The notes below the pieces were generated by a model. That model did no database searches and was not told the DNA's origin. It saw only the letters and a list, made by a program, of their open reading frames with translations. Made by a program: the position numbers and the translations under genes. Source: a virus (taxonomy: Duplodnaviria > Heunggongvirae > Uroviricota > Caudoviricetes). Taken from it: a stretch of 40,475 nt of DNA. This document shows, piece after piece, positions 1-40,475 of the stretch; within the stretch, counting starts at the first letter, position 1; the number at the start of each line of letters is the position of its first letter. The DNA lies in the IMG/VR virus record IMGVR_UViG_2875713109_000005. The stretch is one strand, 5' to 3'.

Positions 1-318
1 ATGATGCAATCTGCGGGCATTGTCGCTAATGATGTTACTGTCACCTGGCGTAACGGGCACACAGCACTGCGCGATGCATCCTTCACAGTACCAAGTGGAT
101 CTATTGCCGCTCTGGTTGGGGTAAACGGTTCCGGAAAATCGACGTTGTTTAAAGCGATTATGGGATTTGTGCGTCTGACCAGCGGAAAGATATCTGTTCT
201 GGGTATTCCCACGCGACAGGCGCTACAGAAAAACCTGGTTGCCTACGTCCCTCAGTCAGAAGAGGTTGACTGGTCATTTCCTGTACTAGTGGAAGATGTG
301 GTGATGATGGGCCGCTAA
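1..318 (+). pseudogene. sitB: sitB 5' fragment (ABC-transporter ATPase, first 105 codons only)
   Basis: Nt 1-~312 align with the intact sitB at 6957-7268 with about 7 mismatches. The Walker [10 protein letters not shown] is present. Homology ends at ~313 and a stop follows at 316-318. Confidence 0.85.
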
Positions 319-488
319 TGGGCGATAGACTATCTTTAATTTCTCGCTCATACATCCTTGCTTTATGAATAAAACGCACCCCAGCAGCCAGTGCTACTGG
401 GGGCGGAGGTGTTGCTGGTAAAGTTAGGTATTGGATCAATGAGTGAGTCAACATAATATTAAACTCACAATTATAAATCAGCCATATA

Positions 489-1946
489 TTAGGAGCGCCA
501 AAAAAAACCTGAAAACAATATAATAACAGGATAAATTTCAAGGCGACCAAGAATCATAGCTATGCACATTAAATATTTTGCAATGTCATTAAGCACTCCG
601 AATGACGATGCAGTAGCCCCAAAACCTAATCCCATATTATTAATACATGCAGCCACTGTTGCAAATGATGTAAGAAAATCATATCCCATACCATTTAACA
701 CCAGTATAAAAAACACCGTGAAGAGAGTATAAAGAAAAAAGAAACTCCATACAGACCTCATTACACGATCTGTAACTATCTTCCCTCCTACATTTACACT
801 CAACAACGCTCTGGGATGAGAAAGCTGATTTATCTCGTGTTTGCTTTGTTTGAAAAGTATAAGAAATCGAAGTGACTTAATTCCACCACAAGTTGAACCT
901 ATACATCCCCCAAAGAAACTTGACAACAGCAAAAACACTATCGTGTGCGTGGGCCAGCTTGCATAATCCTGCGTAGCTAAACCATTATCAGTGAGCATGG
1001 AGCTGGCAAGAAAAAACGAATGAATAAAACTTCCATGCAAGTCATACATACCTATATGCCAGACCTGGAAAGAGGTAACAATGATCACCCCTAAGGCTAT
1101 TAACAGAAAGAAACGAAGTTCAATATCTCTGATTAAAGGTTTTATCGTTTTCCTGCTAATAACAATATACCAAAGAGTGAAGTTGAAAGCCGATAGCAGG
1201 GAAAAAGAACCAGCCACCAGCTCAACCAAATAGTTATTAAAATATCCGATACTCTCGCTATGAGTTGAGAAACCACCAAGCGAAACTGTGGAAATCCCGT
1301 GACAAATAGCATCAAACAAAGGCATTCCTGCAAGTCTATAACAGACAATACAAGCAATACCTAATAAAGAATAAGTTATCCACAGTGTCCGTGACGTATC
1401 GGCCAGGCGGGGAGTGAGTTTGTCATCCTTAAATGGCCCCGGCATTTCTGACTGATAAAGCTTTGCACCACCAATACCCAATAATGGCAATACAGCAACC
1501 GCCAGAACAATAACTCCTAAACCACCTATAAAATTTAACTGTGACCGATAGTACAAATATGCCCGAGGTAATGAACTAACATCATCAATTACAGTTGCTC
1601 CTGTTGTTGTTATTCCAGAAACCCCTTCAAACAGAGCATCAATGAACGTTAAATTAAGTTCTGAGTCAATCCATAAAGGGAATGCACTAATAACAGAAAA
1701 CAAAATCCAAAACATTACAATTATAATAAACCCATCACGGGTACGTAATTGAATGCCAGATTTCTTAGTTGTATACCACGCTCCGCCACCAATACAAAAA
1801 AATATAACGAAAGTTATAAAGAAAACGAACAGGCTTTTTTCTTTATAAAACAATGCTACAACCATTGGTGGCAACATTGAAAGACTATAGAGCCAAACCA
1901 GGAACCCACACATATGAGTAACAACTCTTACATGAGATGTATTCAT
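489..1946 (-). CDS. trkG: TrkH/TrkG-family K+ uptake membrane protein (Rac prophage TrkG)
   Basis: 485 codons from ATG 1946; the ORF track extends 6 codons further, to 1964. It is a multi-pass membrane protein with repeated selectivity-loop-like segments (TTTGAT, GGLG, LGGFS, GLGFG). It matches my recollection of K-12 TrkG, is AT-rich, and sits next to the Rz/Rz1 homologs as in Rac. Confidence 0.9.
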   Translation of the reverse strand: MNTSHVRVVTHMCGFLVWLYSLSMLPPMVVALFYKEKSLFVFFITFVIFFCIGGGAWYTTKKSGIQLRTRDGFIIIVMFWILFSVISAFPLWIDSELNLTFIDALFEGVSGITTTGATVIDDVSSLPRAYLYYRSQLNFIGGLGVIVLAVAVLPLLGIGGAKLYQSEMPGPFKDDKLTPRLADTSRTLWITYSLLGIACIVCYRLAGMPLFDAICHGISTVSLGGFSTHSESIGYFNNYLVELVAGSFSLLSAFNFTLWYIVISRKTIKPLIRDIELRFFLLIALGVIIVTSFQVWHIGMYDLHGSFIHSFFLASSMLTDNGLATQDYASWPTHTIVFLLLSSFFGGCIGSTCGGIKSLRFLILFKQSKHEINQLSHPRALLSVNVGGKIVTDRVMRSVWSFFFLYTLFTVFFILVLNGMGYDFLTSFATVAACINNMGLGFGATASSFGVLNDIAKYLMCIAMILGRLEIYPVIILFSGFFWRS

Positions 1947-2083
1947 ATCTAAATATTCTTTCAATTATAACCACCTTGCTGCAATATTATGATTATACTG
2001 TATAAAATTTAACTCCTCTTAGATCTTACTTCACTGTTCCTTATGAAACAATCATCAAAATGAATCATATTGTAGTTAAGATT

Positions 2084-2682
2084 TTACTTTAAACACTGTT
2101 CGGTTATGTATTGCTGAGCACCTTCAAGTTGGGCCTGCATCATTACCAGTCGTTCCCGGAGGGTGAAATAATCCCGTTCAGCGGTGTCTGCCAGTCGGGG
2201 GGAGGCTGCATTATCCACGCCGGAGGCGGTGGTGGCTTCACGCACTGACTGACAGACTGCTTTGATGTGCAACCGACGACGACCAGCGGCAACATCANNN
2301 NNNNNNNNNNNNNNNNNNTGTCTGCCAGTCGGGGGGAGGCTGCATTATCCACGCCGGAGGCGGTGGTGGCTTCACGCACTGACTGACAGACTGCTTTGAT
2401 GTGCAACCGACGACGACCAGCGGCAACATCATCACGCAGAGCATCATTTTCAGCTTTCGCATCAGCTAACTCCTTCGTGTATTTTGCATCGAGCGCAGCA
2501 ACATCACGCTGACGCATCTGCATGTCAGTAATTGCCGCGTTCGCCAGCTTCAGTTCTCTGGCATTTTTGTCGCGCTGCTCTTTGTAGGCGGTGGCGTTAT
2601 CACGGTAATGATTGACCGCCCACGACAGGCAGACGATGATGCAGATAACCAAAGCATAAATAATCGCGGCGACTCTGCTCAC
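2084..2682 (-). CDS. Rz i-spanin, interrupted by an assembly gap
   Basis: GTG 2682 overlaps the endolysin stop (GTGA). An N-terminal TM segment ([17 protein letters not shown]) is followed by a lambda-Rz-like periplasmic domain. The frame is broken by 21 N (2298-2318) flanked by a 113-bp direct duplication (2185-2297 = 2319-2431). Removing those 134 nt leaves 465 nt, i.e. 154 codons plus stop. Confidence 0.8.
2143..2462 (-). CDS. Rz1 o-spanin lipoprotein embedded in Rz (+1 frame)
   Basis: ATG 2462 gives [20 protein letters not shown] (lipobox) followed by the proline-rich [33 protein letters not shown], with the stop at 2143. It spans the same N gap. Confidence 0.7.
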
Positions 2683-3212
2683 TGCTCTATCCCCCAACAG
2701 GCTAATGCGCTTTCCTGGTCACGACGAATAACCTGTCCATAGCAGTTATTTGAACGTATGCGGCAATCGCGCCCACCATCTTTTATCCACCAGCGAATCG
2801 CCTCGCATGCGCCCTTACGATCACCGGCATTCAGCCGCTTATAAAACGTCGACGGGAAACACTTACCGGGGCCAATGTTATAGGGACAGAATGACGCTAT
2901 ACCCGCTTTTTGTGGTTCGGTCAGTGGTACTTTAATATTGCGCTCCACCCATGCCAGCGCCTTATCACGCTCAATGGCGTTGACCTGGTCGCATTTTTCC
3001 TTCGACAGTTTCATACCGGGAAAAACGGGTTTTCCATCCACCATCGTGGCACCCCGACAGATGGTCCAGATGCCGGACCCATCGCGGTATGCCGTTGTGT
3101 GGTTACCTTCTTTTTCATCCAGAAACTGGTCGAGAATATCAGGCGCGGGCGCACCGACGGCAATCAGTGCCAGAACGGCAGCCGACAGGCCGTATCTGAT
3201 TTTTGCGTTCAT
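2679..3212 (-). CDS. SAR-type endolysin (T4-lysozyme-like, GH24)
   Basis: 177 aa with an N-terminal signal-anchor-release-like hydrophobic segment ([13 protein letters not shown]). The E-x8-D-x5-T catalytic spacing is present in [16 protein letters not shown]. It lies between holin/DUF1327 and Rz. Confidence 0.9.
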
Positions 3213-3275
3213 GGATATTTATCAGGATTTATCGGTTTCTGCCCACGGACAGGTTTATCTGTTCCGGTCAGTGAC

Positions 3276-3626
3276 TTAAGGTTGTGATTCCGGAGGAGTC
3301 TTCAGAGAACCAGTAATTCTTCCCGGTAGCTTTCCTTTGTAGGTTATCCATACATTCTGCGCCTCTAAAATTACGGGGCGCTTTTCCGGCGACTGCTCAT
3401 CCCCTTCACATAACCCGGCAGCAACATCCAGGAAGACCTGTCTGATGCTCATTCTGGCTGCTGCCTCATAAAACTCCAGCGCGGCACCTTCAACACGGTC
3501 CAGCGAGATGTCCAGGTCAAAAATTTCACCGTCAAAGCGTTTTTTGTCCCGTAACGCTAAAGTTACCGTAACTTTATTCTCAAAATTGCGGATCCCTTTC
3601 ACAATCAGTTCATAGTTTTGAGTCAT
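3276..3626 (-). CDS. DUF1327/YdfR-like lambdoid prophage protein
   Basis: 116 aa. The N-terminal MTQNYELIVKGIRNFENKVTVTLALRDKKRFDGEIFDLD resembles Qin YdfR as I recall it. It sits in the typical slot between holin and endolysin. Confidence 0.65.
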   Translation of the reverse strand: MTQNYELIVKGIRNFENKVTVTLALRDKKRFDGEIFDLDISLDRVEGAALEFYEAAARMSIRQVFLDVAAGLCEGDEQSPEKRPVILEAQNVWITYKGKLPGRITGSLKTPPESQP

Positions 3627-3630
3627 TGAA

Positions 3631-3846
3631 TTACTCTCCCCGTGCAGCCTTACGCTTGTCTTCTCTGATTTTGAAGTACAGATTTGTCAGATAAGTCAGG
3701 AAGCCCAGAACCAGACTCCCCAGCACACCAATCGCAGCCCACTGTGACGGACTGACCTGATCAAGCCACTGTAAAAACCAGTAGCCAGCACTGCCTGCGG
3801 AGGTGCCATAGGCAATGCCCGTTGAAATTTTGTCCATGGATTTCAT
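3631..3846 (-). CDS. class II holin (phage 21 S21 pinholin type)
   Basis: 71 aa with a dual-start MKSM motif, two TM helices and a charged C-tail ([13 protein letters not shown]). It is the first gene of the lysis cassette. Confidence 0.9.
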
Positions 3847-3902
3847 AGCCTCACCTCCGCAAATAACGGATGGCGTAGTTTTACACTGAGAAATGAAAGG
3901 GA

Positions 3903-3931
3903 TTTGAAAAGAAAAGCCCGCAAAAGCGGGC
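3903..3931 (-). terminator. candidate intrinsic terminator upstream of the holin
   Basis: On the minus strand, GCCCGC-TTTT-GCGGGC is followed by TTTTCTTTTC. Confidence 0.4.
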
Positions 3932-4006
3932 GAAACAATATATACAGTAAGGAAAGCACTCTATCCAACAAACCACCCACAGTTAATCGGAATAAAAGCA
4001 GAGTGC

Positions 4007-4079
4007 TTATGAATGATCGCCTGCCCGAAGGTTAGTATTTCTGCACAGCAATTTTGCAAAAAAAAGCGATCATTCATAA
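4007..4079. repeat. perfect 14-bp inverted repeat with a 45-nt loop
   Basis: TTATGAATGATCGC (4007-4020) and GCGATCATTCATAA (4066-4079) are exact reverse complements. The pair lies just downstream of the tRNA genes on the minus strand. Confidence 0.6.
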
Positions 4080-4138
4080 CTTAAACGTCTTTCAGTCACT
4101 CCGGGATTTCCCATCATCGCAGACTGAAAGACTCTAAC

Positions 4139-4213
<75 letters not shown>

Positions 4214-4216
4214 ATA

Positions 4217-4292
<76 letters not shown>

Positions 4293-4540
4293 ATTGGTTC
4301 TTCAGGGGAGCGATATCACCGAGCGATATCACCGAGCAAAGAAGAGTTCCCCCTCAGAACCGTTTTCGATGATACAATTTAATATTCCAATCGCAACAAC
4401 ACTTTGCGTCAAGCTATGTAAATTTATTTATGTATTTTTATTTTATGTGAACATTTCACCTTCACTTAAAATATACGCGACAATATATAAACAAATTTAT
4501 TTTGAAGGCAATATTAAATGTCGTTTCTTATATCACACCA

Positions 4541-4572
4541 CAATAACAACAAAACCCGCTTGATGGCGGGTT
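4541..4572 (-). terminator. candidate tR'-like intrinsic terminator downstream of Q
   Basis: On the minus strand, AACCCGC-CATCAA-GCGGGTT is followed by TTTGTTGTT. It lies ~90 nt downstream of the reconstructed Q stop. Confidence 0.35.
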
Positions 4573-4657
4573 CTATTAAAGTTTAATTGCGCTTGATTCG
4601 CCTCGCGATACAGCTTTGCGAAGCGTAGCAAAATTGAAGCAGTTTATGCGTAAAAAA

Positions 4658-4728
4658 TCAAGCCGTTTTTTGAGCGAATGATTCTCGCATGGGAATGTAT
4701 AGCGCATACTCAGCAACGGCCAACCAAT
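4658..4728 (-). pseudogene. 3' part of the Q-type antiterminator gene split by the IS903-bounded insert
   Basis: It continues the frame of 28261-28741 once the duplicated 9 bp is counted once, giving ...ANWL-AVAEYALYIPMRESFAQKTA-stop (TGA at 4658-4660). Confidence 0.75.
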
Positions 4729-5445
4729 GGCTTTGTTGAATAAATCAGATTTCGGGTAAGTCTCCCCCGTAGCGGGTTGTGTTTTCAGGCAATACGCACG
4801 CTTTCAGGCATACCTGCTTTCGTCATTTTGTTCAGCGCTCGTACCAGGGCCATAGCCTCCGCAACCTGACCATCGTAGTCACGCAGCGTCAGTGAACCCC
4901 CGAACAGCTGTTTTACCCGGTACATCGCCGTTTCCGCTATCGAGCGACGGTTGTAATCTGTTGTCCATTTCCACCGCGCATTACTCCCGGTCATTCGCTG
5001 ATTAGCCACTGCACGGTTACGGTCTGCATATTCACCGGGCCAGTAACCCGCACCTTTTCGGGGAGGGATAAGNGCGCTGATTTTCTTACGCCGCAGTTCA
5101 TCGTGACAGAGCCGGGTGTCGTAAGCGCCGTCTGCCGATGCTGCCCTGATTTTTCTGTGAGTCTGCCGGATAAGACCCGGGAAGGCTTCTGAGTCCGTCA
5201 AAATGTTCAGAGACAGTTCTGAACAGATGATTTCATGTGTGTTGCTGTCAACTGCCAGATGCAACTTTCGCCATATACGACGGCGTTCCTGGCCATGCTT
5301 TTTGACTTTCCACTCGCCTTCACCAAAGACCTTCAGCCCGGTGGAATCAATCACCAGATGCGCGATTTCACCCCGGGTGAACGTTTTGAAACTGACGTTA
5401 ACCGACTTTGCCCGCCTGCTGACACAGCTGTAATCCGGGCAGCGN
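4729..5445 (-). mobile_element. IS903-group (IS5 family) 3' fragment
   Basis: Terminal IR GGCTTTGTTGAATAAATC starts at 4729. The C-terminal ~200 codons of the IS903 transposase are present (...GEIAHLVIDSTGLKVFGEGEWKVKKHG...MPESVRIA). It ends at ambiguous base 5445, where IS1 sequence begins. An internal polymorphism (SELSLNIL vs ADLSLNNV) distinguishes it from the 26874 copy. Confidence 0.85.
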
Positions 5446-5742
5446 AAAATCGTGTTGAGGCCAACGCCCATAATGCGGGCAGTTACCCGGCATCCAACGC
5501 CATTCATGGCCATATCAATGATTTTCTGGTGCGTACCGGGTTGAGAAGCGGTGTAAGTGAACTGCAGTTGCCATGTTTTACGGCAGTGAGAGCAGAGATA
5601 GCGCTGATGTCCGGCGGTGCTTTTGCCGTTACGCACCACCCCGTCAGTAGCTGAACAGGAGGGACAGCTGATAGAAACAGAAGCCACTGGAGCACCTCAA
5701 AAACACCATCATACACTAAATCAGTAAGTTGGCAGCATCACC
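5446..5742 (-). mobile_element. insA: IS1 left-end fragment (IRL plus insA)
   Basis: The reverse complement of 5700-5742 is GGTGATGCTGCCAACTTACTGATTTAGTGTATGATGGTGTTT, the IS1 IRL. The InsA frame [43 protein letters not shown]... runs into the IS903 fragment at 5445. Confidence 0.85.
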
Positions 5743-5943
5743 GATCCCTTCATTTAGTGACTGCCCCTGGGTTTTTCATGCTCTCCTGCGTCCTAGAGAA
5801 CTTGCCAATAACCTACATTATTTTTGCTTTGCCATTACCAATCGTCCTGAACAAGTTCATTTTAAAGCCAAAGCGCTGCCCAACTTTTATCCTCAATACC
5901 ACATCGTCAGCATGAAATAACCTAATCCCTGTGTTGGGATCTT

Positions 5944-6010
5944 ATAATCGCTAATGATAATTATTTACATTTTATAGCTTCTGCTATAAAACATAGTAGT
6001 TGCTATGTTT
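5944..6010 (+). promoter_or_regulatory. sit promoter region with a Fur-box-like site and two MntR-like palindromes
   Basis: ATAATCGCTAATGATAATTATTTAC (5944-5968) resembles the Fur consensus GATAATGATAATCATTATC. TTTTATAGC-TTCT-GCTATAAAA (5970-5991) and AAACATAG-TAGTTG-CTATGTTT (5989-6010) are palindromes of MntR-box type. Confidence 0.6.
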
Positions 6011-6042
6011 ATTCTAATTTTGCTCACTATAGGTACTAAATC

Positions 6043-6957
6043 ATGCTCTCAATAAAAAAAGTAACCATGCTCTTGGGGTGCCTAGTCCTCACCTGCTCGA
6101 TAGCATTTCAGGCGAGTGCAGCTGAAAAATTCAAGGTCATTACAACTTTTACCATCATCGCAGATATGGCCAAAAACGTGGCTGGAGATGCTGCAGAAGT
6201 CTCATCCATAACCAAGCCTGGTGCAGAAATTCATGAGTATCAGCCTACCCCTGGCGATATTAAACGTGCGCAGGGGGCACAACTGATTCTCGCCAATGGT
6301 ATGAATCTGGAATTGTGGTTCCAACGCTTTTACCAGCATCTCAATGGGGTTCCAGAAGTAATTGTCTCTTCGGGTGTGACGCCAGTAGGGATCACCGAAG
6401 GGCCCTATGAGGGCAAACCTAACCCCCATGCCTGGATGTCGCCAGATAATGCTCTGATTTACGTCGATAATATTCGTGATGCGTTTATAAAATACGATCC
6501 GGCAAATGCACAAACCTACCAACGTAATGCCGATACTTATAAAGCCAAGATTACCCAAACCCTTGCCCCCCTGCGTAAGCAGATTGCGGAACTCCCTGAG
6601 AATCAGCGATGGATGGTCACCAGTGAAGGGGCTTTTTCTTATCTCGCACGCGATTTGGGGCTAAAAGAGCTTTATCTGTGGCCGATTAATGCCGATCAAC
6701 AAGGAACACCGCAGCAGGTACGTAAGGTTGTTGATATAGTTAAGAAAAATCATATCCCGGCAGTCTTTAGCGAGAGTACGATTTCCGATAAACCAGCGCG
6801 TCAGGTTGCGCGTGAAACCGGCGCGCACTACGGTGGTGTGCTCTATGTCGATTCCCTGAGCACAGAAAACGGCCCGGTACCTACGTATATCGACCTTCTG
6901 AAGGTTACTACCAGTACGCTGGTACAGGGAATTAAAGCCGGAAAAAGGGAGAAATAA
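6043..6957 (+). CDS. sitA: periplasmic Mn2+/Fe2+-binding protein of the Sit ABC transporter
   Basis: 304 aa with a signal peptide ([17 protein letters not shown]) and a cluster-9 (ZnuA/PsaA-like) SBP. It is first in a 4-gene operon whose start and stop codons overlap. Confidence 0.9.
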
Positions 6958-7784
6958 TGATGCAATCTGCAGGCATTGTCGTTAATGATGTTACTGTCAC
7001 CTGGCGTAACGGGCACACAGCACTGCGCGATGCATCCTTCACAGTACCAGGCGGATCTATTGCCGCTCTGGTTGGGGTAAACGGTTCCGGAAAATCGACG
7101 TTGTTTAAAGCGATTATGGGATTTGTGCGTCTGACCAGCGGGAAGATATCTGTTCTGGGTATTCCCACACGACAGGCGCTACAGAAAAACCTGGTTGCCT
7201 ACGTCCCTCAGTCAGAAGAGGTTGACTGGTCATTTCCTGTACTGGTGGAAGATGTGGTGATGATGGGCCGCTATGGGCATATGGGTATGTTGCGTATCGC
7301 CAAAAAGAGGGATCGTCAGATTGTCACCGATGCGCTGGAACGTGTCGATATGGTGGATTTTCGCCATCGACAAATCGGCGAGCTTTCCGGTGGACAAAAG
7401 AAACGCGTCTTTCTGGCGAGAGCGATTGCACAGCAGGGTGATGTGATCCTGCTGGATGAACCTTTTACCGGCGTTGATGTGAAAACCGAAGCGAAAATCA
7501 TCAGCCTGTTGAGGGAGTTACGCGCGGAAGGCAAAACGATGCTTGTCTCAACGCACAATCTCGGATCCGTCACGACATTTTGCGATTATACGGTCATGGT
7601 CAAAGGCACCGTCCTGGCAAGCGGGCCGACAGACACCACTTTTACAGCCGAGAACCTGGAGCTGGCTTTTAGCGGCGTACTGCGCCATGTCACACTTAAC
7701 GGCTCGGAAGAAAGCATTATTACTGACGATGAACGCCCTTTTGTGGCACATCGACCGTCAGCGGTGCAGAGGGAAGAAAGATGA
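6957..7784 (+). CDS. sitB: Sit ABC transporter ATPase
   Basis: Walker [10 protein letters not shown], signature LSGGQKKR and Walker B VILLDEP. It overlaps sitA through TAATG. Confidence 0.92.
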
Positions 7785-8638
7785 ACGCGCTACTGGAACC
7801 CTTCAGCTATGAATATATGCTCAATGCGATGTGGGTCTCGGCGATGGTCGGCGGTCTCTGCGCTTTCCTGTCATGCTATCTGATGCTAAAAGGCTGGTCG
7901 CTGATTGGCGATGCGCTGTCGCACTCTATTGTCCCGGGTGTTGCGGGGGCATATATGCTGGGGCTTCCGTTTTCTCTGGGAGCCTTCTTTTCCGGCGGAC
8001 TGGCAGCGGGCAGCATGCTGTTTCTTAACCAACTCACTCGCTTAAAAGAAGATGCCATCATCGGCCTGATCTTCTCGTCCTTTTTTGGCCTGGGGCTGTT
8101 TATGGTGTCATTGAACCCGACATCCGTGAACATTCAGACCATCGTCCTGGGCAATATTCTGGCAATCGATCCGGCGGATATCCTGCAACTCACTATCATT
8201 GGCATTCTCTCGATCATCGTGCTTTTTTTCAAATGGAAAGATCTTATGGTGACCTTTTTCGACGAGAATCACGCCCGTGCTATTGGATTGCATCCGGGCA
8301 GATTAAAAATCCTCTTCTTCACCCTGCTGTCGGTTTCGACCGTTGCGGCGCTGCAAACGGTTGGTGCCTTTCTGGTGATCTGTCTGGTGGTGACTCCCGG
8401 TGCAACAGCATGGTTGTTAACCGATCGTTTTCCCCGCCTGCTCATGATTGCTGTAACTATTGGCAGTGTGACCAGTTTCCTCGGCGCGTGGGTCAGTTAC
8501 TTTCTGGACGGCGCGACAGGTGGAATCATCGTGGTGGCGCAGACACTGCTGTTTCTTTTAGCATTTGTCTTTGCGCCCACCCATGGGCTTTTGGCAAATC
8601 GTCGGCGTGCGCATAAAGCGCTGGAGGATCGCTCATGA
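7781..8638 (+). CDS. sitC: Sit ABC transporter permease
   Basis: 285-aa multi-pass membrane protein of the ABC-3 family. It overlaps sitB through ATGA. Confidence 0.9.
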
Positions 8639-9492
8639 TGGCATTATTACTGGAGCCACTGCAGTTCACCTTTATGAGTCACGCACTGCTGATTTCACTG
8701 GTAGTTTCCATACCCTGTGCGCTGCTGTCGGTCTTTCTGGTCCTGAAAAGTTGGGCACTGATGGGTGACGCGATGAGTCATGCGGTTTTTCCTGGCATCG
8801 TGCTTGCCTGGATTCTGGGGTTACCTCTGGCTACAGGGGCATTCGTCGCCGGAGTATTCTGTGCGGTGGCGACGGGATACCTGAAAGACAACAGCCGAAT
8901 CAAGCAAGATACAGTGATGGGGATTGTTTTTTCTGGCATGTTTGCCGCAGGTCTGATCTTGTATATTGCAGTCAAACCAGACGTACATCTTGATCATATT
9001 CTTTTCGGCGACATGCTCGGGATAACCATCGGCGATATAATCCAGACGGTGATTATTGCCGGACTGGTTACACTTGTTATTAGCGTAAAATGGCGGGATT
9101 TTTTGCTGTTCAGCTTTGATTATCAACAGGCGCAGGCAAGCGGTTTGCATACGAGATGGCTGCATTATGGGCTGCTGTGCATGGTCTCCCTGACCATTGT
9201 GGCGACGCTGAAAGCGGTAGGTATCATTCTCTCTATTTCTCTTCTCATTGCGCCTGGTGCCATTGCGGTACTCCTGACACAACGCTTTCATATTGCGCTC
9301 CTGCTGGCGACTGGCATATCGATATTGGTCTCAATGACTGGTGTCTGGCTGTCCTTTTTTATCGACAGCACGCCAGCTCCGACAATTGTTGTCTTATTCG
9401 CGGTCATGTTCATCATGACGTTTACCGTTACCAGCATCAACGCACGCACAAAGGAAAATGCCGAACCACGGGATTTGTTATCATCCGATTAG
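8635..9492 (+). CDS. sitD: Sit ABC transporter permease
   Basis: 285-aa paralog of SitC. It overlaps sitC through ATGA. Confidence 0.9.
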   Translation: MMALLLEPLQFTFMSHALLISLVVSIPCALLSVFLVLKSWALMGDAMSHAVFPGIVLAWILGLPLATGAFVAGVFCAVATGYLKDNSRIKQDTVMGIVFSGMFAAGLILYIAVKPDVHLDHILFGDMLGITIGDIIQTVIIAGLVTLVISVKWRDFLLFSFDYQQAQASGLHTRWLHYGLLCMVSLTIVATLKAVGIILSISLLIAPGAIAVLLTQRFHIALLLATGISILVSMTGVWLSFFIDSTPAPTIVVLFAVMFIMTFTVTSINARTKENAEPRDLLSSD

Positions 9493-9961
9493 CAGAACAC
9501 TCGGCCAGCAACATCCGCTTATTGGCGATGCGCTTGAACGAATAATGCACAGACTTATGATTCTGATAAGTTTTGTTGCCAGAGAGTTGCTGCGGACTGG
9601 ATAGCAAGTAATGTCGATTCTCAGGGGTAGCAAACAGCGCAGTAAAATGAGGGAAGTAGTGGCAAAACATAGAGAAAATTGGGGGGCGAGGGCCAGTGAT
9701 GTAAAAAACCACGCTAAGAGTTTAATTAATTGTTTGTATTGAAGTTTAATGATCTTAACTCACCCTTAAGAATATCTTCCGGTAACGAAGACGTATAATG
9801 CCCCAGCATATTTATATGGCTATGTATCAGCAGCGATAATCTTGCCGGATGCTACTCCTCAGGAGTTTCTCCCGATTTGCGAAGATGTGACAACGCCTCC
9901 TGCATGTAAAGTGTGTTTCACAGCACAACCGCATTGGTCACCAGCCCCAGAGCACCTAGTT

Positions 9962-10112
9962 GATCTTCCTGCCCTTAACGGTAGCTGAAGATGACTGGGC
10001 TGGATGGAAAATCCTGCATGGTGCATTGGGAGAGCAGATAGAATTGGTTGGCGACGATCTGTTTGTGACCAACGTAAAGTATATTCAGCGCGGCATTGAC
10101 GAAAACCTTGCA
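9962..10112 (+). pseudogene. enolase-like gene fragment
   Basis: The translation ...[43 protein letters not shown] resembles the conserved enolase segment (..DW..W......[16 protein letters not shown]...). There is no start codon, and upstream and downstream homology are lost. Confidence 0.45.
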
Positions 10113-10348
10113 ATCCTTTGTGTATCATTAAAATCTTTGTAGTAATCAGATTCCTTTCCATAACTGTCTTCAAGTAACTTTTTTGCTCTTGCAATCCAGT
10201 TATTACCTTTAGCCGAATCAATATATTCCTGGCTTCTGTGACTAAATGCACTTGTTCCCATATATTTTGTCGACATGACAGAATTGTACTCTTGTTCAAG
10301 CACTTCAAATCTTTCAGCTAAGGCCTTCTTCGTCATAGCGCAATCCAA
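10085..10348 (-). CDS. hypothetical protein, probably 3'-truncated
   Basis: 87-aa ORF ([20 protein letters not shown]...). Its last ~9 codons read through the enolase-like fragment, suggesting its native C-terminus is lost. I recognise no family. Confidence 0.35.
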
Positions 10349-10505
10349 ATTATATGCTAATAATACCTGTGAATTTTAATATTCTACCATATCTGGCTTT
10401 CTTCCGTTCACATTGGACATTCAGGTAATTTCGTCCAGTTCTGCTGGCTGTGCTGGAGCTAGCCTGGTATAATTTAACCAGCCATTTCAACAGCGGTGGT
10501 GTCTT

Positions 10506-10700
10506 ATGAACGTCAAGAACATGTTTTACGGTGCCATTCTGGTAAGTGCTGTATGGGCGGTTATTTTGCTCTCATGGTTTGAATCCAGCCTTACCTTAAG
10601 CGATTACCTCAGGTACGAATCGGTAATCCTGATCCCATGCCTGCTGTGGGTTGCTGTTTATGGGTTAGGTAAACGTTACCTCCAAAGAACATCAAACTAG
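10506..10700 (+). CDS. small two-TM membrane protein, unknown function
   Basis: 64 aa with two hydrophobic helices (FYGAILVSAVWAVILLSWF and VILIPCLLWVAVYGL). A GC-rich hairpin follows at 10737-10761. Confidence 0.4.
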   Translation: MNVKNMFYGAILVSAVWAVILLSWFESSLTLSDYLRYESVILIPCLLWVAVYGLGKRYLQRTSN

Positions 10701-10775
10701 CCGCGCCAGCGACTTTTTTTACACCTTCGTTTAATTCCCTGGCTCACCTGGACAGCCAGGGAATTCTGCCCAGCG

Positions 10776-11255
10776 CTACTGGCTTGCTGTGCCAAACTTT
10801 CCGTTGCAGATTTCCTCATTCACAATGGCCTGAAACATGGAAACAGAATTTCTAGCCTTATCCCTCAGTGCATTAATGAGTTCTGTGTCGTGTATTTTGT
10901 TGTAGAAAATGAAAGTAGAAACATCAAACTGGAGTTTAAATGCTGCTTTCCTTATGGCTAAACCTGACGTGATCGTTATCTCATTATGTATGCGAAGATA
11001 GGCAAGATAATCATCGTTATTTGCTTCACACTGCTCATATAAATATTTTTGCATGAGAGATTGAGACAAGGCCAGAAATTCCACATATCGTTTGGTTTTT
11101 ATTTCTTTATCTTTTAATCCCTGTACTGCCGCTTCTTTTTTTAATTCGTGCTTTTGTGTTAGCTTAAGAGTCAGCCACCCCCCTAAAATAGTCAGCAACG
11201 ACCCCAAACCTATTTTTACGGCATTATCAGCCACATCCACCCACTCAGTCGCCAT
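10776..11255 (-). CDS. N-terminally membrane-anchored helical protein, unknown function
   Basis: 159 aa with one TM segment (IGLGSLLTILGGWLTL) followed by a predicted helical soluble domain. AT-rich. Confidence 0.5.
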   Translation of the reverse strand: MATEWVDVADNAVKIGLGSLLTILGGWLTLKLTQKHELKKEAAVQGLKDKEIKTKRYVEFLALSQSLMQKYLYEQCEANNDDYLAYLRIHNEITITSGLAIRKAAFKLQFDVSTFIFYNKIHDTELINALRDKARNSVSMFQAIVNEEICNGKFGTASQ

Positions 11256-11372
11256 CTGTTACTCGTTCTTCCTGTGATGATCATGGTTGCCAGTATAATT
11301 CCAGCACAGACTGGACGTACAGCATTTTCTGTCCAGTAGACAGACTGTTACACTCAGGATAGGATAGCTTCT

Positions 11373-11822
11373 ATGGTTAAATTTCCAGGTGAAGTTATGA
11401 GTTCGTCCGCTGCTGTAACCGTTATAACTGGTGTTCTTGTTTTTGTTGGTGGTCAGCTCATTGTAAAGAGCGCGATTGAACCTTATATAGAATTCAAGAA
11501 ACAATTGGGAAAAATATCAAATCTGCTATTAGCTAACCAAGCTAAATTAGCTAATCCTTGTGCTGTTGAAATGTCTGAGATCATCCATGAGTTGAAAGAT
11601 GCCGCAGCTCAGTTAATGTCGAAGCATTCAGCTTTGCCTTTCTATATCAAAAAATTCCATATCGGATTCCGCTTTGTTCCATCAACGCCTGAAATTATTA
11701 GTTCGGCGCAAAAATTGAATTTGATAGCATCAATACATGAAGGTAAAAGCAAGGAAAGTACATATGAGCACATAGCCGAGATTGGACGTATGCTCAAAAT
11801 CCCAACCACCTATTCTCTTTAA
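11373..11822 (+). CDS. N-terminally membrane-anchored helical protein, unknown function
   Basis: The likelier start is ATG 11397, preceded by AGGTGA. It has one TM segment (AAVTVITGVLVFVGGQLIV) followed by a helical domain, and is divergent from 10776-11255. A terminator-like hairpin plus T5 follows at ~11880-11905. Confidence 0.5.
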   Translation: MVKFPGEVMSSSAAVTVITGVLVFVGGQLIVKSAIEPYIEFKKQLGKISNLLLANQAKLANPCAVEMSEIIHELKDAAAQLMSKHSALPFYIKKFHIGFRFVPSTPEIISSAQKLNLIASIHEGKSKESTYEHIAEIGRMLKIPTTYSL

Positions 11823-11994
11823 TCTTCACGCCGATCAGATTACATAATCCACGCGCCACCTGGACATTCAGGTAAAAAAGTCCAACTGGTGAGGTTGGGC
11901 TTTTTGGCTTTCCGGTTCTGTTGGTGGCTATGACCGGAGAAAATTGCTCTACACCTAACGCTTACATTTTATTTACAGCGTTTGATATCTTCCT

Positions 11995-12039
11995 CGCCTT
12001 TAACGCCTTTAACGCCTTTAACGCCTTTAACGCCTTTAA
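11995..12039. repeat. 9-bp tandem repeat CGCCTTTAA x5
   Basis: Five perfect head-to-tail copies, followed by a G6 run. Confidence 0.95.
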
Positions 12040-12110
12040 GGGGGGAAGATAGAGCAACTCACCGATGATGAATAAAGTGGACGAAGAGACGATAACTACA
12101 CTCCCATCCA

Positions 12111-12127
12111 GGGGGGGGGCTTTTTTT
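12111..12127. repeat. homopolymer pair G9-C-T7
   Basis: GGGGGGGGGCTTTTTTT, ~320 bp upstream of the 12449 gene. Confidence 0.9.
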
Positions 12128-12448
12128 GTGGTACTGTAGTGTGGGAGTAAGTTCGGGTCTCATATTGAATGAGGCGATTGCGAGCTGCCTTTCATCGAAA
12201 ACTAATGTCCATTGTCATTGTATTGTCTGACTCTATCTCGTAACAAGTCTTTGACACAAAGTTTTATATTTTTATCAAAGTGGACATGAGGGGAATTAAA
12301 TTTGTGATCTTTTTCAAATAATGTGTTCTTGATAGTAGATTCTGGTTAGTGATATCTATTAACAATATATTAAATTTCTTTTGTATTATCGCTGATAAAA
12401 CTACTGTATTGGTATACTATATATTATTGAGTAACAGGAGATATCACT

Positions 12449-13951
12449 ATGAAGAAATTTTATCAATTTAGGGATGAACAGCGAAAGGAGCTTGAACAAC
12501 ATGATTTTTATAGTTTGATTTCTTCAGATTGTATAGCGTTGAAAGACAAACTATTATTTGCTCCTGTTATGGCTCATTTCATAATGAACTTCAGAGACAT
12601 GAATAAATGGGTTATCAGGTTTGATAACAATGATAATGAATATAAATCTGTTATAAACGGTGGAACAATCGAGGATGAAACACATTCAAGATTGTTTCTG
12701 GAAGACTGGAGGAAACTATATATAGATGACAAACTTAACTGGAAAGCAAGTGATGTTATATACTGGTTGTTTATTAGTCGAGAAATGGAGTGTTTCCGAA
12801 AATTTGGTATTGATTTTATGAGACTTTGTGTAGATGATGGAGGAGACCCAATACTTCGATATTCTCACTCCGAGTCAGGAGAAACTTGCGGTAATATATT
12901 CTTTTCAAGAATTAGTCCTATTGCTGATCAAGTTGCCAATCATTTGGGAATATCACTCCGTTATTTTGGAACATTTCACCTTAATCTTGAAAATGGACAT
13001 GTATGGAAGTCAGAAGGTGTTTTTGAAAATATAGAGTTGTCACCAGATTCTTATAAGAAAATGGCTACTCTATCAAAGAGAATGTTTGATATATTTGAAG
13101 GAATTCATGACTCTTTTTATAATTACCTGTCCAGTTATGTTCTTAATGGAAGTCATCCGTCATTTTTTGAATCATTACCTGTAGGGAAAAATGTTGCACC
13201 TATATACCCTGAATTTGTGATAGAAAACAAAAGCCATAACGATGGTAGACATATTGAACATATAAACAATTACCTGGAAAAAATATCGAGTCATGAGTTC
13301 TTTAAATGGCTGATTAACACCTCAATAGACCCTCAATTGAAATTGAAAAGTTTCATACCTCTTTGGATTGTTGATATTATGGGGTATAGAGATATTAATA
13401 AATATGTTTTTACATATGAACAGCCTGAATCAGAAAGTGAAAAGATTATAAATGATTATGCATTACACTTGTCAGAGCATAGCCGTTTATTTTATCATGA
13501 CTGGAAGTCACTTCAACTTGATGATATGTTACGTTGGAGTGCCAGTGATACTCTTGAGTTTATTTTTCTTAATTCAGATATGGATATGCATAGAGAAAAT
13601 ATAGTTAAGTTTTCTTTGTTCGGATTAAAACACAGAGATCCTGTTATCAGGTTCTGGTTTATGATGATACTGGAGTTAAGTGGAAAAGAATTTTTCTCTC
13701 ATGTTGGAGATATAGCTTTACAGGTGGAAAGTAAATATAATATTTATCTCCCATATTTATGTGGACGCCATGCAACAGAAAATGAGCATGAAGCATATAA
13801 TAATATGTATGAGCATTTTATGGTAAAGGAACTTAGCCCTGAACAAAGTGATCTAATAATACAAATTACAGACATGGTTATGCGGTCATTATTGAATAAT
13901 TTGGATATCTCATATCGATATGTAGTAAATAATTTATTGGCAGCTCGTTAG
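12449..13951 (+). CDS. 500-aa protein made of two tandem heme-oxygenase-like (putative diiron, PF14518-like) domains; function unknown
   Basis: AGGAG lies 8 nt upstream of the ATG. The gene is very AT-rich. There is an internal duplication: HDFYSLIS...FAPVMAHFIMNFRDMNKWV...ETHSRLFLEDWRKLYIDDKLNWKASDVIYWLF in the N half matches HEFFKWLIN...FIPLWIVDIMGYRDINKYV...SEHSRLFYHDWKSLQLDDMLRWSASDTLEFIF in the C half. The E..H..LF..(D)W..L motif is reminiscent of iron-containing redox enzyme / HO-like folds. Confidence 0.7.
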   Translation: MKKFYQFRDEQRKELEQHDFYSLISSDCIALKDKLLFAPVMAHFIMNFRDMNKWVIRFDNNDNEYKSVINGGTIEDETHSRLFLEDWRKLYIDDKLNWKASDVIYWLFISREMECFRKFGIDFMRLCVDDGGDPILRYSHSESGETCGNIFFSRISPIADQVANHLGISLRYFGTFHLNLENGHVWKSEGVFENIELSPDSYKKMATLSKRMFDIFEGIHDSFYNYLSSYVLNGSHPSFFESLPVGKNVAPIYPEFVIENKSHNDGRHIEHINNYLEKISSHEFFKWLINTSIDPQLKLKSFIPLWIVDIMGYRDINKYVFTYEQPESESEKIINDYALHLSEHSRLFYHDWKSLQLDDMLRWSASDTLEFIFLNSDMDMHRENIVKFSLFGLKHRDPVIRFWFMMILELSGKEFFSHVGDIALQVESKYNIYLPYLCGRHATENEHEAYNNMYEHFMVKELSPEQSDLIIQITDMVMRSLLNNLDISYRYVVNNLLAAR

Positions 13952-14051
13952 AAGAACAGCATTGGTATGACTCTGATGCTCCTTAAAATCCCACTTTTCA
14001 GAGTGGGATTTGTTTAATGCCCAGAACAGGGGGAATTTCCATTCATGCCCA

Positions 14052-14348
14052 GGTGATGCTGCCAACTTACTGATTTAGTGTATGATGGTGTTTTTGAGGT
14101 GCTCCAGTGGCTTCTGTTTCTATCAGCTGTCCCTCCTGTTCAGCTACTGACGGAGTGGTGCGTAACGGCAAAAGCACCGCCGGACATCAGCGCTATCTCT
14201 AATTGAGCGGCATAACCTGAATCTGAGGCAGCACCTGGCACGGCTGGGACGGAAGTCGCTGTCGTTCTCAAAATCGGTGGAGCTGCATGACAAAGTCATC
14301 GGGCATTATCTGAACATAAAACACTATCAATAAGTTGGAGTCATTACC
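14052..14348 (+). mobile_element. internally deleted IS1 (both ends retained, ~297 bp)
   Basis: IRL GGTGATGCTGCCAACTTACTG... runs from 14052 through the first ~149 nt (insA 5'). The sequence then jumps at ~14201 to the last ~148 nt of IS1 (...AATTGAGCGGCATAACCTGAATCTGAGG...AAGTTGGAGTCATTACC, ending at 14348). Confidence 0.85.
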
Positions 14349-14406
14349 CCCCGGACGAGTGGGAATCCATGGTAGGGATTTTTACCGAAATGGAAGAACA
14401 CTATTA

Positions 14407-14444
14407 GGGGGCACCTCAGAAAACGGAAAATAAAGCACGCTAAG
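14407..14444. repeat. Tn21-subgroup 38-bp terminal inverted repeat (mer end)
   Basis: GGGGGCACCTCAGAAAACGGAAAATAAAGCACGCTAAG. The merR stop lies inside it, as in Tn21. Confidence 0.8.
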
Positions 14445-14874
14445 GCATAGCTGACCTTGCCAGGCCTGCTTCGCCCTGTAGTGACGCGATCAACGGGCAG
14501 GAAACATTCCCCTTTCGTGCATGGCAGGCGCACACGAGTTCAGACAGCACGGTTTCCATGCGCGCCAAGTCGGCCATCTTCTCGCGCACGTCCTTGAGCT
14601 TGTGTTCGGCCAGGCTGCTGGCCTCCTCGCAGTGGGTGCCATCGTCGAGCCGCAACAGCTCGGCAATCTCGTCCAGACTGAACCCCAGCCGCTGTGCCGA
14701 TTTCACGAATTTCACCCGAACCACGTCCGCCTCCCCATAGCGGCGGATGCTGCCGTAAGGCTTGTCCGGTTCCCGCAACAGGCCCTTGCGCTGATAGAAG
14801 CGGATTGTCTCCACGTTGACCCCGGCCGCCTTGGCAAAAACGCCAATGGTCAGGTTTTCCAAATTATTTTCCAT
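14440..14874 (-). CDS. merR: Hg(II)-responsive transcriptional regulator MerR
   Basis: 144 codons from ATG 14874 ([33 protein letters not shown]...). The metal-binding Cys residues are present in [12 protein letters not shown]. The ORF-track N-terminal extension is spurious. Confidence 0.95.
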
Positions 14875-14879
14875 ATCGC

Positions 14880-14910
14880 TTGACTCCGTACATGAGTACG
14901 GAAGTAAGGT
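14880..14910 (+). promoter_or_regulatory. merOP: PmerT promoter with the MerR dyad operator
   Basis: -35 TTGACT (14880-14885), dyad TCCGTACATGAGTACGGA (14885-14902) and -10 TAAGGT (14905-14910), with the characteristic 19-bp spacer. Confidence 0.9.
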
Positions 14911-14945
14911 TACGCTATCCAATCCAAATTCAAAAGGGCCAACGT

Positions 14946-15035
14946 ATGTCTGAACCACAAAACGGGCGCGGTGCGCTCTTCGCCGGCGGGCTGGCCGCCA
15001 TTCTTGCATCGACCTGCTGCCTGGGGCCGCTAGTA
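14946..15035 (+). pseudogene. merT: merT 5' fragment truncated by Tn3-family insertion
   Basis: [30 protein letters not shown], after which the Tn3 IR starts at 15036. Confidence 0.9.
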
Positions 15036-15068
15036 GGGGTCTGACGCTCAGTGGAACGAAAACTCACG

Positions 15069-18000
15069 TTAAGCAACGTTTTCTGCCTCTGACGCCTCTT
15101 TTAATGGTCTCAGATGTCCTTTGGTCACCAGTTCTGCCAGCGTGAAGGAATAATGGCCGAGCATATTGATATGTCCGTGGCAAAGCGGGGAGAGGCGTGC
15201 GATATCTTCATCATTCAGTGTTTCACCCTGCGCCCGGAGATGATCCAGGGCTGCCTGCATATAAATAGTGTTCCATAACACGACGGCGTTAGTGACCAGC
15301 CCCAGTGTGCCCAGTTGATCTTCCTGACCGTCGGTATATCGTTTTCTTATCTCACCTTTTTGACCGTGACAGATGGCTCTGGCAACGGCATGGCGACTTT
15401 CTCCCCGATTAAGCTGGGTCAGAATGCGCCGGCGGTAATCTTCATCATCAATATAATTAAGCAGATACAGCGTTTTGTTGATGCGCCCCACTTCAATGAT
15501 TGCCTGAGTCAGTCCGGAAGGACGTTCACTTTTCAGCAATGAACGGACCAGCACTGAAACCTGTACTTTGCCCAGCTTCAGGGAGCCAGCGGTCCGGATC
15601 ATTTCGTCCCACTGAAGGACTATTTTTCGGGGATCTGATTGCCCTCTGGCAATATCATTCAGCACGCCATAGTCGGCATCATGGTCCATTCGCCAGAAAA
15701 CCGAAGCACCGGCATCAGCCAGGCGTGGAGAAAACTGGTATCCCAGCAGCCAGAAAAGGCCAAAGACAAGTTCGCTGGCACCTGCTGTATCGGTCATAAT
15801 TTCGGTTGGATTCAGCCCGGTCTCCTGTTCCAGAAGACCTTCCAGCACAAAGATAGAGTCCCTCAGCGTCCCCGGTATAACGATGCCATGAAAGCCGGAA
15901 TACTGATCGGACACAAAGTTGTACCAGGTGATCCCTCTGTTATTACCAAAGTATTTGCGGTTCGGTCCGGCATTGATTGTTCTGACTGGCGTAACAAAGC
16001 GCATTCCATCTGCAGATGCCACTTCTCCTCCACCCCATATCTGTGCCAGTGGCAGCGTTGCCTGAAAATCAACCAGTCTGGCATTAGCGCTGGTGATAGT
16101 TTCAGCCCGCAGATAGTTCGCTTTTGTCCAGTTCAGCCGGTGTCGGGTCAGTGCAGGAACATTTGATCTGATCAGTGGTTCCAGACCGATATTGCAGGCT
16201 TCAGCCATCAGCACGGCGCTGATGCTGACGGGCAGATCATCAACTCTGGCACTGGCTTCACTAGCATGGAAAAACTCATCAGCAAATCCGGTATGGGCGT
16301 TAATTTCGAGCAGCAACTCCGTTAAATCCACCGGAGGGAGTAGATCACTGATCATTTTGCTCAGTCGTTTCAGACTGTCCGGCTCATCAAGACTGGCGAG
16401 GGGAGAAATTGTCAACCGGGGCTTCGGGCCAGAAACATCGAGTTCGACAGCCTCATTTTCGCAAAGACGTGCAGCAACCTGTCTGTAACGACTATCAAGC
16501 TGATGACCCAGAGATTTTATTGCTTCCTGCGGGTCTGTCGGGTGCCCCAAAGAACGATAAACCTTAATCCGGTTTGCCTGCCAGTCAGCACCCTGTAGTA
16601 ATCTTGCACGAGGATCTCCCCACCGGTTACTGCCGGTAACGTAGACATCCCTCCGCCTCAGACTATCCTGCAGTTTACTGAGAAAGCAGAGCGTGTATCC
16701 CCTGCGGGTGATATGTTTTTCCTTGTTAATCACCAGCCGTTTCCATGACCGACTGATAATTTCCGTTGGTGCGTCGTCAAAAAACTGCCGCCGTGAGCTG
16801 AACTCCCGGCTGAGGTAGTCACAGGCATTCAGAGTGGTAACCCCGGCAGGTGCGGATGAAAATTTAACGGTATTCAGCAGATGGGGCAGGAAACGACGAA
16901 CGCGCCCGTACTGCTCCACCATTTCTTCATGAAAATTATCGTCTGAGGGCCGGGCAATTTCACGGACAAGCGTGATGATTTCAGCCAGCTTTTGCCTTGG
17001 GATGTAGCTGAACACCTCAGCACGAATCGATTCGTCCGGTGTTTCTTCTTTCAGCAGGTACGAACATGCGCTGGCGAGCGCCAATGCAGATTTATCCAGA
17101 TCCTTCAGCGAGCGGAGCCGTTTTTTCTGCCCAATCTTTCTGGCGTCACGGATGATAACGGCCAGCATGGCGTCCAGAACGTCCAATGCATCATCCAGCG
17201 CCAGCGTTTCCCATGCAAGGACAAAGGCAACCAGAACCGCCATCCTTTTCTGCGGTGACATCCTGGCAATATTGAACACCGAAGTCATACCAGCATAACG
17301 TGCGAGATTTTTCAGGCGCACAGCCGGGAGTGTACTCAGGTTTTCAGCATGCAGGCCAAAATCGTTCAGAGTTTTCCAGCGTTCAATTGCTTCATTAAAC
17401 GCCGGACCACTGATGGTCACAGGGCCCTTTTTCAGTGATTCCAGTAAAGACAGGCGGCTGCAATCAGTTGGCCCCAGCAGCATCTCCAGCTGTGAACGCT
17501 GTTCGGCTGACGGTATCAGTGCCAGTTTGTTCCACAGGCGCAACGTCGCCTTTTCCCTTACCTCTGAAATCAACCGGGTCAGCGTAGTGGCTCCGGGGAG
17601 AATAATACGATGTTGCATAAGCCACCCTGTCGCCAGATCGAAAAGCAGGCCAGGACGTTCGTTGCTTATCCAGCTCCGGGTATATAAAAGACGGGTAAGG
17701 CGAAATGTCCAGGGCCAGGCAAATTCACGATACTGATAGTGCTGACGTATCAGCGCTGCATGCTCACGGCGGGTATTTTCCCTCTGACCGTATTCTGCAA
17801 GAACGGTGATATCACGAATCCCGAGCTGTCTGGCGGTAAAATGCCGGACGCCGGAAGGAATATGATTCATATCGGTGAGGAAGGTGCCCAGAAAACGGAC
17901 ACATCCAATTTGCAGGGCAATGCCCAGACGGTTGTGATCACCTCTGCTTTTTCCGATAAATTCCTTGTCTGCTTCATCAAGGTGAAAATATCGTGCCAGC

Positions 18001-18074
18001 TGAAGCTCATCCGGTTCACCGGTGAATCTGCCATAGCTTTCAGTCTGCTCAGTGGTCAGAAAGTCAACGGGCAT
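15069..18074 (-). CDS. tnpA: Tn3 transposase
   Basis: 1001 codons from ATG 18074 (MPVDFLTTEQTESYGRF...). The ORF track extends 53 codons upstream through res, which is spurious. Confidence 0.95.
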   Translation of the reverse strand: MPVDFLTTEQTESYGRFTGEPDELQLARYFHLDEADKEFIGKSRGDHNRLGIALQIGCVRFLGTFLTDMNHIPSGVRHFTARQLGIRDITVLAEYGQRENTRREHAALIRQHYQYREFAWPWTFRLTRLLYTRSWISNERPGLLFDLATGWLMQHRIILPGATTLTRLISEVREKATLRLWNKLALIPSAEQRSQLEMLLGPTDCSRLSLLESLKKGPVTISGPAFNEAIERWKTLNDFGLHAENLSTLPAVRLKNLARYAGMTSVFNIARMSPQKRMAVLVAFVLAWETLALDDALDVLDAMLAVIIRDARKIGQKKRLRSLKDLDKSALALASACSYLLKEETPDESIRAEVFSYIPRQKLAEIITLVREIARPSDDNFHEEMVEQYGRVRRFLPHLLNTVKFSSAPAGVTTLNACDYLSREFSSRRQFFDDAPTEIISRSWKRLVINKEKHITRRGYTLCFLSKLQDSLRRRDVYVTGSNRWGDPRARLLQGADWQANRIKVYRSLGHPTDPQEAIKSLGHQLDSRYRQVAARLCENEAVELDVSGPKPRLTISPLASLDEPDSLKRLSKMISDLLPPVDLTELLLEINAHTGFADEFFHASEASARVDDLPVSISAVLMAEACNIGLEPLIRSNVPALTRHRLNWTKANYLRAETITSANARLVDFQATLPLAQIWGGGEVASADGMRFVTPVRTINAGPNRKYFGNNRGITWYNFVSDQYSGFHGIVIPGTLRDSIFVLEGLLEQETGLNPTEIMTDTAGASELVFGLFWLLGYQFSPRLADAGASVFWRMDHDADYGVLNDIARGQSDPRKIVLQWDEMIRTAGSLKLGKVQVSVLVRSLLKSERPSGLTQAIIEVGRINKTLYLLNYIDDEDYRRRILTQLNRGESRHAVARAICHGQKGEIRKRYTDGQEDQLGTLGLVTNAVVLWNTIYMQAALDHLRAQGETLNDEDIARLSPLCHGHINMLGHYSFTLAELVTKGHLRPLKEASEAENVA

Positions 18075-18795
<721 letters not shown>

Positions 18796-18907
18796 TACGC
18801 CTATTTTTATAGGTTAATGTCATGATAATAATGGTTTCTTAGACGTCAGGTGGCACTTTTCGGGGAAATGTGCGCGGAACCCCTATTTGTTTATTTTTCT
18901 AAATACA

Positions 18908-18936
18908 TTCAAATATGTATCCGCTCATGAGACAAT
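18908..18936 (+). promoter_or_regulatory. bla P3-type promoter
   Basis: -35 TTCAAA (18908-18913), a 17-bp spacer, and -10 GACAAT (18931-18936). Confidence 0.7.
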
Positions 18937-18965
18937 AACCCTGGTAAATGCTTCAATAATATTGA

Positions 18966-19838
<873 letters not shown>

Positions 19839-19985
19839 CTGTCAGACCAAGTTTACTCATATATACTTTAGATTGATTTAAAACTTCATTTTTAATTTAA
19901 AAGGATCTAGGTGAAGATCCTTTTTGATAATCTCATGACCAAAATCCCTTAACGTGAGTTTTCGTTCCACTGAGCGTCAGACCCC

Positions 19986-20602
19986 CTGAACAATGTGACG
20001 GACTCAGAAGCCTTCCCGGGTCTTATCCGGCAGACTCACAGAAAAATCAGGGCAGCATCGGCAGATGGCGCTTACGACACCCGGCTCTGTCACGATGAAC
20101 TGCGGCGTAAGAAAATCAGCGCCCTTATCCCACCCCGAAAAGGTGCGGGTTACTGGCCCGGTGAATATGCAGACCGTAACCGTGCAGTGGCTAATCAGCG
20201 AATGACCGGGAGTAATGCGCGGTGGAAATGGACAACAGATTACAACCGTCGCTCGATAGCGGAAACGGCGATGTACCGGGTGGGTTACTGGCCCGGTGAA
20301 TATGCAGACCGTAACCGTGCAGTGGCTAATCAGCGAATGACCGGGAGTAATGCGCGGTGGAAATGGACAACAGATTACAACCGTCGCTCGATAGCGGAAA
20401 CGGCGATGTACCGGGTAAAACAGCTGTTCGGAGGTTCACTGACACTGCGTGACTACGATGGTCAGGTTGCAGAGGCTATGGCCCTGGTACGAGCGCTGAA
20501 CAAAATGACGAAAGCAGGTATGCCTGAAAGCGTGCGTATTGCCTGAAAACACAACCCGCTACGGGGGAGACTTACCCGAAATCTGATTTATTCAACAAAG
20601 CC
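19986..20602 (+). mobile_element. IS903 3' fragment with a 135-bp internal tandem duplication
   Basis: It starts mid-transposase (..LNNVTDSEAFPGL..) directly at the Tn3 IR. 20147-20281 is repeated at 20282-20416. The terminal IR GATTTATTCAACAAAGCC ends at 20602. Confidence 0.85.
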
Positions 20603-23175
20603 ACGGGAGACTCGCAGTTTGGACACTTTATGTTAATTGAAGACATAGGCATCAAAGACAAATAGGTCCAATACTCGCCATTCTTAATTAATCGTGTATT
20701 GCATGTACCACAGTGGGTATACACGGTAAAGTGTGTACACTCATTGCACCGATACCAACGCTTTTGATTATTTGAACTCATTGATTTCGTTACATCAACT
20801 ACTTTTTCAGACCCACAAGAAACACAAAAATTCACCGCATGAGTATCATCCGATGCTCCTCGAAAAGATGTATTGTCTTCAATGCCGTACTGTAGAAACA
20901 TCCCTAGCATACGTTGGATTTCATCAAGATAGCGTTGCGACTTCATTGGGTTTGCACATACTGCACCATAGTTTGTAGCTTGGCGTTGATGGCGTGCAGG
21001 TTCCCAATCAAACATGGATAGTTCGCCCAAATAACTGTCTTTCGCCCATTCCTGTGGAGAGACGACTTTCTCAACCGCATCTAACACGGGGTGAAGAACA
21101 AACACACTGTTCTCTTGGCATTCGCTATAATCTTTGCCGTTGTAAAGTTCATGGATAACCCCACCGATCCCACCTCTTTGCTTGAGATAGGCAGCAGAAT
21201 AGTACTTTGCATCGACGACTAACCGCTTTGAAATCTGGTTACCACTTTTGGTAATCGCTTCTACATCCAAAACAAAATCAGGGCGCTTACCATTTGCTAA
21301 GAACGGTTCGTATTGCAGAGTGATAGCTCTTGAAACACTTGGGTTGAAAAACTGAATGCTGATTTGTTCTTCATTGCCTTGAATATTCGCAATCAATTTT
21401 CGTTTCCAGTTGTCCTCTGGCTGATAGCGGAATGCCTGAGTCAGCACTTTGATGATTTGCAGCAAACACCAGCGTTCATAAAGTAGTGGCATGTTGACTA
21501 ACCCAATCGCTTCGATCTTCTCCAGCGAAAGCAAAATGTCCTCATCGGCCAAGCCAATCTGCTCTTTTAACTTTTTAAAACCCGAGTGAACCGCTTGATA
21601 GGCAGGGTTTTGCACAAAAGTCATAGAGTTAGGAAAGGTGCTTTTACTTTTGACTTTGCATTGACGCCATTCTTTTTCTATTTGCTGGAAAGGTTTCAGT
21701 TTTGGCTCAAGCGCTTTGTGTACGATTCCCACCTTTTCATGTTCAGTTGCGAAATAACCCAAGCGCTTATTGATGGTAGCACGTTCTTTTTCCTGTTCAG
21801 CGAGTTCATCTGTTGTCAGCTTCGCTTGCCAATCATTTTTACTTAGAGCAATGCCTTTATCACGCAATTTAGTGAAATTTTCTTGCTCTCTTTGAATAGA
21901 ACGAGACTCTGGTAATACGCAAATTCGTGAGATGTATTCTGGATACAAGACCACCGCTTTTCCCCTTCTTAACGGTAAAGGGATCTTCGCTTCTATCTCA
22001 TAGTCGCTATAAGCTTTAAACAAGCTGGCGTAATGATCTCTAGAATTAAAAATGGTATATCCATCTGGCTCAAACTGTTGCCAGTCATCATTTTGCGATA
22101 GTTTAATTTTAGCCCACCACTCATTCTCAGAGCCTGTTGCTTTTTCCAATCTTAGGTAACCTTTTTCAGAGTAACTTCGAGACAGATTAACGTTGATTTT
22201 CGCTAACTGTTCCGATAACTCGGCATTGATTACTTCTGTATCAAAGCGCTTTTTAAGTCGTTCTAAGTCTTTAACTACTAGGTCACGGTTGATAATACGA
22301 TAGTCTTTTAAACTGTCTAAACGCTCATTGAGCTTTTCAATAGCCCCAGAAAAACGACTCTTTTTGCTCTCAGCCACCTTAACCAATTGCTTTACAATGC
22401 TCAGCGTGCTCGAAACCACATACAGCACATACTGGTTTTCTGGCACGTTGTAACTCGGCTCAGATGCGCGGCTCGTTAAATGCTTACGCGAACCTTTGGT
22501 ACAAATCTCCATAAATGTACGTGGAACAGGACGTACTTCTTTTGCTGGCTTTAACGCTTGAATTTCTTTCAGTTCAACTTTGGGCTTTTTGAGGATGGTT
22601 TGTGCATTGCTAAGAATTGATGCGACTAATGACAGCGCTTCTTGGCCGATGGCTGCAACCTGTGAATTTTTAGCGTCGCCCGTGATATGACTATTCTCAT
22701 CGAGGATCAGCTCCCACAGGTCCGCTTTAAAATCTGACAGGTAACGTGAAAGATCCGATTTGGTCTGTTCGGAGATATCAATATCAAGCTTTAGTGTCGA
22801 GTTACCAATAACAAACGTGATCTGACCAGCCGTTCGCCTCGCTTCACTGCGCCACACCCGTTGTTTTGCGTCCCAATGAGCAGGCTCAACCCACCACACA
22901 GCATTAGATGCGGGATCGGTTATCGACTCTAACTGCTTTCTATCACCATTAGGCATGACAATGTAAGGCGGAGACTGATCACCCTGCTTAGTTTTTATCG
23001 CAAGTTGAGCAAAACGTAGCTCATCGACCTTAGGGTAGATGGTGGTGTGTGCGGAAAATGCATTGTTCCCCGTCTGCTCAAGCTTTAGCGAGTACTCCGA
23101 CTCGCTAACACTGACTAAGGTTTGCTTATCGTGCCATTTGGTCTCGATAAACTTGATAACGAATGGAGCTTCCAT
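20572..23175 (-). CDS. large McrC/DUF2357-like PD-(D/E)xK nuclease-family protein with C-terminal double zinc ribbon; 3' end clipped by IS903
   Basis: 867-aa ORF. LLYERWCLLQI is followed by RPDFVLD(633)...VVD(655)AK(657)YY. Four CxxC pairs are present (C784/787, C810/813, C822/825, C851/854). From residue 859 onward the codons and the stop are IS903 IR sequence. The ATG lies 2 nt after the stop of the upstream AAA+ gene. Confidence 0.8.
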   Translation of the reverse strand: MEAPFVIKFIETKWHDKQTLVSVSESEYSLKLEQTGNNAFSAHTTIYPKVDELRFAQLAIKTKQGDQSPPYIVMPNGDRKQLESITDPASNAVWWVEPAHWDAKQRVWRSEARRTAGQITFVIGNSTLKLDIDISEQTKSDLSRYLSDFKADLWELILDENSHITGDAKNSQVAAIGQEALSLVASILSNAQTILKKPKVELKEIQALKPAKEVRPVPRTFMEICTKGSRKHLTSRASEPSYNVPENQYVLYVVSSTLSIVKQLVKVAESKKSRFSGAIEKLNERLDSLKDYRIINRDLVVKDLERLKKRFDTEVINAELSEQLAKINVNLSRSYSEKGYLRLEKATGSENEWWAKIKLSQNDDWQQFEPDGYTIFNSRDHYASLFKAYSDYEIEAKIPLPLRRGKAVVLYPEYISRICVLPESRSIQREQENFTKLRDKGIALSKNDWQAKLTTDELAEQEKERATINKRLGYFATEHEKVGIVHKALEPKLKPFQQIEKEWRQCKVKSKSTFPNSMTFVQNPAYQAVHSGFKKLKEQIGLADEDILLSLEKIEAIGLVNMPLLYERWCLLQIIKVLTQAFRYQPEDNWKRKLIANIQGNEEQISIQFFNPSVSRAITLQYEPFLANGKRPDFVLDVEAITKSGNQISKRLVVDAKYYSAAYLKQRGGIGGVIHELYNGKDYSECQENSVFVLHPVLDAVEKVVSPQEWAKDSYLGELSMFDWEPARHQRQATNYGAVCANPMKSQRYLDEIQRMLGMFLQYGIEDNTSFRGASDDTHAVNFCVSCGSEKVVDVTKSMSSNNQKRWYRCNECTHFTVYTHCGTCNTRLIKNGEYWTYLSLMPMSSINIKCPNCESPVALLNKSDFG

Positions 23176-23177
23176 GA

Positions 23178-25352
23178 TTACGCCCAGTAGTTCACAACGC
23201 CATCATTCGATTCAGCCGTTTTAACCAAACGCTCTACCGATTTGGTGCAAGAAAACTCCGCCGTTATCTCTGCTTGATTATCCAACAGCGACTCAAGGCG
23301 AGGCAAGAATACACGGCTAACAAGCTCAGCTTTACTGTAATCGCCTACTTGCTTATCACCATCAAATGTGAATTTTGGTAGCACCTTATGAACGATAAAG
23401 TTGTTGATGGCCAGAGACTTATTGTCGTTTACATCGCTAAACAAACTTACGTAGTTAAGCCCCTGTCGAATGGTACGCATACCAAACTCCACGCCAAGCG
23501 GATCAAAGACATCTCGGTTTAAGGTCGTAAACAACTCGCAGAATTCATTCGTACGTTCAAATTTCGGATAAGGGGTACGCTCACCAAGCTCTTCAATATC
23601 AAACACTAGCGGTAAAGTAACGTCGTCTAGCCCGTAAGAGTCAATCTCATCAAAAATCGCATCCCAGTCGGTCAGCAAAGGACTCTTAAACTTCATCACA
23701 TGCGCGCGGTCAAGAATTTTTGGTGAGAGGTAATGGGTTGTTTCGTCGATGTTGATAGCACCAATAATTCTTACGTTCGCTGGAATCGTGATTGACGAAG
23801 GCGTGCCGAGAACACCTGCCAACATGCGTCTGATATCACCGTGGTATTTAATCAGTGAGTCTTTATCGCTAAAGCCAAACGCGCGCTTCATTTCAGCGTT
23901 AATTTCTTCATCTTGCATGAGCGCAACGAAGTCCACGATGCCATTTTTGCTGAACTTTTCTTGCGCGTTAGAAATGACAGAAACAACCCCTTTTAGCTCG
24001 GCAAGAACGTGTGCAGCTTCATCATCCGAGTAAAGTTGAATGGTCGGTTGCTCGTTACGCTCCTCTAGCTTAGAAAGAAAGTCGGCAAAGTAATATTCCA
24101 CTCGGGCAAGGTTCATTTCGTCTAAACAGATGAAGTATGGGATATCTGGGTTTTGCTTAGCCTCGATCAATGCCTCAAGAAATGGTGTCACCAAATATTT
24201 CTTCTCTAGGGGATTGTAATAACCCAGCAAATCTTCTGAACTAGTCCAGTTAGGCTTGACCGGAATGATCTTCGATACCCCACCAATAGCCTTGGCAAAC
24301 GACTGAACCAGGTTTGTTTTGCCTGAGCCTGAGTCCCCCGCCAGAATGATGAGATCATGGGTGCGAATAAGCGTTAGGAAGTTCTCGATAATATGGCGCG
24401 GGTACAAGATATCTCGTTCTTTTAGGTGCGCTTGAATGTATGAAACGGCATCACTGTAGTTAGAATCAAAAGCTTGCGAAAAAGAGATATGCTCGTCACG
24501 ATCCTTATTAGACAAGGTGCTTCCAACAAAAAGGTCAAAATCGTCATCATCCAAAAACTCAAAGCTTTTTAGGAATCCAGCCTTACTTTCGACATAAGCT
24601 TTTAAGCGTTCAATTTTTTTAGACATTGTTTCTTCTGCCTTCTTTTGCAATGCGATTTTGTGTTGCCATTCAGAGTGTTCAACTTCCAGCTTTTGGGCTT
24701 TCGCAATTGCCTGAGAGAGAACGTTATTTTTTTGATTTAGGTCATCTTGGACATGTTGAAGCTGATCTTTATATGACGATATCTGAGCCTTCAATGAGGA
24801 TTCTTCGCGCTCAAATTCTGCGTTAAGTGCAGTCACTTCGCTGTCAATTCTTGATTGAACGTTCTGTAAATGCTGCTTGTAAACAGCTTCATCAAGGAAG
24901 ATGTTTTCATCACCTTTGATGATGTCATTCGCCGTATATTCAGGAAGTTTGATAAGTCGACGGACTGAACTTACTACCACATTGCATTCGAACGGGTTTT
25001 CATGTTTTTCGCGTTCAGATTGAGGCGCTAAAGCAAGCTCGCATGAGACAAAACTCCCATCTTCCAAGCCAAATAACTCTTCGACACTTTTGAAGGAAAC
25101 AAAAACACCTTTGTCCATCGTCAAACGAACATTAATGGGATATTCAGTATCCAGTCCCGTTTGGAGGGATTTAATCTCTAAAAGACGGGTTGGGAGCTTT
25201 CTGCTATCGGAATCTGGGCCATTTAGAATCTTGCCCCAAACTGCCAGTTTTCCATTCGTAATCCCCCAACTCTCACAAAGGCATTGATAAAGCTCTTCAT
25301 CAGAGAACCCTTTAACCTCTTCAAGATTGTAGATAACTTGTTCTAAGGCCAT
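23178..25352 (-). CDS. McrB-like (AAA_5 branch) AAA+ NTPase with N-terminal unknown domain and coiled coil
   Basis: 724 aa. Walker A GDSGSGKT (aa 339-346, nt 24315-24338), Walker B FICLDEMNLARVEYYFADFL (aa 407-426), IIGAINIDETTHYLSPKILDRAHV (aa 529-552), and a heptad-rich segment at aa ~155-257. Confidence 0.8.
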   Translation of the reverse strand: MALEQVIYNLEEVKGFSDEELYQCLCESWGITNGKLAVWGKILNGPDSDSRKLPTRLLEIKSLQTGLDTEYPINVRLTMDKGVFVSFKSVEELFGLEDGSFVSCELALAPQSEREKHENPFECNVVVSSVRRLIKLPEYTANDIIKGDENIFLDEAVYKQHLQNVQSRIDSEVTALNAEFEREESSLKAQISSYKDQLQHVQDDLNQKNNVLSQAIAKAQKLEVEHSEWQHKIALQKKAEETMSKKIERLKAYVESKAGFLKSFEFLDDDDFDLFVGSTLSNKDRDEHISFSQAFDSNYSDAVSYIQAHLKERDILYPRHIIENFLTLIRTHDLIILAGDSGSGKTNLVQSFAKAIGGVSKIIPVKPNWTSSEDLLGYYNPLEKKYLVTPFLEALIEAKQNPDIPYFICLDEMNLARVEYYFADFLSKLEERNEQPTIQLYSDDEAAHVLAELKGVVSVISNAQEKFSKNGIVDFVALMQDEEINAEMKRAFGFSDKDSLIKYHGDIRRMLAGVLGTPSSITIPANVRIIGAINIDETTHYLSPKILDRAHVMKFKSPLLTDWDAIFDEIDSYGLDDVTLPLVFDIEELGERTPYPKFERTNEFCELFTTLNRDVFDPLGVEFGMRTIRQGLNYVSLFSDVNDNKSLAINNFIVHKVLPKFTFDGDKQVGDYSKAELVSRVFLPRLESLLDNQAEITAEFSCTKSVERLVKTAESNDGVVNYWA

Positions 25353-25599
25353 GATTTCTATTCAAAAAATAAATAAAGGGATTACCTAAGTGTTGCAAAC
25401 TCAACACATCTACATCTAGAGAAAAACAGGTTTAGCTTTGCTTCTTATCTAGCATTTTTTAGCGAGATAATCGCCAACGAGCATTTCAATAAATTCTTTA
25501 AGCTCCTGATATTAAACACCATAAGTCTAATATGGCAACAGTTTCTATAATCGCGTTTCGCGAATCCGTGTGACCTGCCCCCAGGATTAGATACAACCG

Positions 25600-26433
25600 T
25601 CAGTTAGTAAGGTCGGTTTGTTTACCTTCACATTTTCCATTTCGCCACCGTGCTGCAAACTCTGATGGCGTCTGATAATTCAGTGCTGAATGTGGACGAC
25701 ACTCGTTATAATCCTGCCGCCAGTCATTAATGATTTTCCTTGCGTGAACGATATCGCTGAACCAGTGCTCATTCAGGCATTCATCGCGAAATCGTCCGTT
25801 AAAGCTCTCAATAAATCCGTTCTGCGTTGGCTTGCCCGGCTGGATTAAGCGCAACTCAACACCATGCTCAAAGGCCCATTGATCCAGTGCACGGCAAGTG
25901 AACTCCGGCCCCTGGTCAGTTCTTATCGTCGCCGGATAGCCTCGAAACAGTGCAATGCTGTCCAGAATACGCGAGACCTGAACGCCTGAAATCCCAAAGG
26001 CAACAGTGACCGTCAGGCATTCCTTTGTGAAATCATCGACGCAGGTAAGACACTTGATCCTGCGACCGGTGGAAAGTGCGTCCATGACGAAATCCATCGA
26101 CCAGGTCAGATTGGGCGCCGCCGGACGGAGCAGCGGCAGACGTTCTGTTGCCAGCCCTTTACGACGTCTTCTGCGTTTTACGCCCAGGCCACTGAGGTGA
26201 TAAAGCCGGTACACGCGCTTATGATTAACATGAAGCCCTTCACGGCGCAGCAATTGCCAAATACGACGGTAGCCAAAACGCCTGCGCTCCAGTGCCAGCT
26301 CAGTGATGCGCCCTGATAAATGCGCATCAGCAGCCGGACGGTGAGCCTCATAGCGGCAGGTCGACAGGGACAAACCTGTAAGCCTGCAGGCACGACGTTG
26401 CGACAGACCGGTCGCATCACACATCAGCATCAC
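25600..26433 (-). CDS. IS3-family transposase OrfB (DDE/rve domain)
   Basis: Motifs include ...WSMDFV...TDQGPEF...[17 protein letters not shown].... The frame stays open upstream of its first ATG, in the -1 frame relative to orfA. Confidence 0.85.
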
Positions 26434-26456
26434 GGCTTCCCGCTTCTGGTCTGTCG

Positions 26457-26720
26457 TCAGTACTTTCGCCCAAGAGCCACCTGAAGCGCCTCTTTATCCA
26501 GCATGGCTTCGGCAAGCAGCTTCTTGAGTCTGGCGTTCTCTTCCTCAAGCGACTTCAGGCGCTTAACTTCAGGCACCTCCATACCGCCATACTTCTTACG
26601 CCAGGTGTAAAACGTGGCATCGGAAATGGCATGCTTGCGGCAGAGTTCACGGGCGGGTACCCCAGCTTCGGCTTCGCGGAGAATACTGATGATCTGTTCG
26701 TCGGAAAAACGCTTCTTCAT
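26457..26720 (-). CDS. IS3-family transposase OrfA (HTH)
   Basis: [49 protein letters not shown]... followed by a leucine-zipper-like tail, which is the IS407-group OrfA pattern. Confidence 0.85.
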
Positions 26721-26797
26721 GGGGATGTCCTCATGTGGCTTATGAAGACATTACTAACATCGGGGTGTACTAATCAACGGGGAGCAGGTCATAGTCT

Positions 26798-26873
26798 ATG
26801 GGCACACCACGTTTTACCCCTGAATTTAAGGAAGAAGCTGTCCGCCAAATCACCGAGCGGGGCTATTCCATCT
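26798..26873 (+). pseudogene. 5' remnant of a second IS3-family orfA, cut by IS903
   Basis: MGTPRFTPEFKEEAVRQITERGYSI, after which the IS903 IR begins at 26874. Confidence 0.5.
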
Positions 26874-28260
26874 GGCTTTGTTGAATAAATCAGATTTCGG
26901 GTAAGTCTCCCCCGTAGCGGGTTGTGTTTTCAGGCAATACGCACGCTTTCAGGCATACCTGCTTTCGTCATTTTGTTCAGCGCTCGTACCAGGGCCATAG
27001 CCTCCGCAACCTGACCATCGTTACCCGGTACATCGCCGTTTCCGCTATCGAGCGACGGTTGTAATCTGTTGTCCATTTCCACCGCGCATTACTCCCGGTC
27101 ATTCGCTGATTAGCCACTGCACGGTTACGGTCTGCATATTCACCGGGCCAGTAACCCGCACCTTTTCGGGGAGGGATAAGNGCGCTGATTTTCTTACGCC
27201 GCAGTTCATCGTGACAGAGCCGGGTGTCGTAAGCGCCGTCTGCCGATGCTGCCCTGATTTTTCTGTGAGTCTGCCGGATAAGACCCGGGAAGGCTTCTGA
27301 GTCCGTCACATTGTTCAGCGACAGGTCTGCACAGATGATTTCATGTGTGTTGCTGTCAACTGCCAGATGCAACTTTCGCCATATACGACGGCGTTCCTGG
27401 CCATGCTTTTTGACTTTCCACTCGCCTTCACCAAAGACCTTCAGCCCGGTGGAATCAATCACCAGATGCGCGATTTCACCCCGGGTGAACGTTTTGAAAC
27501 TGACGTTAACCGACTTTGCCCGCCTGCTGACACAGCTGTAATCCGGGCANGATGATTTCATGTGTGTTGCTGTCAACTGCCAGATGCAACTTTCGCCATA
27601 TACGACGGCGTTCCTGGCCATGCTTTTTGACTTTCCACTCGCCTTCACCAAAGACCTTCAGCCCGGTGGAATCAATCACCAGATGCGCGATTTCACCCCG
27701 GGTGAACGTTTTGAAACTGACGTTAACCGACTTTGCCCGCCTGCTGACACAGCTGTAATCCGGGCAGCGNANCGGAACNTTCATCAGNGNAAAAATGGAA
27801 TCAATAAAGCCCTGCGCAGCGCGCAGGGTCAGCCTGAATACGCGTTTAATGACCAGCACAGTCGTGATGGCAAGGTCAGAATAGCGCTGGGGCCTTCCCC
27901 GTGATGAAGGCGTTGCCGACTCATACCAGGCCTGAATCGCCCCATCATCCAGCCAGAAAGTGAGGGAGCCACGGTTGATGAGAGCTTTGTTGTAGGTGGA
28001 CCAGTTGGTGATTCTGAACTTTTGCTTTGCCACGGAATGGTCTGTGTTGTCGGGAGGATGCGTGATCTGATCCTTCAACTCAGCAAAAGTTCGATTTATT
28101 NNNNNNNNNNNNNNNNNNNNNCGGTTGATGAGAGCTTTGTTGTAGGTGGACCAGTTGGTGATTCTGAACTTTTGCTTTGCCACGGAATGGTCTGTGTTGT
28201 CGGGAGGATGCGTGATCTGATCCTTCAACTCAGCAAAAGTTCGATTTATTCAACAAAGCC
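26874..28260 (-). mobile_element. IS903 copy (both IRs present) with deletion, duplication and gap anomalies
   Basis: GGCTTTGTTGAATAAATC at 26874 and its inverse ending at 28260. Relative to the 4729 copy there is a 37-bp deletion after 27016. 27334-27549 is repeated at 27551-27766. A 21-N gap (28101-28121) is flanked by a 129-bp duplication. Several n bases are present. Corrected length is 1020+37 = 1057 bp, the canonical IS903 size. Confidence 0.85.
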
Positions 28261-28741
28261 CCAACCAATTAGCAATTCGCTTTTCGCATGTGCTAAAACA
28301 CCACTCTGGGTGTGCATCATTTAGCAATTCAGCCATTTTGCGTTTGGTCATCCCCCGCCCCTCATACCGTTGCCGAAGGACGCTAATCAATCCTGGATGC
28401 TCTGCCAGCACCTCACTTATGACCCGATCAATACATAACGCCTCTGCATCAGTACAATGCGCCAGCCAGCTCTTTTGCTTACCGTTAATCATATCCCGCA
28501 AAAAAGCCTCAAGTTCAGACTTGTTCAGACCTGCTTTTTTCATCCTCCGGAGCGCCTCGTTAATTGCCGTTTTTGTCAGCTTTTTAGAGGCCAACAACTG
28601 GTTGAACATATTCCCCGTCTTACCGCCGCCAATATACGACCAGCGCCCCCACATGCGCAGTTTTCCCTGAATCCAGACACTTTCCAGCGTGGTGAGACGA
28701 AGGTGTTCCCCGCTTTTGCCTGTATTTGTTGGGTAAATCAT
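28261..28741 (-). pseudogene. 5' part (160 codons) of the Q-type late antiterminator gene, interrupted by IS903
   Basis: ATG 28741 overlaps the upstream stop (ATGA). The product starts MIYPTNTGKSGEHLRLTTLESVWIQGKLRMWGRWSY.... It occupies the position between the nin-like genes and the lysis cassette. The frame continues at 4719-4658. The family assignment rests on position and the RMWGRW motif and is not verified. Confidence 0.6.
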
Positions 28742-29028
28742 AAATAACCTTCCTTTCTCCAGATTTCTTGCGTGCGAAAAACACCTTCTGCATGCATCAG
28801 GCGTAAATCTTCTTTGGTGTAATCGCTTGTTTTTACCCGCCCGTCGATTAAATCGTGGCATGAGCTACAGGCAATCGCCGCCTGCATATCGTGTGGTTTT
28901 GTCGCTGTTCCGCACGTTCCCGCCAGTCGGTAATGCGCCAGCACAGACGTTTCCGGATCGTGATTGCAGTAGCCAAGAATTCTGACGGTGCACATCCGCC
29001 CCCGCGCCGCTTTACGTAAATCCACCAT
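28738..29028 (-). CDS. YbcO-like (DUF1364) prophage protein
   Basis: 96 aa, MVDLRKAARGRMCTVRILGYCNHDPETSVLAHYRLAG.CGT.TKP.D..A..ACS.CHD. It closely parallels DLP12 YbcO as I recall it. Confidence 0.7.
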   Translation of the reverse strand: MVDLRKAARGRMCTVRILGYCNHDPETSVLAHYRLAGTCGTATKPHDMQAAIACSSCHDLIDGRVKTSDYTKEDLRLMHAEGVFRTQEIWRKEGYL

Positions 29029-29627
29029 TACGCAAACTCCAGCAGCTGCGCGGCCACATTTTCGACTTGTTCCGGAGAGGAAAATTTACGGAACAGAATC
29101 CAGTTCCACAGCACATTCAGAACAGATTTATAAACCTGCTGAAACTCGGTTTCGTCCATATTCGCAAAAGCGATAGATTTTGCCCGACGCCCGCGGCTAC
29201 CGTCCGGATAAAAATGTTCGGTGTAAAATCCAGCCTGAATGGTTACCCACTCGCGAAAAGCCTCAAACGACTTTAGCAATGCCGTATCCCGGGTTCTGCG
29301 TGTCGCAACTGTATTCAGATATTGCTCTGCGGCTTCGCTCAGAGCTGGCGTATGTTCCCGGCCTACTGATTCACATAGGTAATCAACGAATCCTGAAACC
29401 AGCTTTCGTTCGCGAGGCGTGATCGCCCCACCGACCGGAGTCCAGTAATCGAATCCCAGTTGCAGGAGTTTGAAAAAACGCTTGTGGAATGCGTAGTTAC
29501 GCACACGCTTAAAGTCTGCGTGTATCCACTCGCCTATTTTGATTTGATGCAAAAAATCGCAACTCTCCGGCGTCGCCGGGAGAAGTAGTCCAGAAGAGGT
29601 TTGTTTGACCAGTTGTATATGCGCCAT
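29028..29627 (-). CDS. DUF1367 (YdfU-like) prophage protein
   Basis: 199 aa. It occupies the nin-region position upstream of ybcO-like and Q, with overlapping start and stop. The family call is from memory of Qin YdfU. Confidence 0.55.
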   Translation of the reverse strand: MAHIQLVKQTSSGLLLPATPESCDFLHQIKIGEWIHADFKRVRNYAFHKRFFKLLQLGFDYWTPVGGAITPRERKLVSGFVDYLCESVGREHTPALSEAAEQYLNTVATRRTRDTALLKSFEAFREWVTIQAGFYTEHFYPDGSRGRRAKSIAFANMDETEFQQVYKSVLNVLWNWILFRKFSSPEQVENVAAQLLEFA

Positions 29628-30494
29628 TTCTCAATCTCTCGATGGCGCAGTGCAGCAGATGCCAGTTGTTCAGGCTGACGAATAAAGTATAAATAAACTG
29701 GCTATGGTGTAAAGCTCCACATAACATGAACAAACACTACATATCAAATAGCTGATACAAGGATAGAAATACAACACTTATTATTAAAAACGATTAGATA
29801 AATTACATTTTAATGTTATGAAAAAGTTCTTTTTTATCATAACATTTCAACAAAAGCATTACAGATGCACATCCCGTCATCATCAATTATTTAAGGTGGT
29901 TAAACATGGAAAATAACAACTATGCACATCTCGCTCCTTTTTTATCCGTAATCCTTTTCGCTGGCTGTTTTATATGGGCATTATTTTTATAAAGTAGCCG
30001 CATGATTAGTTTCTGGAATCATGTTTCCCACTCAAATCATTAACATTTGATAAGATATATCTAAAAGGATGCCTTTACATTATTTGATGCGTATATGATT
30101 TATTTATATGCACAGTAAAGGCATCCTGGAAATAATCAAGATTAATGATATATTGCTTATCTCATCCCCCACTGTCTTTCACCCGGAAAACATTTATCGT
30201 TAAAAATATATCATAAGTAATTAAATTGAAATTTCAGAACACAACTAATGCACACAATAAGATTCAGTAACAGTAATCTATGCGGACTATATCGAGATTT
30301 TTTAGTTAAACTTTAATAAGTTATTCCTAACACACAGAATGCACAAACTAAAAGTAAAACAAATAGTTATACGAAAAACAACCATATTGATTCTATCTTC
30401 TCCTCTAATCAACATATCAATTATGTGTTTCATAACAGCTTGACATAACCCTCAAAAAGGTGCATTTATAATGCATGTTTTATGGGAGGTGGTT

Positions 30495-30836
30495 ATGACA
30501 CACAAGAGAATTCCTAAAGACTGGGTAATCAAACGCTCAACTCCGTTCTTCACAAAAGAGAACGTACCTTCAGCGTTATTAACACATCATAATACAGCAG
30601 CAGGTGTTTTTGGACAGTTATGCGTGATGGAAGGTACTGTAACATATTATGGTTTTGCTGATGAGAATGCTACTGAACCGGAGATAAAAGTAGTCATTAA
30701 TGCTGGCGCTTTTGCAACAAGCCCACCACAATACTGGCACCGTGTTGAACTAAGCGATGATGCTCAGTTTAATATTAACTTTTGGGTAGCTCCAGACTTC
30801 TCAGGCGAAAAAGTCTATACCGCAAAAAAAGAATAG
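30495..30836 (+). CDS. YeaR/TehB-N-like DUF1971 protein (moron)
   Basis: GGAGG lies upstream of ATG 30495. RSTPFFTKENVPSALLTHHNT..GV.G.L.VM.G.V.Y.GFADE...EP......AG.FA..PP..WH.VE...D..FNI.F.VAP parallels E. coli YeaR. Confidence 0.6.
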   Translation: MTHKRIPKDWVIKRSTPFFTKENVPSALLTHHNTAAGVFGQLCVMEGTVTYYGFADENATEPEIKVVINAGAFATSPPQYWHRVELSDDAQFNINFWVAPDFSGEKVYTAKKE

Positions 30837-30918
30837 CCACGCTATAAATATCTTATTAACTAGTCCCGGCGTGGTTCTTTCCCCGCTGGGTCTTTTACTC
30901 AGATTAGTAGTCTACGAA

Positions 30919-31044
30919 TCAGAGCCTCCGTCTGCCAGTTCGGATTCGTACCTCGCAGAGGTCTTTCCTCGTTACCAGTGCCGTCACTATGACGGTTAAA
31001 CAGATGACGATCAGGGCGATTAACATCGCCTTTTGCTGCTTCAT
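30919..31044 (-). pseudogene. hok/gef-family type I toxin homolog with aberrant C-terminus
   Basis: AAGGAG lies 8 nt upstream of ATG 31044. MKQQKAMLIALIVICLTVIVTALVTRKDLCEVRIRTG is identical to the HokD/Gef-type N-terminus as I recall it. It then reads RRRL-stop where the family has QTEVAVF.., consistent with a 1-nt deletion (GGCAGACGGAGG vs GGCCAGACGGAGG) plus divergence. Confidence 0.6.
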
Positions 31045-31566
31045 AGCCTGCTTCTCCTTGACCTTTCGGTCCGTAAGAGGCTAATCTCTATGTGTCGCAT
31101 AGATATGGCCTCAGATTAATGTTAAACGTCTTGCAGGACGCGTAATGTTAACTGGGGCTTTTCTCTATCTACCTTTGGTGTTCATGCCCGAGGCAGATAG
31201 CCTCAAGCACCCACAGCAATTCTAACTATCCAATACATCACTGCCAACACTTTAAACTCTTACCCTTTAAAACAAGAACAAAATTCAACCAATCAGCATT
31301 GGGCGTATACTCATATCCTAGAGAAAACAACTCTTTCTGTACCATTTATATCCATATGATTTATAAGCATTTGCCACTTGCCATAGCCGCACAATGACAG
31401 TTTGCCATTTGATGTCAATAGATAAAAATGATCGTTTTCAATGAGTTACATACTTGCAAGGCGTTGCACATCAGGCCCGATTACGTCAGTATCAAAAGAT
31501 TACAGATGGTGCATTACTGCCACCTCGCCTTAATGTTCCAGAACTCTCCAACTTGAGGAATTTTCA

Positions 31567-32340
31567 ATGACATCCTTTCAATTATCTTTGATTTCTCGTG
31601 AAATTGACGGCGAAATAATACATTTACGTGCCAAAGATGGTTACATAAACGCCACATCAATGTGTAGAACTGCGGGCAAACTGCTCTCTGATTACACTAG
31701 ACTCAAAACTACTCAAGAGTTTTTTGACGAATTATCACGCGATATGGGAATTCCCATATCGGAGTTAATTCAATCATTTAAAGGTGGAAGACCTGAAAAC
31801 CAAGGGACATGGGTGCATCCTGACATCGCTATTAATCTAGCGCAGTGGCTATCGCCCAAATTTGCAGTCCAGGTTTCAAGATGGGTTCGTGAATGGATGT
31901 CAGGGGAAAGAACTACAGCAGAAATGCCTGTACATTTAAAACGGTACATGGTTAATCGTAGTAGAATTCCTCACACGCACTTTTCTATTCTTAATGAACT
32001 GACATTCAACTTGGTTGCACCTCTTGAACAAGCAGGGTACACACTCCCAGAAAAAATGGTTCCTGACATTTCACAAGGAAGAGTATTTTCACAATGGTTA
32101 AGAGATAATAGAAACGTAGAACCCAAAACATTCCCTACCTATGACCATGAATATCCCGATGGTCGCGTATACCCTGCAAGGCTGTACCCAAATGAATATT
32201 TAGCAGATTTCAAAGAACATTTTAACAATGTTTGGTTGCCGCAATATGCCCCGAAATACTTCGCTGACCGGGACAAAAAGGCTCTCGCCTTGATTGAAAA
32301 AATTATGCTACCTAACCTCGATGGCAATGAACAGTTCTAA
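31567..32340 (+). CDS. KilA-N domain-containing prophage protein
   Basis: 257 aa. The N-terminal ...GYINATSMCRTAGKLLSDYTRLKTTQEFFDELSRDMGIP...GGRPENQGTWVHPDIAINLAQWLSPKFAVQVSRWV matches the KilA-N DNA-binding domain pattern. Confidence 0.75.
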   Translation: MTSFQLSLISREIDGEIIHLRAKDGYINATSMCRTAGKLLSDYTRLKTTQEFFDELSRDMGIPISELIQSFKGGRPENQGTWVHPDIAINLAQWLSPKFAVQVSRWVREWMSGERTTAEMPVHLKRYMVNRSRIPHTHFSILNELTFNLVAPLEQAGYTLPEKMVPDISQGRVFSQWLRDNRNVEPKTFPTYDHEYPDGRVYPARLYPNEYLADFKEHFNNVWLPQYAPKYFADRDKKALALIEKIMLPNLDGNEQF

Positions 32341-32460
32341 ATGATTAGCCAGCCCCATAAGGGCTGGTTATTTAGTATTATCAACCCCAGCGGCAAATCG
32401 AATACACCACCAGCGCCACCGCCATCGCAATTCCTACCGTTGTGAATGCTTCAGGCCAGG

Positions 32461-32964
32461 TCATCGTAAAACATCCTCCACGCTTATAAGTCCGCTTCGC
32501 TCCAGGTAGTCCATCACTTTATCCGGCAATTTGCAGCCCGGTTTCGCTTTCTTCAGTTGACTAACCAATTGTTTAACCAGCATTGTCAATTCGCGAACTT
32601 GTTTCCCGGGCTCCCCTTTGCCCTGAAGCAGGGCAGCGCGGCAAGCGTTCCATCCCTCAGCATATGTTTCAGTTACACCATCGAGATGGCATGTAAGCAA
32701 ATCCATTTCTTCCGGCACTACGGGCGCTGGAAAAACGGCATAGGGTGGCGTCCATTTTGGCGCTTTATCTCCAGCCGAACGCTGATACCAGTCATCCGGT
32801 TTGTATTCATAAAAATCACCAACTGGCTCTGCTTCCAGCGATGCCAGAGCAATTTTGAATAATTCGCCCTCTACCCGTGCCATCCCTGAATTGGGGTGGC
32901 ATTTCTCAATCGCTATTTTTAATTTAGCTTCTTCGATTAATTGCTTTTTGGTTAATTCAGTCAT
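32461..32964 (-). CDS. hypothetical prophage protein
   Basis: 167-aa ORF in the early-region orientation. I recognise no family. Confidence 0.5.
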   Translation of the reverse strand: MTELTKKQLIEEAKLKIAIEKCHPNSGMARVEGELFKIALASLEAEPVGDFYEYKPDDWYQRSAGDKAPKWTPPYAVFPAPVVPEEMDLLTCHLDGVTETYAEGWNACRAALLQGKGEPGKQVRELTMLVKQLVSQLKKAKPGCKLPDKVMDYLERSGLISVEDVLR

Positions 32965-33126
32965 TTTTCATTACCGCCCTTTCGGGCCGCCTCCTAATAT
33001 TTTGAGGGTGCAGCCCCCCCCCTCCGGTTAAGGATTAAATTTTATTTACAGTGCTAAATTTAATTATTCAGATTTGGATTATGATTTCTCTTTCAGTTCA
33101 CGCAGTTCCCTGATTGTTAATTTGGC

Positions 33127-33564
33127 TCACAACAGCACATCCTGAAAATTACCCTGATAGAACGCCAGTACACGCTGCATGACTTCGCTCTTCCGGCACT
33201 CGCGACAGATTATATTCAGACGCCTGTCATAGCGGCGTATTTCTCCGTCTGGTAATGACCAGATAAGGTCCGGATCAACTACAGCAGGTTTCTTCACCTT
33301 TGCCCTCGATAGTTTTTTGCGGGCGTTTTGCCAGTCTTTACGCGCCTGTTCAGACGGGAATAACCCGTAACCAGAGTTGTATACATCGCCACTGGCAACC
33401 AGCTCACTGGCGAGAACACTCATCAGATATCTTGTCGCACCTGTCTTGGCTTCCAGTTGCCGTAACGTCTCGCGACCGCTCAGACGTACAAGTTCAACAA
33501 CCTGCCCTTTAATTTTTTCCCGCTCTTCTGGTGTAAATACTTTTGCCATAGGTGCCTCCGGCAA
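33127..33564 (-). CDS. hypothetical prophage protein
   Basis: 145-aa ORF starting immediately after the upstream stop. An alternative start is M6 at 33549. I recognise no family. Confidence 0.5.
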   Translation of the reverse strand: MPEAPMAKVFTPEEREKIKGQVVELVRLSGRETLRQLEAKTGATRYLMSVLASELVASGDVYNSGYGLFPSEQARKDWQNARKKLSRAKVKKPAVVDPDLIWSLPDGEIRRYDRRLNIICRECRKSEVMQRVLAFYQGNFQDVLL

Positions 33565-34359
33565 TCACTTTTCCGATGCAACATGGCGGGAAGAATCAGT
33601 AATCTGTCGTACAATATCCCTGTGCTTGTTCAACTCACGCAGCGCGGCGCAGACACACTCCCACTTCTGGACATGATTTTTCGCCCGACGCAGTTCGCGG
33701 TTTGCCATATGCAGTGATGGTAAAACCAGGTCATCCGCTCGCGTTTCAGTAAACGATGGCAGCGACTGCACAATGTCCGCCACAGTTTCTGTTTTAATAT
33801 CTTCCTGTGTTGCAGCCTCCTGTACTGGTAACGCAACACCTGCGGTCTGAGGAAAGGCCTTACCATCAGTTTCCGCTACCGATGCTGCTTTCGGCTCTGC
33901 TGGTAAATTATCGCCCGGTATGCAGTAACGAAATTTACCGCCCTGATTTACGCGAATCAGACGACCTTTGCTGATTGCCATTGCCAGCGTTGAAGCCACT
34001 TTGCGTGATGTGGTACCAAACAATGTAGCCAGCTCATCAGCCGTTTGTGGTCCGCGTTGTTCAATCGTCGCGGTTAAATCGCACTCTGAGATTTTCGCTA
34101 CTGTTGCTGTGGTGGTTTCTTCCAGCAGTTCTACCTGCGCTGGCTGTTCCTGCTGAACGTTGTTATCAGCCACACGCCAGGTGTACGCGCTTTTATCAAC
34201 ACAACCAGCCTTTTTCAGTTCCCATAGTTCGTTCAGCACTTCTTCACGACTGATATCAAGTCGAGCAGCAAGTTCTATGGATGTGGCTTTTCCCATTGCT
34301 TTCAGTGCGTCAAAAACAGTCTCCATTAAATTTTTCTCCCGGTAAAAATTACTTCGCAA
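33565..34359 (-). CDS. winged-helix prophage protein (DUF1627/YdaW-like)
   Basis: The likely start is M12 at 34326 ([41 protein letters not shown]), with a second wHTH-like repeat ([28 protein letters not shown]). It lies downstream of the DnaC-like remnant. Confidence 0.5.
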
Positions 34360-34828
34360 TTCCTAGCTGGACGACATTCGGACGCCAGCTCTCCCAGTTA
34401 AAATTCACCCATCGCCCGCCGTTCATGGTCATGCGATCCATAATCCGCTCGCCGAGCAATGTTTTCATGGCCTCATAGTTCAGGTTTGTCAGCATCCCCA
34501 CGCTGCGCATCGAAGCTGTCCGGCGATCAACAATCTGGTGCAGTACCACCTGCTCGTTTTTCGTCTCGCGCTGAATGCCAATTTCATCAAGAACCAGCAG
34601 ATCCACTTCGCACAGTTCCCGCAAAAATTTTTCGCCTGACTGCCCGTCGTCATAGCTGGCGTGCAGGGCACTCATAACATCAGCCACGGTAACCACAATC
34701 ACTGTCTGACCGTCTTTCAGCAGGCGATTCCCGATAGCTGCCGCTAAGTGGTTCTTCCCGGTAGCCATTGCTGATTGCCCACCGACAACAGCACAAGCTT
34801 GCTTGAATGAATAGTTCTCTTTTTTCAT
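34349..34828 (-). pseudogene. in-frame fusion of the ydaS 5' end (Cro-like HTH start) to the 3' two-thirds of a DnaC/YdaV-like replication ATPase
   Basis: MKKENYSFKQACAVVGGQSAMA (the YdaS N-terminus as I recall it) joins directly to TGKNHLAAAIGN...DLLVLDEIG.... The first Gly of the P-loop GxxxxGK is lost at the junction. Confidence 0.6.
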
Positions 34829-34857
34829 CGAATGAACTCCAAAAACACACAGAAATA

Positions 34858-34900
34858 TTAGGCGACGCCTAACGCAATTGTCAATAGGCTGTGCCTAATG
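34858..34900. promoter_or_regulatory. racR-ydaS divergent control region with TTAGGC-type operators
   Basis: Palindrome TTAGGCG-A-CGCCTAA (34858-34872). ATTGTCAATAGGCTGTGCCTAATG (34877-34900) recurs inverted at 35523-35546. A further GCCTAA lies at ~34918. Confidence 0.5.
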
Positions 34901-34951
34901 CGGTAAGGGTAGGGATTGCCTAATGTAATGCGCATAGGAGAATATTAAGCA

Positions 34952-35428
34952 ATGCTTAGTGGTAAAGACTTAGGCCGAGCGATAGAGCAGGCCATTAACA
35001 AAAAAATCGCATCGGGATCCGTCAAATCAAAGGCGGAGGTCGCACGCCACTTCAAAGTCCAACCACCATCAATTTATGACTGGATTAAGAAAGGCTCTAT
35101 AAGTAAAGATAAACTTCCAGAATTATGGCGTTTCTTTTCTGATGTTGTTGGTCCAGAGCATTGGGGGCTTAACGAATACCCCATACCAACCCCCACCAAT
35201 TCAGATACAAAAAGTGAACTTTTAGATATAAACAACCTTTATCAAGCAGCCTCTGATGAAATAAGAGCGATTGTAGCTTTCCTGTTATCTGGAAATGCTA
35301 CAGAACCAGATTGGGTTGACCACGATGTTCGCGCCTACATAGCAGCGATGGAAATGAAAGTGGGTAAGTATCTGAAAGCTCTAGAATCTGAACGGAAAAG
35401 CCAGAACATCACAAAAACTGGAACTTAA
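34952..35428 (+). CDS. racR: Rac prophage repressor
   Basis: 158 aa with an N-terminal HTH (KAEVARHFKVQPPSIYDWIKKG). It is divergent from the ydaS remnant and matches K-12 RacR as I recall it. Confidence 0.85.
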   Translation: MLSGKDLGRAIEQAINKKIASGSVKSKAEVARHFKVQPPSIYDWIKKGSISKDKLPELWRFFSDVVGPEHWGLNEYPIPTPTNSDTKSELLDINNLYQAASDEIRAIVAFLLSGNATEPDWVDHDVRAYIAAMEMKVGKYLKALESERKSQNITKTGT

Positions 35429-35522
35429 ACTTATATGGTCTGACGGAAAACTCCTGGATTCCGTTATTTAACCCCCCCATCACTTTCTGCTGTCGCCATC
35501 ACCTATTAGGTTACGCTCAAAA

Positions 35523-35546
35523 CATTAGGCATAGCCTATTGACAAT
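35523..35546. promoter_or_regulatory. second (downstream) copy of the racR-flanking operator-like sequence
   Basis: CATTAGGCATAGCCTATTGACAAT is the reverse complement of 34877-34900 with one mismatch. An extra TTAGGC follows at 35550-35555. Confidence 0.45.
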
Positions 35547-35736
35547 CAATTAGGCATTACCTATAGTTCCAGCATACCACCCACCCCGCCCCACAGAACG
35601 CCGGGCAATACTTCGAGTTACCAGGCAGTGGTAAGGGGTTAAGTAGCCAGCCCGAGGCGTATGAACATGACGGCGGGATTCAAATTTTGCAGTGCAGCAG
35701 TTAGTTCCGCCACCCGGCGTTAAGGGGAGAGATAAG

Positions 35737-35871
35737 ATGGTGCATTACGAAGTAGTTCAGTATTTGATGGATTGTTGCGGTATCACTTACAACCAGGCTG
35801 TGCAGGCTTTACGCAGCAACGCCTGGGATCTCTGGCAGGCAGAAGTCGCTATACGTAGCAACAAGATGTGA
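35737..35871 (+). CDS. ydaG: small Rac prophage protein YdaG
   Basis: 44 codons, MVHYEVVQYLMDCCGITYNQAVQALRSNAWDLWQAEVAIRSNKM, with GGGGAGAG upstream. Below the ORF-track length cutoff. Confidence 0.65.
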   Translation: MVHYEVVQYLMDCCGITYNQAVQALRSNAWDLWQAEVAIRSNKM

Positions 35872-35881
35872 GATTCGCAAA

Positions 35882-36037
35882 ATGCAAAAAATCGACCTCG
35901 GCAACAACGAATCCCTGGTGTGCGGCGTGTTCCCCAACCAGGATGGAACGTTCACTGCCATGACGTATACCAAAAGCAAAACATTTAAAACCGAAACTGG
36001 TGCGCGCCGATGGTTGGAGAAGCACACAGTAAGCTAA
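35882..36037 (+). CDS. ydaF: small Rac prophage protein YdaF
   Basis: 51 codons, MQKIDLGNNESLVCGVFPNQDGTFTAMTYTKSKTFKTETGARRWLEKHTVS. Below the ORF-track cutoff. Confidence 0.65.
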   Translation: MQKIDLGNNESLVCGVFPNQDGTFTAMTYTKSKTFKTETGARRWLEKHTVS

Positions 36038-36522
36038 CGATTAAAACGTCTACTCCTGCTGTTCCAGAATAACTTCATAAAATGGGAGTATTTTTCGGTG
36101 ACGAGATAATAAGAACAGTTTGCGCTATCACTCTGATGTTGAATGATGCCCTTCCGTTCTAATTTTTTCATAACCGGGTTACGGCAAGGAGAAGTGATAA
36201 TAAGATTTCCTGTTTTAAGGAAATCTTTAAATACAGCGATTTCTTTCTCAGATAAACGAAGCAATACTCGTTGCTCTGGTAGTAATGAATAATGCTTTTG
36301 AATATGTGCTCGCAATCTTGAGAAGGAAATGGCGACCACGAAAGAAAAGGCAAAAACGATAATCTGAAAGAGCCAAGGTATTTCAGTATAAGCATTGAAT
36401 GCGACAGTAAACTCTTTCGGTATCAGCCAGAGAGTGAGACCAAAAATGATAATCGTATACATAAGTCTTTCGAGTGGCTCGTTAGCAAAAAGTTTCAACA
36501 ATGGAGTAAATACATCCAACAT
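36034..36522 (-). CDS. sieB: superinfection exclusion protein B
   Basis: 162 codons from ATG 36522 (MLDVFTPLLKLFANEPLERLMYTIIIFGLTLW...) with two or three TM segments. The longer ORF-track version (to 36645) is an upstream extension. Confidence 0.8.
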   Translation of the reverse strand: MLDVFTPLLKLFANEPLERLMYTIIIFGLTLWLIPKEFTVAFNAYTEIPWLFQIIVFAFSFVVAISFSRLRAHIQKHYSLLPEQRVLLRLSEKEIAVFKDFLKTGNLIITSPCRNPVMKKLERKGIIQHQSDSANCSYYLVTEKYSHFMKLFWNSRSRRFNR

Positions 36523-36962
36523 ATCAATAACTCTCAACTGTAAGGGTATTGAAATGTTAACACAAGCTCTCGCTGTAGGGGTATAGCCGAGACCACCGAA
36601 GCCCGGAGGTGGTGAAATAAAACCGGGCACAACACGAAGGCGCATTTCCGATATCCATAAAGAGTCGGTCTTGTCTGTTAAATTTAAATGGTGGGAGTGC
36701 GCCTCCGGTTGTAAATAACGACATTGCTGTGTGTAGTCCTGGCGGCATCAGTTTTTTCTTGAAGTTCGGCTGATGTCCGCCCTTTTTTAAGTGAATTTTG
36801 TGATGCGGTGAATGCGGCTAAGCGCACGTGGCACAGTTAAAAGTCATGTTAGTCCTTATTGGTTTGGGTGGGAAAGCCGACTGTAATTGTTAACTGGTTG
36901 CAGTCACCTGGAGGCACCAGGCACCGCATCAACAAAGTTCATTTGTAAAAATGGAGATAATT

Positions 36963-37184
36963 ATGATTGCACATCACTTCGGAACTGATGAAATACCACG
37001 TCAGTGTGTGACTCCTGGCGATTATGTTCTTCATGAAGGCCGGACATATATTGCCTCGGCAAACAATATTAAAAAGCGAAAACTATATATTCGTAACCTG
37101 ACCACAAAAACATGCATTACTGACCGCATGATTAAAGTCTTCCTCGGTCGTGATGGTTTACCTGTAAAGGCGGAGTCATGGTGA
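36963..37184 (+). CDS. kilR: FtsZ-inhibiting killing protein KilR
   Basis: 73 codons from ATG 36963 ([35 protein letters not shown]...). Confidence 0.8.
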
Positions 37185-37354
37185 TGACTAAGAAAATAAA
37201 ATGTGCTTACCACCTTTGCAAAAAAGACGTTGAAGAAAGCAAAGCTATTGAAAGAATGCTTCACTTCATGCACGGGATTTTATCAAAAGACGAACCGAGA
37301 AAATATTGCAGTGAATCTTGTGCCGAAAAAGACCAGATGGCACATGAACTTTAA
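37184..37354 (+). CDS. ydaE: small Zn-binding Rac protein YdaE
   Basis: 56 codons, [56 protein letters not shown]. The ATG overlaps the kilR stop. Confidence 0.65.
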   Translation: MTKKIKCAYHLCKKDVEESKAIERMLHFMHGILSKDEPRKYCSESCAEKDQMAHEL

Positions 37355-37428
37355 TTAATTGACTATTCGAAACTGAATTTATGCCAGAAATGGCAGGTAT
37401 TCGCTCAACCTTAATTAAGGAGAAAAAC

Positions 37429-37704
37429 ATGATTACCAATTATGAAGCCACTGTTGTAACTACCGATGACATTGTTCACGAGGTGAATCTGGAAGGAAAG
37501 CGCATTGGCTACGTAATTAAAACAGAAAATAAAGAAACCCCATTCACTGTGGTTGATATCGATGGTCCATCAGGCAACGTAAAAACACTTGATGAAGGTG
37601 TCAAAAAAATGTGCCTGGTGCATATCGGAAAGAATCTGCCCGCAGAAAAAAAAGCCGAATTTCTGGCAACTCTAATTGCAATGAAATTAAAAGGTGAAAT
37701 CTGA
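37429..37704 (+). CDS. racC: Rac prophage protein RacC
   Basis: 91 codons from ATG 37429 (MITNYEATVVTTDDIVHEVNLEGKRIGYV...), with AAGGAGAAAAAC upstream. Confidence 0.75.
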   Translation: MITNYEATVVTTDDIVHEVNLEGKRIGYVIKTENKETPFTVVDIDGPSGNVKTLDEGVKKMCLVHIGKNLPAEKKAEFLATLIAMKLKGEI

Positions 37705-37805
37705 AAGAAATAGCCTGCGTATGGCGCAGGCTATGAACAGTGTGTATCCGGCAAGATCATTCACTGAACAAAACGAATTTTAATCTGAGTTGAGGTTAAA
37801 AAACA

Positions 37806-38222
37806 ATGAGCACAAAACCACTCTTCCTGTTACGGAAAGCGAAAAAATCATCCGGTGAACCTGACGTCGTCCTGTGGGCAAGCAACGATTTTGAATCGAC
37901 CTGTGCCACTCTGGACTACCTGATCGTTAAGTCAGGTAAAAAACTGAGCAGCTATTTTAAAGCTGTTGCCACGAATTTTCCTGTCGTTAATGACCTGCCC
38001 GCTGAAGGTGAGATCGATTTTACCTGGAGTGAACGCTATCAACTCAGCAAAGACTCCATGACATGGGAACTAAAACCGGGAGCAGCACCAGACAACGCTC
38101 ACTATCAAGGCAATACCAACGTCAACGGCGAAGACATGACTGAGATTGAGGAGAATATGCTACTCCCAATTTCTGGCCAGGAACTGCCCATTCGTTGGCT
38201 TGCTCAACACGGCAGCGAAAAG
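37806..38222 (+). pseudogene. recE: recE 5' remnant (first ~139 codons of exonuclease VIII)
   Basis: [29 protein letters not shown]...[12 protein letters not shown], after which the sequence switches to the recT 3' end in another frame. The ORF terminates at 38249. Confidence 0.8.
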
Positions 38223-38491
38223 ACGGAGGTACTCAGTTTGAAGTTATGACGCGCAAACAGATTGAGCTGGTGCGCAGCCTGAGTAAAGCTGGTAATAACG
38301 GGCCGTGGGTAACTCACTGGGAAGAAATGGCAAAGAAAACGGCTATTCGTCGCCTGTTCAAATATCTGCCCGTATCAATTGAGATCCAGCGTGCAGTATC
38401 AATGGATGAAAAGGAACCACTGACAATCGATCCTGCAGATTCCTCTGTATTAACCGGGGAATACAGTGTAATCGATAATTCAGAGGAATAA
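38221..38491 (+). pseudogene. recT: recT 3' remnant (last ~88 codons)
   Basis: ..[89 protein letters not shown]. It has no N-terminal two-thirds and no start codon of its own. Confidence 0.8.
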
Positions 38492-38547
38492 TTCAGCCTG
38501 GCGGTGTAATGCACCGCCAACTTGAAATATTTTTTATGAGAAAAATT

Positions 38548-38742
38548 ATGAGATATGACAATGTTAAACCATGTCCATTTTGTGGTTGTCCATCAGTAAC
38601 GGTGAAAGCCATTTCAGGATATTACCGAGCGAAGTGTAACGGATGCGAATCCCGAACCGGTTATGGTGGAAGTGAAAAAGAAGCACTCGAAAGATGGAAT
38701 AAACGAACCACTGGAAATAATAATGGAGGTGTTCATGTATAA
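38548..38742 (+). CDS. ralR: restriction-alleviation / type I toxin protein RalR (Lar)
   Basis: 64 codons from ATG 38548 (MRYDNVKPCPFCGCPSVTVKAISGYYRAKCNGCESRTGYGGSEKEALERWNKR...) with a four-Cys zinc-ribbon-like motif. Confidence 0.8.
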   Translation: MRYDNVKPCPFCGCPSVTVKAISGYYRAKCNGCESRTGYGGSEKEALERWNKRTTGNNNGGVHV

Positions 38743-38944
38743 AATTACCGCCACTATTGAAAAGGAAGGTGGCACTCCTACTAACTGGACAAGATATTCA
38801 AAATCTAAACTAACGAAATCAGAATGCGAAAAAATGCTCTCAGGTAAAAAAGAAGCAGGCGTTTCCAGAGAGCAGAAAGTAAAACTGATAAATTTTAATT
38901 GCGAGAAACTTCAGTCCTCGAGAATTGCATTGTATTCAAATTAA
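38735..38944 (+). CDS. ydaC: Rac prophage protein YdaC
   Basis: 69 codons from ATG 38735 (MYKITATIEKEGGTPTNWTRYSKSKLTKSECEKML...). It overlaps the ralR end by 8 nt. Confidence 0.7.
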   Translation: MYKITATIEKEGGTPTNWTRYSKSKLTKSECEKMLSGKKEAGVSREQKVKLINFNCEKLQSSRIALYSN

Positions 38945-39022
38945 AACTTCATAGCTGATTATTAATAATCAACATCGGGCGTCAATTTCAGTCTAACATT
39001 GGCGCCTGCCAGAGGTGATGCG

Positions 39023-39238
39023 ATGGCACAAGTAATCTTTAATGAAGAGTGGATGGTTGAATACGGCCTGATGCTTCGCACTGGTCTGGGGGCCAGACAA
39101 ATTGAAGCATACCGCCAGAACTGTTGGGTGGAGGGCTTCCACTTCAAACGAGTATCTCCTTTAGGTAAGCCAGACAGCAAACGAGGGATTATCTGGTACA
39201 ACTATCCAAAGATAAATCAGTTTATCAAAGACTCATGA
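39023..39238 (+). CDS. xisR: Rac prophage excisionase
   Basis: 71 codons from ATG 39023 ([43 protein letters not shown]...), immediately upstream of int. Confidence 0.75.
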
Positions 39239-39239
39239 T

Positions 39240-40475
39240 ATGTCTAAATTACCAACAGGTGTCGAGATTAGAGGTAGATACATTCGCATCTGGTTCATGT
39301 TTCGAGGAAAACGATGTCGGGAAACATTAAAAGGCTGGGAGATTACAAACAGTAATATTAAAAAGGCCGGAAATTTAAGAGCGCTGATAGTTCATGAAAT
39401 AAACTCCGGTGAATTTGAGTATTTAAGACGTTTTCCCCAGTCCAGCACTGGGGCAAAAATGGTGACAACGAGAGTCATAAAAACGTTCGGAGAGCTTTGT
39501 GATATCTGGACAAAAATTAAAGAGACAGAGTTAACAACAAACACAATGAAGAAAACGAAATCACAATTAAAAACACTCAGAATAATAATTTGTGAAAGTA
39601 CCCCGATATCACATATTCGTTATAGCGATATCTTAAACTACCGGAATGAACTGCTGCATGGAGAAACGCTTTACCTGGATAATCCAAGATCCAACAAAAA
39701 AGGAAGAACCGTGCGCACAGTTGATAACTATATCGCCCTGCTCTGTTCGCTGTTGCGTTTTGCGTATCAGTCGGGATTTATATCAACCAAACCATTTGAA
39801 GGAGTAAAAAAATTACAGCGAAACAGAATAAAGCCTGATCCGTTATCTAAAACAGAATTCAATGCATTAATGGAAAGTGAAAAAGGACAGAGCCAGAACT
39901 TGTGGAAATTTGCCGTTTACTCAGGACTTCGTCACGGGGAACTGGCAGCTCTGGCGTGGGAGGATGTGGATCTCGAAAAGGGAATAGTGAATGTCAGAAG
40001 AAACCTGACGATACTTGATATGTTCGGTCCCCCAAAAACAAATGCCGGGATCCGAACAGTAACACTACTGCAGCCTGCTCTTGAAGCACTGAAGGAGCAA
40101 TACAAACTGACCGGGCATCATCGCAAAAGCGAAATCACCTTTTATCATCGGGAGTACGGCAGAACCGAAAAGCAAAAACTGCATTTTGTTTTCATGCCCA
40201 GGGTGTGTAACGGAAAACAAAAACCTTATTACTCGGTAAGCAGTTTGGGGGCAAGGTGGAATGCAGCAGTAAAACGTGCTGGTATTCGCCGCCGTAATCC
40301 GTACCATACGCGGCATACTTTTGCCTGCTGGCTGTTGACGGCAGGAGCGAACCCGGCATTTATAGCCAGCCAAATGGGGCATGAAACTGCGCAGATGGTG
40401 TATGAAATTTACGGTATGTGGATTGATGACATGAACGACGAACAGATAGCCATGTTGAATGCGCGGTTATCGTAG
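39240..40475 (+). CDS. intR: Rac prophage tyrosine integrase
   Basis: 411 aa. The C-terminal catalytic elements are present (GLRHGELAAL, HTRHTFACWLL, GHETAQMVYEIYGMW). The gene ends the window. Confidence 0.9.
   Translation: MSKLPTGVEIRGRYIRIWFMFRGKRCRETLKGWEITNSNIKKAGNLRALIVHEINSGEFEYLRRFPQSSTGAKMVTTRVIKTFGELCDIWTKIKETELTTNTMKKTKSQLKTLRIIICESTPISHIRYSDILNYRNELLHGETLYLDNPRSNKKGRTVRTVDNYIALLCSLLRFAYQSGFISTKPFEGVKKLQRNRIKPDPLSKTEFNALMESEKGQSQNLWKFAVYSGLRHGELAALAWEDVDLEKGIVNVRRNLTILDMFGPPKTNAGIRTVTLLQPALEALKEQYKLTGHHRKSEITFYHREYGRTEKQKLHFVFMPRVCNGKQKPYYSVSSLGARWNAAVKRAGIRRRNPYHTRHTFACWLLTAGANPAFIASQMGHETAQMVYEIYGMWIDDMNDEQIAMLNARLS

Follow-up and report, generated by a model that had tools for sequence, protein, structure and literature searches.

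The window analysed here, a stretch of 40,475 nucleotides, comes from an E. coli IncF (sit-type) plasmid, and positions 10110-14051 within it are a truncated four-site piece of an Enterobacterales plasmid gene-cassette array. Comparison by blastn with two uninterrupted metagenome relatives (L034 and L089) covers exactly this interval, which was also delimited with the PGAP annotation of an identical plasmid. The fragment is cut off at both sides, on the left by a junction with an enolase-gene fragment (10109/10110) and on the right by IS1, which runs from 14052, where its inverted repeat GGTGATGCTGCC starts. Four open reading frames, A, B, C and D, are set apart by four copies of a short core site, with one ORF per interval, and the GC content across the cluster is 0.35-0.45 as against about 0.5 in sitD. 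The ORF positions proposed in an earlier note on this DNA were borne out, namely 10085-10348 (minus strand, 87 aa), 10506-10700 (plus, 64 aa with two hydrophobic segments), 10776-11255 (minus, 159 aa) and 11373/11397-11822 (plus, 149/141 aa). Two of the four cores, an AgrB-like small RNA and the truncation of the 87-aa ORF had no place in that note. No recombinase gene was found in the window.

The core is a polar 24-bp element, TGGACAGAA-TnACCT-GAAyGTCCA, and the copies in the window (10414, 10749, 11312 and 11861) all match its consensus on the minus strand. Across the 40-kb window, exactly two occurrences of the string TGGACATTCAGGTAA were counted (10414 and 11861) where 0.12 would be expected, so that the motif first reported as bracketing the genes is real. 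The string CACCTGGACA was found at 10745 and 11857 (expected 0.04), and the pattern TGGAC-N14-GTCCA three times, always in this region (10414, 11312 and 11861; expected 0.10), a count that none of 100 shuffled sequences reached. A position-weight matrix (PWM) picked up the fourth, degenerate core at 10749-10772, which accounts for the CACCTGGACA copy previously described as a related sequence.

Core site 4 (10414-10437, minus strand, TGGACGAAATTACCTGAATGTCCA) has a PWM score of 32.4, and an identical copy lies between the B cassette and a cassette of cluster f22 in the IncX4 plasmid L159. The degenerate core site 3 (10749-10772, minus strand, TGGGCAGAATTCCCTGGCTGTCCA, PWM score 28.9) begins 3 nt past the stop codon of C, and its equivalent in a Klebsiella plasmid is a canonical core. 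Core site 2 (11312-11335, minus strand, TGGACAGAAAATGCTGTACGTCCA), located by PWM in the divergent intergenic region of C and D, belongs to a "TGCTGT" subtype, and homology to five other C-bearing loci ends at 11335-11337. A LexA box in copies of this subtype was ruled out, as the copy in this DNA finishes with CTG, not CAG. In core site 1 (11861-11884, minus strand, TGGACTTTTTTACCTGAATGTCCA, PWM score 25.3) the left arm is replaced; its T-run is part of the AgrB-like terminator, and the counterpart beside D in three other loci (L127, L161 and L155) is the canonical TGGACAGAATTACCTGAATGTCCA.

The consensus of 124 aligned instances, TGGACAGAATnACCTGAAyGTCCA, may be read as a 9-6-9 layout with a near-invariant left arm TGGACAGAA, a centre TnACCT and a right arm GAAyGTCCA. 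In some copies, such as TGGACAGAATTACGGTTCTGTCCA, the two 9-bp arms form a perfect inverted repeat on either side of a 6-bp spacer. The motif had been described as a hairpin, and a common RNA hairpin or intrinsic terminator is indeed conceivable at first sight, since TGGAC and GTCCA are able to pair, the copy at 10749-10772 lies inside a strong hairpin between convergent genes and the copy at 11861 overlaps the terminator of the AgrB-like RNA. However, the 24-mer itself folds at only -4.1 kcal/mol (z about -1.4) and has no T-run, compensation was found in 3 of 102 deviating half-site pairs, conservation peaks in the unpaired TGGACAGAA/ACCTG positions, and the orientation of the copies is unrelated to gene strand. 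The only strong hairpin here is a perfect 12-bp inverted repeat at 10733-10765 (AATTCCCTGGCT / AGCCAGGGAATT), which overlaps core 3, folds at -19.7 kcal/mol (z -3.2) and is probably the bidirectional terminator of the convergent genes B and C. The hairpin description thus holds for this one place, while that of a common terminator hairpin fails. The lack of compensatory half-site changes and the weak fold of the 24-mer indicate that the core is a putative duplex protein-binding site rather than a hairpin or terminator.

Gene A (10109-10348, minus strand) preserves about 78-87 aa from the N-terminus of a cassette gene that is 263 aa long when complete, and the full-length relatives (cluster f22) align with it from residue 1. 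These relatives carry a C-terminal REase_DpnII-MboI nuclease domain of the PD-(D/E)XK type at residues 118-262 (PF18742, E 2e-50) and match the PADLOC model Aga_Helical-REase (E 2e-28). The copy in the window ends at about residue 78 and lacks the PF18742 domain because of the truncation at 10110. PGAP labels this ORF as a "malate dehydrogenase" pseudogene. Gene B (10506-10700, plus strand) encodes a 64-aa peptide with two hydrophobic segments and is a conserved single-gene cassette found in 7 loci; in the IncX4 plasmid L156 it is the sole cassette, with one core on each side. An extended -10 element, TGGTATAAT (10465-10473, plus strand), was read from the sequence 27 nt from core 4 and is likely the promoter of B, and TGGTATTAT precedes B in L156 in the same arrangement. 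A simple promoter scan did not include TGGTATAAT among its listed elements.

Genes C (WP_000190053; 10776-11255, minus strand) and D (WP_012300440; 11397-11822, plus strand, alternative start at 11373) are each predicted to form an N-terminal hydrophobic, membrane-spanning helix followed by a four-helix bundle. Homology between the two was ruled out by hhalign (probability 0.4%). Scans of A to E against Pfam, NCBIfam, PADLOC and PHROGs gave no match except that of D to phrog_7512 (E 3.8e-60, residues 9-148 against profile positions 1-140 of 141). The C family is restricted to Enterobacterales, with homologues down to 43% identity, and carries the wrong name "peptidase M14". A profile search of genome contigs with C returned 6 loci only, mostly misbinned. 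Both genes are conserved and thus are not the orphans that they had been taken for. A probable -10 element of C, TATACT (11292-11297, minus strand), is placed 14 nt downstream of core 2 by an anchored alignment of 11 loci, and the same layout of core, 14 nt and -10 hexamer is found ahead of C and of a HEPN-like gene (f12) in other loci.

For C and D, an architecture common among exclusion and abortive-infection factors had been noted. No PADLOC defence model matched B, C or D better than E 0.02, and matches were obtained only for cassettes in other arrays. For C and D, such a function is supported only circumstantially, by the arrays shared with AbiD, HEPN-like, FRG/PDC-S15, REase and toxin-antitoxin genes and by phage locations: in a P2-like prophage, C is flanked by the genes for tail completion and the baseplate spike, and the P1-like phage D6 has D. 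C, D and B may have a role in phage exclusion.

Downstream of D, a small RNA gene of the AgrB family (11872-11958, minus strand) was detected with Rfam model RF02891, whose gathering score is 40, at 46.0 bits and along the whole model (positions 1-84 of 84). This family comprises the antitoxin RNAs of DinQ/DqlB-type type I toxins. No DqlB or DinQ ORF was found in the window by tblastn, whereas the uninterrupted relatives L034 and L089 carry dqlB downstream of gene E, so that the RNA in the window was orphaned when IS1 removed its partner. Experiments have validated DqlB/agrB as a plasmid addiction module, one that IncX plasmids commonly carry (PMC12365149). Gene E (12449-13951, plus strand, 500 aa) recurs in 6 loci and has no family match in the four libraries. 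It shares one inter-core unit with the agrB-like and dqlB genes in the uninterrupted relatives, where the next core after E is situated beyond dqlB. The annotation of the region is hereby corrected on three counts, namely "peptidase M14", "malate dehydrogenase" and the previously unannotated AgrB-like RNA.

Arrays of cores in the same orientation were found in 58 other loci, defined as those with at least two sites from a metagenome scan and the PWM, on IncX1, IncX4, IncF and IncFII(K) plasmids and on an Erwinia chromosome. Site orientation is uniform inside each array and independent of gene strand, with one inverted pair (L051) as the sole exception among the 58 loci. In complete E. coli genomes, 1097 of 1111 core places are plasmid-borne; they occur in 691 of 5426 genomes with a median of 1 place per genome. 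The possibility that the motif is a ubiquitous REP-type repeat was contradicted by this plasmid restriction, and chance is contradicted by a frequency far above expectation. Taken together with the folding results, the explanation of the core as a hairpin, terminator, chance or REP-like repeat is largely refuted, and we consider it very improbable.

A cassette comprises either one gene or one toxin-antitoxin pair, and most have a promoter of their own. Cassettes in other arrays encode AbiD (E 3e-59), PDC-S15/FRG, SduA-like nuclease, REase and HEPN-like proteins, together with toxin-antitoxin types such as relE/phd, a RelB fusion and dqlB/agrB. The flanks of many core copies are conserved as well, with GCGCGGGGAATTA on the right and TATAAT-type elements about 30 nt to the left. 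At array heads there is a second element, TGGACA-N21-TGTCCA, whose distance of 29 nt to the start codon of the IncX4 recombinase suggests autoregulation. A 75-bp backbone segment is duplicated around the Klebsiella array and holds a different palindrome, which is probably the res site of the neighbouring serine resolvase.

The strict polarity inside arrays would also suit a polar element acting in cis in plasmid replication, segregation or the protection of DNA ends, for instance a fork barrier, loading site or partition-related site, with cassettes accumulating between copies near Ter, par or res. On IncX1, IncX4, IncF and IncFII(K) plasmids the arrays do have partition genes and resolvases as neighbours, and a canonical Tus-type Ter (ATGTTGTAACTAA) often directly adjoins the first site. 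However, related backbones with the same par and res genes have zero sites, site number tracks cassette number, the array on the Erwinia chromosome has no par genes within about 5 kb, and the core does not resemble Ter and is not known to resemble sopC. Such a function is accordingly improbable.

All seven sites of the complete 86-kb plasmid NZ_CP041930 lie in a single 5-kb block reaching from a resolvase gene to parA, and related backbones that lack the block have none. Homology between unrelated plasmids starts and stops at core sites. The window and the Klebsiella plasmid share homology over 10749-11337 only, that is, from site to site around C, and the B cassette in IncX4 and IncF plasmids is homologous exactly from core to core. 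A census of 535 alignments of whole inter-site units, in which events are not independent, placed 186 of 305 left breaks at -2 to 0 of the left site; among 315 right breaks from the same alignments, likewise not independent, 104 fell at -2 to +1 of the right site and 56 at +17. One IncX4 slot was found both empty and occupied. In the empty state (L158) it holds a single site, TGGACAGAATCACCTGTATGTCTA, and in the occupied state (L156) it reads TGGACAGAATCACCTGTATGTCCA, B and CGGACAAAATGACCTGTATGTCTA; the empty site thus consists of the left part of site 1 and the right end of site 2. Other cassette sets occupy the same slot in three further IncX4 plasmids.

On this evidence the core sites are best read as the recombination boundaries of mobile cassettes, integron- or pdif-like, to which we assign a probability of about 0.5. 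A putative recombinase would bind the 24-bp core as its recombination site, and through crossovers in or close to the left arm and centre, cassettes would be inserted, deleted and swapped between plasmids. The arrays would then be shuffled sets of defence-like, addiction and small membrane-protein genes beside the plasmid resolution or partition locus. Such an exchange would be enzyme-catalysed and site-specific. Among the options offered by the earlier note, recombination came nearest, given the homology breaks and the IncX4 slot; the site is not a scar, since its conservation across genera marks it as a functional element.

Several observations tell against this reading. No one crossover position emerged from the examples: in the B example it lies between core positions 11 and 23, and in that of a C cassette next to Ter it lies before core position 10, and the two are compatible only if a 6-bp overlap region may derive from either parent. 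Central regions vary among the sites of one array, and classical tyrosine recombination tolerates differing central regions poorly. In one clear exchange, C versus f12 after D, the break is at GGAATTAT, 17 bp away from the site. Similar break patterns would be produced if conserved repeats underwent homologous or microhomology recombination, and the conserved -10-like elements at fixed spacing in the core flanks suggest a regulatory role.

A possible though doubtful alternative is that the core is a shared operator in a conserved promoter module, like the IncN CUP repeats. One plasmid- or host-encoded regulator acting on TGGACA/TGTCCA half-sites would co-regulate potentially toxic defence or addiction cassettes, and cassette exchange would be a by-product of homologous recombination between conserved modules of about 80 bp. 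At many loci of C and f12, a -10-like hexamer (TATACT or TATGAT) in front of the gene follows the TGCTGT-type core at a distance of exactly 14 nt, and the GCGCGGGGAATTA and TATAAT-type flanks, of which TGGTATAAT before B is one TATAAT-type case, would form part of the module. The autoregulation suggested by the TGGACA-N21-TGTCCA element, the position of the C/f12 exchange inside the -10 region and outside the core, and the lack of covariation, which is compatible with a duplex protein-binding site, would all suit an operator, and repeated promoter/operator modules do occur on plasmids (IncN CUP, with the repeats observed in R46). Against an operator, sites also lie between convergent gene ends that need no promoter (3 nt past the stop codon of C and beside the terminator of B), the right-flank consensus is retained where a terminator rather than a promoter comes next, and the uniform orientation of arrays whatever the gene strand is unnecessary for an operator. 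The empty/occupied IncX4 polymorphism with its hybrid site resembles site-to-site exchange, and no candidate regulator was found to co-occur with the arrays.

Against the recombination-site reading, no recombinase was found consistently linked to the arrays; the neighbouring genes encode ResD-type or IncX4-type tyrosine recombinases, a RepFIB Int, or serine resolvases (IncX1 and IncFII(K)). In L156 the IncX4 tyrosine recombinase gene occupies 6869-7693. NZ_CP041930 has an array and no annotated tyrosine recombinase, and the resD-bearing stretches of F and R64 lack the core. The serine resolvase of the Klebsiella array was set aside as the enzyme, since it has its own probable res site and related backbones without an array lack the core. 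In a limited full-text literature search, which leaves room for an earlier description, the core sequence was met only in unrelated primers and miRNAs. Limited searching of the literature on IncX4 variable regions returned descriptions of variability and no repeated site.

More tentatively, IncX1, IncX4, IncF and IncFII(K) plasmids may share an undescribed integron-like system in which a recombinase acting at a 24-bp duplex site captures and shuffles self-expressed single-gene cassettes. Genes of the abortive-infection, nuclease, HEPN, toxin-antitoxin and small membrane-protein kinds would be over-represented among these cassettes, and the arrays, beside the resolution/partition locus, would form a mobile, combinatorial store of defence and addiction functions, with C, D and B as new membrane-anchored effectors. 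If the cores are recombination sites, the arrays would amount to a second means of cassette capture, separate from integrons, on plasmids of clinical importance in E. coli, Klebsiella and Salmonella, and this would explain whole-gene differences in the variable regions of IncX4 and IncF plasmids. A simple sequence rule would then delimit accessory cassettes and help to uncover new genes for defence or addiction, such as B, C, D, E, f12 and f13, and the recombinase or regulator could be found by pull-down with a 24-bp probe. Even if the core proved to be an operator, the arrays would represent a widespread plasmid regulon of toxic accessory genes.

Several known systems bear on these readings. 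To our knowledge, the core matches none of the P2 Ogr-type TGT-N12-ACA, MlrA (TGTACA-N12-TGTACA), Xer, Ter or sopC sequences. The DinQ/AgrB and DqlB/agrB modules recur in the arrays, as a full-length AgrB RNA at 11872-11958 (minus strand) in the window and as regular dqlB/agrB cassettes elsewhere. Unlike the complete module, the window lacks the toxin gene, and the module accounts for one cassette and not for the 24-bp site or for B, C and D.

Plasmid tyrosine recombinases beside maintenance genes are known from rfsF/ResD and rfsF/RsdB, and several arrays directly adjoin ResD-type genes. Published comparisons of IncI1 and IncR plasmids record gene-set switches and insertions exactly at rfsF (PMC8004404, PMC9412624). 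In contrast to the arrays, a plasmid has a single rfsF. Neither F at 35-62 kb nor R64 at 28-54 kb, the regions that include resD and the mapped position of rfsF, contains a core, and identity of the core with the rfsF/ResD site was ruled out on this ground; F has only a half-match, TGGACAGAACAACCT, between resD and repE.

The CUP repeats of IncN plasmids (pKM101/R46; ArdK/ArdR) are direct intergenic modules before accessory genes, with internal promoters, and may favour modular rearrangement. Like the cores, they are repeated, conserved and directly oriented in a plasmid maintenance or leading region. They differ in that the R46 repeats span 240-650 bp and serve anti-restriction rather than defence or toxin-antitoxin genes, and in that cores also lie at gene 3' ends. 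R46 has no PWM match of at least 10, and identity with the CUP repeats was therefore ruled out.

The pdif modules of Acinetobacter plasmids resemble the arrays in being discrete modules that include toxin-antitoxin genes, in having short arm-spacer-arm sites and in occurring on various plasmid backbones with homology ending at the sites. The core sites are direct (58 loci, one exception), whereas flanking pdif sites are inverted; the hosts here are Enterobacterales, and evidence for Xer was not found. The core consensus also lacks the TTATGTTAAAT-type XerD arm of the 28-bp XerC-spacer-XerD sites, and its sequence is presumably unrelated to dif and cer.

From integrons the arrays differ in their short core (24 bp against 57-141 bp for attC), in the absence of GTTRRRY/RYYYAAC boxes from the 124 aligned instances and in showing no sign of single-strand folding by compensation or 24-mer energy. 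They also differ in having no adjacent IntI-type integrase or attI, the array neighbours being ResD-like or IncX4-type tyrosine recombinases, serine resolvases or none, and in cassettes that carry their own promoters on either strand. Integron cassettes with phage-defence genes have been reported. The two systems are alike in their arrays of mostly single-gene cassettes, their same-orientation sites of imperfect palindromes, their shuffling between replicons and their "empty" platform with one site.

All four ORFs that the earlier note placed in this AT-rich region were present (A, 10109-10348, minus; B, 10506-10700, plus; C, 10776-11255, minus; D, 11397-11822, plus), and TGGACATTCAGGTAA occurred in two exact copies in 40 kb, as it had said, with 0.12 expected. 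CACCTGGACA was also found twice in the window (0.04 expected), and TGGAC-N14-GTCCA gave three matches at 10414, 11312, and 11861, all within the array region and against an expectation of 0.10. A position-weight matrix built from related copies of this 24-bp core identified a fourth, degenerate copy at 10749-10772. The consensus direction of all four cores is the minus strand, and they partition A, B, C, and D with one ORF per interval. The original observation is thus confirmed and extended. A gene or toxin-antitoxin pair between two cores is called a cassette here, and a row of cassettes an array.

The window derives from a sitABCD-type IncF plasmid of E. coli. Over 9500-12500 it shares 100% identity with more than 100 complete plasmids of this species; of 1471 matching places, 1452 are plasmid-borne. 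On an identical plasmid, PGAP annotates sitD followed by a Tn3-transposase fragment, an enolase fragment, a “malate dehydrogenase” pseudogene, three hypothetical genes, IS1, and sopAB. The AT-rich block sets in near 10100 (GC 0.28-0.45), and the uninterrupted relatives L034 and L089 align to the window over exactly 10110-14051, IS1 starting at 14052. Both ends of the array fragment, 10109/10110 and 14052, are IS1-associated breakpoints. The left end (10109/10110) is joined to the enolase fragment, while in L089 IS1 directly abuts position 10110, which implies an IS1-mediated deletion or rearrangement. Past gene E (12449-13951, plus), the arrays of both relatives go on with an agrB-like RNA, dqlB, and more cores.

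In complete E. coli genomes, a consensus query of about 100 bp returned 1111 places in 691 of 5426 genomes. Since 1097 of the 1111 places were plasmid-borne, a REP-type repeat, the outcome that the earlier note had named as refuting its idea, is ruled out. The 24-mer also lies beside C homologues in E. coli IncFII plasmids and adjoins one in an Erwinia chromosome. Plasmids of Klebsiella, Enterobacter, and Citrobacter carry six to seven cores in 5 kb in a single orientation, bracketing C, SduA-like nuclease, FRG, and AbiD genes regardless of gene strand. Metagenome contigs, scanned first for the pattern and then with the matrix, yielded 58 loci with at least two cores; orientation was uniform in every array, with one inverted pair as the exception. 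The consensus of 124 non-redundant instances is TGGACAGAAT-n-ACCTGAAyGTCCA, with a near-invariant left arm (1.4-1.8 bits per position), a moderately conserved centre, and five conserved final bases. A subtype with the centre AATGCTGTAy was found upstream of C and of the HEPN-like ORF cluster f12.

Cores coincide with the limits of homology between loci. In blastn, the window matched a Klebsiella plasmid over 10749-11337 only, from site to site around C, and alignments to five other C-bearing loci ended at 11335-11337. The B cassette common to IncX4 and IncF plasmids likewise aligned exactly site to site. A census took in 535 alignments, each spanning the entire unit between two sites in another locus. 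Of 305 left breaks, 186 lay no more than 2 bp from the base that opens the left site; of 315 right breaks, 104 lay equally close to the base that closes the right site and a further 56 were 17 bp past it. These counts represent non-independent events, though their concentration is sharp. The clearest case comes from IncX4 plasmids, where cassettes occupy a slot between a conserved 218-aa gene and a Ter plus a ResD-like tyrosine recombinase gene. The empty slot (L158) holds the single site TGGACAGAATCACCTGTATGTCTA and an occupied one (L156) reads TGGACAGAATCACCTGTATGTCCA - B - CGGACAAAATGACCTGTATGTCTA, so that the empty site consists of the first site's left part fused to the second site's right end. 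Elsewhere the same slot contains C-B-f22 (L159), dqlB-C-x-f22 (L160), or D-f12-f48 (L161). The three cores of the C-B-f22 block recur in the window, which identifies ORF A as the 5' remnant of f22.

A backbone segment of ~75 bp with the palindrome CTGTTCAGAAGCAAGTTCTGAACAG occurs once in plasmids that lack an array; where an array is present, a copy lies on either side of it (L023 15405-15489 and 20978-21052; L026 9713-9798 and 11527-11588; L027 9740-9814). This segment probably serves the adjacent serine resolvase as its res site, pointing to res x res recombination as a further way for whole arrays to move.

The motif had been proposed as either a shared hairpin or terminator or a recombination scar. 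Folded as RNA, the 24-mers reach -4.1 to -4.5 kcal/mol (z about -1.4 to -1.6), and among half-site pairs deviating from consensus 3 of 102 were compensated. This weak fold, the lack of compensation, and an orientation independent of gene strand indicate recognition as duplex DNA. The earlier interpretation is partly right, with a recombination-type boundary favoured over a terminator. The core at 10749-10772 alone sits within a strong 12-bp inverted repeat (10733-10765; -19.7 kcal/mol, z -3.2), the probable terminator of the convergent genes B and C.

The favoured reading, with a probability of about one half, is that the core serves as a recombination site. Its 9-6-9 layout has perfect variants such as TGGACAGAA-TTACGG-TTCTGTCCA. 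Combined with the polarity, homology that runs from site to site, and a hybrid site in the empty slot, this layout resembles a tyrosine recombinase core site and follows the logic of integron or pdif cassettes. In such an exchange the left arm would stay with the left partner and the right arm with the right partner, while the 6-bp centre could come from either; on these terms the observed junctions agree. Against a recombination site, no enzyme is consistently linked to the arrays, which variously adjoin tyrosine recombinases (ResD-type, IncX4-type, or RepFIB) or serine resolvases. One whole plasmid with an array has no annotated tyrosine recombinase, and the F and R64 regions with resD and the rfsF map region contain no core. 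In the resD-repE interval of the F plasmid (L157, ~12980-13030), TGGACAGAACAACCT matches the left arm and centre of the core; TCTGTCC follows 30 nt later, F has no full core, and the match could be a relic or distant relative.

A -10-like hexamer precedes C and f12, with the TGCTGT-type core exactly 14 nt ahead of it, and many cores have conserved flanks (GCGCGGGGAATTA to the right, TATAAT-type elements ~30 nt to the left). These features would fit an operator or promoter module, the other of the two surviving readings, which is compatible with recombination and was judged less likely. Against it, cores also lie between convergent gene ends, their polarity is independent of gene strand, and no regulator co-occurs with the arrays. 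Two further points speak for such a module. One exchange, C versus f12, took place 17 bp outside the core, and array heads carry another conserved element, TGGACAyTTTTTCCGATArTGC...TGTCCA (TGGACA-N21-TGTCCA), ahead of the first core (L023 15536-15568; L026 9845; L155 13941; L158 1380; L156 6736). In IncX4, 29 nt separate this element and the tyrosine recombinase start codon.

A canonical Tus-type Ter (GAATGTTGTAACTAATGA) stands immediately beside the first core of many arrays on IncX4 and other plasmids (L156 6605-6630; also L034, L127, L038, L044, and L121 (left flank)). Some inter-core units of 106-340 bp are “empty”, sharing a conserved sequence (...TTTGCCAGCAGTTCTGCGACCGC...GGTGGCGATGAATTGCTGGCGC) with no convincing ORF (L003 4585-4945; L127 12737-12866; L030 465-686 and 2384-2606). 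Such units might specify a small RNA or peptide, or belong to the site as an accessory sequence.

A full-length AgrB-family RNA (Rfam 46 bits; gathering score 40), overlooked earlier and absent from the RefSeq annotation of this plasmid's copies, was found at 11872-11958 (minus), the T-run of its terminator replacing positions 6-11 of the core at 11861. DqlB/agrB, which is common on IncX plasmids, has been validated by experiment as a plasmid addiction module (PMC12365149). The dqlB toxin gene is present in L034 and L089 and missing from the window, which makes the RNA an orphan antitoxin; it might still neutralise DqlB from co-resident plasmids. Between this RNA and gene E lie five tandem copies of the 9-bp unit CCTTTAACG (11993-12037) and a G9 homopolymer followed by a T-run (12110-12118). 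Both may be slippage-prone tracts, and the copy number of the unit seems variable among relatives because blastn alignment lengths differ.

Clustering of ORFs from 65 array-bearing loci gave C (18 loci), relE/phd (13), D (12), B (7), f12 (7), f13 (6), and E (6) as recurrent cassettes. Full-length A (f22) matches REase_DpnII-MboI (E 2e-50) and Aga_Helical-REase (E 2e-28), f12 has an Rx4H motif (RHVLVH) and a weak match to a DRT-associated HEPN model (E 4e-5), and f46 is a RelB antitoxin fusion. Klebsiella array genes match AbiD (E 3e-59), PDC-S15/FRG (E 2e-36), and SduA-like / PDC-M68A (E 4e-19 / E 1e-22), and RNAVTH is present in the Erwinia neighbour of C. The arrays are thus rich in defence-like and addiction genes, company that lends only circumstantial support to the suggested exclusion or abortive-infection role of C and D. 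The microcin J25 cluster (mcjA-D) directly adjoins an array with D, f12, and C on a metagenome contig (L127 5466-9897).

Rather than orphans, as the earlier note had it, C and D are conserved accessory cassettes without detectable homology to each other, and neither sequence nor fold pointed to a function for them. C has 65 homologues, all in Enterobacterales (lowest identity 43%), whose N-terminus, MATEWVDVADNAVKIGLG, hardly varies. Some belong to P2-like prophages, on the opposite strand of the interval between tail-completion (gpS-like) and baseplate-spike (gpV-like) genes, with no 24-bp core nearby. In such prophages of Enterobacter, the homologue (~62% identity, 186 aa; L020-L022, 4001-4561) is placed as a moron, an accessory gene that has been inserted, would be. 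D has a match to phrog_7512 (E 4e-60) and a homologue between humD and phd/doc in the P1-like phage D6. B, a conserved peptide of 64 aa, contains two hydrophobic segments, and its gene comes with an extended -10 element and a terminator of its own. E (WP_000715078; 500 aa, GC 0.28-0.34), present in six array-bearing loci and located between agrB-like copies in the uninterrupted relatives, had no match in Pfam, NCBIfam, PADLOC, or PHROGs. Public databases pass on the names “peptidase M14” for the C family and “malate dehydrogenase” for the f22 family, and no domain match backs either.

In a limited literature search, no description of the 24-bp site or of these arrays was found, while variable regions have been noted in IncX4 plasmids (PMC5428312) and, for IncI1 and IncR plasmids, switches of gene sets at rfsF (PMC8004404, PMC9412624). 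What the window preserves is best described as part of a putative site-bounded mobile cassette array with a proposed recombination-type boundary; the pattern is robust, open to direct test, and widely distributed on plasmids of clinical importance. The arrangement resembles integron cassettes, pdif modules, and IncN CUP repeats in the way it works, but lacks the defining features of each.

Follow-up and report, generated by a model that had tools for sequence, protein, structure and literature searches.

An AetD-related protein with two predicted heme-oxygenase-like domains in tandem, encoded near sitABCD

The window, that is, the whole stretch of DNA analysed here (40,475 nucleotides, virus record IMGVR_UViG_2875713109_000005), harbours an open reading frame of 500 amino acids which, as read directly from the sequence, begins with ATG (Table 1). 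Its product corresponds to RefSeq WP_000715078.1 and UniProt Q849W5_ECOLX, labelled "hypothetical" or "uncharacterized"; no papers on WP_000715078 were found in the searched literature, and the ColV plasmid papers refer to the ORF as hypothetical. The GC content of the gene, hereafter called the tandem HDO gene, is 32.3%, versus 50.4% for sitABCD and 45.5% for the window. The dN/dS of the whole CDS relative to the Salmonella copy amounts to 0.156.

A first-pass annotation, made from the sequence alone, described a strong AGGAG ribosome binding site, a long AT-rich leader and an IS1-bracketed unit, all of which are borne out by the sequence: the AGGAG motif lies 8 nt 5' of the ATG, and identical IS1 terminal repeats close the segment on both sides. 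No such repeat matches are expected by chance (0 in shuffles), and IS1 is annotated at the equivalent relative position in NZ_CP145635.1. The leader is presumably the seat of the promoter of the tandem HDO gene; scanning it against the sigma-70 consensus yielded no strong site. Upstream of the leader, a terminator-like hairpin, one of 6 sites returned by the terminator scan (shuffle mean 1.0), cuts the gene off from upstream transcription.

Table 1. Features of the tandem HDO locus. Positions are those of the window; dN/dS values of the domains and the linker refer to the comparison with the Salmonella copy.
Feature	Position	Strand	Basis and remarks
Partner IS1 end	5720..5742	-	Exact 23-nt inverted repeat match, identical to the repeat at 14052-14074
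Terminator-like hairpin and T-run	12101..12118	+	Terminator scan; boundary feature
AT-rich leader	12294..12448	+	Travels with the gene; DNA homology to the Salmonella copy starts at 12294
Shine-Dalgarno AGGAG	12436..12440	+	8-nt spacer to ATG; direct sequence read
Tandem HDO protein CDS	12449..13951	+	ORF list; ColV plasmids carry an identical, annotated CDS
N-terminal AetD-like HDO domain (aa 1-235)	12449..13153	+	phmmer, Foldseek, ligand columns, dN/dS 0.096
Span with six predicted iron-ligand codons and Y172	12674..13000	+	Residue mapping onto AetD; codon positions checked
D76 codon, predicted ligand	12674-12676	+	Equivalent to AetD D76
H79 codon, predicted ligand	12683-12685	+	Equivalent to AetD H79
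E145 codon, predicted ligand	12881-12883	+	Equivalent to AetD E140
Y172 codon	12962-12964	+	Equivalent to AetD Y167 (hydrogen bond to substrate carboxylate)
H177 codon, predicted ligand	12977-12979	+	Equivalent to AetD H172
E181 codon, predicted ligand	12989-12991	+	Equivalent to AetD E176
H184 codon, predicted ligand	12998-13000	+	Equivalent to AetD H179
Inter-domain linker (aa 236-265)	13154..13243	+	Lowest pLDDT (62-82), dN/dS 0.56, variable length
C-terminal AetD-like HDO domain (aa 266-500)	13244..13948	+	phmmer, AF2/Foldseek, column conservation, dN/dS 0.172
IS1 terminal inverted repeat, downstream copy	14052..14074	+	Exact 23-nt inverted repeat match; context only

The two halves of the protein align with each other (BLASTP E=3e-25, 32% identity over 173 aa), and the shared motifs quoted in the first-pass annotation are visible in this self-alignment. 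At the family level, the profiles of the N-half and the C-half are matched by hhalign over 226 columns with a probability of 100% (E=3.3e-51). The most conserved motif common to both halves, W..L..D..L.W.ASD, aligns with the dimerisation region around T95/M96 of AetD, the nitrile synthase of aetokthonotoxin biosynthesis, which ranks first for both halves in sequence as well as in structure comparisons. The N-half (aa 1-231) was matched to AetD by phmmer with E=2.6e-18 and the C-half with E=1e-5, and the identity of the protein to AetD is 18-24%.

An AF2 model of the full-length protein (pLDDT 94.2, pTM 0.93) and a model of the C-half alone (pLDDT 97.3) were compared by Foldseek with structures including those of AetD (PDB 8JI2-8JI7, 8TWN/8TWT/8TWW and 8ZVG/8ZVH). 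AetD was the top match of both models (TM 0.82-0.88 and 0.82-0.87, respectively), followed by TenA, HamA, UndA, CADD, PolF, HrmI, RohS and SznF. As modelled, both halves are seven-helix heme-oxygenase-like (HDO) bundles, in agreement with the fold proposed initially from the sequence. The general family meant by that proposal, PF14518 (Haem_oxygenas_2, "Iron-containing redox enzyme"), does not match the protein or either half even at E<=10, so that the tandem HDO family falls outside the current Pfam/NCBIfam models; a relevant match to Pfam, NCBIfam or PADLOC was likewise absent for the protein and for each half at E<=10. A sub-threshold PF14518 match was seen in an Amycolatopsis paralog (18.1 bits versus a cut-off of 28.9).

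The suspicion that a fused pseudo-dimer is unusual has proved justified. Single-domain relatives of 230-260 aa match the family profile in its N-half only, and AetD itself is a homodimer of single domains, dimeric both in the crystal and in solution (PMC10654658, PMC11611611). AetD is a single domain of ~240 aa, whereas the tandem HDO protein consists of two diverged copies in one chain, the second without the Fe2 site, joined by a linker the length of which varies across the family alignment. No description of tandem or fused HDOs, of didomain AetD homologues or of such an asymmetric two-domain architecture was found in the searched literature. In the most probable reading, the tandem HDO is a known type of enzyme in a new architecture.

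The iron ligands of AetD are D76, H79, E140, H172, E176 and H179 (PMC10654658). The N-half has counterparts of all six, which share the unusual arrangement of AetD (D/H on alpha-1, E on alpha-2, H/E/H on alpha-3), and judging from the alignment it has a complete 3-His/3-carboxylate diiron ligand set and is predicted to be the catalytic domain. Across 75 homologs, D76, H79 and H177 are invariant, E145 and E181 are each kept in 74, and H184 in 69. The first-pass annotation had taken an E..H pair for the metal motif; the alignment to AetD instead places the ligands of the stretch EDETHS at D76 and H79. All six positions are conserved in the N-half, while in the C-half at least two of them are lost.

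In AetD, the substrate is anchored by Tyr167, by an open Fe1 site with Phe48 instead of a Glu ligand, and by the aromatic clamp residue Phe44 (PMC11611611). The N-half shares this carboxylate-binding tyrosine (Y172, 75/75 homologs) as well as the clamp, F44 being kept in 73/75 and F48 in all; its Phe sits where SznF and RohS have an extra Glu ligand. The pocket differs from that of AetD at several positions: G144, C147 and F151 replace M139, A142 and I146, and F216 (65/75 homologs) stands at the position of S214. The same S214 to Phe substitution has been reported for SktA (PMC11611611, PMC13108848).

The C-half, which is under purifying selection (dN/dS 0.17), keeps only H344, E409 and H441 of the six AetD ligand positions, and alignment of the 75 homologs to AetD revealed no 3-His/3-carboxylate set in this domain. 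An invariant leucine, L341, takes the place of the Fe2 ligand Asp, the equivalent of AetD H179 is variable, and position 445, which corresponds to the bridging Glu, is His in 55/75 homologs and Asn in the E. coli protein. The aromatic clamp residues F44 and F48 are replaced by D309 and Y313, both invariant. The number of invariant columns is 16 in the C-half versus 15 in the N-half.

The gene had initially been regarded as an orphan, a term that does not fit: what the gene lacks is an annotation, whereas its full-length homologs number more than 100 and are spread over Enterobacterales, Piscirickettsia, Comamonadaceae, Myxococcota and Actinomycetota. The family profile is matched by 741 cluster representatives, and the two-domain architecture is conserved in about 45 representatives. 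Among 5,426 complete E. coli genomes, 265 (4.9%) contain the gene, nearly always on conjugative virulence or resistance plasmids. In the Yersinia pseudotuberculosis complex (BZ17_1893 in Y. pseudotuberculosis IP32953) it is chromosomal, forming, as in S. arizonae, a solitary low-GC islet, while the copies of Piscirickettsia are surrounded by IS, prophage and plasmid genes. In Enterobacterales, the tandem HDO gene is solitary and moves alone. The small ORFs upstream of the gene in E. coli, Salmonella, S. arizonae, Yersinia and Piscirickettsia were considered as conserved partners and dismissed, since they share no similarity with one another. A Tn3-family passenger was rejected as well: the transposon inverted repeats in Salmonella enclose only tnpA, leaving the tandem HDO gene outside, and the Tn3 fragment of the window has no DNA similarity to the Salmonella element. 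Separate genes for the N and C halves would have spoken for a heterodimer, but the clearest candidate, the lone C-half P0140, begins at a distance of 145 bp from the end of its contig and is therefore probably truncated.

That no partner biosynthetic genes are visible, as noted at the outset, is true of this locus, and no halogenase or other biosynthetic gene was seen beside the enterobacterial copies. In other phyla, however, such genes recur. Among 78 loci, a cytochrome P450 gene was found in 34, in 21 of them on the same strand and at most 300 bp away; both gene orders occur, and four phyla are represented. FAD aromatic-ring hydroxylases and O-methyltransferases occur in 9 and 10 loci, respectively. 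In Comamonas, the HDO gene forms an operon with P450 and MFS genes, and in Amycolatopsis it is part of a cluster. The aet cluster likewise includes a P450. The halogenase, tryptophanase and P450 that accompany AetD, however, have no counterpart near the tandem HDO gene in the window.

According to its published description, the O2-dependent skatole synthase SktA (PMC11869266), an AetD homologue, belongs to the same AetD-like HDO branch and, like most of the tandem HDO family, carries Phe at the S214 position. SktA converts Trp by itself, without other proteins, and so provides a precedent for a stand-alone reaction; unlike the tandem HDO, it is a single-domain cyanobacterial enzyme encoded beside a halogenase and a flavin monooxygenase. 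AetD converts Trp to indole-3-carbonitrile, and SktA converts Trp to skatole, HCN and bicarbonate; the two share their ligands and act on a near-identical substrate, yet yield different products (PMC13108848). Given an identity to AetD of only 18-24%, neither substrate nor reaction can be transferred to the tandem HDO with confidence. SznF, the streptozotocin enzyme found among the distant fold matches, is a precedent for the fusion of an HDO to other domains. It combines an HDO with a cupin and a dimerisation domain rather than with a second HDO, and its 3-His/4-carboxylate site, its substrate-independence and its N-oxygenation chemistry set it apart from the tandem HDO.

Taken together, these data make it probable that the tandem protein is a stand-alone, O2-dependent, pseudo-heterodimeric HDO which would act on an aromatic amino acid, with the C-half as a linked dimer partner. 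The ancestor may have been a single-domain enzyme of ~240 aa, homodimeric like AetD, that was duplicated and fused, and the two domains would pack in the manner of the AetD dimer. The N-domain appears to have kept the ancestral site, namely six residues that would ligate a labile Fe2 cluster with an open coordination position on Fe1, the tyrosine expected to form a hydrogen bond to the substrate alpha-carboxylate, and the aromatic clamp. A free, Trp-like aromatic L-amino acid would bind to Fe1 through its amine and carboxylate, after which the diferrous cofactor would be assembled and O2 activated to a peroxo-diferric intermediate; the side chain might then be oxidatively cleaved or rearranged, as in AetD and SktA. 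The C-domain, with its Fe2 site lost and its fold kept, would most likely serve as a permanent, covalently joined dimer partner, and may hold an auxiliary site that binds a single metal ion or a ligand. The enzyme of Actinomycetota, Myxococcota and Comamonadaceae could feed a tailoring pathway of P450, flavin hydroxylase or O-methyltransferase, while in Enterobacterales the solitary, horizontally acquired gene would have to act on a common metabolite.

The role of the C-half could also be conceived differently. [quoted passage not shown] Conservation of the C-half equals that of the N-half, which a second functional site explains no worse than a partner with a structural role only, and the conserved polar positions of the putative C-half cavity (D309, Y313, H344, E409, R440 and H441, with His445 in most homologs) are in line with this. 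Mononuclear HO-like enzymes that have lost the core alpha-3 ligands are known (PMC13108848); the 2-His-1-carboxylate-type site of these enzymes, such as HamA, resembles H344, H441 and E409, and HamA and the fused, second catalytic domain-bearing SznF are both among the fold matches. Each of these mononuclear enzymes, however, is a domain standing by itself and has a defined chemistry, the C-half is in structure nearer to the diiron AetD than to HamA, and a third Fe1-type ligand is not conserved, the E. coli protein having Asn at position 445. The two-site explanation is possible, yet we consider it rather doubtful. A self-sacrificing HDO that, as CADD does in forming p-aminobenzoate, turns its own side chains into a small metabolite would explain why no partner genes are needed; CtCADD is among the fold matches, and the invariant Y313 would lie in the C-half cavity. 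Such chemistry is nevertheless very improbable, as the Foldseek match to CADD (E 0.006-0.28, TM ~0.6) falls far behind that to AetD (E ~1e-8 to 1e-6, TM ~0.85), and the N-half retains features for a free amino acid, namely Y172 and Phe at the position of the extra Glu of SznF and RohS.

Other explanations concern the genetic surroundings. A defence or competition gene borne by mobile elements, the enzyme of which makes toxic or volatile compounds such as cyanide and skatole from a common amino acid so as to abort phage infection or to harm competitors or the host, would explain why the gene travels alone on plasmids and genomic islets. Besides the solitary islets, the diverse conjugative plasmids and the IS- and prophage-rich setting in Piscirickettsia, this idea draws on Abi-family genes located within a few kb of the tandem HDO gene in pO177B1 and Mycolicibacterium, on one relative in which the tandem unit is fused to a ThsB-like TIR domain, and on SktA, which gives off cyanide (PMC11869266). 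It seems unlikely, however: the TIR fusion represents a single protein cluster on two contigs, PADLOC returned no match, and the recurrent P450, flavin hydroxylase and O-methyltransferase neighbours typify secondary metabolism, not defence islands. The linkage to sitABCD had been read initially as a functional hint, and the tandem HDO might accordingly belong to the sit module as an accessory that depends on metal and works with the SitABCD Fe/Mn transporter; both indeed lie within the same IS1-bracketed segment, and the import of iron or manganese could help an iron enzyme. This tie is nonetheless highly implausible and, by comparative context, largely refuted. Fragments of transposase, enolase and mdh genes and two unrelated ORFs intervene between sitD and the tandem HDO gene, the GC gap is 18 points, and the hairpin separates the gene from what lies upstream. 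No Fur or MntR box above chance was detected in the leader (the best Fur match, 13/19, is reached by 23% of shuffles), unlike the sitA promoter with matches of 15/19 for Fur and 19/22 for MntR. The stretch homologous in DNA to the Salmonella copy (12294 to 14013) extends beyond the gene by just ~155 bp on the upstream and ~60 bp on the downstream side, and no sit genes are found near the copies in Salmonella, Yersinia, Piscirickettsia and two other E. coli plasmids. Neither comparative context nor the box scan yielded conserved linkage to or co-regulation with sitABCD, and the position beside these genes is incidental, an accident of IS1-mediated plasmid mosaicism.

The fast-growing HDO superfamily has more than 10,000 members with few reactions assigned, and the field has declared their deorphanisation a goal (PMC13108848). 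The tandem HDO family is so close to AetD and SktA that a definite substrate hypothesis can be put forward for testing and, with no partner genes in Enterobacterales, a single-protein assay should reveal the chemistry. The fused form offers a natural experiment in which a homodimeric metalloenzyme evolves into a catalytic subunit and a pseudo-subunit. Given that an intact, selected gene is carried by 4.9% of E. coli genomes and by the Y. pseudotuberculosis complex, any small-molecule product might influence how fit or how virulent these pathogens are. Tentatively, one may go further and picture a stand-alone diiron oxidase, encoded by the Y. pseudotuberculosis-complex chromosome and by the conjugative plasmids, ColV among them, of extraintestinal pathogenic and avian E. 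coli, that in a single O2-dependent step makes a small molecule, bioactive or volatile (an indole nitrile, say, or skatole and cyanide), from a free aromatic amino acid such as tryptophan. It would do so as an asymmetric HDO-HDO pseudo-heterodimer whose second, remodelled domain has a mononuclear or ligand-binding function of its own. If so, the tandem HDO would represent both a new architecture of the HDO superfamily and an unrecognised small-molecule trait of a major class of virulence plasmids.

The gene encodes a protein of 500 amino acids, in which an N-half (aa 1-235) and a C-half (aa 266-500) are joined by a linker. As had been remarked in the first-pass annotation, a strong AGGAG ribosome-binding site and an AT-rich leader are both present, and the two halves align with each other: a BLASTP comparison gave 32% identity over 173 aa (E=3e-25), and this alignment contains the shared motifs quoted there. 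When the 75-member alignment of full-length homologs was split in two, the N-half and C-half family profiles were matched by hhalign with a probability of 100% (E=3.3e-51, 226 columns). These alignments show that the duplication within the protein is real and ancient, and that the whole family shares it.

No model for the protein was found in Pfam, NCBIfam or PADLOC. However, a search of PDB sequences matched the N-half (aa 1-231, E=2.6e-18) and the C-half (E=1e-5) to AetD, a diiron enzyme that serves as the nitrile synthase in aetokthonotoxin biosynthesis. AlphaFold2, supplied with the family alignment, predicted two all-alpha domains with very high confidence (pLDDT 94.2, pTM 0.93), lower in the linker (approximately aa 240-266), and the C-half modelled alone reached a pLDDT of 97.3. 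Foldseek searches with the full-length and C-half models placed all AetD chains at the top (TM 0.82-0.88, rmsd ∼2-4 Å, 18-24% identity), with TenA, HamA, UndA, CADD, PolF, HrmI, RohS and SznF far below. The sequence matches and this ranking thus assign both predicted halves to the AetD branch of the heme-oxygenase-like (HDO) fold, in agreement with the fold proposed earlier. By its fold, ligand motif and kinship to AetD the protein lies inside a known enzyme kind, and that it should have this fold is no surprise.

The ligands of AetD are H79, H172 and E176 for Fe1 and D76, E140, E176 and H179 for Fe2 (PMC10654658). Their N-half equivalents in the phmmer alignment are D76, H79, E145, H177, E181 and H184, kept in 75, 75, 74, 75, 74 and 69 of the 75 full-length homologs, respectively. 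Conservation of the putative metal ligands in both halves, named earlier as a check, consequently holds for the N-half but not for the C-half, where an invariant leucine (L341) occupies the Asp-ligand position, the H179-equivalent position is variable, and the bridging-Glu position carries His in 55/75 homologs, the E. coli protein having Asn there. The retained ligand positions are limited to H344 (75/75), E409 (72/75) and H441 (75/75). With such residues the C-half cannot accommodate an AetD-type diiron cluster and could bind one metal at most, much as in mononuclear HO-like enzymes whose alpha-3 ligands have been lost (PMC13108848). The C-half is nevertheless not decaying, as judged by its 16 invariant columns (15 in the N-half), its invariant polar D309 and Y313 in place of the aromatic clamp F44 and F48, and a dN/dS against the Salmonella copy of 0.17 (N-half 0.10, linker 0.56).

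In AetD, the substrate amine and carboxylate chelate Fe1, the carboxylate is hydrogen-bonded by Y167, the indole is stacked by F44 and F48, and the 7-bromine is contacted by S214 (PMC11611611; PMC10654658). The N-half resembles AetD in keeping Y172 (the Y167 equivalent, 75/75), F44 (73/75) and F48 (invariant). At the S214 position it has F216 (65/75) and thereby resembles the skatole synthase SktA, an AetD homologue which also has Phe there and whose substrate lacks the 7-bromine (PMC13108848). From these residues, the putative substrate of the N-half is an aromatic L-amino acid in free form. This reading is tentative, since pocket residues G144, C147 and F151 differ from those of AetD, and AetD and SktA form different products although they share their ligands and their substrates are almost alike.

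The gene had also been regarded as an orphan, a view that does not survive database searching. A word-indexed search found 115 homologs in several phyla, nearly all ∼500 aa and full length, with identities of 86% in Salmonella, 68% in Yersinia, 44% in Piscirickettsia and 31-44% in Comamonadaceae, Myxococcota and Actinomycetota. An exhaustive profile search returned 741 cluster representatives at E<=1e-3 (151 at E<=1e-30), of which ∼45 are full-length tandem proteins; single-domain proteins of 230-260 aa match profile positions 1-235, the N-half, only. AetD is dimeric (PMC10654658; PMC11611611), and in the simplest history a homodimer-forming single-domain AetD-like enzyme would have been duplicated and fused, the N-copy retaining the ancestral site and the C-copy diverging. 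The pTM of the model suggests a fixed packing of the two domains, and W..L..D..L.W.ASD, the most conserved motif in both halves, lies in the segment aligning with the AetD dimerisation region; a putative "fused dimer" geometry would accord with both. Neither a fused asymmetric HDO-HDO architecture nor a tandem HDO family of this taxonomic spread was found in the literature searched, and the fused pseudo-dimer does appear as unusual as first noted.

Several relatives are notable for their architecture or their name. The distant P0210 (1222 aa; locus L083, 8001-11669) and P0197 (1039 aa) carry a complete tandem HDO unit fused to an IucA/IucC-type ligase domain, P0210 also having a C-terminal ThsB-like TIR domain; this odd architecture hints at amide-ligation or signalling roles. 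P0201 (891 aa) combines a single AetD-like HDO domain with a flavin-dependent monooxygenase (Pyr_redox_3 / FMO-like) in one polypeptide, resembling the SktA and SktC pair. P0055 of Actinomadura meridiana is named "Propane 2-monooxygenase" in UniRef; this name seems to have been assigned automatically and without support, all other members being "hypothetical".

The absence of partner biosynthetic genes stands for the window and other Enterobacterales, where the gene is solitary, but not elsewhere. DNA similarity to the Salmonella copy is limited to 12294-14013, and the small upstream ORFs of different hosts are mutually unrelated. The Yersinia homolog sits by itself as a single-gene islet flanked by thiBPQ and sgrR (in Yersinia similis chromosomal, 68% identity, L011, 8101-14293), is widespread in the Y. 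pseudotuberculosis complex (e.g. IP32953 BZ17_1893) and is always annotated as hypothetical. The S. arizonae homolog lies between a molybdoenzyme gene and sbcB, that of Piscirickettsia amid IS elements, partition genes and prophage genes. In other genomes, 34 of the 78 loci examined have a cytochrome P450 within 7 kb. At 21 of these the two genes share a strand and lie no more than 300 bp apart, some with stop and start codons that overlap; both gene orders are represented, and the loci come from Actinomycetota, Myxococcota, Comamonadaceae and Oligoflexus. An FAD-dependent aromatic-ring hydroxylase adjoins the homolog in 9 Pseudonocardiaceae loci, and O-methyltransferases and a ThDP enzyme occur in 10/78 and 9/78 loci. 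Enzymes of these recurrent kinds tailor aromatic small molecules, and a P450 is encoded in the aet cluster as well. In those phyla the enzyme thus appears to stand at the start of a small aromatic pathway, whereas in Enterobacterales it appears to work by itself.

In Amycolatopsis orientalis (L008, 10001-12986) two tandem-HDO paralogs lie back to back. Together with adjoining genes for a P450, two methyltransferases and a DUF6875 protein they seem to form a compact cluster that is uncharacterised. The second paralog has 488 aa and is 33% identical to the window protein (E=1e-106), and its H184 equivalent appears to be missing. In Mycobacterium and Mycolicibacterium (L010, L016-L021, L024, L034, L076) a divergent PAS-GGDEF-EAL gene consistently precedes the homolog, which may reflect lineage synteny or a c-di-GMP link.

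Features of the window around the tandem HDO gene
Feature	Position	Strand	Remark
IS1 terminal repeat	5720-5742		with 14052-14074, brackets sitABCD and the gene
Fragments of Tn3-family transposase, enolase (phosphopyruvate hydratase) and malate dehydrogenase genes	~9726-10336		by offset from NZ_CP145635.1 annotation
Small hypothetical ORF, 159 aa	10776-11255	-	hydrophobic N-terminus
Small hypothetical ORF, 149 aa (annotated 141 aa)	11373-11822	+	hydrophobic N-terminus; divergent from 10776-11255 ORF
Terminator-like hairpin	12101-12118		ahead of gene leader
Shine-Dalgarno AGGAG	12436-12440	+	8 nt ahead of ATG; leader AT-rich
Tandem HDO gene	12449..13951	+	intact ORF, 500 codons
IS1 terminal repeat	14052-14074		with 5720-5742, brackets sitABCD and the gene
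MerR-like regulator ORF	14440-15009	-	after end of ColV similarity

The IS1-bracketed unit containing sitABCD and the gene is confirmed by the terminal repeats, but its value as a functional hint is not. The sit linkage looks accidental because the gene fragments, which look like debris of earlier recombination events, and two unrelated hypothetical ORFs separate sitD from the gene, an 18-point gap in GC content (gene 32.3%, sitABCD 50.4%, window 45.5%) and a terminator-like hairpin intervene, the best Fur match of the leader (13/19) is reached by 23% of shuffles, and sit was not kept beside the homolog in any other host examined. For comparison, Fur and MntR matches of 15/19 and 19/22, respectively, were obtained in the sitA promoter. 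Neither small ORF matched Pfam or was found beside the gene's homologs in other hosts, the sole signal being a weak PADLOC "CARF, 2 TMs" match of the 149-aa ORF (E=0.022). A perfect 9-bp tandem repeat, CGCCTTTAA, is present in five intergenic copies at 11995-12039, upstream of the gene and just before a G-run and the hairpin. Similarity to reference ColV plasmids stops at ∼14351, ∼300 bp into the downstream IS1, and is followed by the MerR-like ORF, presumably part of a Tn21-type mer, which suggests that a mercury-resistance module truncated this IS1.

By analogy with AetD, SktA and UndA, the substrate amino acid would bind the N-domain and organise Fe1, core helix alpha-3 would become ordered and complete Fe2, and O2 addition would yield a peroxo-diferric species, after which the amino-acid part would undergo oxidative C-C or C-N chemistry. 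The C-domain would be a permanent partner stabilising the N-domain, and may add a second site. A genuinely bifunctional enzyme with two sites, which the constrained C-half with its conserved polar positions might accommodate and the Asn at the bridging-Glu position of the E. coli protein disfavours, seems rather unlikely. That the solitary plasmid gene generates a defence or competition toxin is less probable still, given the tailoring enzymes beside its homologs. A self-sacrificing enzyme of the CADD type is very improbable, CADD sharing the fold but ranking far below AetD, and an accessory role for sit, neighbourhood aside, is scarcely credible.

An N-domain oxidase with a C-domain partner remains the favoured, probable reading. 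Many ColV-type IncF plasmids of E. coli carry this region at 99.9-100% identity, and there the gene product is WP_000715078.1, "hypothetical protein" (UniProt Q849W5_ECOLX, "Uncharacterized protein"). Without a sit operon nearby, the gene also occurs on other E. coli plasmids, adjoining finO and a SprT-like gene, or IS110, hha and hns. The gene alone is present in 265 of 5,426 complete E. coli genomes, plasmid-borne in 264/269 places, and in PLSDB on 285 plasmids (262 Escherichia, 22 Salmonella, 1 Shigella), 257 of them conjugative. Under selection and so far unrecognised, the gene is carried by virulence plasmids that are widespread, and the tandem HDO family, with chemistry predicted by analogy, would offer enzymologists a clear target for deorphanisation.

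What the first reader, a model, noticed from the sequence alone, without database searches (positions are those of the whole stretch)
20572..25352. IS-bracketed two-gene McrBC-derived module: best candidate for an uncharacterised anti-phage system
Two minus-strand genes are translationally coupled, with the stop TAA and the next ATG separated by 2 nt at 23175-23180. The upstream 724-aa protein has GDSGSGKT, FICLDEMNLA and IIGAINIDETTHYLSPKILDR. I associate this DE(I/M)N(R/L)A plus N-x-D plus distal Arg pattern with the McrB/AAA_5 branch rather than generic AAA+. The downstream protein of at least 858 aa has LLYERWCLLQI followed by PDFVLD...(21 aa)...VVDAKYY, a McrC/DUF2357-style PD-(D/E)xK core (nt 21205-21282). 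This is the logic of McrBC type IV restriction. However, both proteins are far larger than E. coli McrB and McrC, no recognisable modified-DNA reader domain is visible, coiled-coil segments occur in both subunits, and the nuclease subunit ends in zinc ribbons. The architecture resembles the computationally described coiled-coil McrBC relatives (CoCoNuT-like), but here only two genes are present, with no helicase or other accessory genes. The module sits among IS elements next to a resistance transposon and is AT-richer by eye than the flanks, as is typical of mobile defence cargo.
Basis: partly seen in the sequence, partly recalled or inferred. Interest (0 to 1): 0.9.

Follow-up and report, generated by a model that had tools for sequence, protein, structure and literature searches.

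The report
Two-gene Type I-A CoCoNuT (McrBC-like) module
The two genes are a real, intact McrBC-like nuclease/ATPase pair, but already catalogued by computation (Type I-A CoCoNuT, PADLOC candidate PDC-M26) and common on enterobacterial resistance plasmids; its function has never been tested.

Summary
The novelty claim does not hold.

- **Already catalogued.** Both proteins match PADLOC models PDC-M26A/B end to end. The operon's conserved parts are 98-100% identical to the E. coli S43 operon, whose CnuC is the published Type I-A CoCoNuT exemplar.
- **Two genes is the definition.** Type I-A consists of CnuB plus CnuC only. Its hallmark is a helical insert between Walker B and an NxD motif. Here the spacing is 123 aa, as in 78 of 80 related loci.
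- **Not truncated.** IS903 landed in the last codon. All 858 native residues remain, plus a 9-aa tail.
- **Widespread.** At least 155 plasmids and 25 of 5426 complete E. coli genomes hold it. In other species it often sits beside Type I RM or BREX genes.
- **Untested.** I found no experimental test.
- **One modest new point.** Near-identical operon backbones carry very different cassettes at CnuB 41-280 and CnuC 321-480, and these co-vary. They may be specificity modules.

Likely mechanism, inferred: an NTP-driven CnuB ring activates the CnuC PD-(D/E)xK nuclease after the variable heads sense foreign nucleic acid.

The parts
23178..25352 (-). cnuB: 724-aa McrB-like AAA+ NTPase (PADLOC PDC-M26A)
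24903..25265 (-). CnuB residues about 30-150: N-terminal beta-rich domain (five predicted strands; called a CSD-like OB fold by Bell et al.); hypervariable
   Evidence: AlphaFold2 strands 36-43, 55-62, 83-85, 101-108, 123-125. No Pfam hit. Residues 41-160 are 12-35% identical between two alleles whose AAA+ domains are 98-100% identical. Real relatives occur only at N-termini of AAA_5 proteins.
24570..24890 (-). CnuB residues 155-261: long single helix (coiled-coil segment); hypervariable
   Evidence: AlphaFold2 helix 155-261. Weak coiled-coil family hits. Mean pairwise identity 0.21 in 59 loci.
24315..24338 (-). Walker A GDSGSGKT (K345)
   Evidence: invariant
24105..24134 (-). Walker B FICLDEMNLA (D411, E412), McrB-type DE(I/M)N(R/L)A
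   Evidence: Aligned to DEINRA of EcoK McrB.
23811..24023 (-). Helical insert (residues about 444-514) between Walker B and NxD: the Type I-A hallmark
   Evidence: AlphaFold2 helices 444-467, 475-492, 500-514. D411 to N534 spacing is 123 aa here and in 78 of 80 related loci. Definition of the subtype.
23745..23753 (-). NxD signature N534-I535-D536, followed by E537
   Evidence: invariant. Definition of the NxD branch.
20572..23175 (-). cnuC: McrC-like nuclease subunit, 858 native residues plus a 9-aa tail (PADLOC PDC-M26B)
   Evidence: ORF. PDDEXK_7 E = 1.1e-7 and DUF2357 E = 1.7e-3. PDC-M26B 1428 bits over 1-857 of 857. Foldseek top hit McrC 6ut7_G.
22774..23163 (-). CnuC residues 5-134: N-terminal beta-sandwich (Ig-like)
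   Evidence: AlphaFold2 strands. Foldseek hits to complement MG and filamin Ig domains, alignment positions not shown.
21916..22167 (-). CnuC residues 337-420: beta domain inserted at the tip of the coiled-coil hairpin inside DUF2357 (CSD-like OB per Bell et al.); hypervariable
   Evidence: AlphaFold2. Foldseek OB-fold hits 3u4z_A and 4joi_C, positions not shown. 55-70% identity between alleles against 98-100% in the backbone. 34-68% in relatives whose backbone regions are mostly above 90% identical.
20890..21498 (-). CnuC PD-(D/E)xK nuclease domain (residues about 560-762); catalytic core P632 D633 ... D655 A656 K657 at nt 21205-21282
   Evidence: PDDEXK_7 at 565-660. E623, P632, D633, D655, K657 invariant. 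DAKYY aligned to D257/K259 of EcoK McrC.
20614..20826 (-). CnuC C-terminal zinc ribbons (four CxxC pairs, C784 to C854)
   Evidence: Sequence. Seven of the eight cysteines invariant or nearly so. Weak Zn_ribbon hits. Beta hairpins at 792-839.
20572..20601 (-). Nine IS903-encoded codons (ALLNKSDFG) plus stop, fused to cnuC
   Evidence: Window compared with the native Klebsiella copy. 9-bp target duplication ACGGGAGAC in pYLMB52a.
25353..25570 (-). 218-bp upstream region that travels with the operon; one sigma-70-like site at 25538-25509
   Evidence: Homology to Klebsiella plasmids ends at 25570. Promoter scan not above chance.
19986..20602 (+). Partial IS903 copy abutting the cnuC 3' end (contains a 135-nt exact tandem duplication, probably an assembly artefact)
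25571..26873 (-). IS3-family element upstream of cnuB
   Evidence: ORFs 25600-26433 and 26457-26720. Annotated as an IS3 family transposase in pYLMB52a.
26874..28260 (-). IS903 copy, inverted relative to the one at 20602 (with N runs and duplications)

Best explanation
The module is a Type I-A CoCoNuT, a two-gene derivative of the McrBC Type IV restriction system. It is carried as mobile defence cargo.

**Shown here**
- cnuB encodes an AAA+ NTPase of the McrB/MoxR/dynein clade. It has intact Walker A and Walker B motifs, the shortened NxD signature, and a helical insert of about 70 aa. Ahead of these lie a beta-rich domain and a helix of about 107 residues.
- cnuC, tightly coupled to cnuB, encodes a McrC-like protein. 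Its parts in order are an Ig-like beta-sandwich, a DUF2357 region split by a coiled-coil hairpin with a small beta domain at its tip, an intact PD-(D/E)xK nuclease, and zinc ribbons.

**Inferred by analogy with EcoK McrBC**
- CnuB forms a hexameric ring.
- The DUF2357 part of CnuC threads into the ring and stimulates NTP hydrolysis.
- Hydrolysis licenses the CnuC nuclease.

**Inferred from the variation pattern**
- The CnuB N-terminal domain plus coiled coil, and the CnuC inserted beta domain, form a fast-evolving, co-varying sensor or specificity head. This head replaces the modified-DNA reader of classical McrB.
- It recognises a foreign nucleic acid. Single-stranded RNA or DNA is most likely if the OB-fold assignment is right.
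- Recognition triggers cleavage of invading DNA, or of host nucleic acid as well. The result is restriction of phage or plasmid, or abortive infection.
For: **Catalogue identity**
- End-to-end matches to PADLOC PDC-M26A and PDC-M26B.
- Bell et al. define Type I-A as CnuB plus CnuC with a helical insert between Walker B and NxD. They describe Type I-A CnuC as Ig-like domain, DUF2357 with coiled-coil and CSD insert, PD-(D/E)xK and ZnR.
- A sister allele (L084, equal to E. coli S43) is 398/399 and 397/399 identical to the first 399 residues, as held in the paper's supplementary table, of that paper's S43 pair APL73567.1 (CnuB) and APL73566.1 (CnuC, its Type I-A CnuC exemplar).
- The window allele is 98-100% identical to that sister allele outside two cassettes.

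**Motifs**
- Catalytic motifs are invariant.
- The 123-aa Walker B to NxD spacing occurs in 78 of 80 loci.

**Structure and homology**
- AlphaFold2 architecture.
- McrC homology: best Foldseek hit 6ut7_G; DAKYY alignment.

**Operon organisation**
- The gap between the two genes is -28 to +13 nt in nearly all of the 75 loci that hold both genes, the two wider gaps being truncated copies.
- No third conserved gene in 72 loci.

**Defence context**
- Type I RM, PglZ and BrxL neighbours.
- Zorya I next door in Klebsiella and BREX nearby in pYLMB52a.
- PDC candidates were picked because they sit embedded in BREX, DISARM or RM I systems.

**Variable cassettes**.

**A related type works**: a seven-gene Type II CoCoNuT protected P. 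aeruginosa against RNA phages and one DNA phage.
Against: - No experiment on Type I-A or PDC-M26 was found.
- Of the PADLOC candidates tested by others, about half or fewer gave protection.
- The profile does not find McrB in PDB sequences.
- The match to McrC is weak: Foldseek E = 5e-3, and hhalign probability 15%.
- The OB/CSD assignment of the variable domains could not be confirmed. hhalign to CspA is negative, and no domain-level fold search was possible.
- The partial Mantel test is liberal for related sequences.
- The ligand, the nucleotide used (GTP or ATP) and the nuclease substrate are all unknown.
- The 9-aa tail lies 4 residues after the last CxxC pair and could impair this particular copy.
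Confidence: 0.72

Rival explanations
1. It is a classical modification-dependent Type IV restriction enzyme. Like EcoK McrBC, it would recognise methylated, hydroxymethylated or glucosylated DNA, translocate double-stranded DNA and cut it.
For: McrB- and McrC-type cores with an intact PD-(D/E)xK nuclease. Frequent placement next to Type I RM and BREX, as with BrxU inside BREX. A divergent McrBC in Klebsiella blocks plasmid entry.
Against: There is no Pfam hit of any kind in CnuB 1-150, so no known reader of modified bases. The N-terminal domain is restricted to this family. Bell et al. place the NxD coiled-coil branch apart from the DNA-reader-bearing McrB proteins.
Confidence: 0.15
2. It is an RNA-sensing or RNA-targeting abortive-infection system, as proposed for CoCoNuTs in general. 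The OB-like domains would bind phage or translation-related RNA, and activation would lead to host or phage RNA damage and dormancy.
For: Bell et al.'s argument from CSD-like OB folds. A Type II CoCoNuT protects against RNA phages.
Against: Type I-A has no HEPN or other dedicated RNase; its only nuclease is PD-(D/E)xK. The CSD assignment was not confirmed here. This overlaps the best explanation as to sensing and differs only as to the substrate cleaved.
Confidence: 0.2
3. It is not a defence system. It would be a plasmid or IS-associated selfish or maintenance module (addiction or plasmid competition), or a decaying passenger gene pair.
For: It is always found amid IS elements on MDR plasmids. 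No phage test exists. This copy carries an IS-derived tail.
Against: The ORFs are intact and 99.6-100% conserved in at least 155 plasmids. Catalytic residues are invariant across 34-100% identity. In other species it is chromosomal, beside RM and BREX genes. No antitoxin-like partner is present.
Confidence: 0.08
4. The larger protein is the pyrethroid-hydrolysing esterase EstP, as many database records name it.
For: The names 'EstP' and 'pyrethroid hydrolase' are attached to homologs. EstP of Klebsiella sp. ZD112 was reported as a 73-kDa esterase.
Against: There is no esterase or alpha/beta-hydrolase family hit. The domains are PD-(D/E)xK, DUF2357 and zinc ribbons. The gene is obligatorily coupled to an AAA+ partner. 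The name appears to be propagated from one report.
Confidence: 0.02

Closest known systems
Type I-A CoCoNuT (CnuB/CnuC), Bell et al. 2024, eLife 13:RP94800
   Same: Same two-gene composition and the same NxD motif. Same helical insert between Walker B and NxD, and same N-terminal domain plus coiled coil on CnuB. CnuC has the same order of Ig-like domain, DUF2357 with coiled-coil and beta-domain insert, active PD-(D/E)xK and ZnR. The backbone is 98-100% identical to the E. coli S43 operon whose CnuC is that paper's exemplar.
   Different: It is a different allele of the two variable cassettes: CnuB 41-280 is 12-60% identical and CnuC 321-480 is 55-70% identical. It also carries a 9-aa IS903-derived tail on CnuC.
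PADLOC phage defence candidate PDC-M26 (Payne et al. 2024 bioRxiv, guilt by embedding)
   Same: Full-length HMM matches to both components.
   Different: None detected. PDC-M26 is an untested candidate, not a validated system.
EcoK McrBC (Type IV restriction)
   Same: An AAA+ NTPase with the DE(I/M)N(R/L)A Walker B, plus a DUF2357 and PD-(D/E)xK partner. The gene order B then C and the tight coupling are also shared.
   Different: NxD instead of NxxD, and a 123-aa instead of 54-aa Walker B to signature spacing. There is no DUF3578-type 5mC reader. Coiled coils, an Ig-like domain, an inserted beta domain and zinc ribbons are added, and the proteins are 1.6 and 2.5 times larger.
Type II CoCoNuT (the Obs locus of P. 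aeruginosa)
   Same: Same CnuB/CnuC lineage. Bell et al. place Type II as branching from within Type I-A. It has been shown to protect against RNA phages and one DNA phage.
   Different: Type II has seven genes, including the CnuH helicase, CnuE and TerY-P, and an inactivated CnuC nuclease. Here there are two genes and an intact nuclease.

Membership tests
Type I-A CoCoNuT | McrB-like NTPase with an NxD (not NxxD) signature motif | tested here: met
   N534-I535-D536-E537, invariant in 42 homologs. Definition.
Type I-A CoCoNuT | Helical insert in the NTPase domain between Walker B and NxD | tested here: met
   123-aa spacing against 54 aa in EcoK McrB (the EcoK figure is from my own knowledge of NTAD 333-336). 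AlphaFold2 helices at 444-514. The same spacing occurs in 78 of 80 loci.
Type I-A CoCoNuT | Long coiled coil fused N-terminally to the NTPase | tested here: met
   Predicted helix 155-261. Weak coiled-coil and SMC-like hits. Oligomeric coiled-coil pairing was not modelled.
Type I-A CoCoNuT | CSD-like OB fold at the CnuB N-terminus | tested here: inconclusive
   A five-strand beta domain is predicted. It has no Pfam hit and no hhalign similarity to CspA. No domain-level fold search was possible.
Type I-A CoCoNuT | System consists of CnuB and CnuC only (no CnuH helicase, CnuE or CnuA) | tested here: met
   No neighbouring family is present in more than 10 of 72 loci. In the window, IS elements flank both sides.
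Type I-A CoCoNuT | CnuC with an Ig-like N-terminal beta-sandwich and DUF2357 interrupted by coiled coils plus a small beta (CSD-like) domain | tested here: met
   AlphaFold2 (pLDDT 79.5) shows strands 5-134, helices 245-330 and 425-505 flanking a beta domain at 337-420. Ig-like and OB-fold Foldseek hits, positions not reported. DUF2357 E = 1.7e-3, below the Pfam cut-off.
Type I-A CoCoNuT | Catalytically intact PD-(D/E)xK nuclease and C-terminal zinc ribbon(s) in CnuC | tested here: met
   PDDEXK_7 above cut-off. E623, D633, D655 and K657 invariant, and seven of the eight cysteines of the four CxxC pairs invariant or nearly so.
Type I-A CoCoNuT | Placement in the Type I-A clade of the CnuB phylogeny | tested here: met
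   No tree was built. However, the AAA+ domain is 98-100% identical to that of the E. coli S43 operon listed in the paper's supplementary table, whose CnuC (APL73566.1) is the paper's Type I-A exemplar.
PADLOC PDC-M26 | Both component HMMs matched in adjacent genes | tested here: met
   PDC-M26A 1107 bits over 1-724 of 724. PDC-M26B 1428 bits over 1-857 of 857.
McrBC Type IV restriction (canonical) | McrB-family AAA+ GTPase that is closest to McrB among AAA+ proteins | tested here: inconclusive
McrBC Type IV restriction (canonical) | NxxD GTPase signature | tested here: not met
   The motif is NxD.
McrBC Type IV restriction (canonical) | N-terminal domain that reads modified DNA bases | tested here: not met
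   No such domain by Pfam, NCBIfam or PADLOC.
McrBC Type IV restriction (canonical) | GTP-dependent, modification-dependent DNA cleavage | not testable with these tools
   Needs biochemistry.

The most novel reading that the evidence does not exclude
The two hypervariable cassettes (CnuB beta domain plus coiled coil, and the CnuC inserted beta domain) could pack together into one exchangeable sensor head on a coiled-coil stalk, and this head would set target specificity. Alleles with near-identical enzymatic backbones would then restrict different phages or plasmids. This would be a swappable specificity module for a McrBC-type machine, circulating on clinical MDR plasmids.
Probability: 0.25. 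Interest if true: 0.6.

Novelty: already known. Interest (0 to 1): 0.3.

Why it matters
As a discovery it adds little.

It still matters in three practical ways:
- Type I-A CoCoNuT/PDC-M26 has no published functional test that I could find.
- This allele sits on many IncR and IncF resistance plasmids of Klebsiella, E. coli, Salmonella, Citrobacter and Enterobacter, so any anti-phage or anti-plasmid activity would bear on phage therapy and plasmid spread.
- The two natural alleles share a backbone but differ in their cassettes, which offers a ready-made experiment on how a reader-less McrBC relative chooses its target.

Tried and rejected
- **PDB sequence search.** A profile search of PDB sequences with the CnuB alignment found only spurious hits (ketol-acid reductoisomerase, myosin) and no McrB.
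- **Homology of the variable domains.** hhalign of the CnuB N-terminal domain and the CnuC insert against CspA, against each other and against the CnuC Ig-like domain showed no similarity.
- **Search with the sensor domain.** An exhaustive search of 1.84 billion representatives with CnuB 1-150 gave 40 hits. The real ones are all N-termini of CnuB-like proteins, and the multi-stretch hits are repeat or coiled-coil artefacts. Other protein contexts therefore give no clue to the ligand.
- **Viral contigs.** IMG/VR holds no relatives.
- **NCBIfam.** Nothing scored above cut-off.
- **Literature.** Searches for PDC-M26, the RefSeq accessions, CnuB and CnuC found no experimental work on this subtype.
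- **Promoters and terminators.** Counts were not above shuffled controls.
- **IS903 composite transposon limited to the module.** Considered and rejected. In pYLMB52a the IS903 at the 3' end has its own 9-bp target duplication, so it is a simple insertion.
- **Esterase (EstP) reading.** Rejected on domain content.
Full report
**1. Observation**

The window holds two minus-strand ORFs, 23178-25352 (724 aa) and 20572-23175 (867 aa). On the coding strand the junction reads TAA-tc-ATG. All quoted motifs are present at the positions implied:
- Walker A G339-T346
- Walker B F407-A416 (D411, E412)
- N534-I535-D536
- P632-D633 and D655-A656-K657, with codons 632-657 equal to nt 21282-21205

These residues are invariant in alignments of 42 CnuB and 47 CnuC homologs that reach down to about 37-55% identity.

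The segment 20603-25570 has 42.6% GC against about 50% on either side. It is bounded by an IS903 end at 20602 and by an IS3-family element from about 25571, followed by a second, inverted IS903 at 26874-28260.

One correction is needed. The IS903 terminal repeat abuts inside the last native codon (GT|A TGA in the native Klebsiella copy becomes GTG GCT ... here). All 858 native residues survive and nine (ALLNKSDFG) are appended. In the related plasmid pYLMB52a this IS903 has its own 9-bp target duplication, ACGGGAGAC, so it is a simple insertion.

**2. What it is**

*Family searches.* Pfam gives AAA_5 for the first protein. For the second it gives PDDEXK_7 plus a sub-threshold DUF2357 and weak zinc-ribbon hits. 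NCBIfam has nothing above cut-off. PADLOC matches both proteins end to end: PDC-M26A at 1107 bits over 1-724 of 724, and PDC-M26B at 1428 bits over 1-857 of 857. PDC systems are 145 untested candidates, chosen because they occur embedded in BREX, DISARM or Type I RM loci.

*Published classification.* Bell et al. (eLife 2024) split McrBC relatives by the GTPase signature. They define the coiled-coil NxD branch as CoCoNuTs. They state that Type I-A and I-C consist of CnuB and CnuC only, and that Type I-A is distinguished by a helical insert between Walker B and NxD. [quoted passage not shown]

*Link to the published exemplar.* The paper's structural exemplar for Type I-A CnuC is APL73566.1 of E. 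coli S43. Its supplementary table lists that protein together with its partner CnuB, APL73567.1. A second enterobacterial allele that I fetched (L084, identical in its BLAST profile to the S43 locus) is 397/399 and 398/399 identical to the first 399 residues held for each of these two proteins. The window's operon is 98-100% identical to that allele except in two segments.

*Structure predictions.* My own AlphaFold2 models agree with the published architecture.
- CnuB (pLDDT 74.7) has a five-strand beta domain at 36-125, one helix at 155-261, and an AAA+ domain whose helices 444-514 lie between Walker B and NxD.
- CnuC (pLDDT 79.5, pTM 0.74) has a beta-sandwich at 5-134 and helices 245-330 and 425-505 flanking a beta domain at 337-420. 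A nuclease fold and beta hairpins with four CxxC pairs follow.

*Conservation across loci.* The D411 to N534 spacing is 123 aa. The same value appears in 78 of 80 loci from other species at 34-72% identity. A CnuC-like gene of about 840-900 aa follows at -28 to +13 nt in nearly all of the 75 loci that hold both genes.

**3. Relationship to McrBC**

- hhalign of the CnuB alignment to EcoK McrB gives probability 88% and E = 3e-6 over Walker A to Walker B, aligning DEMNLA with DEINRA.
- For CnuC, the best PDB match is McrC of T. gammatolerans (6ut7_G, E = 5e-3), with E. coli McrC at rank 12.
- hhalign to EcoK McrC aligns only the DAKYY catalytic strand.

The McrBC ancestry is therefore credible, but it rests on the combination of both partners. 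The canonical NxxD motif and the modified-base reader are absent. I file the module under Type I-A CoCoNuT, not under canonical McrBC.

**4. Distribution and context**

- At least 155 plasmid records hold 80% or more of 20400-25600 at 99.6-100% identity, in Klebsiella, E. coli, Salmonella, Citrobacter and Enterobacter.
- 25 of 5426 complete E. coli genomes hold it, in two alleles.
- In a K. pneumoniae IncFIB plasmid the native 858-aa form lies one IS903 away from a Type I Zorya system.
- In E. coli pYLMB52a, BREX genes are close by.
- Across 72 loci from other species no third gene is conserved; the maximum is 10 of 72. The recurrent neighbours are HsdM (10 loci), HsdR (6), HsdS (4), PglZ (7), BrxL (6, of which 5 end 40 bp upstream) and integrases (8).
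- IMG/VR viral contigs hold no relatives.

**5. A modest new observation**

Between the two enterobacterial alleles the CnuB AAA+ domain is 98-100% identical. By contrast, CnuB 41-240 is 12-35% identical in every 40-residue window, and 241-280 is 60%. CnuC is 98-100% identical in most 40-residue windows (92-95% at 561-640) except at 321-480, where it is 55-70%.

The same pattern holds in a wider set. CnuB relatives with 94-99% identical AAA+ domains have N-terminal and coiled-coil regions ranging from 24% to 100%. CnuC relatives whose backbone regions are mostly above 90% identical have inserts at 34-68%.

In 59 paired loci these are the fastest-evolving regions, with mean pairwise identity 0.20-0.27 against 0.54 for the AAA+ domain. 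After controlling for AAA+ and nuclease divergence, the CnuB coiled coil co-varies with the CnuC insert more strongly than any other inter-protein pair tested (partial Mantel r = 0.60, against 0.17-0.23 for the zinc ribbons). This test is liberal for related sequences, so I treat the result as suggestive.

The pattern fits exchangeable, co-adapted specificity modules. The N-terminal domain occurs nowhere outside CnuB-like proteins, so its ligand cannot be guessed from other contexts. Its proposed CSD/OB nature could not be confirmed by sequence.

**6. Mechanism**

*Shown:* intact NTPase and nuclease motifs, tight coupling, the domain architecture, the defence-island context and the variable cassettes.

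*Inferred from EcoK McrBC:* ring assembly, threading of DUF2357 into the ring, and nuclease licensing by NTP hydrolysis.

*Inferred from the variation pattern:* the beta domains on the coiled coils act as the sensor.

The substrate (DNA or RNA) and the outcome (restriction or abortive infection) are open. A seven-gene Type II CoCoNuT has been shown to protect P. aeruginosa against RNA phages and one DNA phage. I found no test of Type I-A.

**7. Verdict**

The novelty is low, because this is a known, named, computationally described system and the two-gene composition is its definition. Interest lies only in the missing experiment, the clinical-plasmid distribution and the cassette pattern.

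Noticed in passing
window 4720-4728 and 28261-28269; IS903 ends at 4729 and 28260: The outermost IS903 ends are flanked by the same 9 bp, CCAACCAAT. So 4729-28260 (23.5 kb) looks like one IS903-bounded composite insertion. It holds IS903, sitABCD, Tn3/blaTEM-1, a partial IS903, cnuCB, IS3 and IS903. The joined flanks align without a break (76% identity) to lambdoid prophage DNA.
   Followed up: partly
window 28261-40475: This part is a Rac-like lambdoid prophage (recE, recT, integrase, replication genes), 98.4% identical over 93% to Escherichia phage vB_EcoS-666R9. The plasmid-type resistance and defence block therefore sits inside prophage DNA in this window.
   Followed up: partly
window 20147-20416, 27334-27766, 27972-28250; N runs at 2298-2318 and 28101-28121: There are exact tandem duplications of 135, 216 and 129 nt inside IS903 copies, some separated by N runs, plus scattered single N positions. 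They look like assembly or scaffolding artefacts in repeated IS sequence. The odd 183-aa ORF at 19995-20546 with an internal repeat is a by-product.
   Followed up: partly
CnuC homologs in databases (for example P0127, P0151, P0161, P0218): Many records name this McrC-like nuclease 'EstP' or 'pyrethroid hydrolase', apparently propagated from the 2006 report on Klebsiella sp. ZD112. The domain content gives no support for an esterase. I did not compare the original EstP sequence.
   Followed up: partly
L032, L035, L038, L043, L045, L046, L054, L074, L076 (directly after cnuC): In 9 of 72 related loci (CnuB 37-47% identical to the window's) a conserved ORF of about 656 aa with no Pfam hit starts from 27 nt before to 22 nt after the cnuC stop (202 nt after it in one locus), on the same strand. 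It could be a third component of a sub-branch. It is not present in the window.
   Followed up: partly
L085 (E. coli D4 chromosome NZ_CP010143.1, 4729408-4774406): This chromosome record carries two inverted copies of the same cnuBC-IS903 unit, together with duplicated tet(B) regions and plasmid replication and partition genes. It is either an integrated, rearranged plasmid or an assembly problem.
   Followed up: no
L001 (K. pneumoniae pCRE-195-1) and L002 (E. coli pYLMB52a): The module's plasmid neighbours include a complete Type I Zorya (zorA1, zorB1, zorC, zorD) and BREX genes (WYL, DUF1819, DUF1788), separated from it only by IS elements. These are small plasmid defence islands assembled by IS activity.
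   Followed up: partly
window 25353-25570: The same 218 bp upstream of cnuB travels with the operon in every context examined, and homology stops exactly at 25570. It holds one weak sigma-70-like site (25538-25509) and no strong Shine-Dalgarno sequence before the ATG.
   Followed up: no

Follow-up and report, generated by a model that had tools for sequence, protein, structure and literature searches.

An inverted IS903 pair around a candidate PDC-M26 defence module: a probable plasmid mosaic rather than a composite transposon

The inverted pair and its closest described counterparts

The nearest described counterpart of an inverted IS903 pair enclosing a passenger is Tn903 (IS903-aph(3')-Ia-IS903), a unit built from an element that makes 9-bp target duplications. 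In pRK2013, which served as the positive control for a duplication flanking the pair, its arms are identical, the transposase genes diverge, the 5'-side terminal inverted repeats (IRs) face the passenger (inner ends ...CGAACTTTTGC), and the 9-bp sequence GTTCTCCGA stands on both sides of the unit. Tn9-type transposons have direct IS arms, and the IS-bounded mosaics of IncR and IncF plasmids are products of independent IS insertions and of homologous recombination between IS copies.

The window considered here, a stretch of 40,475 nucleotides (IMG/VR record IMGVR_UViG_2875713109_000005), is identical to GenBank CP035331.1, Ns included. An IS903 remnant lies on its plus strand at 19986-20602, with the C-terminal transposase open reading frame at 19995-20546 (+), and a further IS903 is written in the record at 26874-28260, with its transposase open reading frames on the minus strand. 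Assignment to IS903 (IS5 family) is consistent with the IRs found (GGCTTTGTTGAATAAATC), with IS5-family matches in Pfam and NCBIfam including a DDE_Tnp_1 transposase, with the length of 1057 bp in closed plasmids, and with the 9-bp duplications ACGGGAGAC and CCAACCAAT. The window copies as written are not 1057 bp, and the sizes of 617 and 1387 bp given in a first-pass annotation arise from the assembly; the remnant comprises the 3' 482 bp of IS903, and the right copy is truly 1057 bp.

The two arms are reverse complements of each other. Their 18-bp terminal repeats at 20585-20602 and 26874-26891 are each the IR adjoining a transposase stop codon, so that the 3' ends face inward (inner ends ...CAGATTTCGGG) and the transposase genes converge. 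The first-pass annotation was therefore correct that two inverted IS903 sequences present the same ends to the interval, but its statement that this geometry is that of Tn903 does not hold, since the polarity is opposite. The left arm also lacks its outer IR, Tn3 beginning 482 bp from the inner end, and the pair is for this reason unable to move the cargo, in agreement with the annotation's description of a left copy cut by Tn3 and hence immobile. In contrast to the identical arms of Tn903, the intact left IS903 known from related plasmids differs from the right copy at 49 of 1057 positions (95% identical), and in pairs of this type one arm has a duplication of its own whereas none surrounds the pair.

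The cargo and its IS3-family neighbours

The interval, described earlier as a McrBC-like operon with an IS407-type IS and an IS3 remnant, contains only a two-gene operon for an AAA_5 ATPase and a PD-(D/E)XK nuclease, an IS3-family element and an IS3-family stub. Both operon genes are on the minus strand. PDC-M26A (23178-25352) encodes a 724-aa AAA_5 (McrB-type) ATPase, and PDC-M26B (20572-23175) an 867-aa protein with a PD-(D/E)XK (PDDEXK_7) nuclease domain, of which the last 10 codons and the stop codon fall within the IS903 terminal repeat; the native protein has 858 aa. The adjacent genes match both PADLOC profiles from end to end (PDC-M26A, 1107 bits, 1-724 of 724; PDC-M26B, 1428 bits, 1-856 of 857), as is expected of this candidate system, and they are best described as a candidate anti-phage pair. 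A literature search for the name PDC-M26 found no paper. The two-gene module occurs on enterobacterial plasmids of the IncR, IncF, IncHI2 and IncY types beside other defence systems, the neighbour in relatives being type I Zorya or BREX, and it is this setting that would favour an anti-phage role.

Like McrBC, the pair has an AAA_5 ATPase gene preceding a PD-(D/E)XK nuclease gene, and PDC-M26A, whose AAA_5 match has an E value of 8.7e-8, weakly matches McrB chains in the PDB (E 1.3e-3, over residues 312-464 only). It differs from McrBC in that the sole Pfam match of PDC-M26B is PDDEXK_7 at residues 565-660, with no McrC-family match in Pfam and no match to any solved structure in the PDB, and in that the PDC-M26 proteins are far larger than McrB and McrC.

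The earlier impression that the cargo is AT-richer than the IS and Tn3 DNA around it is confirmed by its GC content of 42.6%, against 52-54% for IS903, 49.6% for Tn3 and 53.6% for the IS3-family element; the cargo is no AT-richer than the Rac and sit DNA of the window (43-44%). As a two-gene module of distinct composition it is supported. The IS3-family element on the upstream side of the ATPase gene is 1221 bp long (25571-26791, minus strand; orfA 26457-26720, orfB 25600-26433), with ends TGACCTGCCCCC and TGACCTGCTCCCC and no target duplication around it; beside it, 173 bp found in NZ_PP376100 are missing from the window. The 82-bp stub that follows (26792-26873, plus strand) is the start of orfA of another IS3-family element (MGTPRFTPEFKEEAVRQITERGYS) and is cut by the right IS903.

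Insertion history of the IS903 copies

Adjoining the left inner end is ACGGGAGAC (20603-20611), the one copy that remains of a 9-bp target duplication made by a lone insertion of the left IS903. Where that copy is complete (NZ_CP124811, NZ_CP073944, NZ_MT136605 and NZ_CP059289), ACGGGAGAC is present on both sides; the relatives L004 and L005 retain both duplicates around an intact left IS903, and L010 and L011 share the gene order. The empty site, ...CGTCATACGGGAGACTCGCAG..., is uninterrupted in the Klebsiella plasmids NZ_PP376100 and NZ_CP084853. The left IS903 thus inserted alone into a pre-existing module, and the suggestion that the pair indicates how the module arrived is not supported, the module having been there already. 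The plasmids with an intact left copy all descend from one event.

It is against this evidence that a Tn903-like origin has to be weighed, according to which the inverted pair forms or once formed a composite transposon, brought in the defence module and was later disabled by the Tn3 truncation. The cargo is indeed flanked by two inverted IS903 sequences and distinct in GC content, and some IncR plasmids have two full-length copies in which none of the four terminal repeats is missing, an arrangement that could in principle move; both outer terminal repeats are present only in L004 and L005. However, no 9-bp duplication surrounds any inverted pair examined, the outer flanks being ACGGGAGAC against GCACGTACT or GGTACGGTC in L004 and L005, and GACTGAATG against CCATAGAAC in L015. 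A missing duplication is no proof against past transposition, as later IS903-IS903 recombination can erase it; an inversion between the inverted copies was also considered as the cause, and the reverse complements of the four L015 flanks gave no match. The module is moreover known from Klebsiella plasmids with the right IS903 only, and as a 94% variant without any IS903. Composite transposition of the inverted pair is rejected on the target duplications, the empty site, the divergence of the isoforms and the polarity; a Tn903-like past is contradicted as far as its last step goes and is very improbable.

The remnant matches the Tn3-truncated IS903 at positions 9 and 12 and the left copy at positions 81-351; as a hybrid it combines two IS903 isoforms, which points to formation by recombination and deletion. 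The Tn3-truncated element, a third IS903 (IS903B), occupies one IncR-backbone junction in 204 plasmids. Tn3 itself, carrying blaTEM-1 (15036-19985, minus strand; 38-bp IRs at 15036-15073 and 19948-19985), truncates the IS903 remnant that it abuts on one side, and merT of a Tn21 mer end on the other, and the 5-bp duplication is absent around it (TAGTA versus CTGAA). No plasmid was found that combines an intact Tn3-side IS903 with the cargo and a matching duplication: L015 has an intact copy without a duplication, and the Tn3-side copy of NZ_CP059289 turned out to be truncated.

The explanation that best accommodates these observations, and that we regard as probable, is that the interval belongs to a recurrent plasmid mosaic and not to a transposon, and that in the present record plasmid contigs have been threaded into a lone IS903 of the Rac prophage. 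Upstream of the ATPase gene, an IS3-family element was cut by one IS903, and a second, 95% identical, inserted alone in the last codon of the nuclease gene, duplicating ACGGGAGAC. Homologous recombination would then have joined the left copy to the third, Tn3-truncated IS903, 1.1 kb further out on the IncR backbone, and deleted the intervening DNA, giving the 482-bp remnant seen next to Tn3 both here and in pEco_M21170_137; this last step is inferred from the hybrid SNP pattern of the remnant. The order of events is a reconstruction from a handful of related plasmids and not from a dated phylogeny.

The right IS903, at the ATPase end of the PDC-M26 pair, has a fixed inner junction and an outer flank that varies among at least five contexts (Zorya, tetR(B), IS1/BREX, vapBC and Rac), and acts as a recombination portal. 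Such fixed inner junctions with variable outer flanks are shared with the IncR and IncF mosaics, as are a hybrid IS copy, lost target duplications, a Tn3 without its 5-bp duplication and one and the same IS903B recurring at a single backbone site among many plasmids; nothing essential differs, the passenger being a candidate defence pair in place of a resistance gene. The example serves chiefly as a caution. A defence module between inverted IS copies resembles a composite transposon; duplications, empty sites and isoform SNPs show piecemeal assembly, and being bracketed by IS elements should not count as evidence of mobilisation unless target duplications, empty sites and isoforms have been checked.

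Assembly joins and the linkage to the Rac prophage

CP035331.1 looks like a pseudo-chromosome resembling concatenated short-read contigs; no literature on CP035331 or SRR8448315 was found. Joins lie inside every IS903 and IS1 copy, as N runs, duplications of 135, 216 and 129 bp and a 37-bp loss. Within IS1 and IS903 the contigs extend for 148-149 bp, or else stop about 150 bp beyond the last isoform-specific SNP, and their overlaps were concatenated, not merged. In the remnant the artefact is a 135-bp tandem duplication (20147-20281 = 20282-20416). The right copy runs, in IS903 positions, 1-148, 186-713, N, 498-1047, 21 N and 919-1057: positions 149-185 are lacking, 498-713 are repeated around a single N at 27550, and 129 bp are repeated on both sides of the 21 Ns at 28101-28121, so that its outer third is linked to the inner part through scaffold joins only. 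Ns at IS903 positions 717, 719, 726, 735 and 737 are exactly the IS903B-type differences, and a second IS903 copy must therefore have spanned that region in the reads; mixed IS903/IS1 reads were excluded as the source of the Ns at 27770-27790, which coincide only with IS903B-type differences. In the closest plasmid three pieces that are adjacent here lie apart, with IS1 copies and 62 kb between them.

Mis-joins of collapsed repeats had been named in the first-pass annotation as what would overturn its account of the IS903 junctions, and such joins, with duplications and Ns, do occur within both copies. The inner junctions nevertheless stand. Both recur in closed plasmids in a database search, the left one identical in at least 13 records and the right one in at least 37, and the closed plasmid pEco_M21170_137 matches window positions 18001-20281 and 20282-27021 at 100% identity in each case. 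Each junction lies within a single contig of the record, with the joins at least 148 bp away, and independently closed plasmids of several genera reproduce both inner junctions, and the junction of Tn3 with the remnant, to the base. The bracket as a pure assembly artefact is refuted by these matches, and the probability that the IS903-cargo junctions are absent from the cell is close to negligible.

The outer side of the right IS903 presents a different case. Immediately beyond it, CCAACCAAT (28261-28269) is one copy of a 9-bp target duplication in the DUF1133 (Q-like) gene of the Rac prophage. The other copy (4720-4728) adjoins IS903 positions 1-716 (4729-5444, minus strand) on the Rac left flank, in the orientation of the right copy, and in E. 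coli PSS-07 CCAACCAAT occurs once in an uninterrupted site. After 5444 come N and an internal IS1 position; this transition is a scaffold join, and a full IS903 at 4729-5785 is excluded by the IS1 sequence from 5446.

Taken at face value, the record describes a plasmid-derived block of 23.5 kb (4729-28260; sitABCD, the Tn21 mer end, Tn3/TEM-1 and the defence module) with direct IS903 bounds inside Rac, having arrived through its outer ends or through recombination with a resident IS903. The duplication lies exactly at the two outer IS903 ends with a single-copy empty site in PSS-07, these ends (4729 and 28260) are the window's only IS903 end pair oriented to move cargo, and the sequence was deposited as a complete (finished) chromosome. 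The block resembles the Tn9 type in its direct ends and external 9-bp duplication, but its left arm is a 716-bp fragment joined across N to the interior of IS1, a junction that transposition cannot make. The same duplication is expected from a lone IS903, no connection of chromosomal to plasmid DNA avoids a scaffold join within IS903 or IS1, and the Ns at 717-737 reflect a second IS903 spanning the supposed left-copy end at 716. In none of 5,426 complete E. coli genomes is the join of IS903 (716), N and IS1 (297) present as a contiguous sequence; 12 that seemed to hold it have pieces spanning about 946 bp, in a different order in the one record inspected. No IS903 at the Rac site appears among the matches listed from those genomes, and in the closest plasmids the sit-side IS1 has no IS903 next to it. 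A correct record is accordingly unlikely. It is likewise doubtful that, with the scaffold order correct, the outer IS903 ends moved the 23.5-kb block (sitABCD, Tn3/TEM-1 and PDC-M26) into the Q-like gene, leaving CCAACCAAT; this would document an IS903-bounded unit taking a plasmid-borne defence system into a prophage.

Under the preferred reading of a plasmid mosaic threaded into Rac, plasmid contigs would have been strung together via collapsed repeats of IS903 and IS1. The most likely origin of the outer end of the right IS903, with CCAACCAAT, is a solitary IS903 inserted in the Q-like gene, and it was most likely the assembly that threaded the plasmid segment 5446-27021 into this copy, as the arithmetic of contig ends and the N positions suggest. 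The complete chromosome CP035331.1 would then probably hold plasmid contigs threaded through IS903 and IS1, and would lead astray any survey of defence, resistance or virulence genes on chromosomes. Five odd bases occur at IS903 positions 473-494 of the 4729 copy, in a pattern that does not fit bleed-through from the Tn3 junction. The junction between the right IS903 and Rac is also present in the Logan contig SRR8448315_52.

Structure and contents of the IS903 bracket

Reverse-complementary IS903 sequence was located by repeat finding at 19986-20602 (a left remnant, plus strand) and 26874-28260 (a right copy, minus strand), and ORFs with domain matches to IS5-family DDE transposases lie in both the remnant (19995-20546, plus) and the right copy (26977-27651 and 27506-28228, minus). 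Four copies of the 18-bp IS903 terminal repeat GGCTTTGTTGAATAAATC are present in the window: those starting at 4729 and 26874 point rightward, and the other two, whose last bases are 20602 and 28260, point leftward. Because both cargo-side ends continue as ...CAGATTTCGGG, next to the transposase stop codon, the 3' ends face inward, as the first-pass annotation had stated.

The interval comprises the cargo, two minus-strand genes that match PADLOC profiles from end to end, PDC-M26B (20572-23175, an 867-aa PD-(D/E)XK protein) and PDC-M26A (23178-25352, a 724-aa AAA_5 ATPase), followed by a 1221-bp IS3-family element (25571-26791, bounded by TGACCTGCCCCC and TGACCTGCTCCCC) and an 82-bp stub of orfA of another IS3-family element (26792-26873). 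With a GC content of 42.6%, the cargo is indeed AT-richer than the surrounding Tn3 (49.6%) and IS903 (52-54%), as had been judged by eye; the 1221-bp element stands at 53.6%. The description of the cargo as McrBC-like holds only for its domain pairing, an AAA_5 domain in the ATPase, which shows weak matches to McrB chains, and a PDDEXK_7 domain in the nuclease, which has no McrC-family match and no PDB match. A literature search found no paper naming the candidate PDC-M26 system.

Several observations bear on this module in other plasmids. In the Klebsiella plasmids L002 (NZ_PP376100, 11586-16283) and L015 (NZ_CP084853, 11662-14859) its immediate neighbour is a type I Zorya operon, and in IncR plasmids (L005, NZ_CP073944, 15153-17616) a BREX operon is close by. 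This context speaks for a defence role of the candidate pair, and the regions resemble plasmid-borne defence islands in which IS903 marks the seam. The 867/858-aa protein is labelled 'EstP' or 'pyrethroid hydrolase' in some records (CP082454.1, CP097408.1 and OW849263.1), names at odds with the nuclease domain and probably a propagated misannotation. A 94%-identical variant of the module in two other E. coli plasmids (L006 and L007 6748-12061) has a Tn3-family transposase fragment on one side and an IS21-family element on the other. The window's Tn3 IR matches these plasmids too, and in both versions of the module (L006/L007 and L004, NZ_CP124811) a Tn3-family transposase fragment follows the nuclease gene on its downstream side. 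No target duplication flanks the 1221-bp IS3-family element, and beside it 173 bp of the ATPase gene's native upstream region (L002 9969-10141) are gone, a loss that may have changed the operon promoter region.

In the database search that had been proposed for the IS903-cargo junctions, both recurred, the left in at least 13 plasmid records and the right inner junction in at least 37, in hosts including E. coli, Klebsiella, Citrobacter, Salmonella and Raoultella. This recurrence rules out a mis-join of the bracket, which is a natural structure: an ordinary plasmid IS mosaic, already present in dozens of public records with annotated genes.

Assembly scars in the deposited record

The inverted bracket had been recognized correctly in outline, but the sizes implied for its IS903 copies are wrong. 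The true sizes, 482 bp for the remnant and 1057 bp for the right copy, emerge from comparison with the closed plasmid pEco_M21170_137 (NZ_CP133921), which matches both 18001-20281 and 20282-27021 at 100% identity. Relative to this plasmid the remnant contains a 135-bp tandem duplication, and the right copy lacks IS903 positions 149-185, carries positions 498-713 twice, once on each side of a single N (27550), and carries 129 bp twice around 21 Ns at 28101-28121. Further Ns stand at 5073, 5445, 27181 and 27770-27790, and at 2298-2318 unique prophage DNA bears a scar of its own, 21 Ns between copies of a 113-bp repeat. At 14052-14349 the left-end 149 bp of IS1 are fused directly to the right-end 149 bp. 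Closed plasmids have a full 768-bp IS1 at this place, and the fused element merges two different IS1 copies.

Contig ends fall either 148-149 bp inside a repeat or about 150 bp beyond the last isoform-specific SNP; the remnant's two pieces, for example, stop at IS903 positions 187 and 321, with distinguishing SNPs at 336 and 171. We infer that this pattern marks contigs assembled from 150-nt reads and then joined end to end. All of the window, its Ns too, stands unchanged in GenBank CP035331.1 (GCA_004116875.1), a 4.82-Mb 'chromosome' which, though deposited as such, resembles a concatenation of short-read contigs. What is mainly new here is that the record's IS903 and IS1 copies are assembly products; the position of the plasmid segment in the chromosome probably is as well. 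A 300-aa ORF at 4785-5687 that fuses IS1 InsA domains with an IS903 DDE domain is the product of an IS903/N/IS1 scaffold join and no real gene.

Apparent placement of the plasmid segment in the Rac prophage

Rac-like prophage DNA makes up the two outer parts of the window (1-4728 and 28261-40475), with 99.96-100% identity to E. coli PSS-07. PSS-07 contains the site CCAACCAAT once, without interruption; in the window the same 9-mer flanks 4729-28260. A real 23.5-kb IS903-bounded insertion in the Rac prophage would have this outer form, and we consider it the less likely reading. The IS903 that begins at 4729, oriented as the right copy, runs for 716 bp to an N and then to IS1 position 297; transposition cannot create a junction between two internal positions, and this join was not found contiguous in 5,426 complete E. 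coli genomes. Ns in the right copy at IS903 positions 717, 719, 726, 735 and 737 are exactly the IS903B-type differences, which implies that a second IS903 copy spanned that region in the reads, and the contig on the Rac left flank ends exactly where these N positions begin. In the closest plasmid, pEco_M21170_137, the three adjoining pieces of the window (IS1-sit-IS1, IS1-mer-Tn3-remnant and cargo-IS903) lie apart, with 62 kb of backbone as well as IS1 copies between them, and tetR(B), not Rac, lies beyond the right IS903. The IS903/Rac junction is borne out by an independent Logan assembly of SRR8448315, which ends 29 bp into IS903. We favour, with some confidence, the explanation that the strain carries a solitary IS903 within the Rac DUF1133 (Q-like) gene together with a pEco_M21170_137-like plasmid, whose contigs were threaded into the chromosome through shared repeats.

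At 28250-28741 the 3' end of the Rac DUF1133/antiterminator-Q-like gene is broken by IS903, giving a 163-aa product with an IS-encoded tail; just two contigs of the public collection, CP035331.1 and the SRR8448315 Logan contig, have exactly this protein. Five clustered differences at 5201-5222 (positions 473-494 of the IS903 copy at 4729; C>A, T>A, C>A, G>T and C>A) are absent from every other IS903 copy examined and could be real variants of the chromosomal copy or consensus errors. The chromosome's own sitA-sitB' fragment adjoins trkG in the Rac region (window 1-318; 502-1730 of comparison sequence L003), as in PSS-07, and over its first 300 nt it shares 98% identity with the plasmid-type sitB (window 6957-7256), a second sit repeat that could have misled scaffolding.

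Origin of the bracket on plasmids

A composite transposon that has moved is expected to show a 9-bp duplication outside both IS903 arms, and Tn903 in pRK2013, examined as a positive control, has GTTCTCCGA on both sides. No 9 bp are shared by the cargo-flanking pairs of L004 and L005 (ACGGGAGAC vs GCACGTACT or GGTACGGTC) or by that of L015, in which the outer copy is complete (GACTGAATG vs CCATAGAAC). Reverse-complement comparison of the flanks excluded simple inversion as the cause of the missing duplication. The inner junction of the right IS903 is conserved, with at least five outer neighbours (type I Zorya, tetR(B), IS1/BREX, vapBC and Rac), a pattern that fits IS903-IS903 recombination or adjacent rearrangements. 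The proposed Tn903 geometry fails on polarity: in Tn903 the 5'-side IRs face inward and the transposase genes diverge, whereas the cargo bracket has the opposite polarity.

The uninterrupted site ...CGTCATACGGGAGACTCGCAG... is present in L002 and L015 with a native 858-aa nuclease gene, and in the IncR and IncY plasmids L004 and L005 the left IS903 is complete at 1057 bp with ACGGGAGAC on both sides; together the empty site and the flanking repeats show that the left IS903 inserted on its own into a module already in place. Gene order in L010 (NZ_MT136605) and L011 (NZ_CP059289) is as in L004/L005. The left IS903 replaces the end of the nuclease frame, whose last 10 codons and stop lie in IS903 (867 aa vs the native 858), and 49 of its 1057 positions differ from those of the right copy. 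That the bracket's geometry explains how the module arrived, as had been suggested, is unsupported, given the lone left insertion, the lack of a duplication around the pair and the occurrence of the 94% variant without any IS903.

A third IS903 lies 1103 bp further out than the left copy in L004 and L005, cut by Tn3 at 482 bp in the former and by another Tn3-family element at 128 bp in the latter; in 204 plasmids a full-length form of it is found at the same junction with the IncR backbone. In the window as in pEco_M21170_137, the remnant agrees at positions 9 and 12 with the third copy and over 81-351 with the left copy, a hybrid SNP pattern expected from crossover between the direct-repeat left and third IS903. 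Such a crossover would have removed one IS903 and the 1103 bp and left the hybrid remnant. Tn3 itself (15036-19985) has no 5-bp duplication and its far side adjoins merT of a Tn21 end, which adds to the picture of serial recombination; its different 5-bp flanks (TAGTA vs CTGAA) indicate that its two sides come from different contexts. The adjoining 14350-15035 holds a Tn21-type 38-bp IR, merR and the start of merT, cut by Tn3.

Follow-up and report, generated by a model that had tools for sequence, protein, structure and literature searches.

What kind of protein is encoded by a long minus-strand gene that places an McrC-like nuclease core behind a very large N-terminal region and ahead of four pairs of cysteines, and what might such an arrangement recognise? 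The gene lies in the window (the whole stretch of 40,475 nucleotides that was analysed) and, as in the canonical McrC family, directly 3' of a gene for an McrB-type AAA+ GTPase. We consider it very probably to be the cnuC of a Type I-A CoCoNuT (coiled-coil nuclease tandem), where it would encode the nuclease subunit, derived from McrC, and have cnuB as its partner. The architecture itself is already known, having been published in 2024 as the CnuC of Type I-A CoCoNuTs, a predicted anti-phage system (Bell, Sahakyan, Makarova, Wolf and Koonin, eLife 2024, PMC11090510; cited below as Bell et al., 2024, from the accessible part of its text).

The cnuC gene and the parts of its product

The features of the gene and of its 3' boundary are as follows (AF2, AlphaFold2 model).

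20572-23175, minus strand: cnuC open reading frame, 867 aa in the window: 858 native aa followed by 9 aa encoded by IS903 (open reading frame list)
22777-23175, minus strand: Ig-like beta-sandwich, CnuC aa 1-133 (AF2, 13 strands)
22453-22761, minus strand: N-terminal part of McrC-N (DUF2357) with a beta-hairpin, aa 139-241 (AF2 helices 139-158 and 178-196, strands 201-210 and 232-241)
22195-22443, minus strand: outgoing arm of a helical (coiled-coil) stalk, aa 245-327 (AF2 helices 245-288 and 297-327)
21916-22167, minus strand: OB/CSD-like beta domain at the stalk tip, aa 337-420 (AF2, beta-rich, pLDDT about 88-93)
21661-21903, minus strand: returning stalk arm, aa 425-505 (AF2 helices 425-446 and 455-505)
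21496-21624, minus strand: C-terminal part of the DUF2357-like helical region, aa 518-560 (AF2 helices 518-522, 524-540 and 545-555)
20890-21492, minus strand: PD-(D/E)xK nuclease domain, aa 562-762 (E567, D633, D655, K657)
20602-20838, minus strand: predicted eight-cysteine zinc-ribbon module, aa 780-858 (CVSC 784, CNEC 810, CGTC 822, CPNC 851)
20572-20601, minus strand: nine extra codons (ALLNKSDFG) and a stop, read from the IS903 terminal inverted repeat
19986-20602, no strand assigned: partial IS903 copy abutting the cnuC 3' end (terminal inverted repeat; inverted-repeat arms pair with 26873-27318)

An earlier, sequence-only reading had placed the gene at 20603-23175. Its upper bound stands and its lower bound does not, the open reading frame reaching 20572; position 20603 is the final native base ahead of the IS903 terminal inverted repeat (GGCTTTGTTGAATAAATC, at 20585-20602) and not the end of the gene. 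The product is identical to WP_004182109.1 at 857 of 858 residues, the native protein has 858 aa and a C-terminus ...CPNCESPV, and the intact gene on the Klebsiella plasmid NZ_CP061390.1 ends ...CCC GTA TGA, which is the native stop. The 867-aa CnuC is an IS903 read-through of the 858-aa protein, the native stop having been lost to the insertion, and the same 867-aa form has an annotated record of its own (WP_032494871.1). This replacement of the stop by nine added residues is a new detail.

The structure of CnuC was predicted with AlphaFold2 (mean pLDDT 79.3). The sequence-only reading had described an N-terminal region of about 560 aa with coiled coils; the helices are there in the model, but the region is actually a five-part array (Ig-like domain, DUF2357, stalk, OB domain, stalk), and two beta domains had been missed, one between the helical stretches (337-420) and the other at the N-terminus (1-133). 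The two heptad-like stretches that had been pointed out match the four long helices of the stalk arms. Our own heptad score, a crude home-made measure, is only marginal for CnuC (0.65 at aa 261-292, where shuffled sequences give 0.68 at their 95th percentile), so the coiled-coil assignment rests on the AlphaFold2 helices and on the published description. As modelled, the helical hairpin stalk is an insertion in the DUF2357-like region and carries the OB-like domain at its tip.

Foldseek matched the beta-sandwich to complement C3 macroglobulin and filamin Ig-type domains (probability up to 0.98, weak E-values), and the corresponding domain is named 'IG' by Bell et al. (2024); the tip domain was matched to the OB folds of Teb1 OB-B (probability 0.98) and Stn1-Ten1. 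For the whole CnuC model, McrC is the top match in the PDB (E 0.015), with no PDB match at E 0.001 or better. Taken together, these structural matches (McrC, OB folds, Ig-like domains) are weak but concordant. The Pfam DUF2357 match is weak as well and covers aa 218-290 only (18.1 bits, E 0.0017; gathering score 23.3), while the motif FPNSMTFVQNP in the segment 518-560 is invariant or close to it in the homologue alignment. All six CnuC segments are retained in 106 of 106 representatives.

The nuclease core is far better marked. Pfam PDDEXK_7 matches CnuC aa 565-660 above its gathering score (E 1.1e-7), and the residues D633, D655 and K657 had been named exactly in the earlier reading. This triad is kept in all 42 homologues that are 37-91% identical to CnuC, and together with E567 in all 106 representatives at 22-49% identity. 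The catalytic motif reads D655-A-K657, within a stretch VDAKYY that is common to CnuC and E. coli McrC. The McrB-like GTPase partner, the invariant PD-(D/E)xK residues and the VDAKYY signature support the classification of CnuC as an McrC-like protein, as judged from sequence.

The cysteine pairs (C784/C787, C810/C813, C822/C825, C851/C854) are likewise present at the residues and nucleotides first given for them. In the 42 homologues, C784, C787, C810, C813 and C822 are kept without exception, C825 in 37 and C851/C854 in 41; in the 106 representatives, C784, C787, C810, C813, C851 and C854 are invariant, and C822 and C825 are found in 105 and 102. The sequence-only reading would have fallen had either the catalytic triad or the cysteine pairs varied, and both are conserved in the homologue alignments. 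The model gives the module short strands at 792-794, 806-810, 816-821 and 827-832, and its confidence is low at 837-847; Pfam zinc-ribbon matches are sub-threshold only. Eight conserved cysteines would be enough for two putative zinc sites. Three zinc-binding CPxC motifs, reduced to two in Type II, are given in the CoCoNuT paper (Bell et al., 2024), whereas in the clade of the window there are four CxxC motifs and the form CPxC is seen in the final one only.

The partner gene and the assignment to Type I-A

The gene upstream of cnuC, with 2 nt from its stop to the cnuC start, shows the following features.

23178-25352, minus strand: cnuB, McrB-like NxD GTPase, 724 aa (PADLOC PDC-M26A over aa 1-724; Pfam AAA_5)
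Parts of CnuB: beta-rich domain, aa 1-135; single long helix, 155-263; Walker A, 339-346; Walker B, 411-414; helical insert, about 444-514; NIDE, 534-537

In Type I-A CoCoNuTs the GTPase signature is NxD, the McrB NxxD shortened by one residue, and the next residue is usually E or D; what separates Type I-A from the other types is a helical insert that lies between Walker B and this motif (Bell et al., 2024). Both are found in CnuB. Its NIDE stands in the same IIG..N context as NTAD in E. coli McrB, with N534, I535, D536 and E537 invariant in 37 homologues, and the distance from D411 to N534 is 123 residues compared with 54 in E. coli McrB. The insert is modelled as helices 444-470, 475-479, 482-492 and 500-514, at a pLDDT of only 47-66. 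The N-terminal coiled coil of Type I-A corresponds to the single 109-residue helix in the AlphaFold2 model of CnuB (moderate confidence, pLDDT 73), where the heptad score reaches 0.78 (at 160-225, above the same shuffle percentile of 0.68), and CnuB weakly matches coiled-coil families among the Pfam and PADLOC profiles. Residues 1-135 are beta-rich in the same model; the equivalent domain was classed by Bell et al. (2024) as CSD-like, a kind that typically binds single-stranded nucleic acid.

Relatedness of CnuB to McrB is detected by hhalign against E. coli McrB (E 3.4e-6, over the region from Walker A to Walker B). With phmmer against PDB sequences McrB was matched too, below a spurious match to ketol-acid reductoisomerase, and Foldseek of the whole CnuB model retrieved AAA+ proteins only, the best being of the dynein, MCM and RavA type and not McrB. 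For CnuC, hhalign of a 106-sequence profile against E. coli McrC gave no match, and hmmsearch of the profile against PDB sequences gave nothing meaningful (best E 0.12, POP8). Given the null hhalign result and the sub-threshold DUF2357 match, the sequence links of CnuC to canonical McrC are weak.

The order of parts in CnuC (IG, McrC_N (DUF2357), coiled coil, CSD-like OB, coiled coil, PD-(D/E)xK, zinc ribbon) is that of Type I-A CnuC, and the locus consists of cnuB and cnuC only, without CnuA, CnuH, CnuE or TerY-P genes, as in Type I-A. The exemplar of the type is the E. coli pair RG71_00010/RG71_00015 of CP010237.1 (APL73566.1/APL73567.1), of which APL73566.1 was used for the model in Figure 5 of Bell et al. 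(2024). When 399 residues of APL73566.1 were compared, 398 positions aligned to CnuC at 93% identity; the Type I-A sheet of the authors lists this CnuC, 93% identical in a partial comparison, along with its CnuB partner, and that listing stands in for placement in a tree. The exemplar and the pair in the window share the two-gene operon, the NxD motif of CnuB, its coiled coil and the helical insert between Walker B and NxD; they differ in the head cassettes discussed below and in the 9-aa IS903-encoded extension.

The same pair is known to PADLOC as the candidate defence system PDC-M26 (models PDLC04547 for subunit A and PDLC04548, 04549 and 04550 for subunit B), in an entry that has no description or mechanism. 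Both subunit HMMs match adjacent genes at full length, PDC-M26A scoring 1107 bits against CnuB and PDC-M26B aligning to CnuC aa 1-857 (1428 bits, all 857 model positions). A search of the accessible literature for PDC-M26 found no paper, and NCBIfam has no CnuC model.

Compared with the solved McrBC systems of E. coli K-12 (EcoKMcrBC; 6HZ4, 6UT6) and Thermococcus gammatolerans (6UT5, 6UT7), the gene order is the same, an AAA+ GTPase followed by a tightly coupled PD-(D/E)xK nuclease. The differences lie in what has been added. The earlier statement that canonical McrC has neither the long N-terminal region nor the cysteine pairs agrees with E. coli K-12 McrC, which has 348 aa and no CxxC motif; it also lacks the Ig-like domain, the stalk and the OB domain, all present in CnuC. 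E. coli McrB has NTAD in place of NID and lacks the 69-residue insert and the long helix of CnuB. [quoted passage not shown] Obs, a Type II-like locus of seven genes in Pseudomonas aeruginosa, protects against RNA phages and one DNA phage (bioRxiv 10.64898/2026.04.06.716636). That protection belongs to the Type II-like locus and not to Type I-A, for which a literature search for experimental work found none, the one preprint retrieved being that on the Type II-like locus.

Genomic context and spread

In the window, IS903 copies in inverted orientation flank the pair. The second copy is found past an IS3-family element upstream of cnuB.

26874-28260, no strand assigned: second IS903 copy, inverted (inverted-repeat sequences at 26874 and 28243-28260; N runs and tandem duplications)

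The partial copy at the cnuC end includes an exact 135-bp tandem duplication, with a direct repeat at 20147-20416. The same order, IS903/IS3/cnuB/cnuC/IS903, is seen in NZ_CP124816.1, and the arrangement also occurs on enterobacterial resistance plasmids. The system was found in 229 plasmids and in 27 of 5426 E. coli genomes, with 23 of 28 places on plasmids. Neighbours of cnuB and cnuC vary: the pair adjoins a Type I R-M operon in Shewanella woodyi, lies in an integrase/toxin-antitoxin island in Marinomonas, adjoins Zorya on a Klebsiella plasmid, and is bounded by IS elements in the window.

Variable heads, target choice and competing readings

Comparison of alleles that are otherwise 98-100% identical revealed that the N-terminal head of CnuB and the OB tip of CnuC are hypervariable, which is a new detail drawn from aligned sequences. 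Between the allele of the window and that on the plasmid of E. coli PCN061, whose CnuC matches the compared part of the exemplar APL73566.1 almost exactly, CnuB aa 41-260 are 12-35% identical and CnuC aa 321-480 are 55-70% identical (per 40-aa block, compared with 92-100% in the flanks of the tip region). This hypervariability suggests the heads as sensing modules, the OB-like domains being the most likely candidates. The sequence-only reading had suggested an added sensing function for the zinc ribbons; here the OB-like domains vary and the zinc module is strongly conserved, which makes the latter more likely a structural element or a nucleic-acid clamp beside the nuclease than a specificity element. 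We tentatively propose, at somewhat less than even odds, that the beta domain and long helix of CnuB and the stalk tip of CnuC are exchangeable, co-varying specificity cassettes on a nearly invariant GTPase/nuclease chassis. Exchangeable head cassettes are not described in the accessible part of the CoCoNuT paper (Bell et al., 2024).

By analogy with solved McrBC complexes, CnuB would assemble into hexameric rings with GTP bound, CnuC would insert its DUF2357 region into the ring and stimulate GTP hydrolysis, and two CnuB-CnuC assemblies would pair two nuclease domains, upon which the target would be cut. From the domain content and the variability of the heads, target choice would differ from that of E. 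coli McrB in not depending on a reader of modified DNA. It would instead fall to two heads carried on long helices, the N-terminal beta-rich domain in CnuB and the OB-like tip in CnuC, whose most likely ligand would be single-stranded nucleic acid (phage RNA or ssDNA), with a phage protein as a further possibility.

The pair might instead be a Type IV restriction enzyme of the conventional, DNA-targeting McrBC type, which recognises modified phage DNA and cuts dsDNA, with the coiled coils and OB domains acting as scaffolding. The intact, invariant PD-(D/E)xK site with its McrC-like VDAKYY, the McrB-like GTPase partner and the position beside Type I R-M genes would all suit such an enzyme, and PD-(D/E)xK enzymes are usually DNases (Bell et al., 2024). 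However, Pfam and NCBIfam profile searches detected no known modified-base reader domain in CnuB, its N-terminal domain is small and beta-rich, with a CSD-like equivalent in Bell et al. (2024), and CnuB has the NxD form of the GTPase motif, which according to the accessible part of that paper has never been characterised; we regard this explanation as rather unlikely. An abortive-infection or addiction module, in which the triggered nuclease degrades host nucleic acids (e.g., tRNA, rRNA, tmRNA), halts growth and also stabilises the plasmid, seems improbable. RNA targeting and a back-up by programmed cell death or dormancy were proposed for CoCoNuTs generally by Bell et al. (2024), most copies are plasmid-borne, and those in chromosomal islands adjoin toxin-antitoxin genes; but Type I-A lacks the HEPN RNases that are the chief basis of the RNA-targeting argument (Bell et al., 2024), and plasmid carriage with flanking IS elements explains the spread without addiction.

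Some database records carry a quite different name. Several NCBI, UniRef and JGI family records say 'EstP' or 'pyrethroid hydrolase', and a 73-kDa pyrethroid-hydrolysing esterase EstP of Klebsiella sp. ZD112 is cited in reviews. We rejected this identity, which is hardly credible for CnuC: the protein has neither a GxSxG nor a GDS motif and a mass of 98.4 kDa instead of 73 kDa, its invariant residues are those of a PD-(D/E)xK nuclease and the putative zinc-binding cysteines, cnuC stands directly 3' of an McrB-like GTPase gene in every locus examined, and the current RefSeq name is 'nuclease domain-containing protein'. The label 'EstP/pyrethroid hydrolase' on the CnuC family is almost certainly wrong.

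To return to the reading of cnuB and cnuC as a Type I-A CoCoNuT with variable heads, the head cassettes are the regions most likely to set the target range. If the proposal of exchangeable cassettes is true, plasmid-borne alleles would differ in the phage molecule that they recognise, in the manner of swapped hsdS subunits or McrB N-terminal domains, and the cassettes would offer an experimental handle on what CoCoNuTs sense. Resistance plasmids that circulate widely in Klebsiella, E. coli, Salmonella and Citrobacter carry the allele of the window, which makes it an example of Type I-A that has clinical relevance, is easy to clone and is available for testing.

Conserved nuclease site and putative zinc module of CnuC

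The McrC-like nuclease gene cnuC and its McrB-like GTPase partner cnuB are separated by a 2-nt spacer between the cnuB stop and the cnuC start (TAA-TC-ATG):

20572-23175, minus strand: cnuC, 867 aa (ORF list)
23178-25352, directly upstream of cnuC: cnuB, 724 aa

In CnuC, D633, D655, K657 and the cysteine pairs C784/C787, C810/C813, C822/C825 and C851/C854 were all found at the positions named in the sequence-only reading, and the PD-(D/E)xK core proposed there was recovered as a Pfam PDDEXK_7 match (aa 565-660, E = 1.1e-7, above threshold). Among 42 homologues (37-91% identical), the D/D/K triad is invariant, as are five cysteines; C825 is present in 37, and C851 and C854 in 41. Searching 1.84 billion cluster representatives with a profile gave 401 CnuC family members at E <=0.001. 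In a second set of 106 full-length representatives (22-49% identical to the window CnuC), E567, D633, D655, K657 and six cysteines are present in every sequence, C822 in 105 and C825 in 102. Neither an unconserved triad nor unconserved cysteine pairs, the two outcomes that would have counted against the proposal, were seen in the two sets. Judged from the domain match and the conservation across homologues, the pattern exceeds chance; the layout observed in CnuC is confirmed, and there is support for reading it as an McrC-like subunit to which modules have been added.

The four CxxC motifs would be enough for two predicted zinc sites. C825, C851 and C854 are missing together from a divergent homologue (P0096), and this joint loss weakly suggests that C822/C825 and C851/C854 form one putative site and C784/C787 and C810/C813 the other. 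Bell et al. (eLife 2024, PMC11090510) give three CPxC motifs, cut to two in Type II, whereas the clade of the window CnuC has four CxxC motifs, with CPxC only at the last. This mismatch is a small descriptive difference and no new feature.

Identity and predicted anatomy of the pair

The PADLOC models PDC-M26A and PDC-M26B, of the candidate system PDC-M26, cover CnuB and CnuC end to end. In Bell et al. (PMC11090510) there is an "NxD" branch of McrBC systems whose coiled-coil clade is named CoCoNuT (coiled-coil nuclease tandem); Type I-A consists of CnuB and CnuC and nothing else, its CnuB carries a helical insert between Walker B and NxD, and E. coli APL73566.1 is both listed and the basis of their Figure 5 model. 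The 399 residues of APL73566.1 that were compared are 93% identical to the window CnuC over 398 positions. Apart from the CSD-like fold of the CnuB N-terminus, where the model shows a beta-rich domain that may be of this kind, all Type I-A features tested were found in the window pair, and its layout is the published architecture, correctly re-discovered and already known as a predicted system. The literature search found no functional data on Type I-A or PDC-M26; those found concern only a seven-gene, Type II-like Pseudomonas locus, which gives protection from RNA phages and from one DNA phage.

The features of CnuB, with domains and helices from AlphaFold2, are:

aa 1-135: beta-rich domain
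aa 155-263: single long helix, clearly heptad-like by score
aa 339-346: Walker A, GDSGSGKT
aa 411-414: Walker B, DEMN
aa 444-514: extra helices between Walker B and NxD
aa 534-537: NIDE motif, four residues invariant in 37 homologues

The region from Walker A to Walker B matches McrB by hhalign (E = 3.4e-6). In the matching sequence context E. coli McrB carries NTAD, only 54 residues after Walker B, whereas in CnuB the motif is NIDE and the distance 123 residues.

CnuC was modelled with AlphaFold2 from the 42-sequence alignment (mean pLDDT 79.3, pTM 0.67), with the following predicted segments:

aa 1-133: beta-sandwich, 13 strands
aa 139-241: helices and a beta-hairpin
aa 245-288 and 297-327: outgoing stalk, long helices
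aa 337-420: compact beta-rich domain
aa 425-446 and 455-505: returning stalk, long helices
aa 518-560: helices
aa 562-762: alpha/beta nuclease fold
aa 780-858 (837-847 at low confidence): short strands around the four CxxC motifs

Two stretches previously described as heptad-like are both long helices in this model, but the crude heptad score is only marginal, so the support for helices is better than that for a strict heptad repeat. By the predicted layout they are the two arms of one helical hairpin with a beta domain at its tip. The best Foldseek match of the model in the PDB is McrC of T. gammatolerans (E = 0.015); OB folds and Ig-like domains of macroglobulin type rank next. These matches are weak, yet agree with the predicted anatomy. 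All six CnuC segments were found in 106/106 representatives, with similar sizes.

Several records of the family are named "EstP" or "pyrethroid hydrolase" (P0007, P0031, P0053, P0088 and others, and two plasmid records, CP082454.1 and OW849263.1). A 73-kDa esterase reported from Klebsiella sp. ZD112 in 2006 is apparently where the name originated. CnuC is 98.4 kDa, a search of the window protein found no serine-hydrolase motif, its invariant residues are of nuclease type, and an McrB-like GTPase gene is paired with cnuC in every locus examined. The naming is probably a mis-annotation and should not be propagated further in annotation of the family.

IS903 junction and genomic surroundings

Uninterrupted cnuC copies end in CCC GTA TGA and encode an 858-aa protein (WP_004182109.1). 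The position 20603, taken earlier as the gene boundary, is indeed the last native base but not the end of the gene, as the sequence from 20602 is the IS903 terminal inverted repeat (GGCTTTGTTGAATAAATC). IS903 has inserted exactly at the native stop codon (junction region 20572-20603), keeping the last Val codon (GTA to GTG). Because the insertion deleted the stop, translation continues for nine codons into IS903, and the residues ALLNKSDFG are predicted to be appended four residues past the last putative zinc-ligand cysteine. The identical 867-aa fusion is in RefSeq as WP_032494871.1, including from a Citrobacter freundii IncR plasmid and other plasmids.

Inverted IS903 copies (19986-20602 and 26874-28260) bracket an IS3-family element, which lies upstream of cnuB, together with cnuB and cnuC, an arrangement like a composite transposon. 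The same order was found at 100% identity on NZ_CP124816.1, the IncR plasmid of C. freundii, and on several plasmids from E. coli and Salmonella. The IS903 copies contain exact tandem duplications at 20147-20416 (135 nt), 27334-27766 (216 nt) and 27972-28250 (129 nt), which yield odd ORFs whose peptides contain internal repeats. Two of them are interrupted by a single N or an N run (N runs at 2298-2318 and 28101-28121; single Ns listed at 5073, 5445, 27181, 27550 and 27770-27790), and these duplications appear to be artefacts of assembly or scaffolding, not biology.

The upstream context at 14440-19838 holds a MerR-like ORF, ORFs for a 1054-aa Tn3-family transposase and a resolvase, and blaTEM-1 (286 aa), which is also present on NZ_CP124816.1 and annotated there as TEM-1; the defence module is thus set in a mosaic of resistance genes and insertion sequences. 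Just past the second IS903 (28250-29627) lie phage-like-looking ORFs, among them one of 96 aa, rich in Cys and His, and another of 199 aa. These may resemble lambdoid nin-region proteins; if so, the window may be more than a simple plasmid backbone.

cnuC was found in 229 of 72,556 plasmids (185 of the 229 from Klebsiella; 161 with at least 80% of the gene) and in 27 of 5,426 complete E. coli genomes, where it is mostly plasmid-borne. Defence or mobile surroundings were seen in Shewanella woodyi (L004 1-5856; cnuBC directly after the Type I R-M operon hsdR, hsdM, hsdS on the same strand), in Marinomonas (within an integrase/toxin-antitoxin island) and on Klebsiella plasmid NZ_CP061390.1 (L001 12586-16968; beside Type I Zorya genes zorA, zorB and zorC, with one IS903 between).

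Variable heads and proposed mechanism

The window pair was compared in 40-aa blocks with the E. coli PCN061 plasmid allele (L002 5997-10789). Identity per block is 12-35% at CnuB aa 41-240, 60% at aa 241-280 and 92-100% at aa 321-724, where nearly all blocks reach 98-100%. In CnuC it is 55-70% at aa 321-480 and 88-100% elsewhere. The variable heads are:

24573-25232: CnuB aa 41-260, N-terminal domain and long helix
21736-22215: CnuC aa 321-480, stalk tip and OB-like domain

The ten closest CnuC sequences show a matching pattern, as do the nine closest of CnuB. Since the heads diverge and the remainder is conserved, both resemble cassettes, either exchangeable or evolving fast, that are carried on a conserved chassis. 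This suggests that cassettes are exchanged, or that diversifying selection acts, at putative recognition modules, and would fit a role in target recognition. The four CxxC pairs proposed to form zinc ribbons after the nuclease are conserved, but the sensing role ascribed to them is disfavoured: because the zinc module is very conserved and the OB tip variable, we think that the module serves as a structural element or clamp next to the nuclease rather than as a specificity sensor. The variable-head pattern is a new observation, and together with a plasmid-borne allele at hand for testing it gives this locus some residual value.

Domain order, an intact invariant nuclease site, eight conserved cysteines and a closely coupled NxD GTPase gene are shown for the window system. 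By analogy with solved McrBC complexes, CnuB would assemble into hexamers in a GTP-dependent manner, CnuC would enter the CnuB ring with its DUF2357 region and stimulate hydrolysis, and paired CnuB-CnuC complexes would cut the target. Recognition would fall to the OB/CSD-like modules, as the domain content and Bell et al. (PMC11090510) point to. Single-stranded nucleic acid is what such modules typically bind, so the target may not be modified dsDNA but RNA or ssDNA.

What the first reader, a model, noticed from the sequence alone, without database searches (positions are those of the whole stretch)
23178..25352. The NTPase subunit replaces the usual McrB DNA-reader with an unassigned 150-aa domain plus a ~100-aa coiled coil
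Residues 1-150 (nt 24903-25352) match no domain I can recognise. They are mixed alpha/beta in appearance and contain CLCESWG and CELA...ECNV cysteines. Residues ~155-257 (nt 24582-24890) are heptad-rich and charged (QSRIDSEVTALNAEFEREESSLKAQISSYKDQLQHVQDDLNQKNNVLSQAIAKAQKLEVEHSEWQHKIALQKKAEETMSKKIERLKAYVESK). There is also a ~100-aa insertion between Walker B and the NIDE/Arg region (aa 427-525), plus a ~170-aa C-terminal extension. Target recognition therefore cannot be inferred from McrB and may not involve modified DNA at all.
Basis: partly seen in the sequence, partly recalled or inferred. Interest (0 to 1): 0.6.

Follow-up and report, generated by a model that had tools for sequence, protein, structure and literature searches.

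The report
Known coiled-coil McrB-like defence GTPase
This gene encodes the GTPase subunit (CnuB) of a two-gene "CoCoNuT" Type I-A restriction-like defence system; its unusual architecture was described computationally in 2024, so it is real but not new, and nobody has yet shown by experiment what it does.

Summary
The 724-aa ORF at 23178-25352 (-) exists as described. It is followed 2 nt later by an 867-aa McrC-like nuclease (20572-23175). The pair matches PADLOC candidate system PDC-M26 end to end. It also meets the published definition of a Type I-A CoCoNuT (Bell et al. 2024, eLife, PMC11090510). CnuB has an N-terminal OB-fold domain, a ~100-residue uninterrupted helix, and a McrB-like AAA+ core with the shortened NxD signature (N534-I-D536). 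A helical insert sits between Walker B and NxD. A sister allele of this operon is listed in that paper.

One addition: the N-domain plus helix behaves as an exchangeable, fast-evolving cassette. A Klebsiella allele is 98-100% identical in DNA everywhere except this module. Function is inferred, not shown.

The parts
23178..25352 (-). cnuB: 724-aa McrB-like AAA+ GTPase subunit of a Type I-A CoCoNuT / PADLOC PDC-M26A (stop codon 23178-23180)
   Evidence: ORF. PDC-M26A matches 1-724/724 at 1107 bits. AAA_5 covers 335-435. hhalign against E. coli McrB gives 87.5% probability, E 3.6e-6.
24903..25352 (-). N-terminal domain, aa 1-150: short helices (10-13, 18-28) followed by a five-stranded OB-like barrel. 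W29, W39, Y71, P72, L106, R114 and N119 are invariant.
24582..24890 (-). Long uninterrupted helix / predicted coiled coil, aa 155-257
   Evidence: AF2 models a single helix H155-257. The segment has no Pro or Gly and shows heptad signal. Family-wide 3.5-residue periodicity has median z 2.4, and the median segment length is 103 aa.
24501..24581 (-). Conserved acidic/aromatic linker motif, aa 258-284 (AGFLKSFEFLDDDDFDLF). F260, L261, F264, F266 and D268 are invariant, yet the model is low-confidence here.
   Evidence: Invariant columns are. pLDDT is below 50 for 256-284.
24315..24338 (-). Walker A, GDSGSGKT (aa 339-346)
   Evidence: invariant.
24111..24134 (-). Walker B strand, FICLDEMN (aa 407-414)
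   Evidence: It aligns to McrB IFIIDEIN.
23796..24035 (-). Helical insert within the pre-sensor-1 beta-hairpin, aa 440-519 (helices 444-467, 475-492, 500-516). This is the feature that defines subtype I-A.
   Evidence: AF2 secondary structure is. The flanking strands align with McrB 'VPLTYSENDE...FYVPENVYIIG'.
23742..23753 (-). NxD signature, N534-I-D536-E537, replacing the McrB NxxD (N333-T-A-D336)
   Evidence: N534, I535, D536 and E537 are invariant in 61 homologues.
23181..23672 (-). C-terminal helical region, aa 561-724: the AAA+ lid (about 561-676) plus an extension of about 50 aa (helices 674-689, 702-715)
   Evidence: AF2 is.
20572..23175 (-). cnuC: 867-aa McrC-like partner. It has a weak DUF2357 match, a PD-(D/E)xK nuclease (P632-D633 ... 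D654-A-K656) and four CxxC motifs (784, 810, 822, 851). Its own variable region spans aa ~320-480.
   Evidence: PDDEXK_7 E 1.1e-7 and DUF2357 E 0.0017. PDC-M26B at 1428 bits. 'KRLVVDAKYY' matches McrC 'KILIVDAKYY'.
25353..25570 (-). Native upstream region of cnuB, shared with the Klebsiella allele. It contains one sigma-70-like match at 25538-25509.
   Evidence: 218 nt align with L003 directly upstream of the ATG. The promoter-like site is a consensus match only, and sites are not enriched over shuffles.
20572..20605 (.). End of an IS903-like element (assignment by recall and adjacent IS5-family annotation) that replaced the cnuC stop codon and added 9 codons (ALLNKSDFG)
   Evidence: This 34-nt stretch alone matches about 1,430 plasmids. 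The C-terminus was compared with L003. An intact IS5-family transposase sits at this position in other records.

Best explanation
The ORF encodes CnuB, the McrB-like AAA+ GTPase of a two-gene Type I-A CoCoNuT (coiled-coil nuclease tandem) system. In PADLOC this system is the candidate PDC-M26. CnuB is translationally coupled to the McrC-like nuclease CnuC.

Shown here: the domain order is an OB-fold N-domain, a ~100-residue helix, a conserved acidic linker, an AAA+ core with the NxD signature and a helical insert in the pre-sensor-1 hairpin, then a lid with a short tail. The partner has intact PD-(D/E)xK residues and two zinc-ribbon-like CxxC pairs.

Inferred mechanism: CnuB assembles into a McrB-type ring that binds CnuC. 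The long helices act as stalks, probably paired as coiled coils, and hold the OB domains away from the ring. The OB domains recognise a single-stranded or structured nucleic acid of an invader (RNA or ssDNA) rather than a methylated base in duplex DNA. Binding couples to GTP hydrolysis, which licenses the CnuC nuclease to cut. DNA is the most likely substrate, because PD-(D/E)xK is the only nuclease in the system. The N-domain plus helix is the specificity module. It evolves several-fold faster than the motor and is exchanged as a cassette between otherwise near-identical operons.
For: Identity: PDC-M26A and PDC-M26B match both proteins end to end. E. coli CP010237.1 APL73567.1/APL73566.1 appear in the supplementary sequence table of the CoCoNuT paper, and the paper's Figure 5 legend names APL73566.1 as the Type I-A CnuC representative. 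APL73566.1 is 93% identical to the window CnuC over the visible part. APL73567.1 is 99.5% identical to the Klebsiella allele.

Defining features found here: the NxD motif; the long helix; a helical insert between Walker B and NxD; an OB/CSD-like N-domain; and a two-gene operon with a 2-nt gap in the window and in five other loci.

McrB relationship: hhalign gives E 3.6e-6 over the Walker A/B region. 'IPANVRIIGAIN' aligns to McrB 'VPENVYIIGLMN'. The CnuC D-A-K motif aligns to McrC.

Defence role: chromosomal homologues lie directly beside Type I or Type III restriction-modification genes.

Specificity-cassette behaviour: the AAA core is about 90% identical across the family, against about 33% for the N-domain and about 22% for the helix. 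The Klebsiella allele is 98-100% identical in DNA from nt ~900 of cnuB through cnuC, but only 31-57% identical in nt 100-800. dN/dS is 0.08-0.31 in the N-module, against mostly 0.01-0.05 in the AAA core (one pair at 0.14, with low dS). The N-domain profile finds only 95 cluster representatives among 1.84 billion. In 9 of the 10 longest that I checked with Pfam it sits N-terminal to an AAA_5 core.
Confidence: 0.6

Rival explanations
1. This is the RNA-targeting, abortive-infection-type system that Bell et al. proposed for CoCoNuTs in general. The OB domains of CnuB, and the OB inserted in CnuC, bind translation-related or viral RNA. The outcome is RNA cleavage and dormancy rather than restriction of invader DNA.
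Against: Type I-A has no HEPN or other dedicated RNase. The only nuclease is a McrC-type PD-(D/E)xK with intact, conserved catalytic residues. Chromosomal neighbours are DNA restriction systems.
Confidence: 0.2
2. The N-module senses a phage or plasmid protein, not a nucleic acid. The OB-like barrel on a stalk would be a protein-recognition receptor, and its rapid divergence would reflect an arms race with protein triggers.
For: The N-domain and helix diverge sharply and are swapped as a cassette, while the motor stays about 90% identical. Similarity to nucleic-acid-binding OB folds is weak, with no CSD sequence motifs.
Against: The invariant residues are dominated by exposed-type aromatics plus Arg and Asn (W29, W39, Y71, R114, N119), which is typical of nucleic-acid stacking surfaces. 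dN/dS is below 1. No protein-sensing McrB relative is known (my own knowledge).
Confidence: 0.1
3. This is a conventional modification-dependent Type IV restriction enzyme. The N-domain would be a novel reader of a modified base in duplex DNA, as in EcoKMcrBC.
For: The pair has a McrB/McrC-like core and operon layout. McrB families are known to swap N-terminal readers (established knowledge).
Against: There is no similarity to DUF3578/McrB-N, SRA, EVE, YTH or PUA readers in any search. A ~15-nm helix between reader and motor has no counterpart in characterised McrB enzymes.
Confidence: 0.07
4. The system is not primarily antiviral. It would be a mobile-element competition or maintenance module carried by resistance plasmids, for example acting on incoming single-stranded conjugative DNA or stabilising its carrier.
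For: It occurs mostly on plasmids in Enterobacteriaceae, embedded among IS elements and resistance genes. In E. coli, 37 of 42 places are on plasmids. An OB fold could bind ssDNA.
Against: Close homologues are chromosomal, in Vibrio, Providencia, Citrobacter and Bacterioplanes, and three of the four sit beside restriction-modification genes. No toxin-antitoxin-like features were seen.
Confidence: 0.03

Closest known systems
Type I-A CoCoNuT CnuB/CnuC (Bell, Sahakyan, Makarova, Wolf, Koonin 2024, eLife 13:RP94800; PMC11090510)
   Same: Every architectural feature described for subtype I-A is present. In CnuB these are the N-terminal CSD-like OB fold, the long coiled-coil region, the NxD-type McrB GTPase and the helical insert between Walker B and NxD. 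In CnuC these are DUF2357, PD-(D/E)xK and zinc-ribbon CxxC motifs. The operon has two genes. The paper's own E. coli example (CP010237.1) has the same GTPase core and a 93%-identical CnuC over the visible part.
   Different: This allele carries a different N-domain + helix cassette from the listed E. coli example: about 20-40% identity over aa 31-270, against 80-96% per 30-aa block afterwards. The cnuC stop codon is replaced by an IS end. The Ig-like N-domain and the OB insert of CnuC were not tested here.
PADLOC-DB candidate system PDC-M26 (A and B models)
   Same: Both proteins match full length at 1107 and 1428 bits.
   Different: PDC-M26 is only a candidate label without a described mechanism. 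No paper in the library mentions it.
EcoKMcrBC (E. coli K-12 McrB/McrC)
   Same: Both have an AAA+ (AAA_5-type) motor with aligned Walker A/B and sensor-1 strand. Both have a downstream partner with a PD...D-A-K nuclease, and both are tightly coupled two-gene operons.
   Different: The signature is NxD instead of NxxD. There is no DUF3578-type 5mC-binding N-domain. Extra elements are the ~100-aa helix, the ~70-aa insert in the pre-sensor-1 hairpin and the ~50-65-aa C-terminal tail. CnuC is 2.5 times longer than McrC. Sequence similarity is remote (E 1e-3 by phmmer).
Cold-shock-domain / S1-type OB folds (Unr CSDs, Rho N-terminal RNA-binding domain, RNase R CSD, Csl4)
   Same: These are the best structural matches to the N-domain. 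The Rho match aligns 89-90 residues, including a helical element before the barrel.

Membership tests
Type I-A CoCoNuT (CnuB) | McrB-like GTPase with the shortened NxD signature (usually followed by E or D) | tested here: met
   N534-I-D536-E537 is invariant in 61 homologues. The AAA region has no NxxD.
Type I-A CoCoNuT (CnuB) | Long coiled-coil region fused N-terminal to the GTPase domain | tested here: met
   AF2 models a single helix at 155-257. The segment is free of Pro and Gly and has heptad signal. Family median periodicity z is 2.4. Whether it pairs as a true coiled coil was not testable.
Type I-A CoCoNuT (CnuB) | Helical insert in the GTPase domain between Walker B and NxD (this distinguishes I-A from all other subtypes) | tested here: met
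   Helices 444-467, 475-492 and 500-516 lie between strands 437-439 and 520-522. The spacing is 119 aa against 50 aa in McrB.
Type I-A CoCoNuT (CnuB) | Cold-shock-domain-like OB fold at the N-terminus, with no YTH domain | tested here: inconclusive
Type I-A CoCoNuT (operon) | Only CnuB + CnuC, with no CnuH helicase, CnuE or CnuA | tested here: met
   In the window the pair is flanked by IS elements. The same two-gene unit, with a 2-nt gap, occurs in L003 and L005-L008.
Type I-A CoCoNuT (CnuC) | McrC homologue with DUF2357, an active PD-(D/E)xK and zinc-ribbon CxxC motifs | tested here: met
   PDDEXK_7 E 1.1e-7. DUF2357 is below Pfam's cut-off (18.1 against 23.3 bits). PD632...D654-A-K656 and four CxxC motifs are conserved in six orthologues.
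Type I-A CoCoNuT (CnuC) | N-terminal Ig-like beta-sandwich, and a coiled-coil + CSD-like insert in DUF2357 | not tested
Only a variable region at aa ~320-480 and a Pro/Gly-free segment at 278-338 were seen.
Type I-A CoCoNuT | Close sequence relationship to members listed by the authors | tested here: met
   APL73566.1 is 93% identical over the visible 399 aa. APL73567.1 shares the GTPase core and is 99.5% identical to the sister allele L003. ROR86958.1 has the same N-domain family.
McrB family (canonical, EcoKMcrBC-like) | NxxD GTPase signature | tested here: not met
   The signature is NxD, one residue shorter.
McrB family (canonical, EcoKMcrBC-like) | N-terminal modified-DNA-binding domain (DUF3578 or an analogous reader) | tested here: not met
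McrB family (broad sense) | AAA+ core homologous to McrB, with a McrC-type partner gene | tested here: met
   hhalign gives probability 87.5%, E 3.6e-6 over 115 columns. The partner nuclease motif aligns with McrC. NCBI names close homologues 'McrB family protein'.
McrB family (broad sense) | GTP-specific hydrolysis stimulated by the McrC partner; hexameric ring | not testable with these tools
   This needs biochemistry or a multimer structure.
PADLOC PDC-M26 | Both HMMs matched by adjacent genes | tested here: met

The most novel reading that the evidence does not exclude
The OB domain plus helix is a horizontally exchangeable specificity cassette, recombining at the conserved first ~30 codons and at the acidic linker. 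CoCoNuT I-A target range would then be reprogrammed by cassette swapping, much as Type I HsdS target-recognition domains are shuffled, and it would read single-stranded nucleic acid rather than base modification. The two natural alleles circulating on Enterobacteriaceae resistance plasmids are a ready-made isogenic pair that differs only in this cassette.
Probability: 0.3. Interest if true: 0.6.

Novelty: already known. Interest (0 to 1): 0.3.

Why it matters
CoCoNuT systems are a large, recently defined branch of McrBC-like defence, and I found no experimental characterisation of them. This operon is an accessible E. coli/Klebsiella example. It is carried on resistance plasmids: about 0.3% of PLSDB plasmids and 0.7% of complete E. 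coli genomes. Here it sits in an IS/Tn3/blaTEM-1 block flanked by sequence that matches lambdoid prophages. Knowing that the N-domain and helix form a swappable module on a constant motor gives a direct way to test what the system recognises. For annotation purposes, the finding should simply be labelled CnuB/CnuC (Type I-A CoCoNuT, PDC-M26).

Tried and rejected
- **Zinc or metal site from the cysteines.** Rejected: C24, C26 and C123 vary; only C104 is conserved.
- **Ketol-acid reductoisomerase similarity.** phmmer gives E 2e-5 over aa 269-416. I treat it as chance, because the alignment places the P-loop GDSGSGKT opposite a non-P-loop segment, and every other line of evidence says AAA+.
- **Full-length Foldseek against PDB.** It returns only generic AAA+ hits (MCM, dynein, RavA, midasin-like) with low TM-scores, because the long helix distorts the global fit. 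It does not help with subfamily placement.
- **PDB sequence search with the insert deleted in silico.** McrB did not improve (E 0.016), and multi-domain midasin dominated the list.
- **Word-indexed homologue search with aa 1-158.** Only 6 short fragments came back, so that search was wasted. The HMM scan of 1.84 billion representatives replaced it.
- **hhalign of the N-domain profile against E. coli CspA.** Nothing found.
- **AFDB50 fold search.** The library was unavailable.
- **Domain-wide positive selection.** Not supported: dN/dS was 0.31 or lower in every domain and every pair.
- **Strict co-variation of the CnuB N-module with the CnuC variable region.** Rejected: the Klebsiella allele has a swapped CnuB cassette but a 95-97% identical CnuC region.
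- **The '1,594 plasmids' as a prevalence figure.** Rejected: most hits are a 34-nt IS end.
- **Literature search for experiments on CnuB or PDC-M26.** Nothing found.
Full report
**1. What is there**

Its stop codon is followed 2 nt later by the start of an 867-aa ORF at 20572-23175.

Pfam recognises only an AAA_5 core (aa 335-435, E 8.7e-8) in the first protein. In the second it finds a PD-(D/E)xK nuclease domain (PDDEXK_7, E 1.1e-7) and a sub-threshold DUF2357 match. NCBIfam gives only a very weak McrB hit. PADLOC matches both proteins end to end to the candidate defence pair PDC-M26A (1-724 of 724, 1107 bits) and PDC-M26B (1428 bits). So the pair was already catalogued as a candidate system.

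**2. Checking the four sub-observations**

- **Motifs.** Walker A is GDSGSGKT at 339-346, Walker B is DEMN at 411-414, and NIDE is at 534-537.
- **Full-length model.** I built it from 61 homologues; mean pLDDT is 74.8. It shows one continuous helix from 155 to 257. It shows helices 444-467, 475-492 and 500-516 between short strands at 437-439 and 520-522. It shows five C-terminal helices between 603 and 715.
- **Helix 155-257.** The segment has no Pro or Gly. Its heptad a/d score exceeds the 99th percentile of shuffles for windows starting at 177-198. Hydrophobic periodicity at 3.5 residues gives z of about 2 in this allele. Over 101 distinct homologous segments the median z is 2.4. These segments keep a median length of 103 residues although they are only about 22% identical. 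Charge pairs at i/i+4 are also somewhat enriched. The long helix is therefore robust, but true coiled-coil pairing is likely rather than proven.
- **Insert.** In E. coli McrB, 50 residues separate Walker B from the sensor-1 Asn. Here the distance is 119. 'IPANVRIIGAIN' aligns with McrB 'VPENVYIIGLMN', so the extra ~70-80 residues sit inside the pre-sensor-1 hairpin.
- **C-terminal region.** It aligns weakly but collinearly with the McrB lid (query 519-676 to McrB 318-456). Only about 50-65 residues are a genuine extension.

**3. The N-domain**

An alignment of 38 diverse N-domains gave a confident model (pLDDT 81.2, pTM 0.72). It has two short helices followed by five strands.

hhalign of the N-domain profile against CspA finds nothing, so the assignment rests on fold alone and is of moderate strength. 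The invariant residues are W29, W39, Y71, P72, L106, R114 and N119.

A profile of the domain searched against 1.84 billion cluster representatives found only 95 proteins. Of the ten longest that I checked with Pfam, nine carry the domain upstream of an AAA_5 core. The domain is therefore essentially private to this family.

**4. Relationship to McrBC**

Direct sequence similarity to E. coli McrB is remote (phmmer E 1e-3). A profile of the family aligns to McrB residues 175-297 with 87.5% probability and E 3.6e-6.

The McrB signature N-T-A-D is shortened here to N-I-D. In the partner, 'KRLVVDAKYY' matches 'KILIVDAKYY' of McrC, the segment carrying the nuclease D-x-K. The PD...D-A-K residues and four CxxC motifs are conserved in six orthologues.

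**5. Comparison with what is known**

Bell et al. (2024, PMC11090510) defined coiled-coil nuclease tandems (CoCoNuTs) as a branch of McrBC systems. In this branch the GTPase has an NxD motif and is fused to a long coiled coil. Type I-A consists of CnuB and CnuC only. [quoted passage not shown] Type I CnuB proteins usually carry an N-terminal cold-shock-domain-like OB fold. Type I-A CnuC has a PD-(D/E)xK nuclease and zinc ribbons.

Every one of these features that I could test is present here. The paper's supplementary table includes E. coli CP010237.1 APL73567.1/APL73566.1, and APL73566.1 is the paper's structural representative for Type I-A CnuC. Over the visible part, APL73566.1 is 93% identical to the window's CnuC. 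APL73567.1 shares the window's GTPase core.

I found no experimental study of a Type I-A system. The architecture is therefore already described, while the function remains a prediction.

**6. What this analysis adds**

*The N-module diverges much faster than the motor.* Across 114 full-length homologues the AAA core is about 90% identical. The N-domain is about 33% identical and the helix about 22%.

*The N-module is exchanged as a cassette.* A Klebsiella allele (P0038, a cluster of 738 sequences; locus L003) is 98-100% identical in DNA from about nt 900 of cnuB to the end of cnuC. It is 86% identical in the first 100 nt. It is only 31-57% identical between nt 100 and 800. This is a clean cassette replacement of the OB domain plus helix. 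That allele is the one listed by Bell et al. (99.5% identity).

*The window allele is the rarer one.* In PLSDB, 229 plasmids carry the cnuB core but only 38 carry the window's N-module.

*Selection is relaxed but not positive.* Among four chromosomal orthologues, dN/dS is 0.08-0.31 in the N-domain and helix. It is mostly 0.01-0.05 in the AAA core (one pair reaches 0.14, with low dS) and 0.04-0.07 in the lid. The N-module therefore evolves faster but is not under domain-wide positive selection. Uneven dS along the gene also points to mosaic recombination. One homologue (P0035) has instead a diverged C-terminal region.

*CnuC has a variable module of its own.* It lies at about aa 320-480, with identity down to 25-30% while the rest of the protein is 80-97% identical. 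It does not have to change together with the CnuB cassette, because the Klebsiella allele keeps it at 95-97%.

*The linker is conserved.* The acidic/aromatic linker after the helix (AGFLKSFEFLDDDDFDLF) contains five invariant residues yet is modelled with low confidence. That pattern is what one expects of a docking motif.

**7. Context**

Chromosomal orthologues lie directly downstream of Type I restriction-modification genes (Vibrio chagasii). Others lie beside a Type I R subunit plus dynamin-like GTPases (Providencia), or downstream of a Type III-like methylase/helicase-nuclease pair (Citrobacter). The 2-nt cnuB-cnuC junction is the same in every case. This supports a defence role by association.

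In Enterobacteriaceae the operon is mostly plasmid-borne. It occurs in 40 of 5,426 complete E. coli genomes, with 37 of 42 places on plasmids. It lies among IS elements and resistance genes.

In this window, 218 nt of native upstream sequence are retained. An IS3-family element lies upstream. An IS903-like end has replaced the cnuC stop codon, adding nine residues. The regions either side of the IS/Tn3/blaTEM-1/cnuBC block match lambdoid phages: 28250-40475 is 98% identical to Rac-like phages, and part of 1-9500 matches the sitABCD cargo of lambdoid phages.

**8. Mechanism**

The domain architecture and motifs are shown here; the rest is inferred.

By analogy with McrBC (established knowledge: a hexameric McrB ring whose GTPase is stimulated by McrC, with McrC carrying the nuclease), CnuB most likely forms a ring that binds CnuC. 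The helices probably act as stalks presenting the OB domains. The OB domains most likely bind single-stranded or structured nucleic acid.

The only nuclease in the system is an intact McrC-type PD-(D/E)xK. I therefore favour DNA cleavage as the output, with RNA targeting (the published general hypothesis) as the main rival. A protein-sensing role for the variable module, a conventional modified-DNA reader, and a plasmid-competition role are less likely alternatives.

**9. Verdict**

The feature is a member of an already described family (Type I-A CoCoNuT, PADLOC PDC-M26). Interest is modest. The useful new point is the natural pair of alleles that differ only in the N-module, which makes the specificity question directly testable.

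Noticed in passing
window 20572-20605: The last 9 codons of cnuC (ALLNKSDFG) and its stop come from the end of an IS903-like element (IS family assigned by recall and by the IS5-family annotation in other records) inserted exactly at the native stop. Other alleles end at ...CPNCESPV. This 34-nt stretch alone accounts for about 1,430 of the 1,594 plasmid hits to the operon.
   Followed up: yes
window 19995-20546 and 26977-28324: The IS903/IS5-like transposase fragments contain internal duplications: a ~45-aa block is repeated in the 183-aa ORF. There are also runs of ambiguous bases (X in the translations around 27.5-28.2 kb). This suggests an assembly gap or collapsed repeat next to the operon.
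   Followed up: no
window 15069-19838: A 1054-aa ORF, a 197-aa ORF and a 286-aa ORF lie immediately downstream of the IS fragment that abuts cnuC. By recall of the translations, these look like a Tn3-family transposase, a resolvase-like protein and a class A beta-lactamase. In related plasmids the gene next to cnuC is annotated as TEM-1.
   Followed up: partly
window 28250-40475 and 1-9500: The flanking regions match lambdoid phages. 28250-40475 is 98% identical to Rac-like Escherichia phages (recE/recT, integrase, replication O). Part of 1-9500 matches the sitABCD cargo of lambdoid phages. The resistance/IS/cnuBC block therefore seems to be inserted in a prophage here, whereas most relatives are on plasmids.
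   Followed up: partly
window 20572-23175 (cnuC) in other records: Several GenBank plasmid records annotate this McrC-like nuclease as 'EstP' or 'pyrethroid hydrolase', which looks like a propagated misannotation. Some RefSeq records call CnuB a 'DUF8727 domain-containing protein'.
   Followed up: no
window 21736-22216 (cnuC aa ~320-480): CnuC has its own hypervariable segment. Identity falls to 25-30% between orthologues that are 80-97% identical elsewhere. The segment probably corresponds to the coiled-coil plus OB insert described for Type I-A CnuC. It varies independently of the CnuB N-module.
   Followed up: partly
window 24501-24581 (cnuB aa 258-284): The acidic/aromatic motif FLKSFEFLDDDDFDLF has five invariant residues across the family, yet it is predicted as disordered or low-confidence. 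It is a candidate docking motif.
   Followed up: no
window 24105-24546 (cnuB aa 269-416): This stretch shows an unexpected phmmer similarity to ketol-acid reductoisomerases (E 2e-5). I judged it a chance match, because the P-loop aligns to a non-P-loop segment.
   Followed up: partly
L009 (E. coli D4 chromosome NZ_CP010143.1), locus positions 15967-20747 and 27557-32337: There are two inverted copies of the identical cnuBC operon, each with tet(B) and IS elements, in what looks like an integrated plasmid (repA and parB nearby).
   Followed up: no
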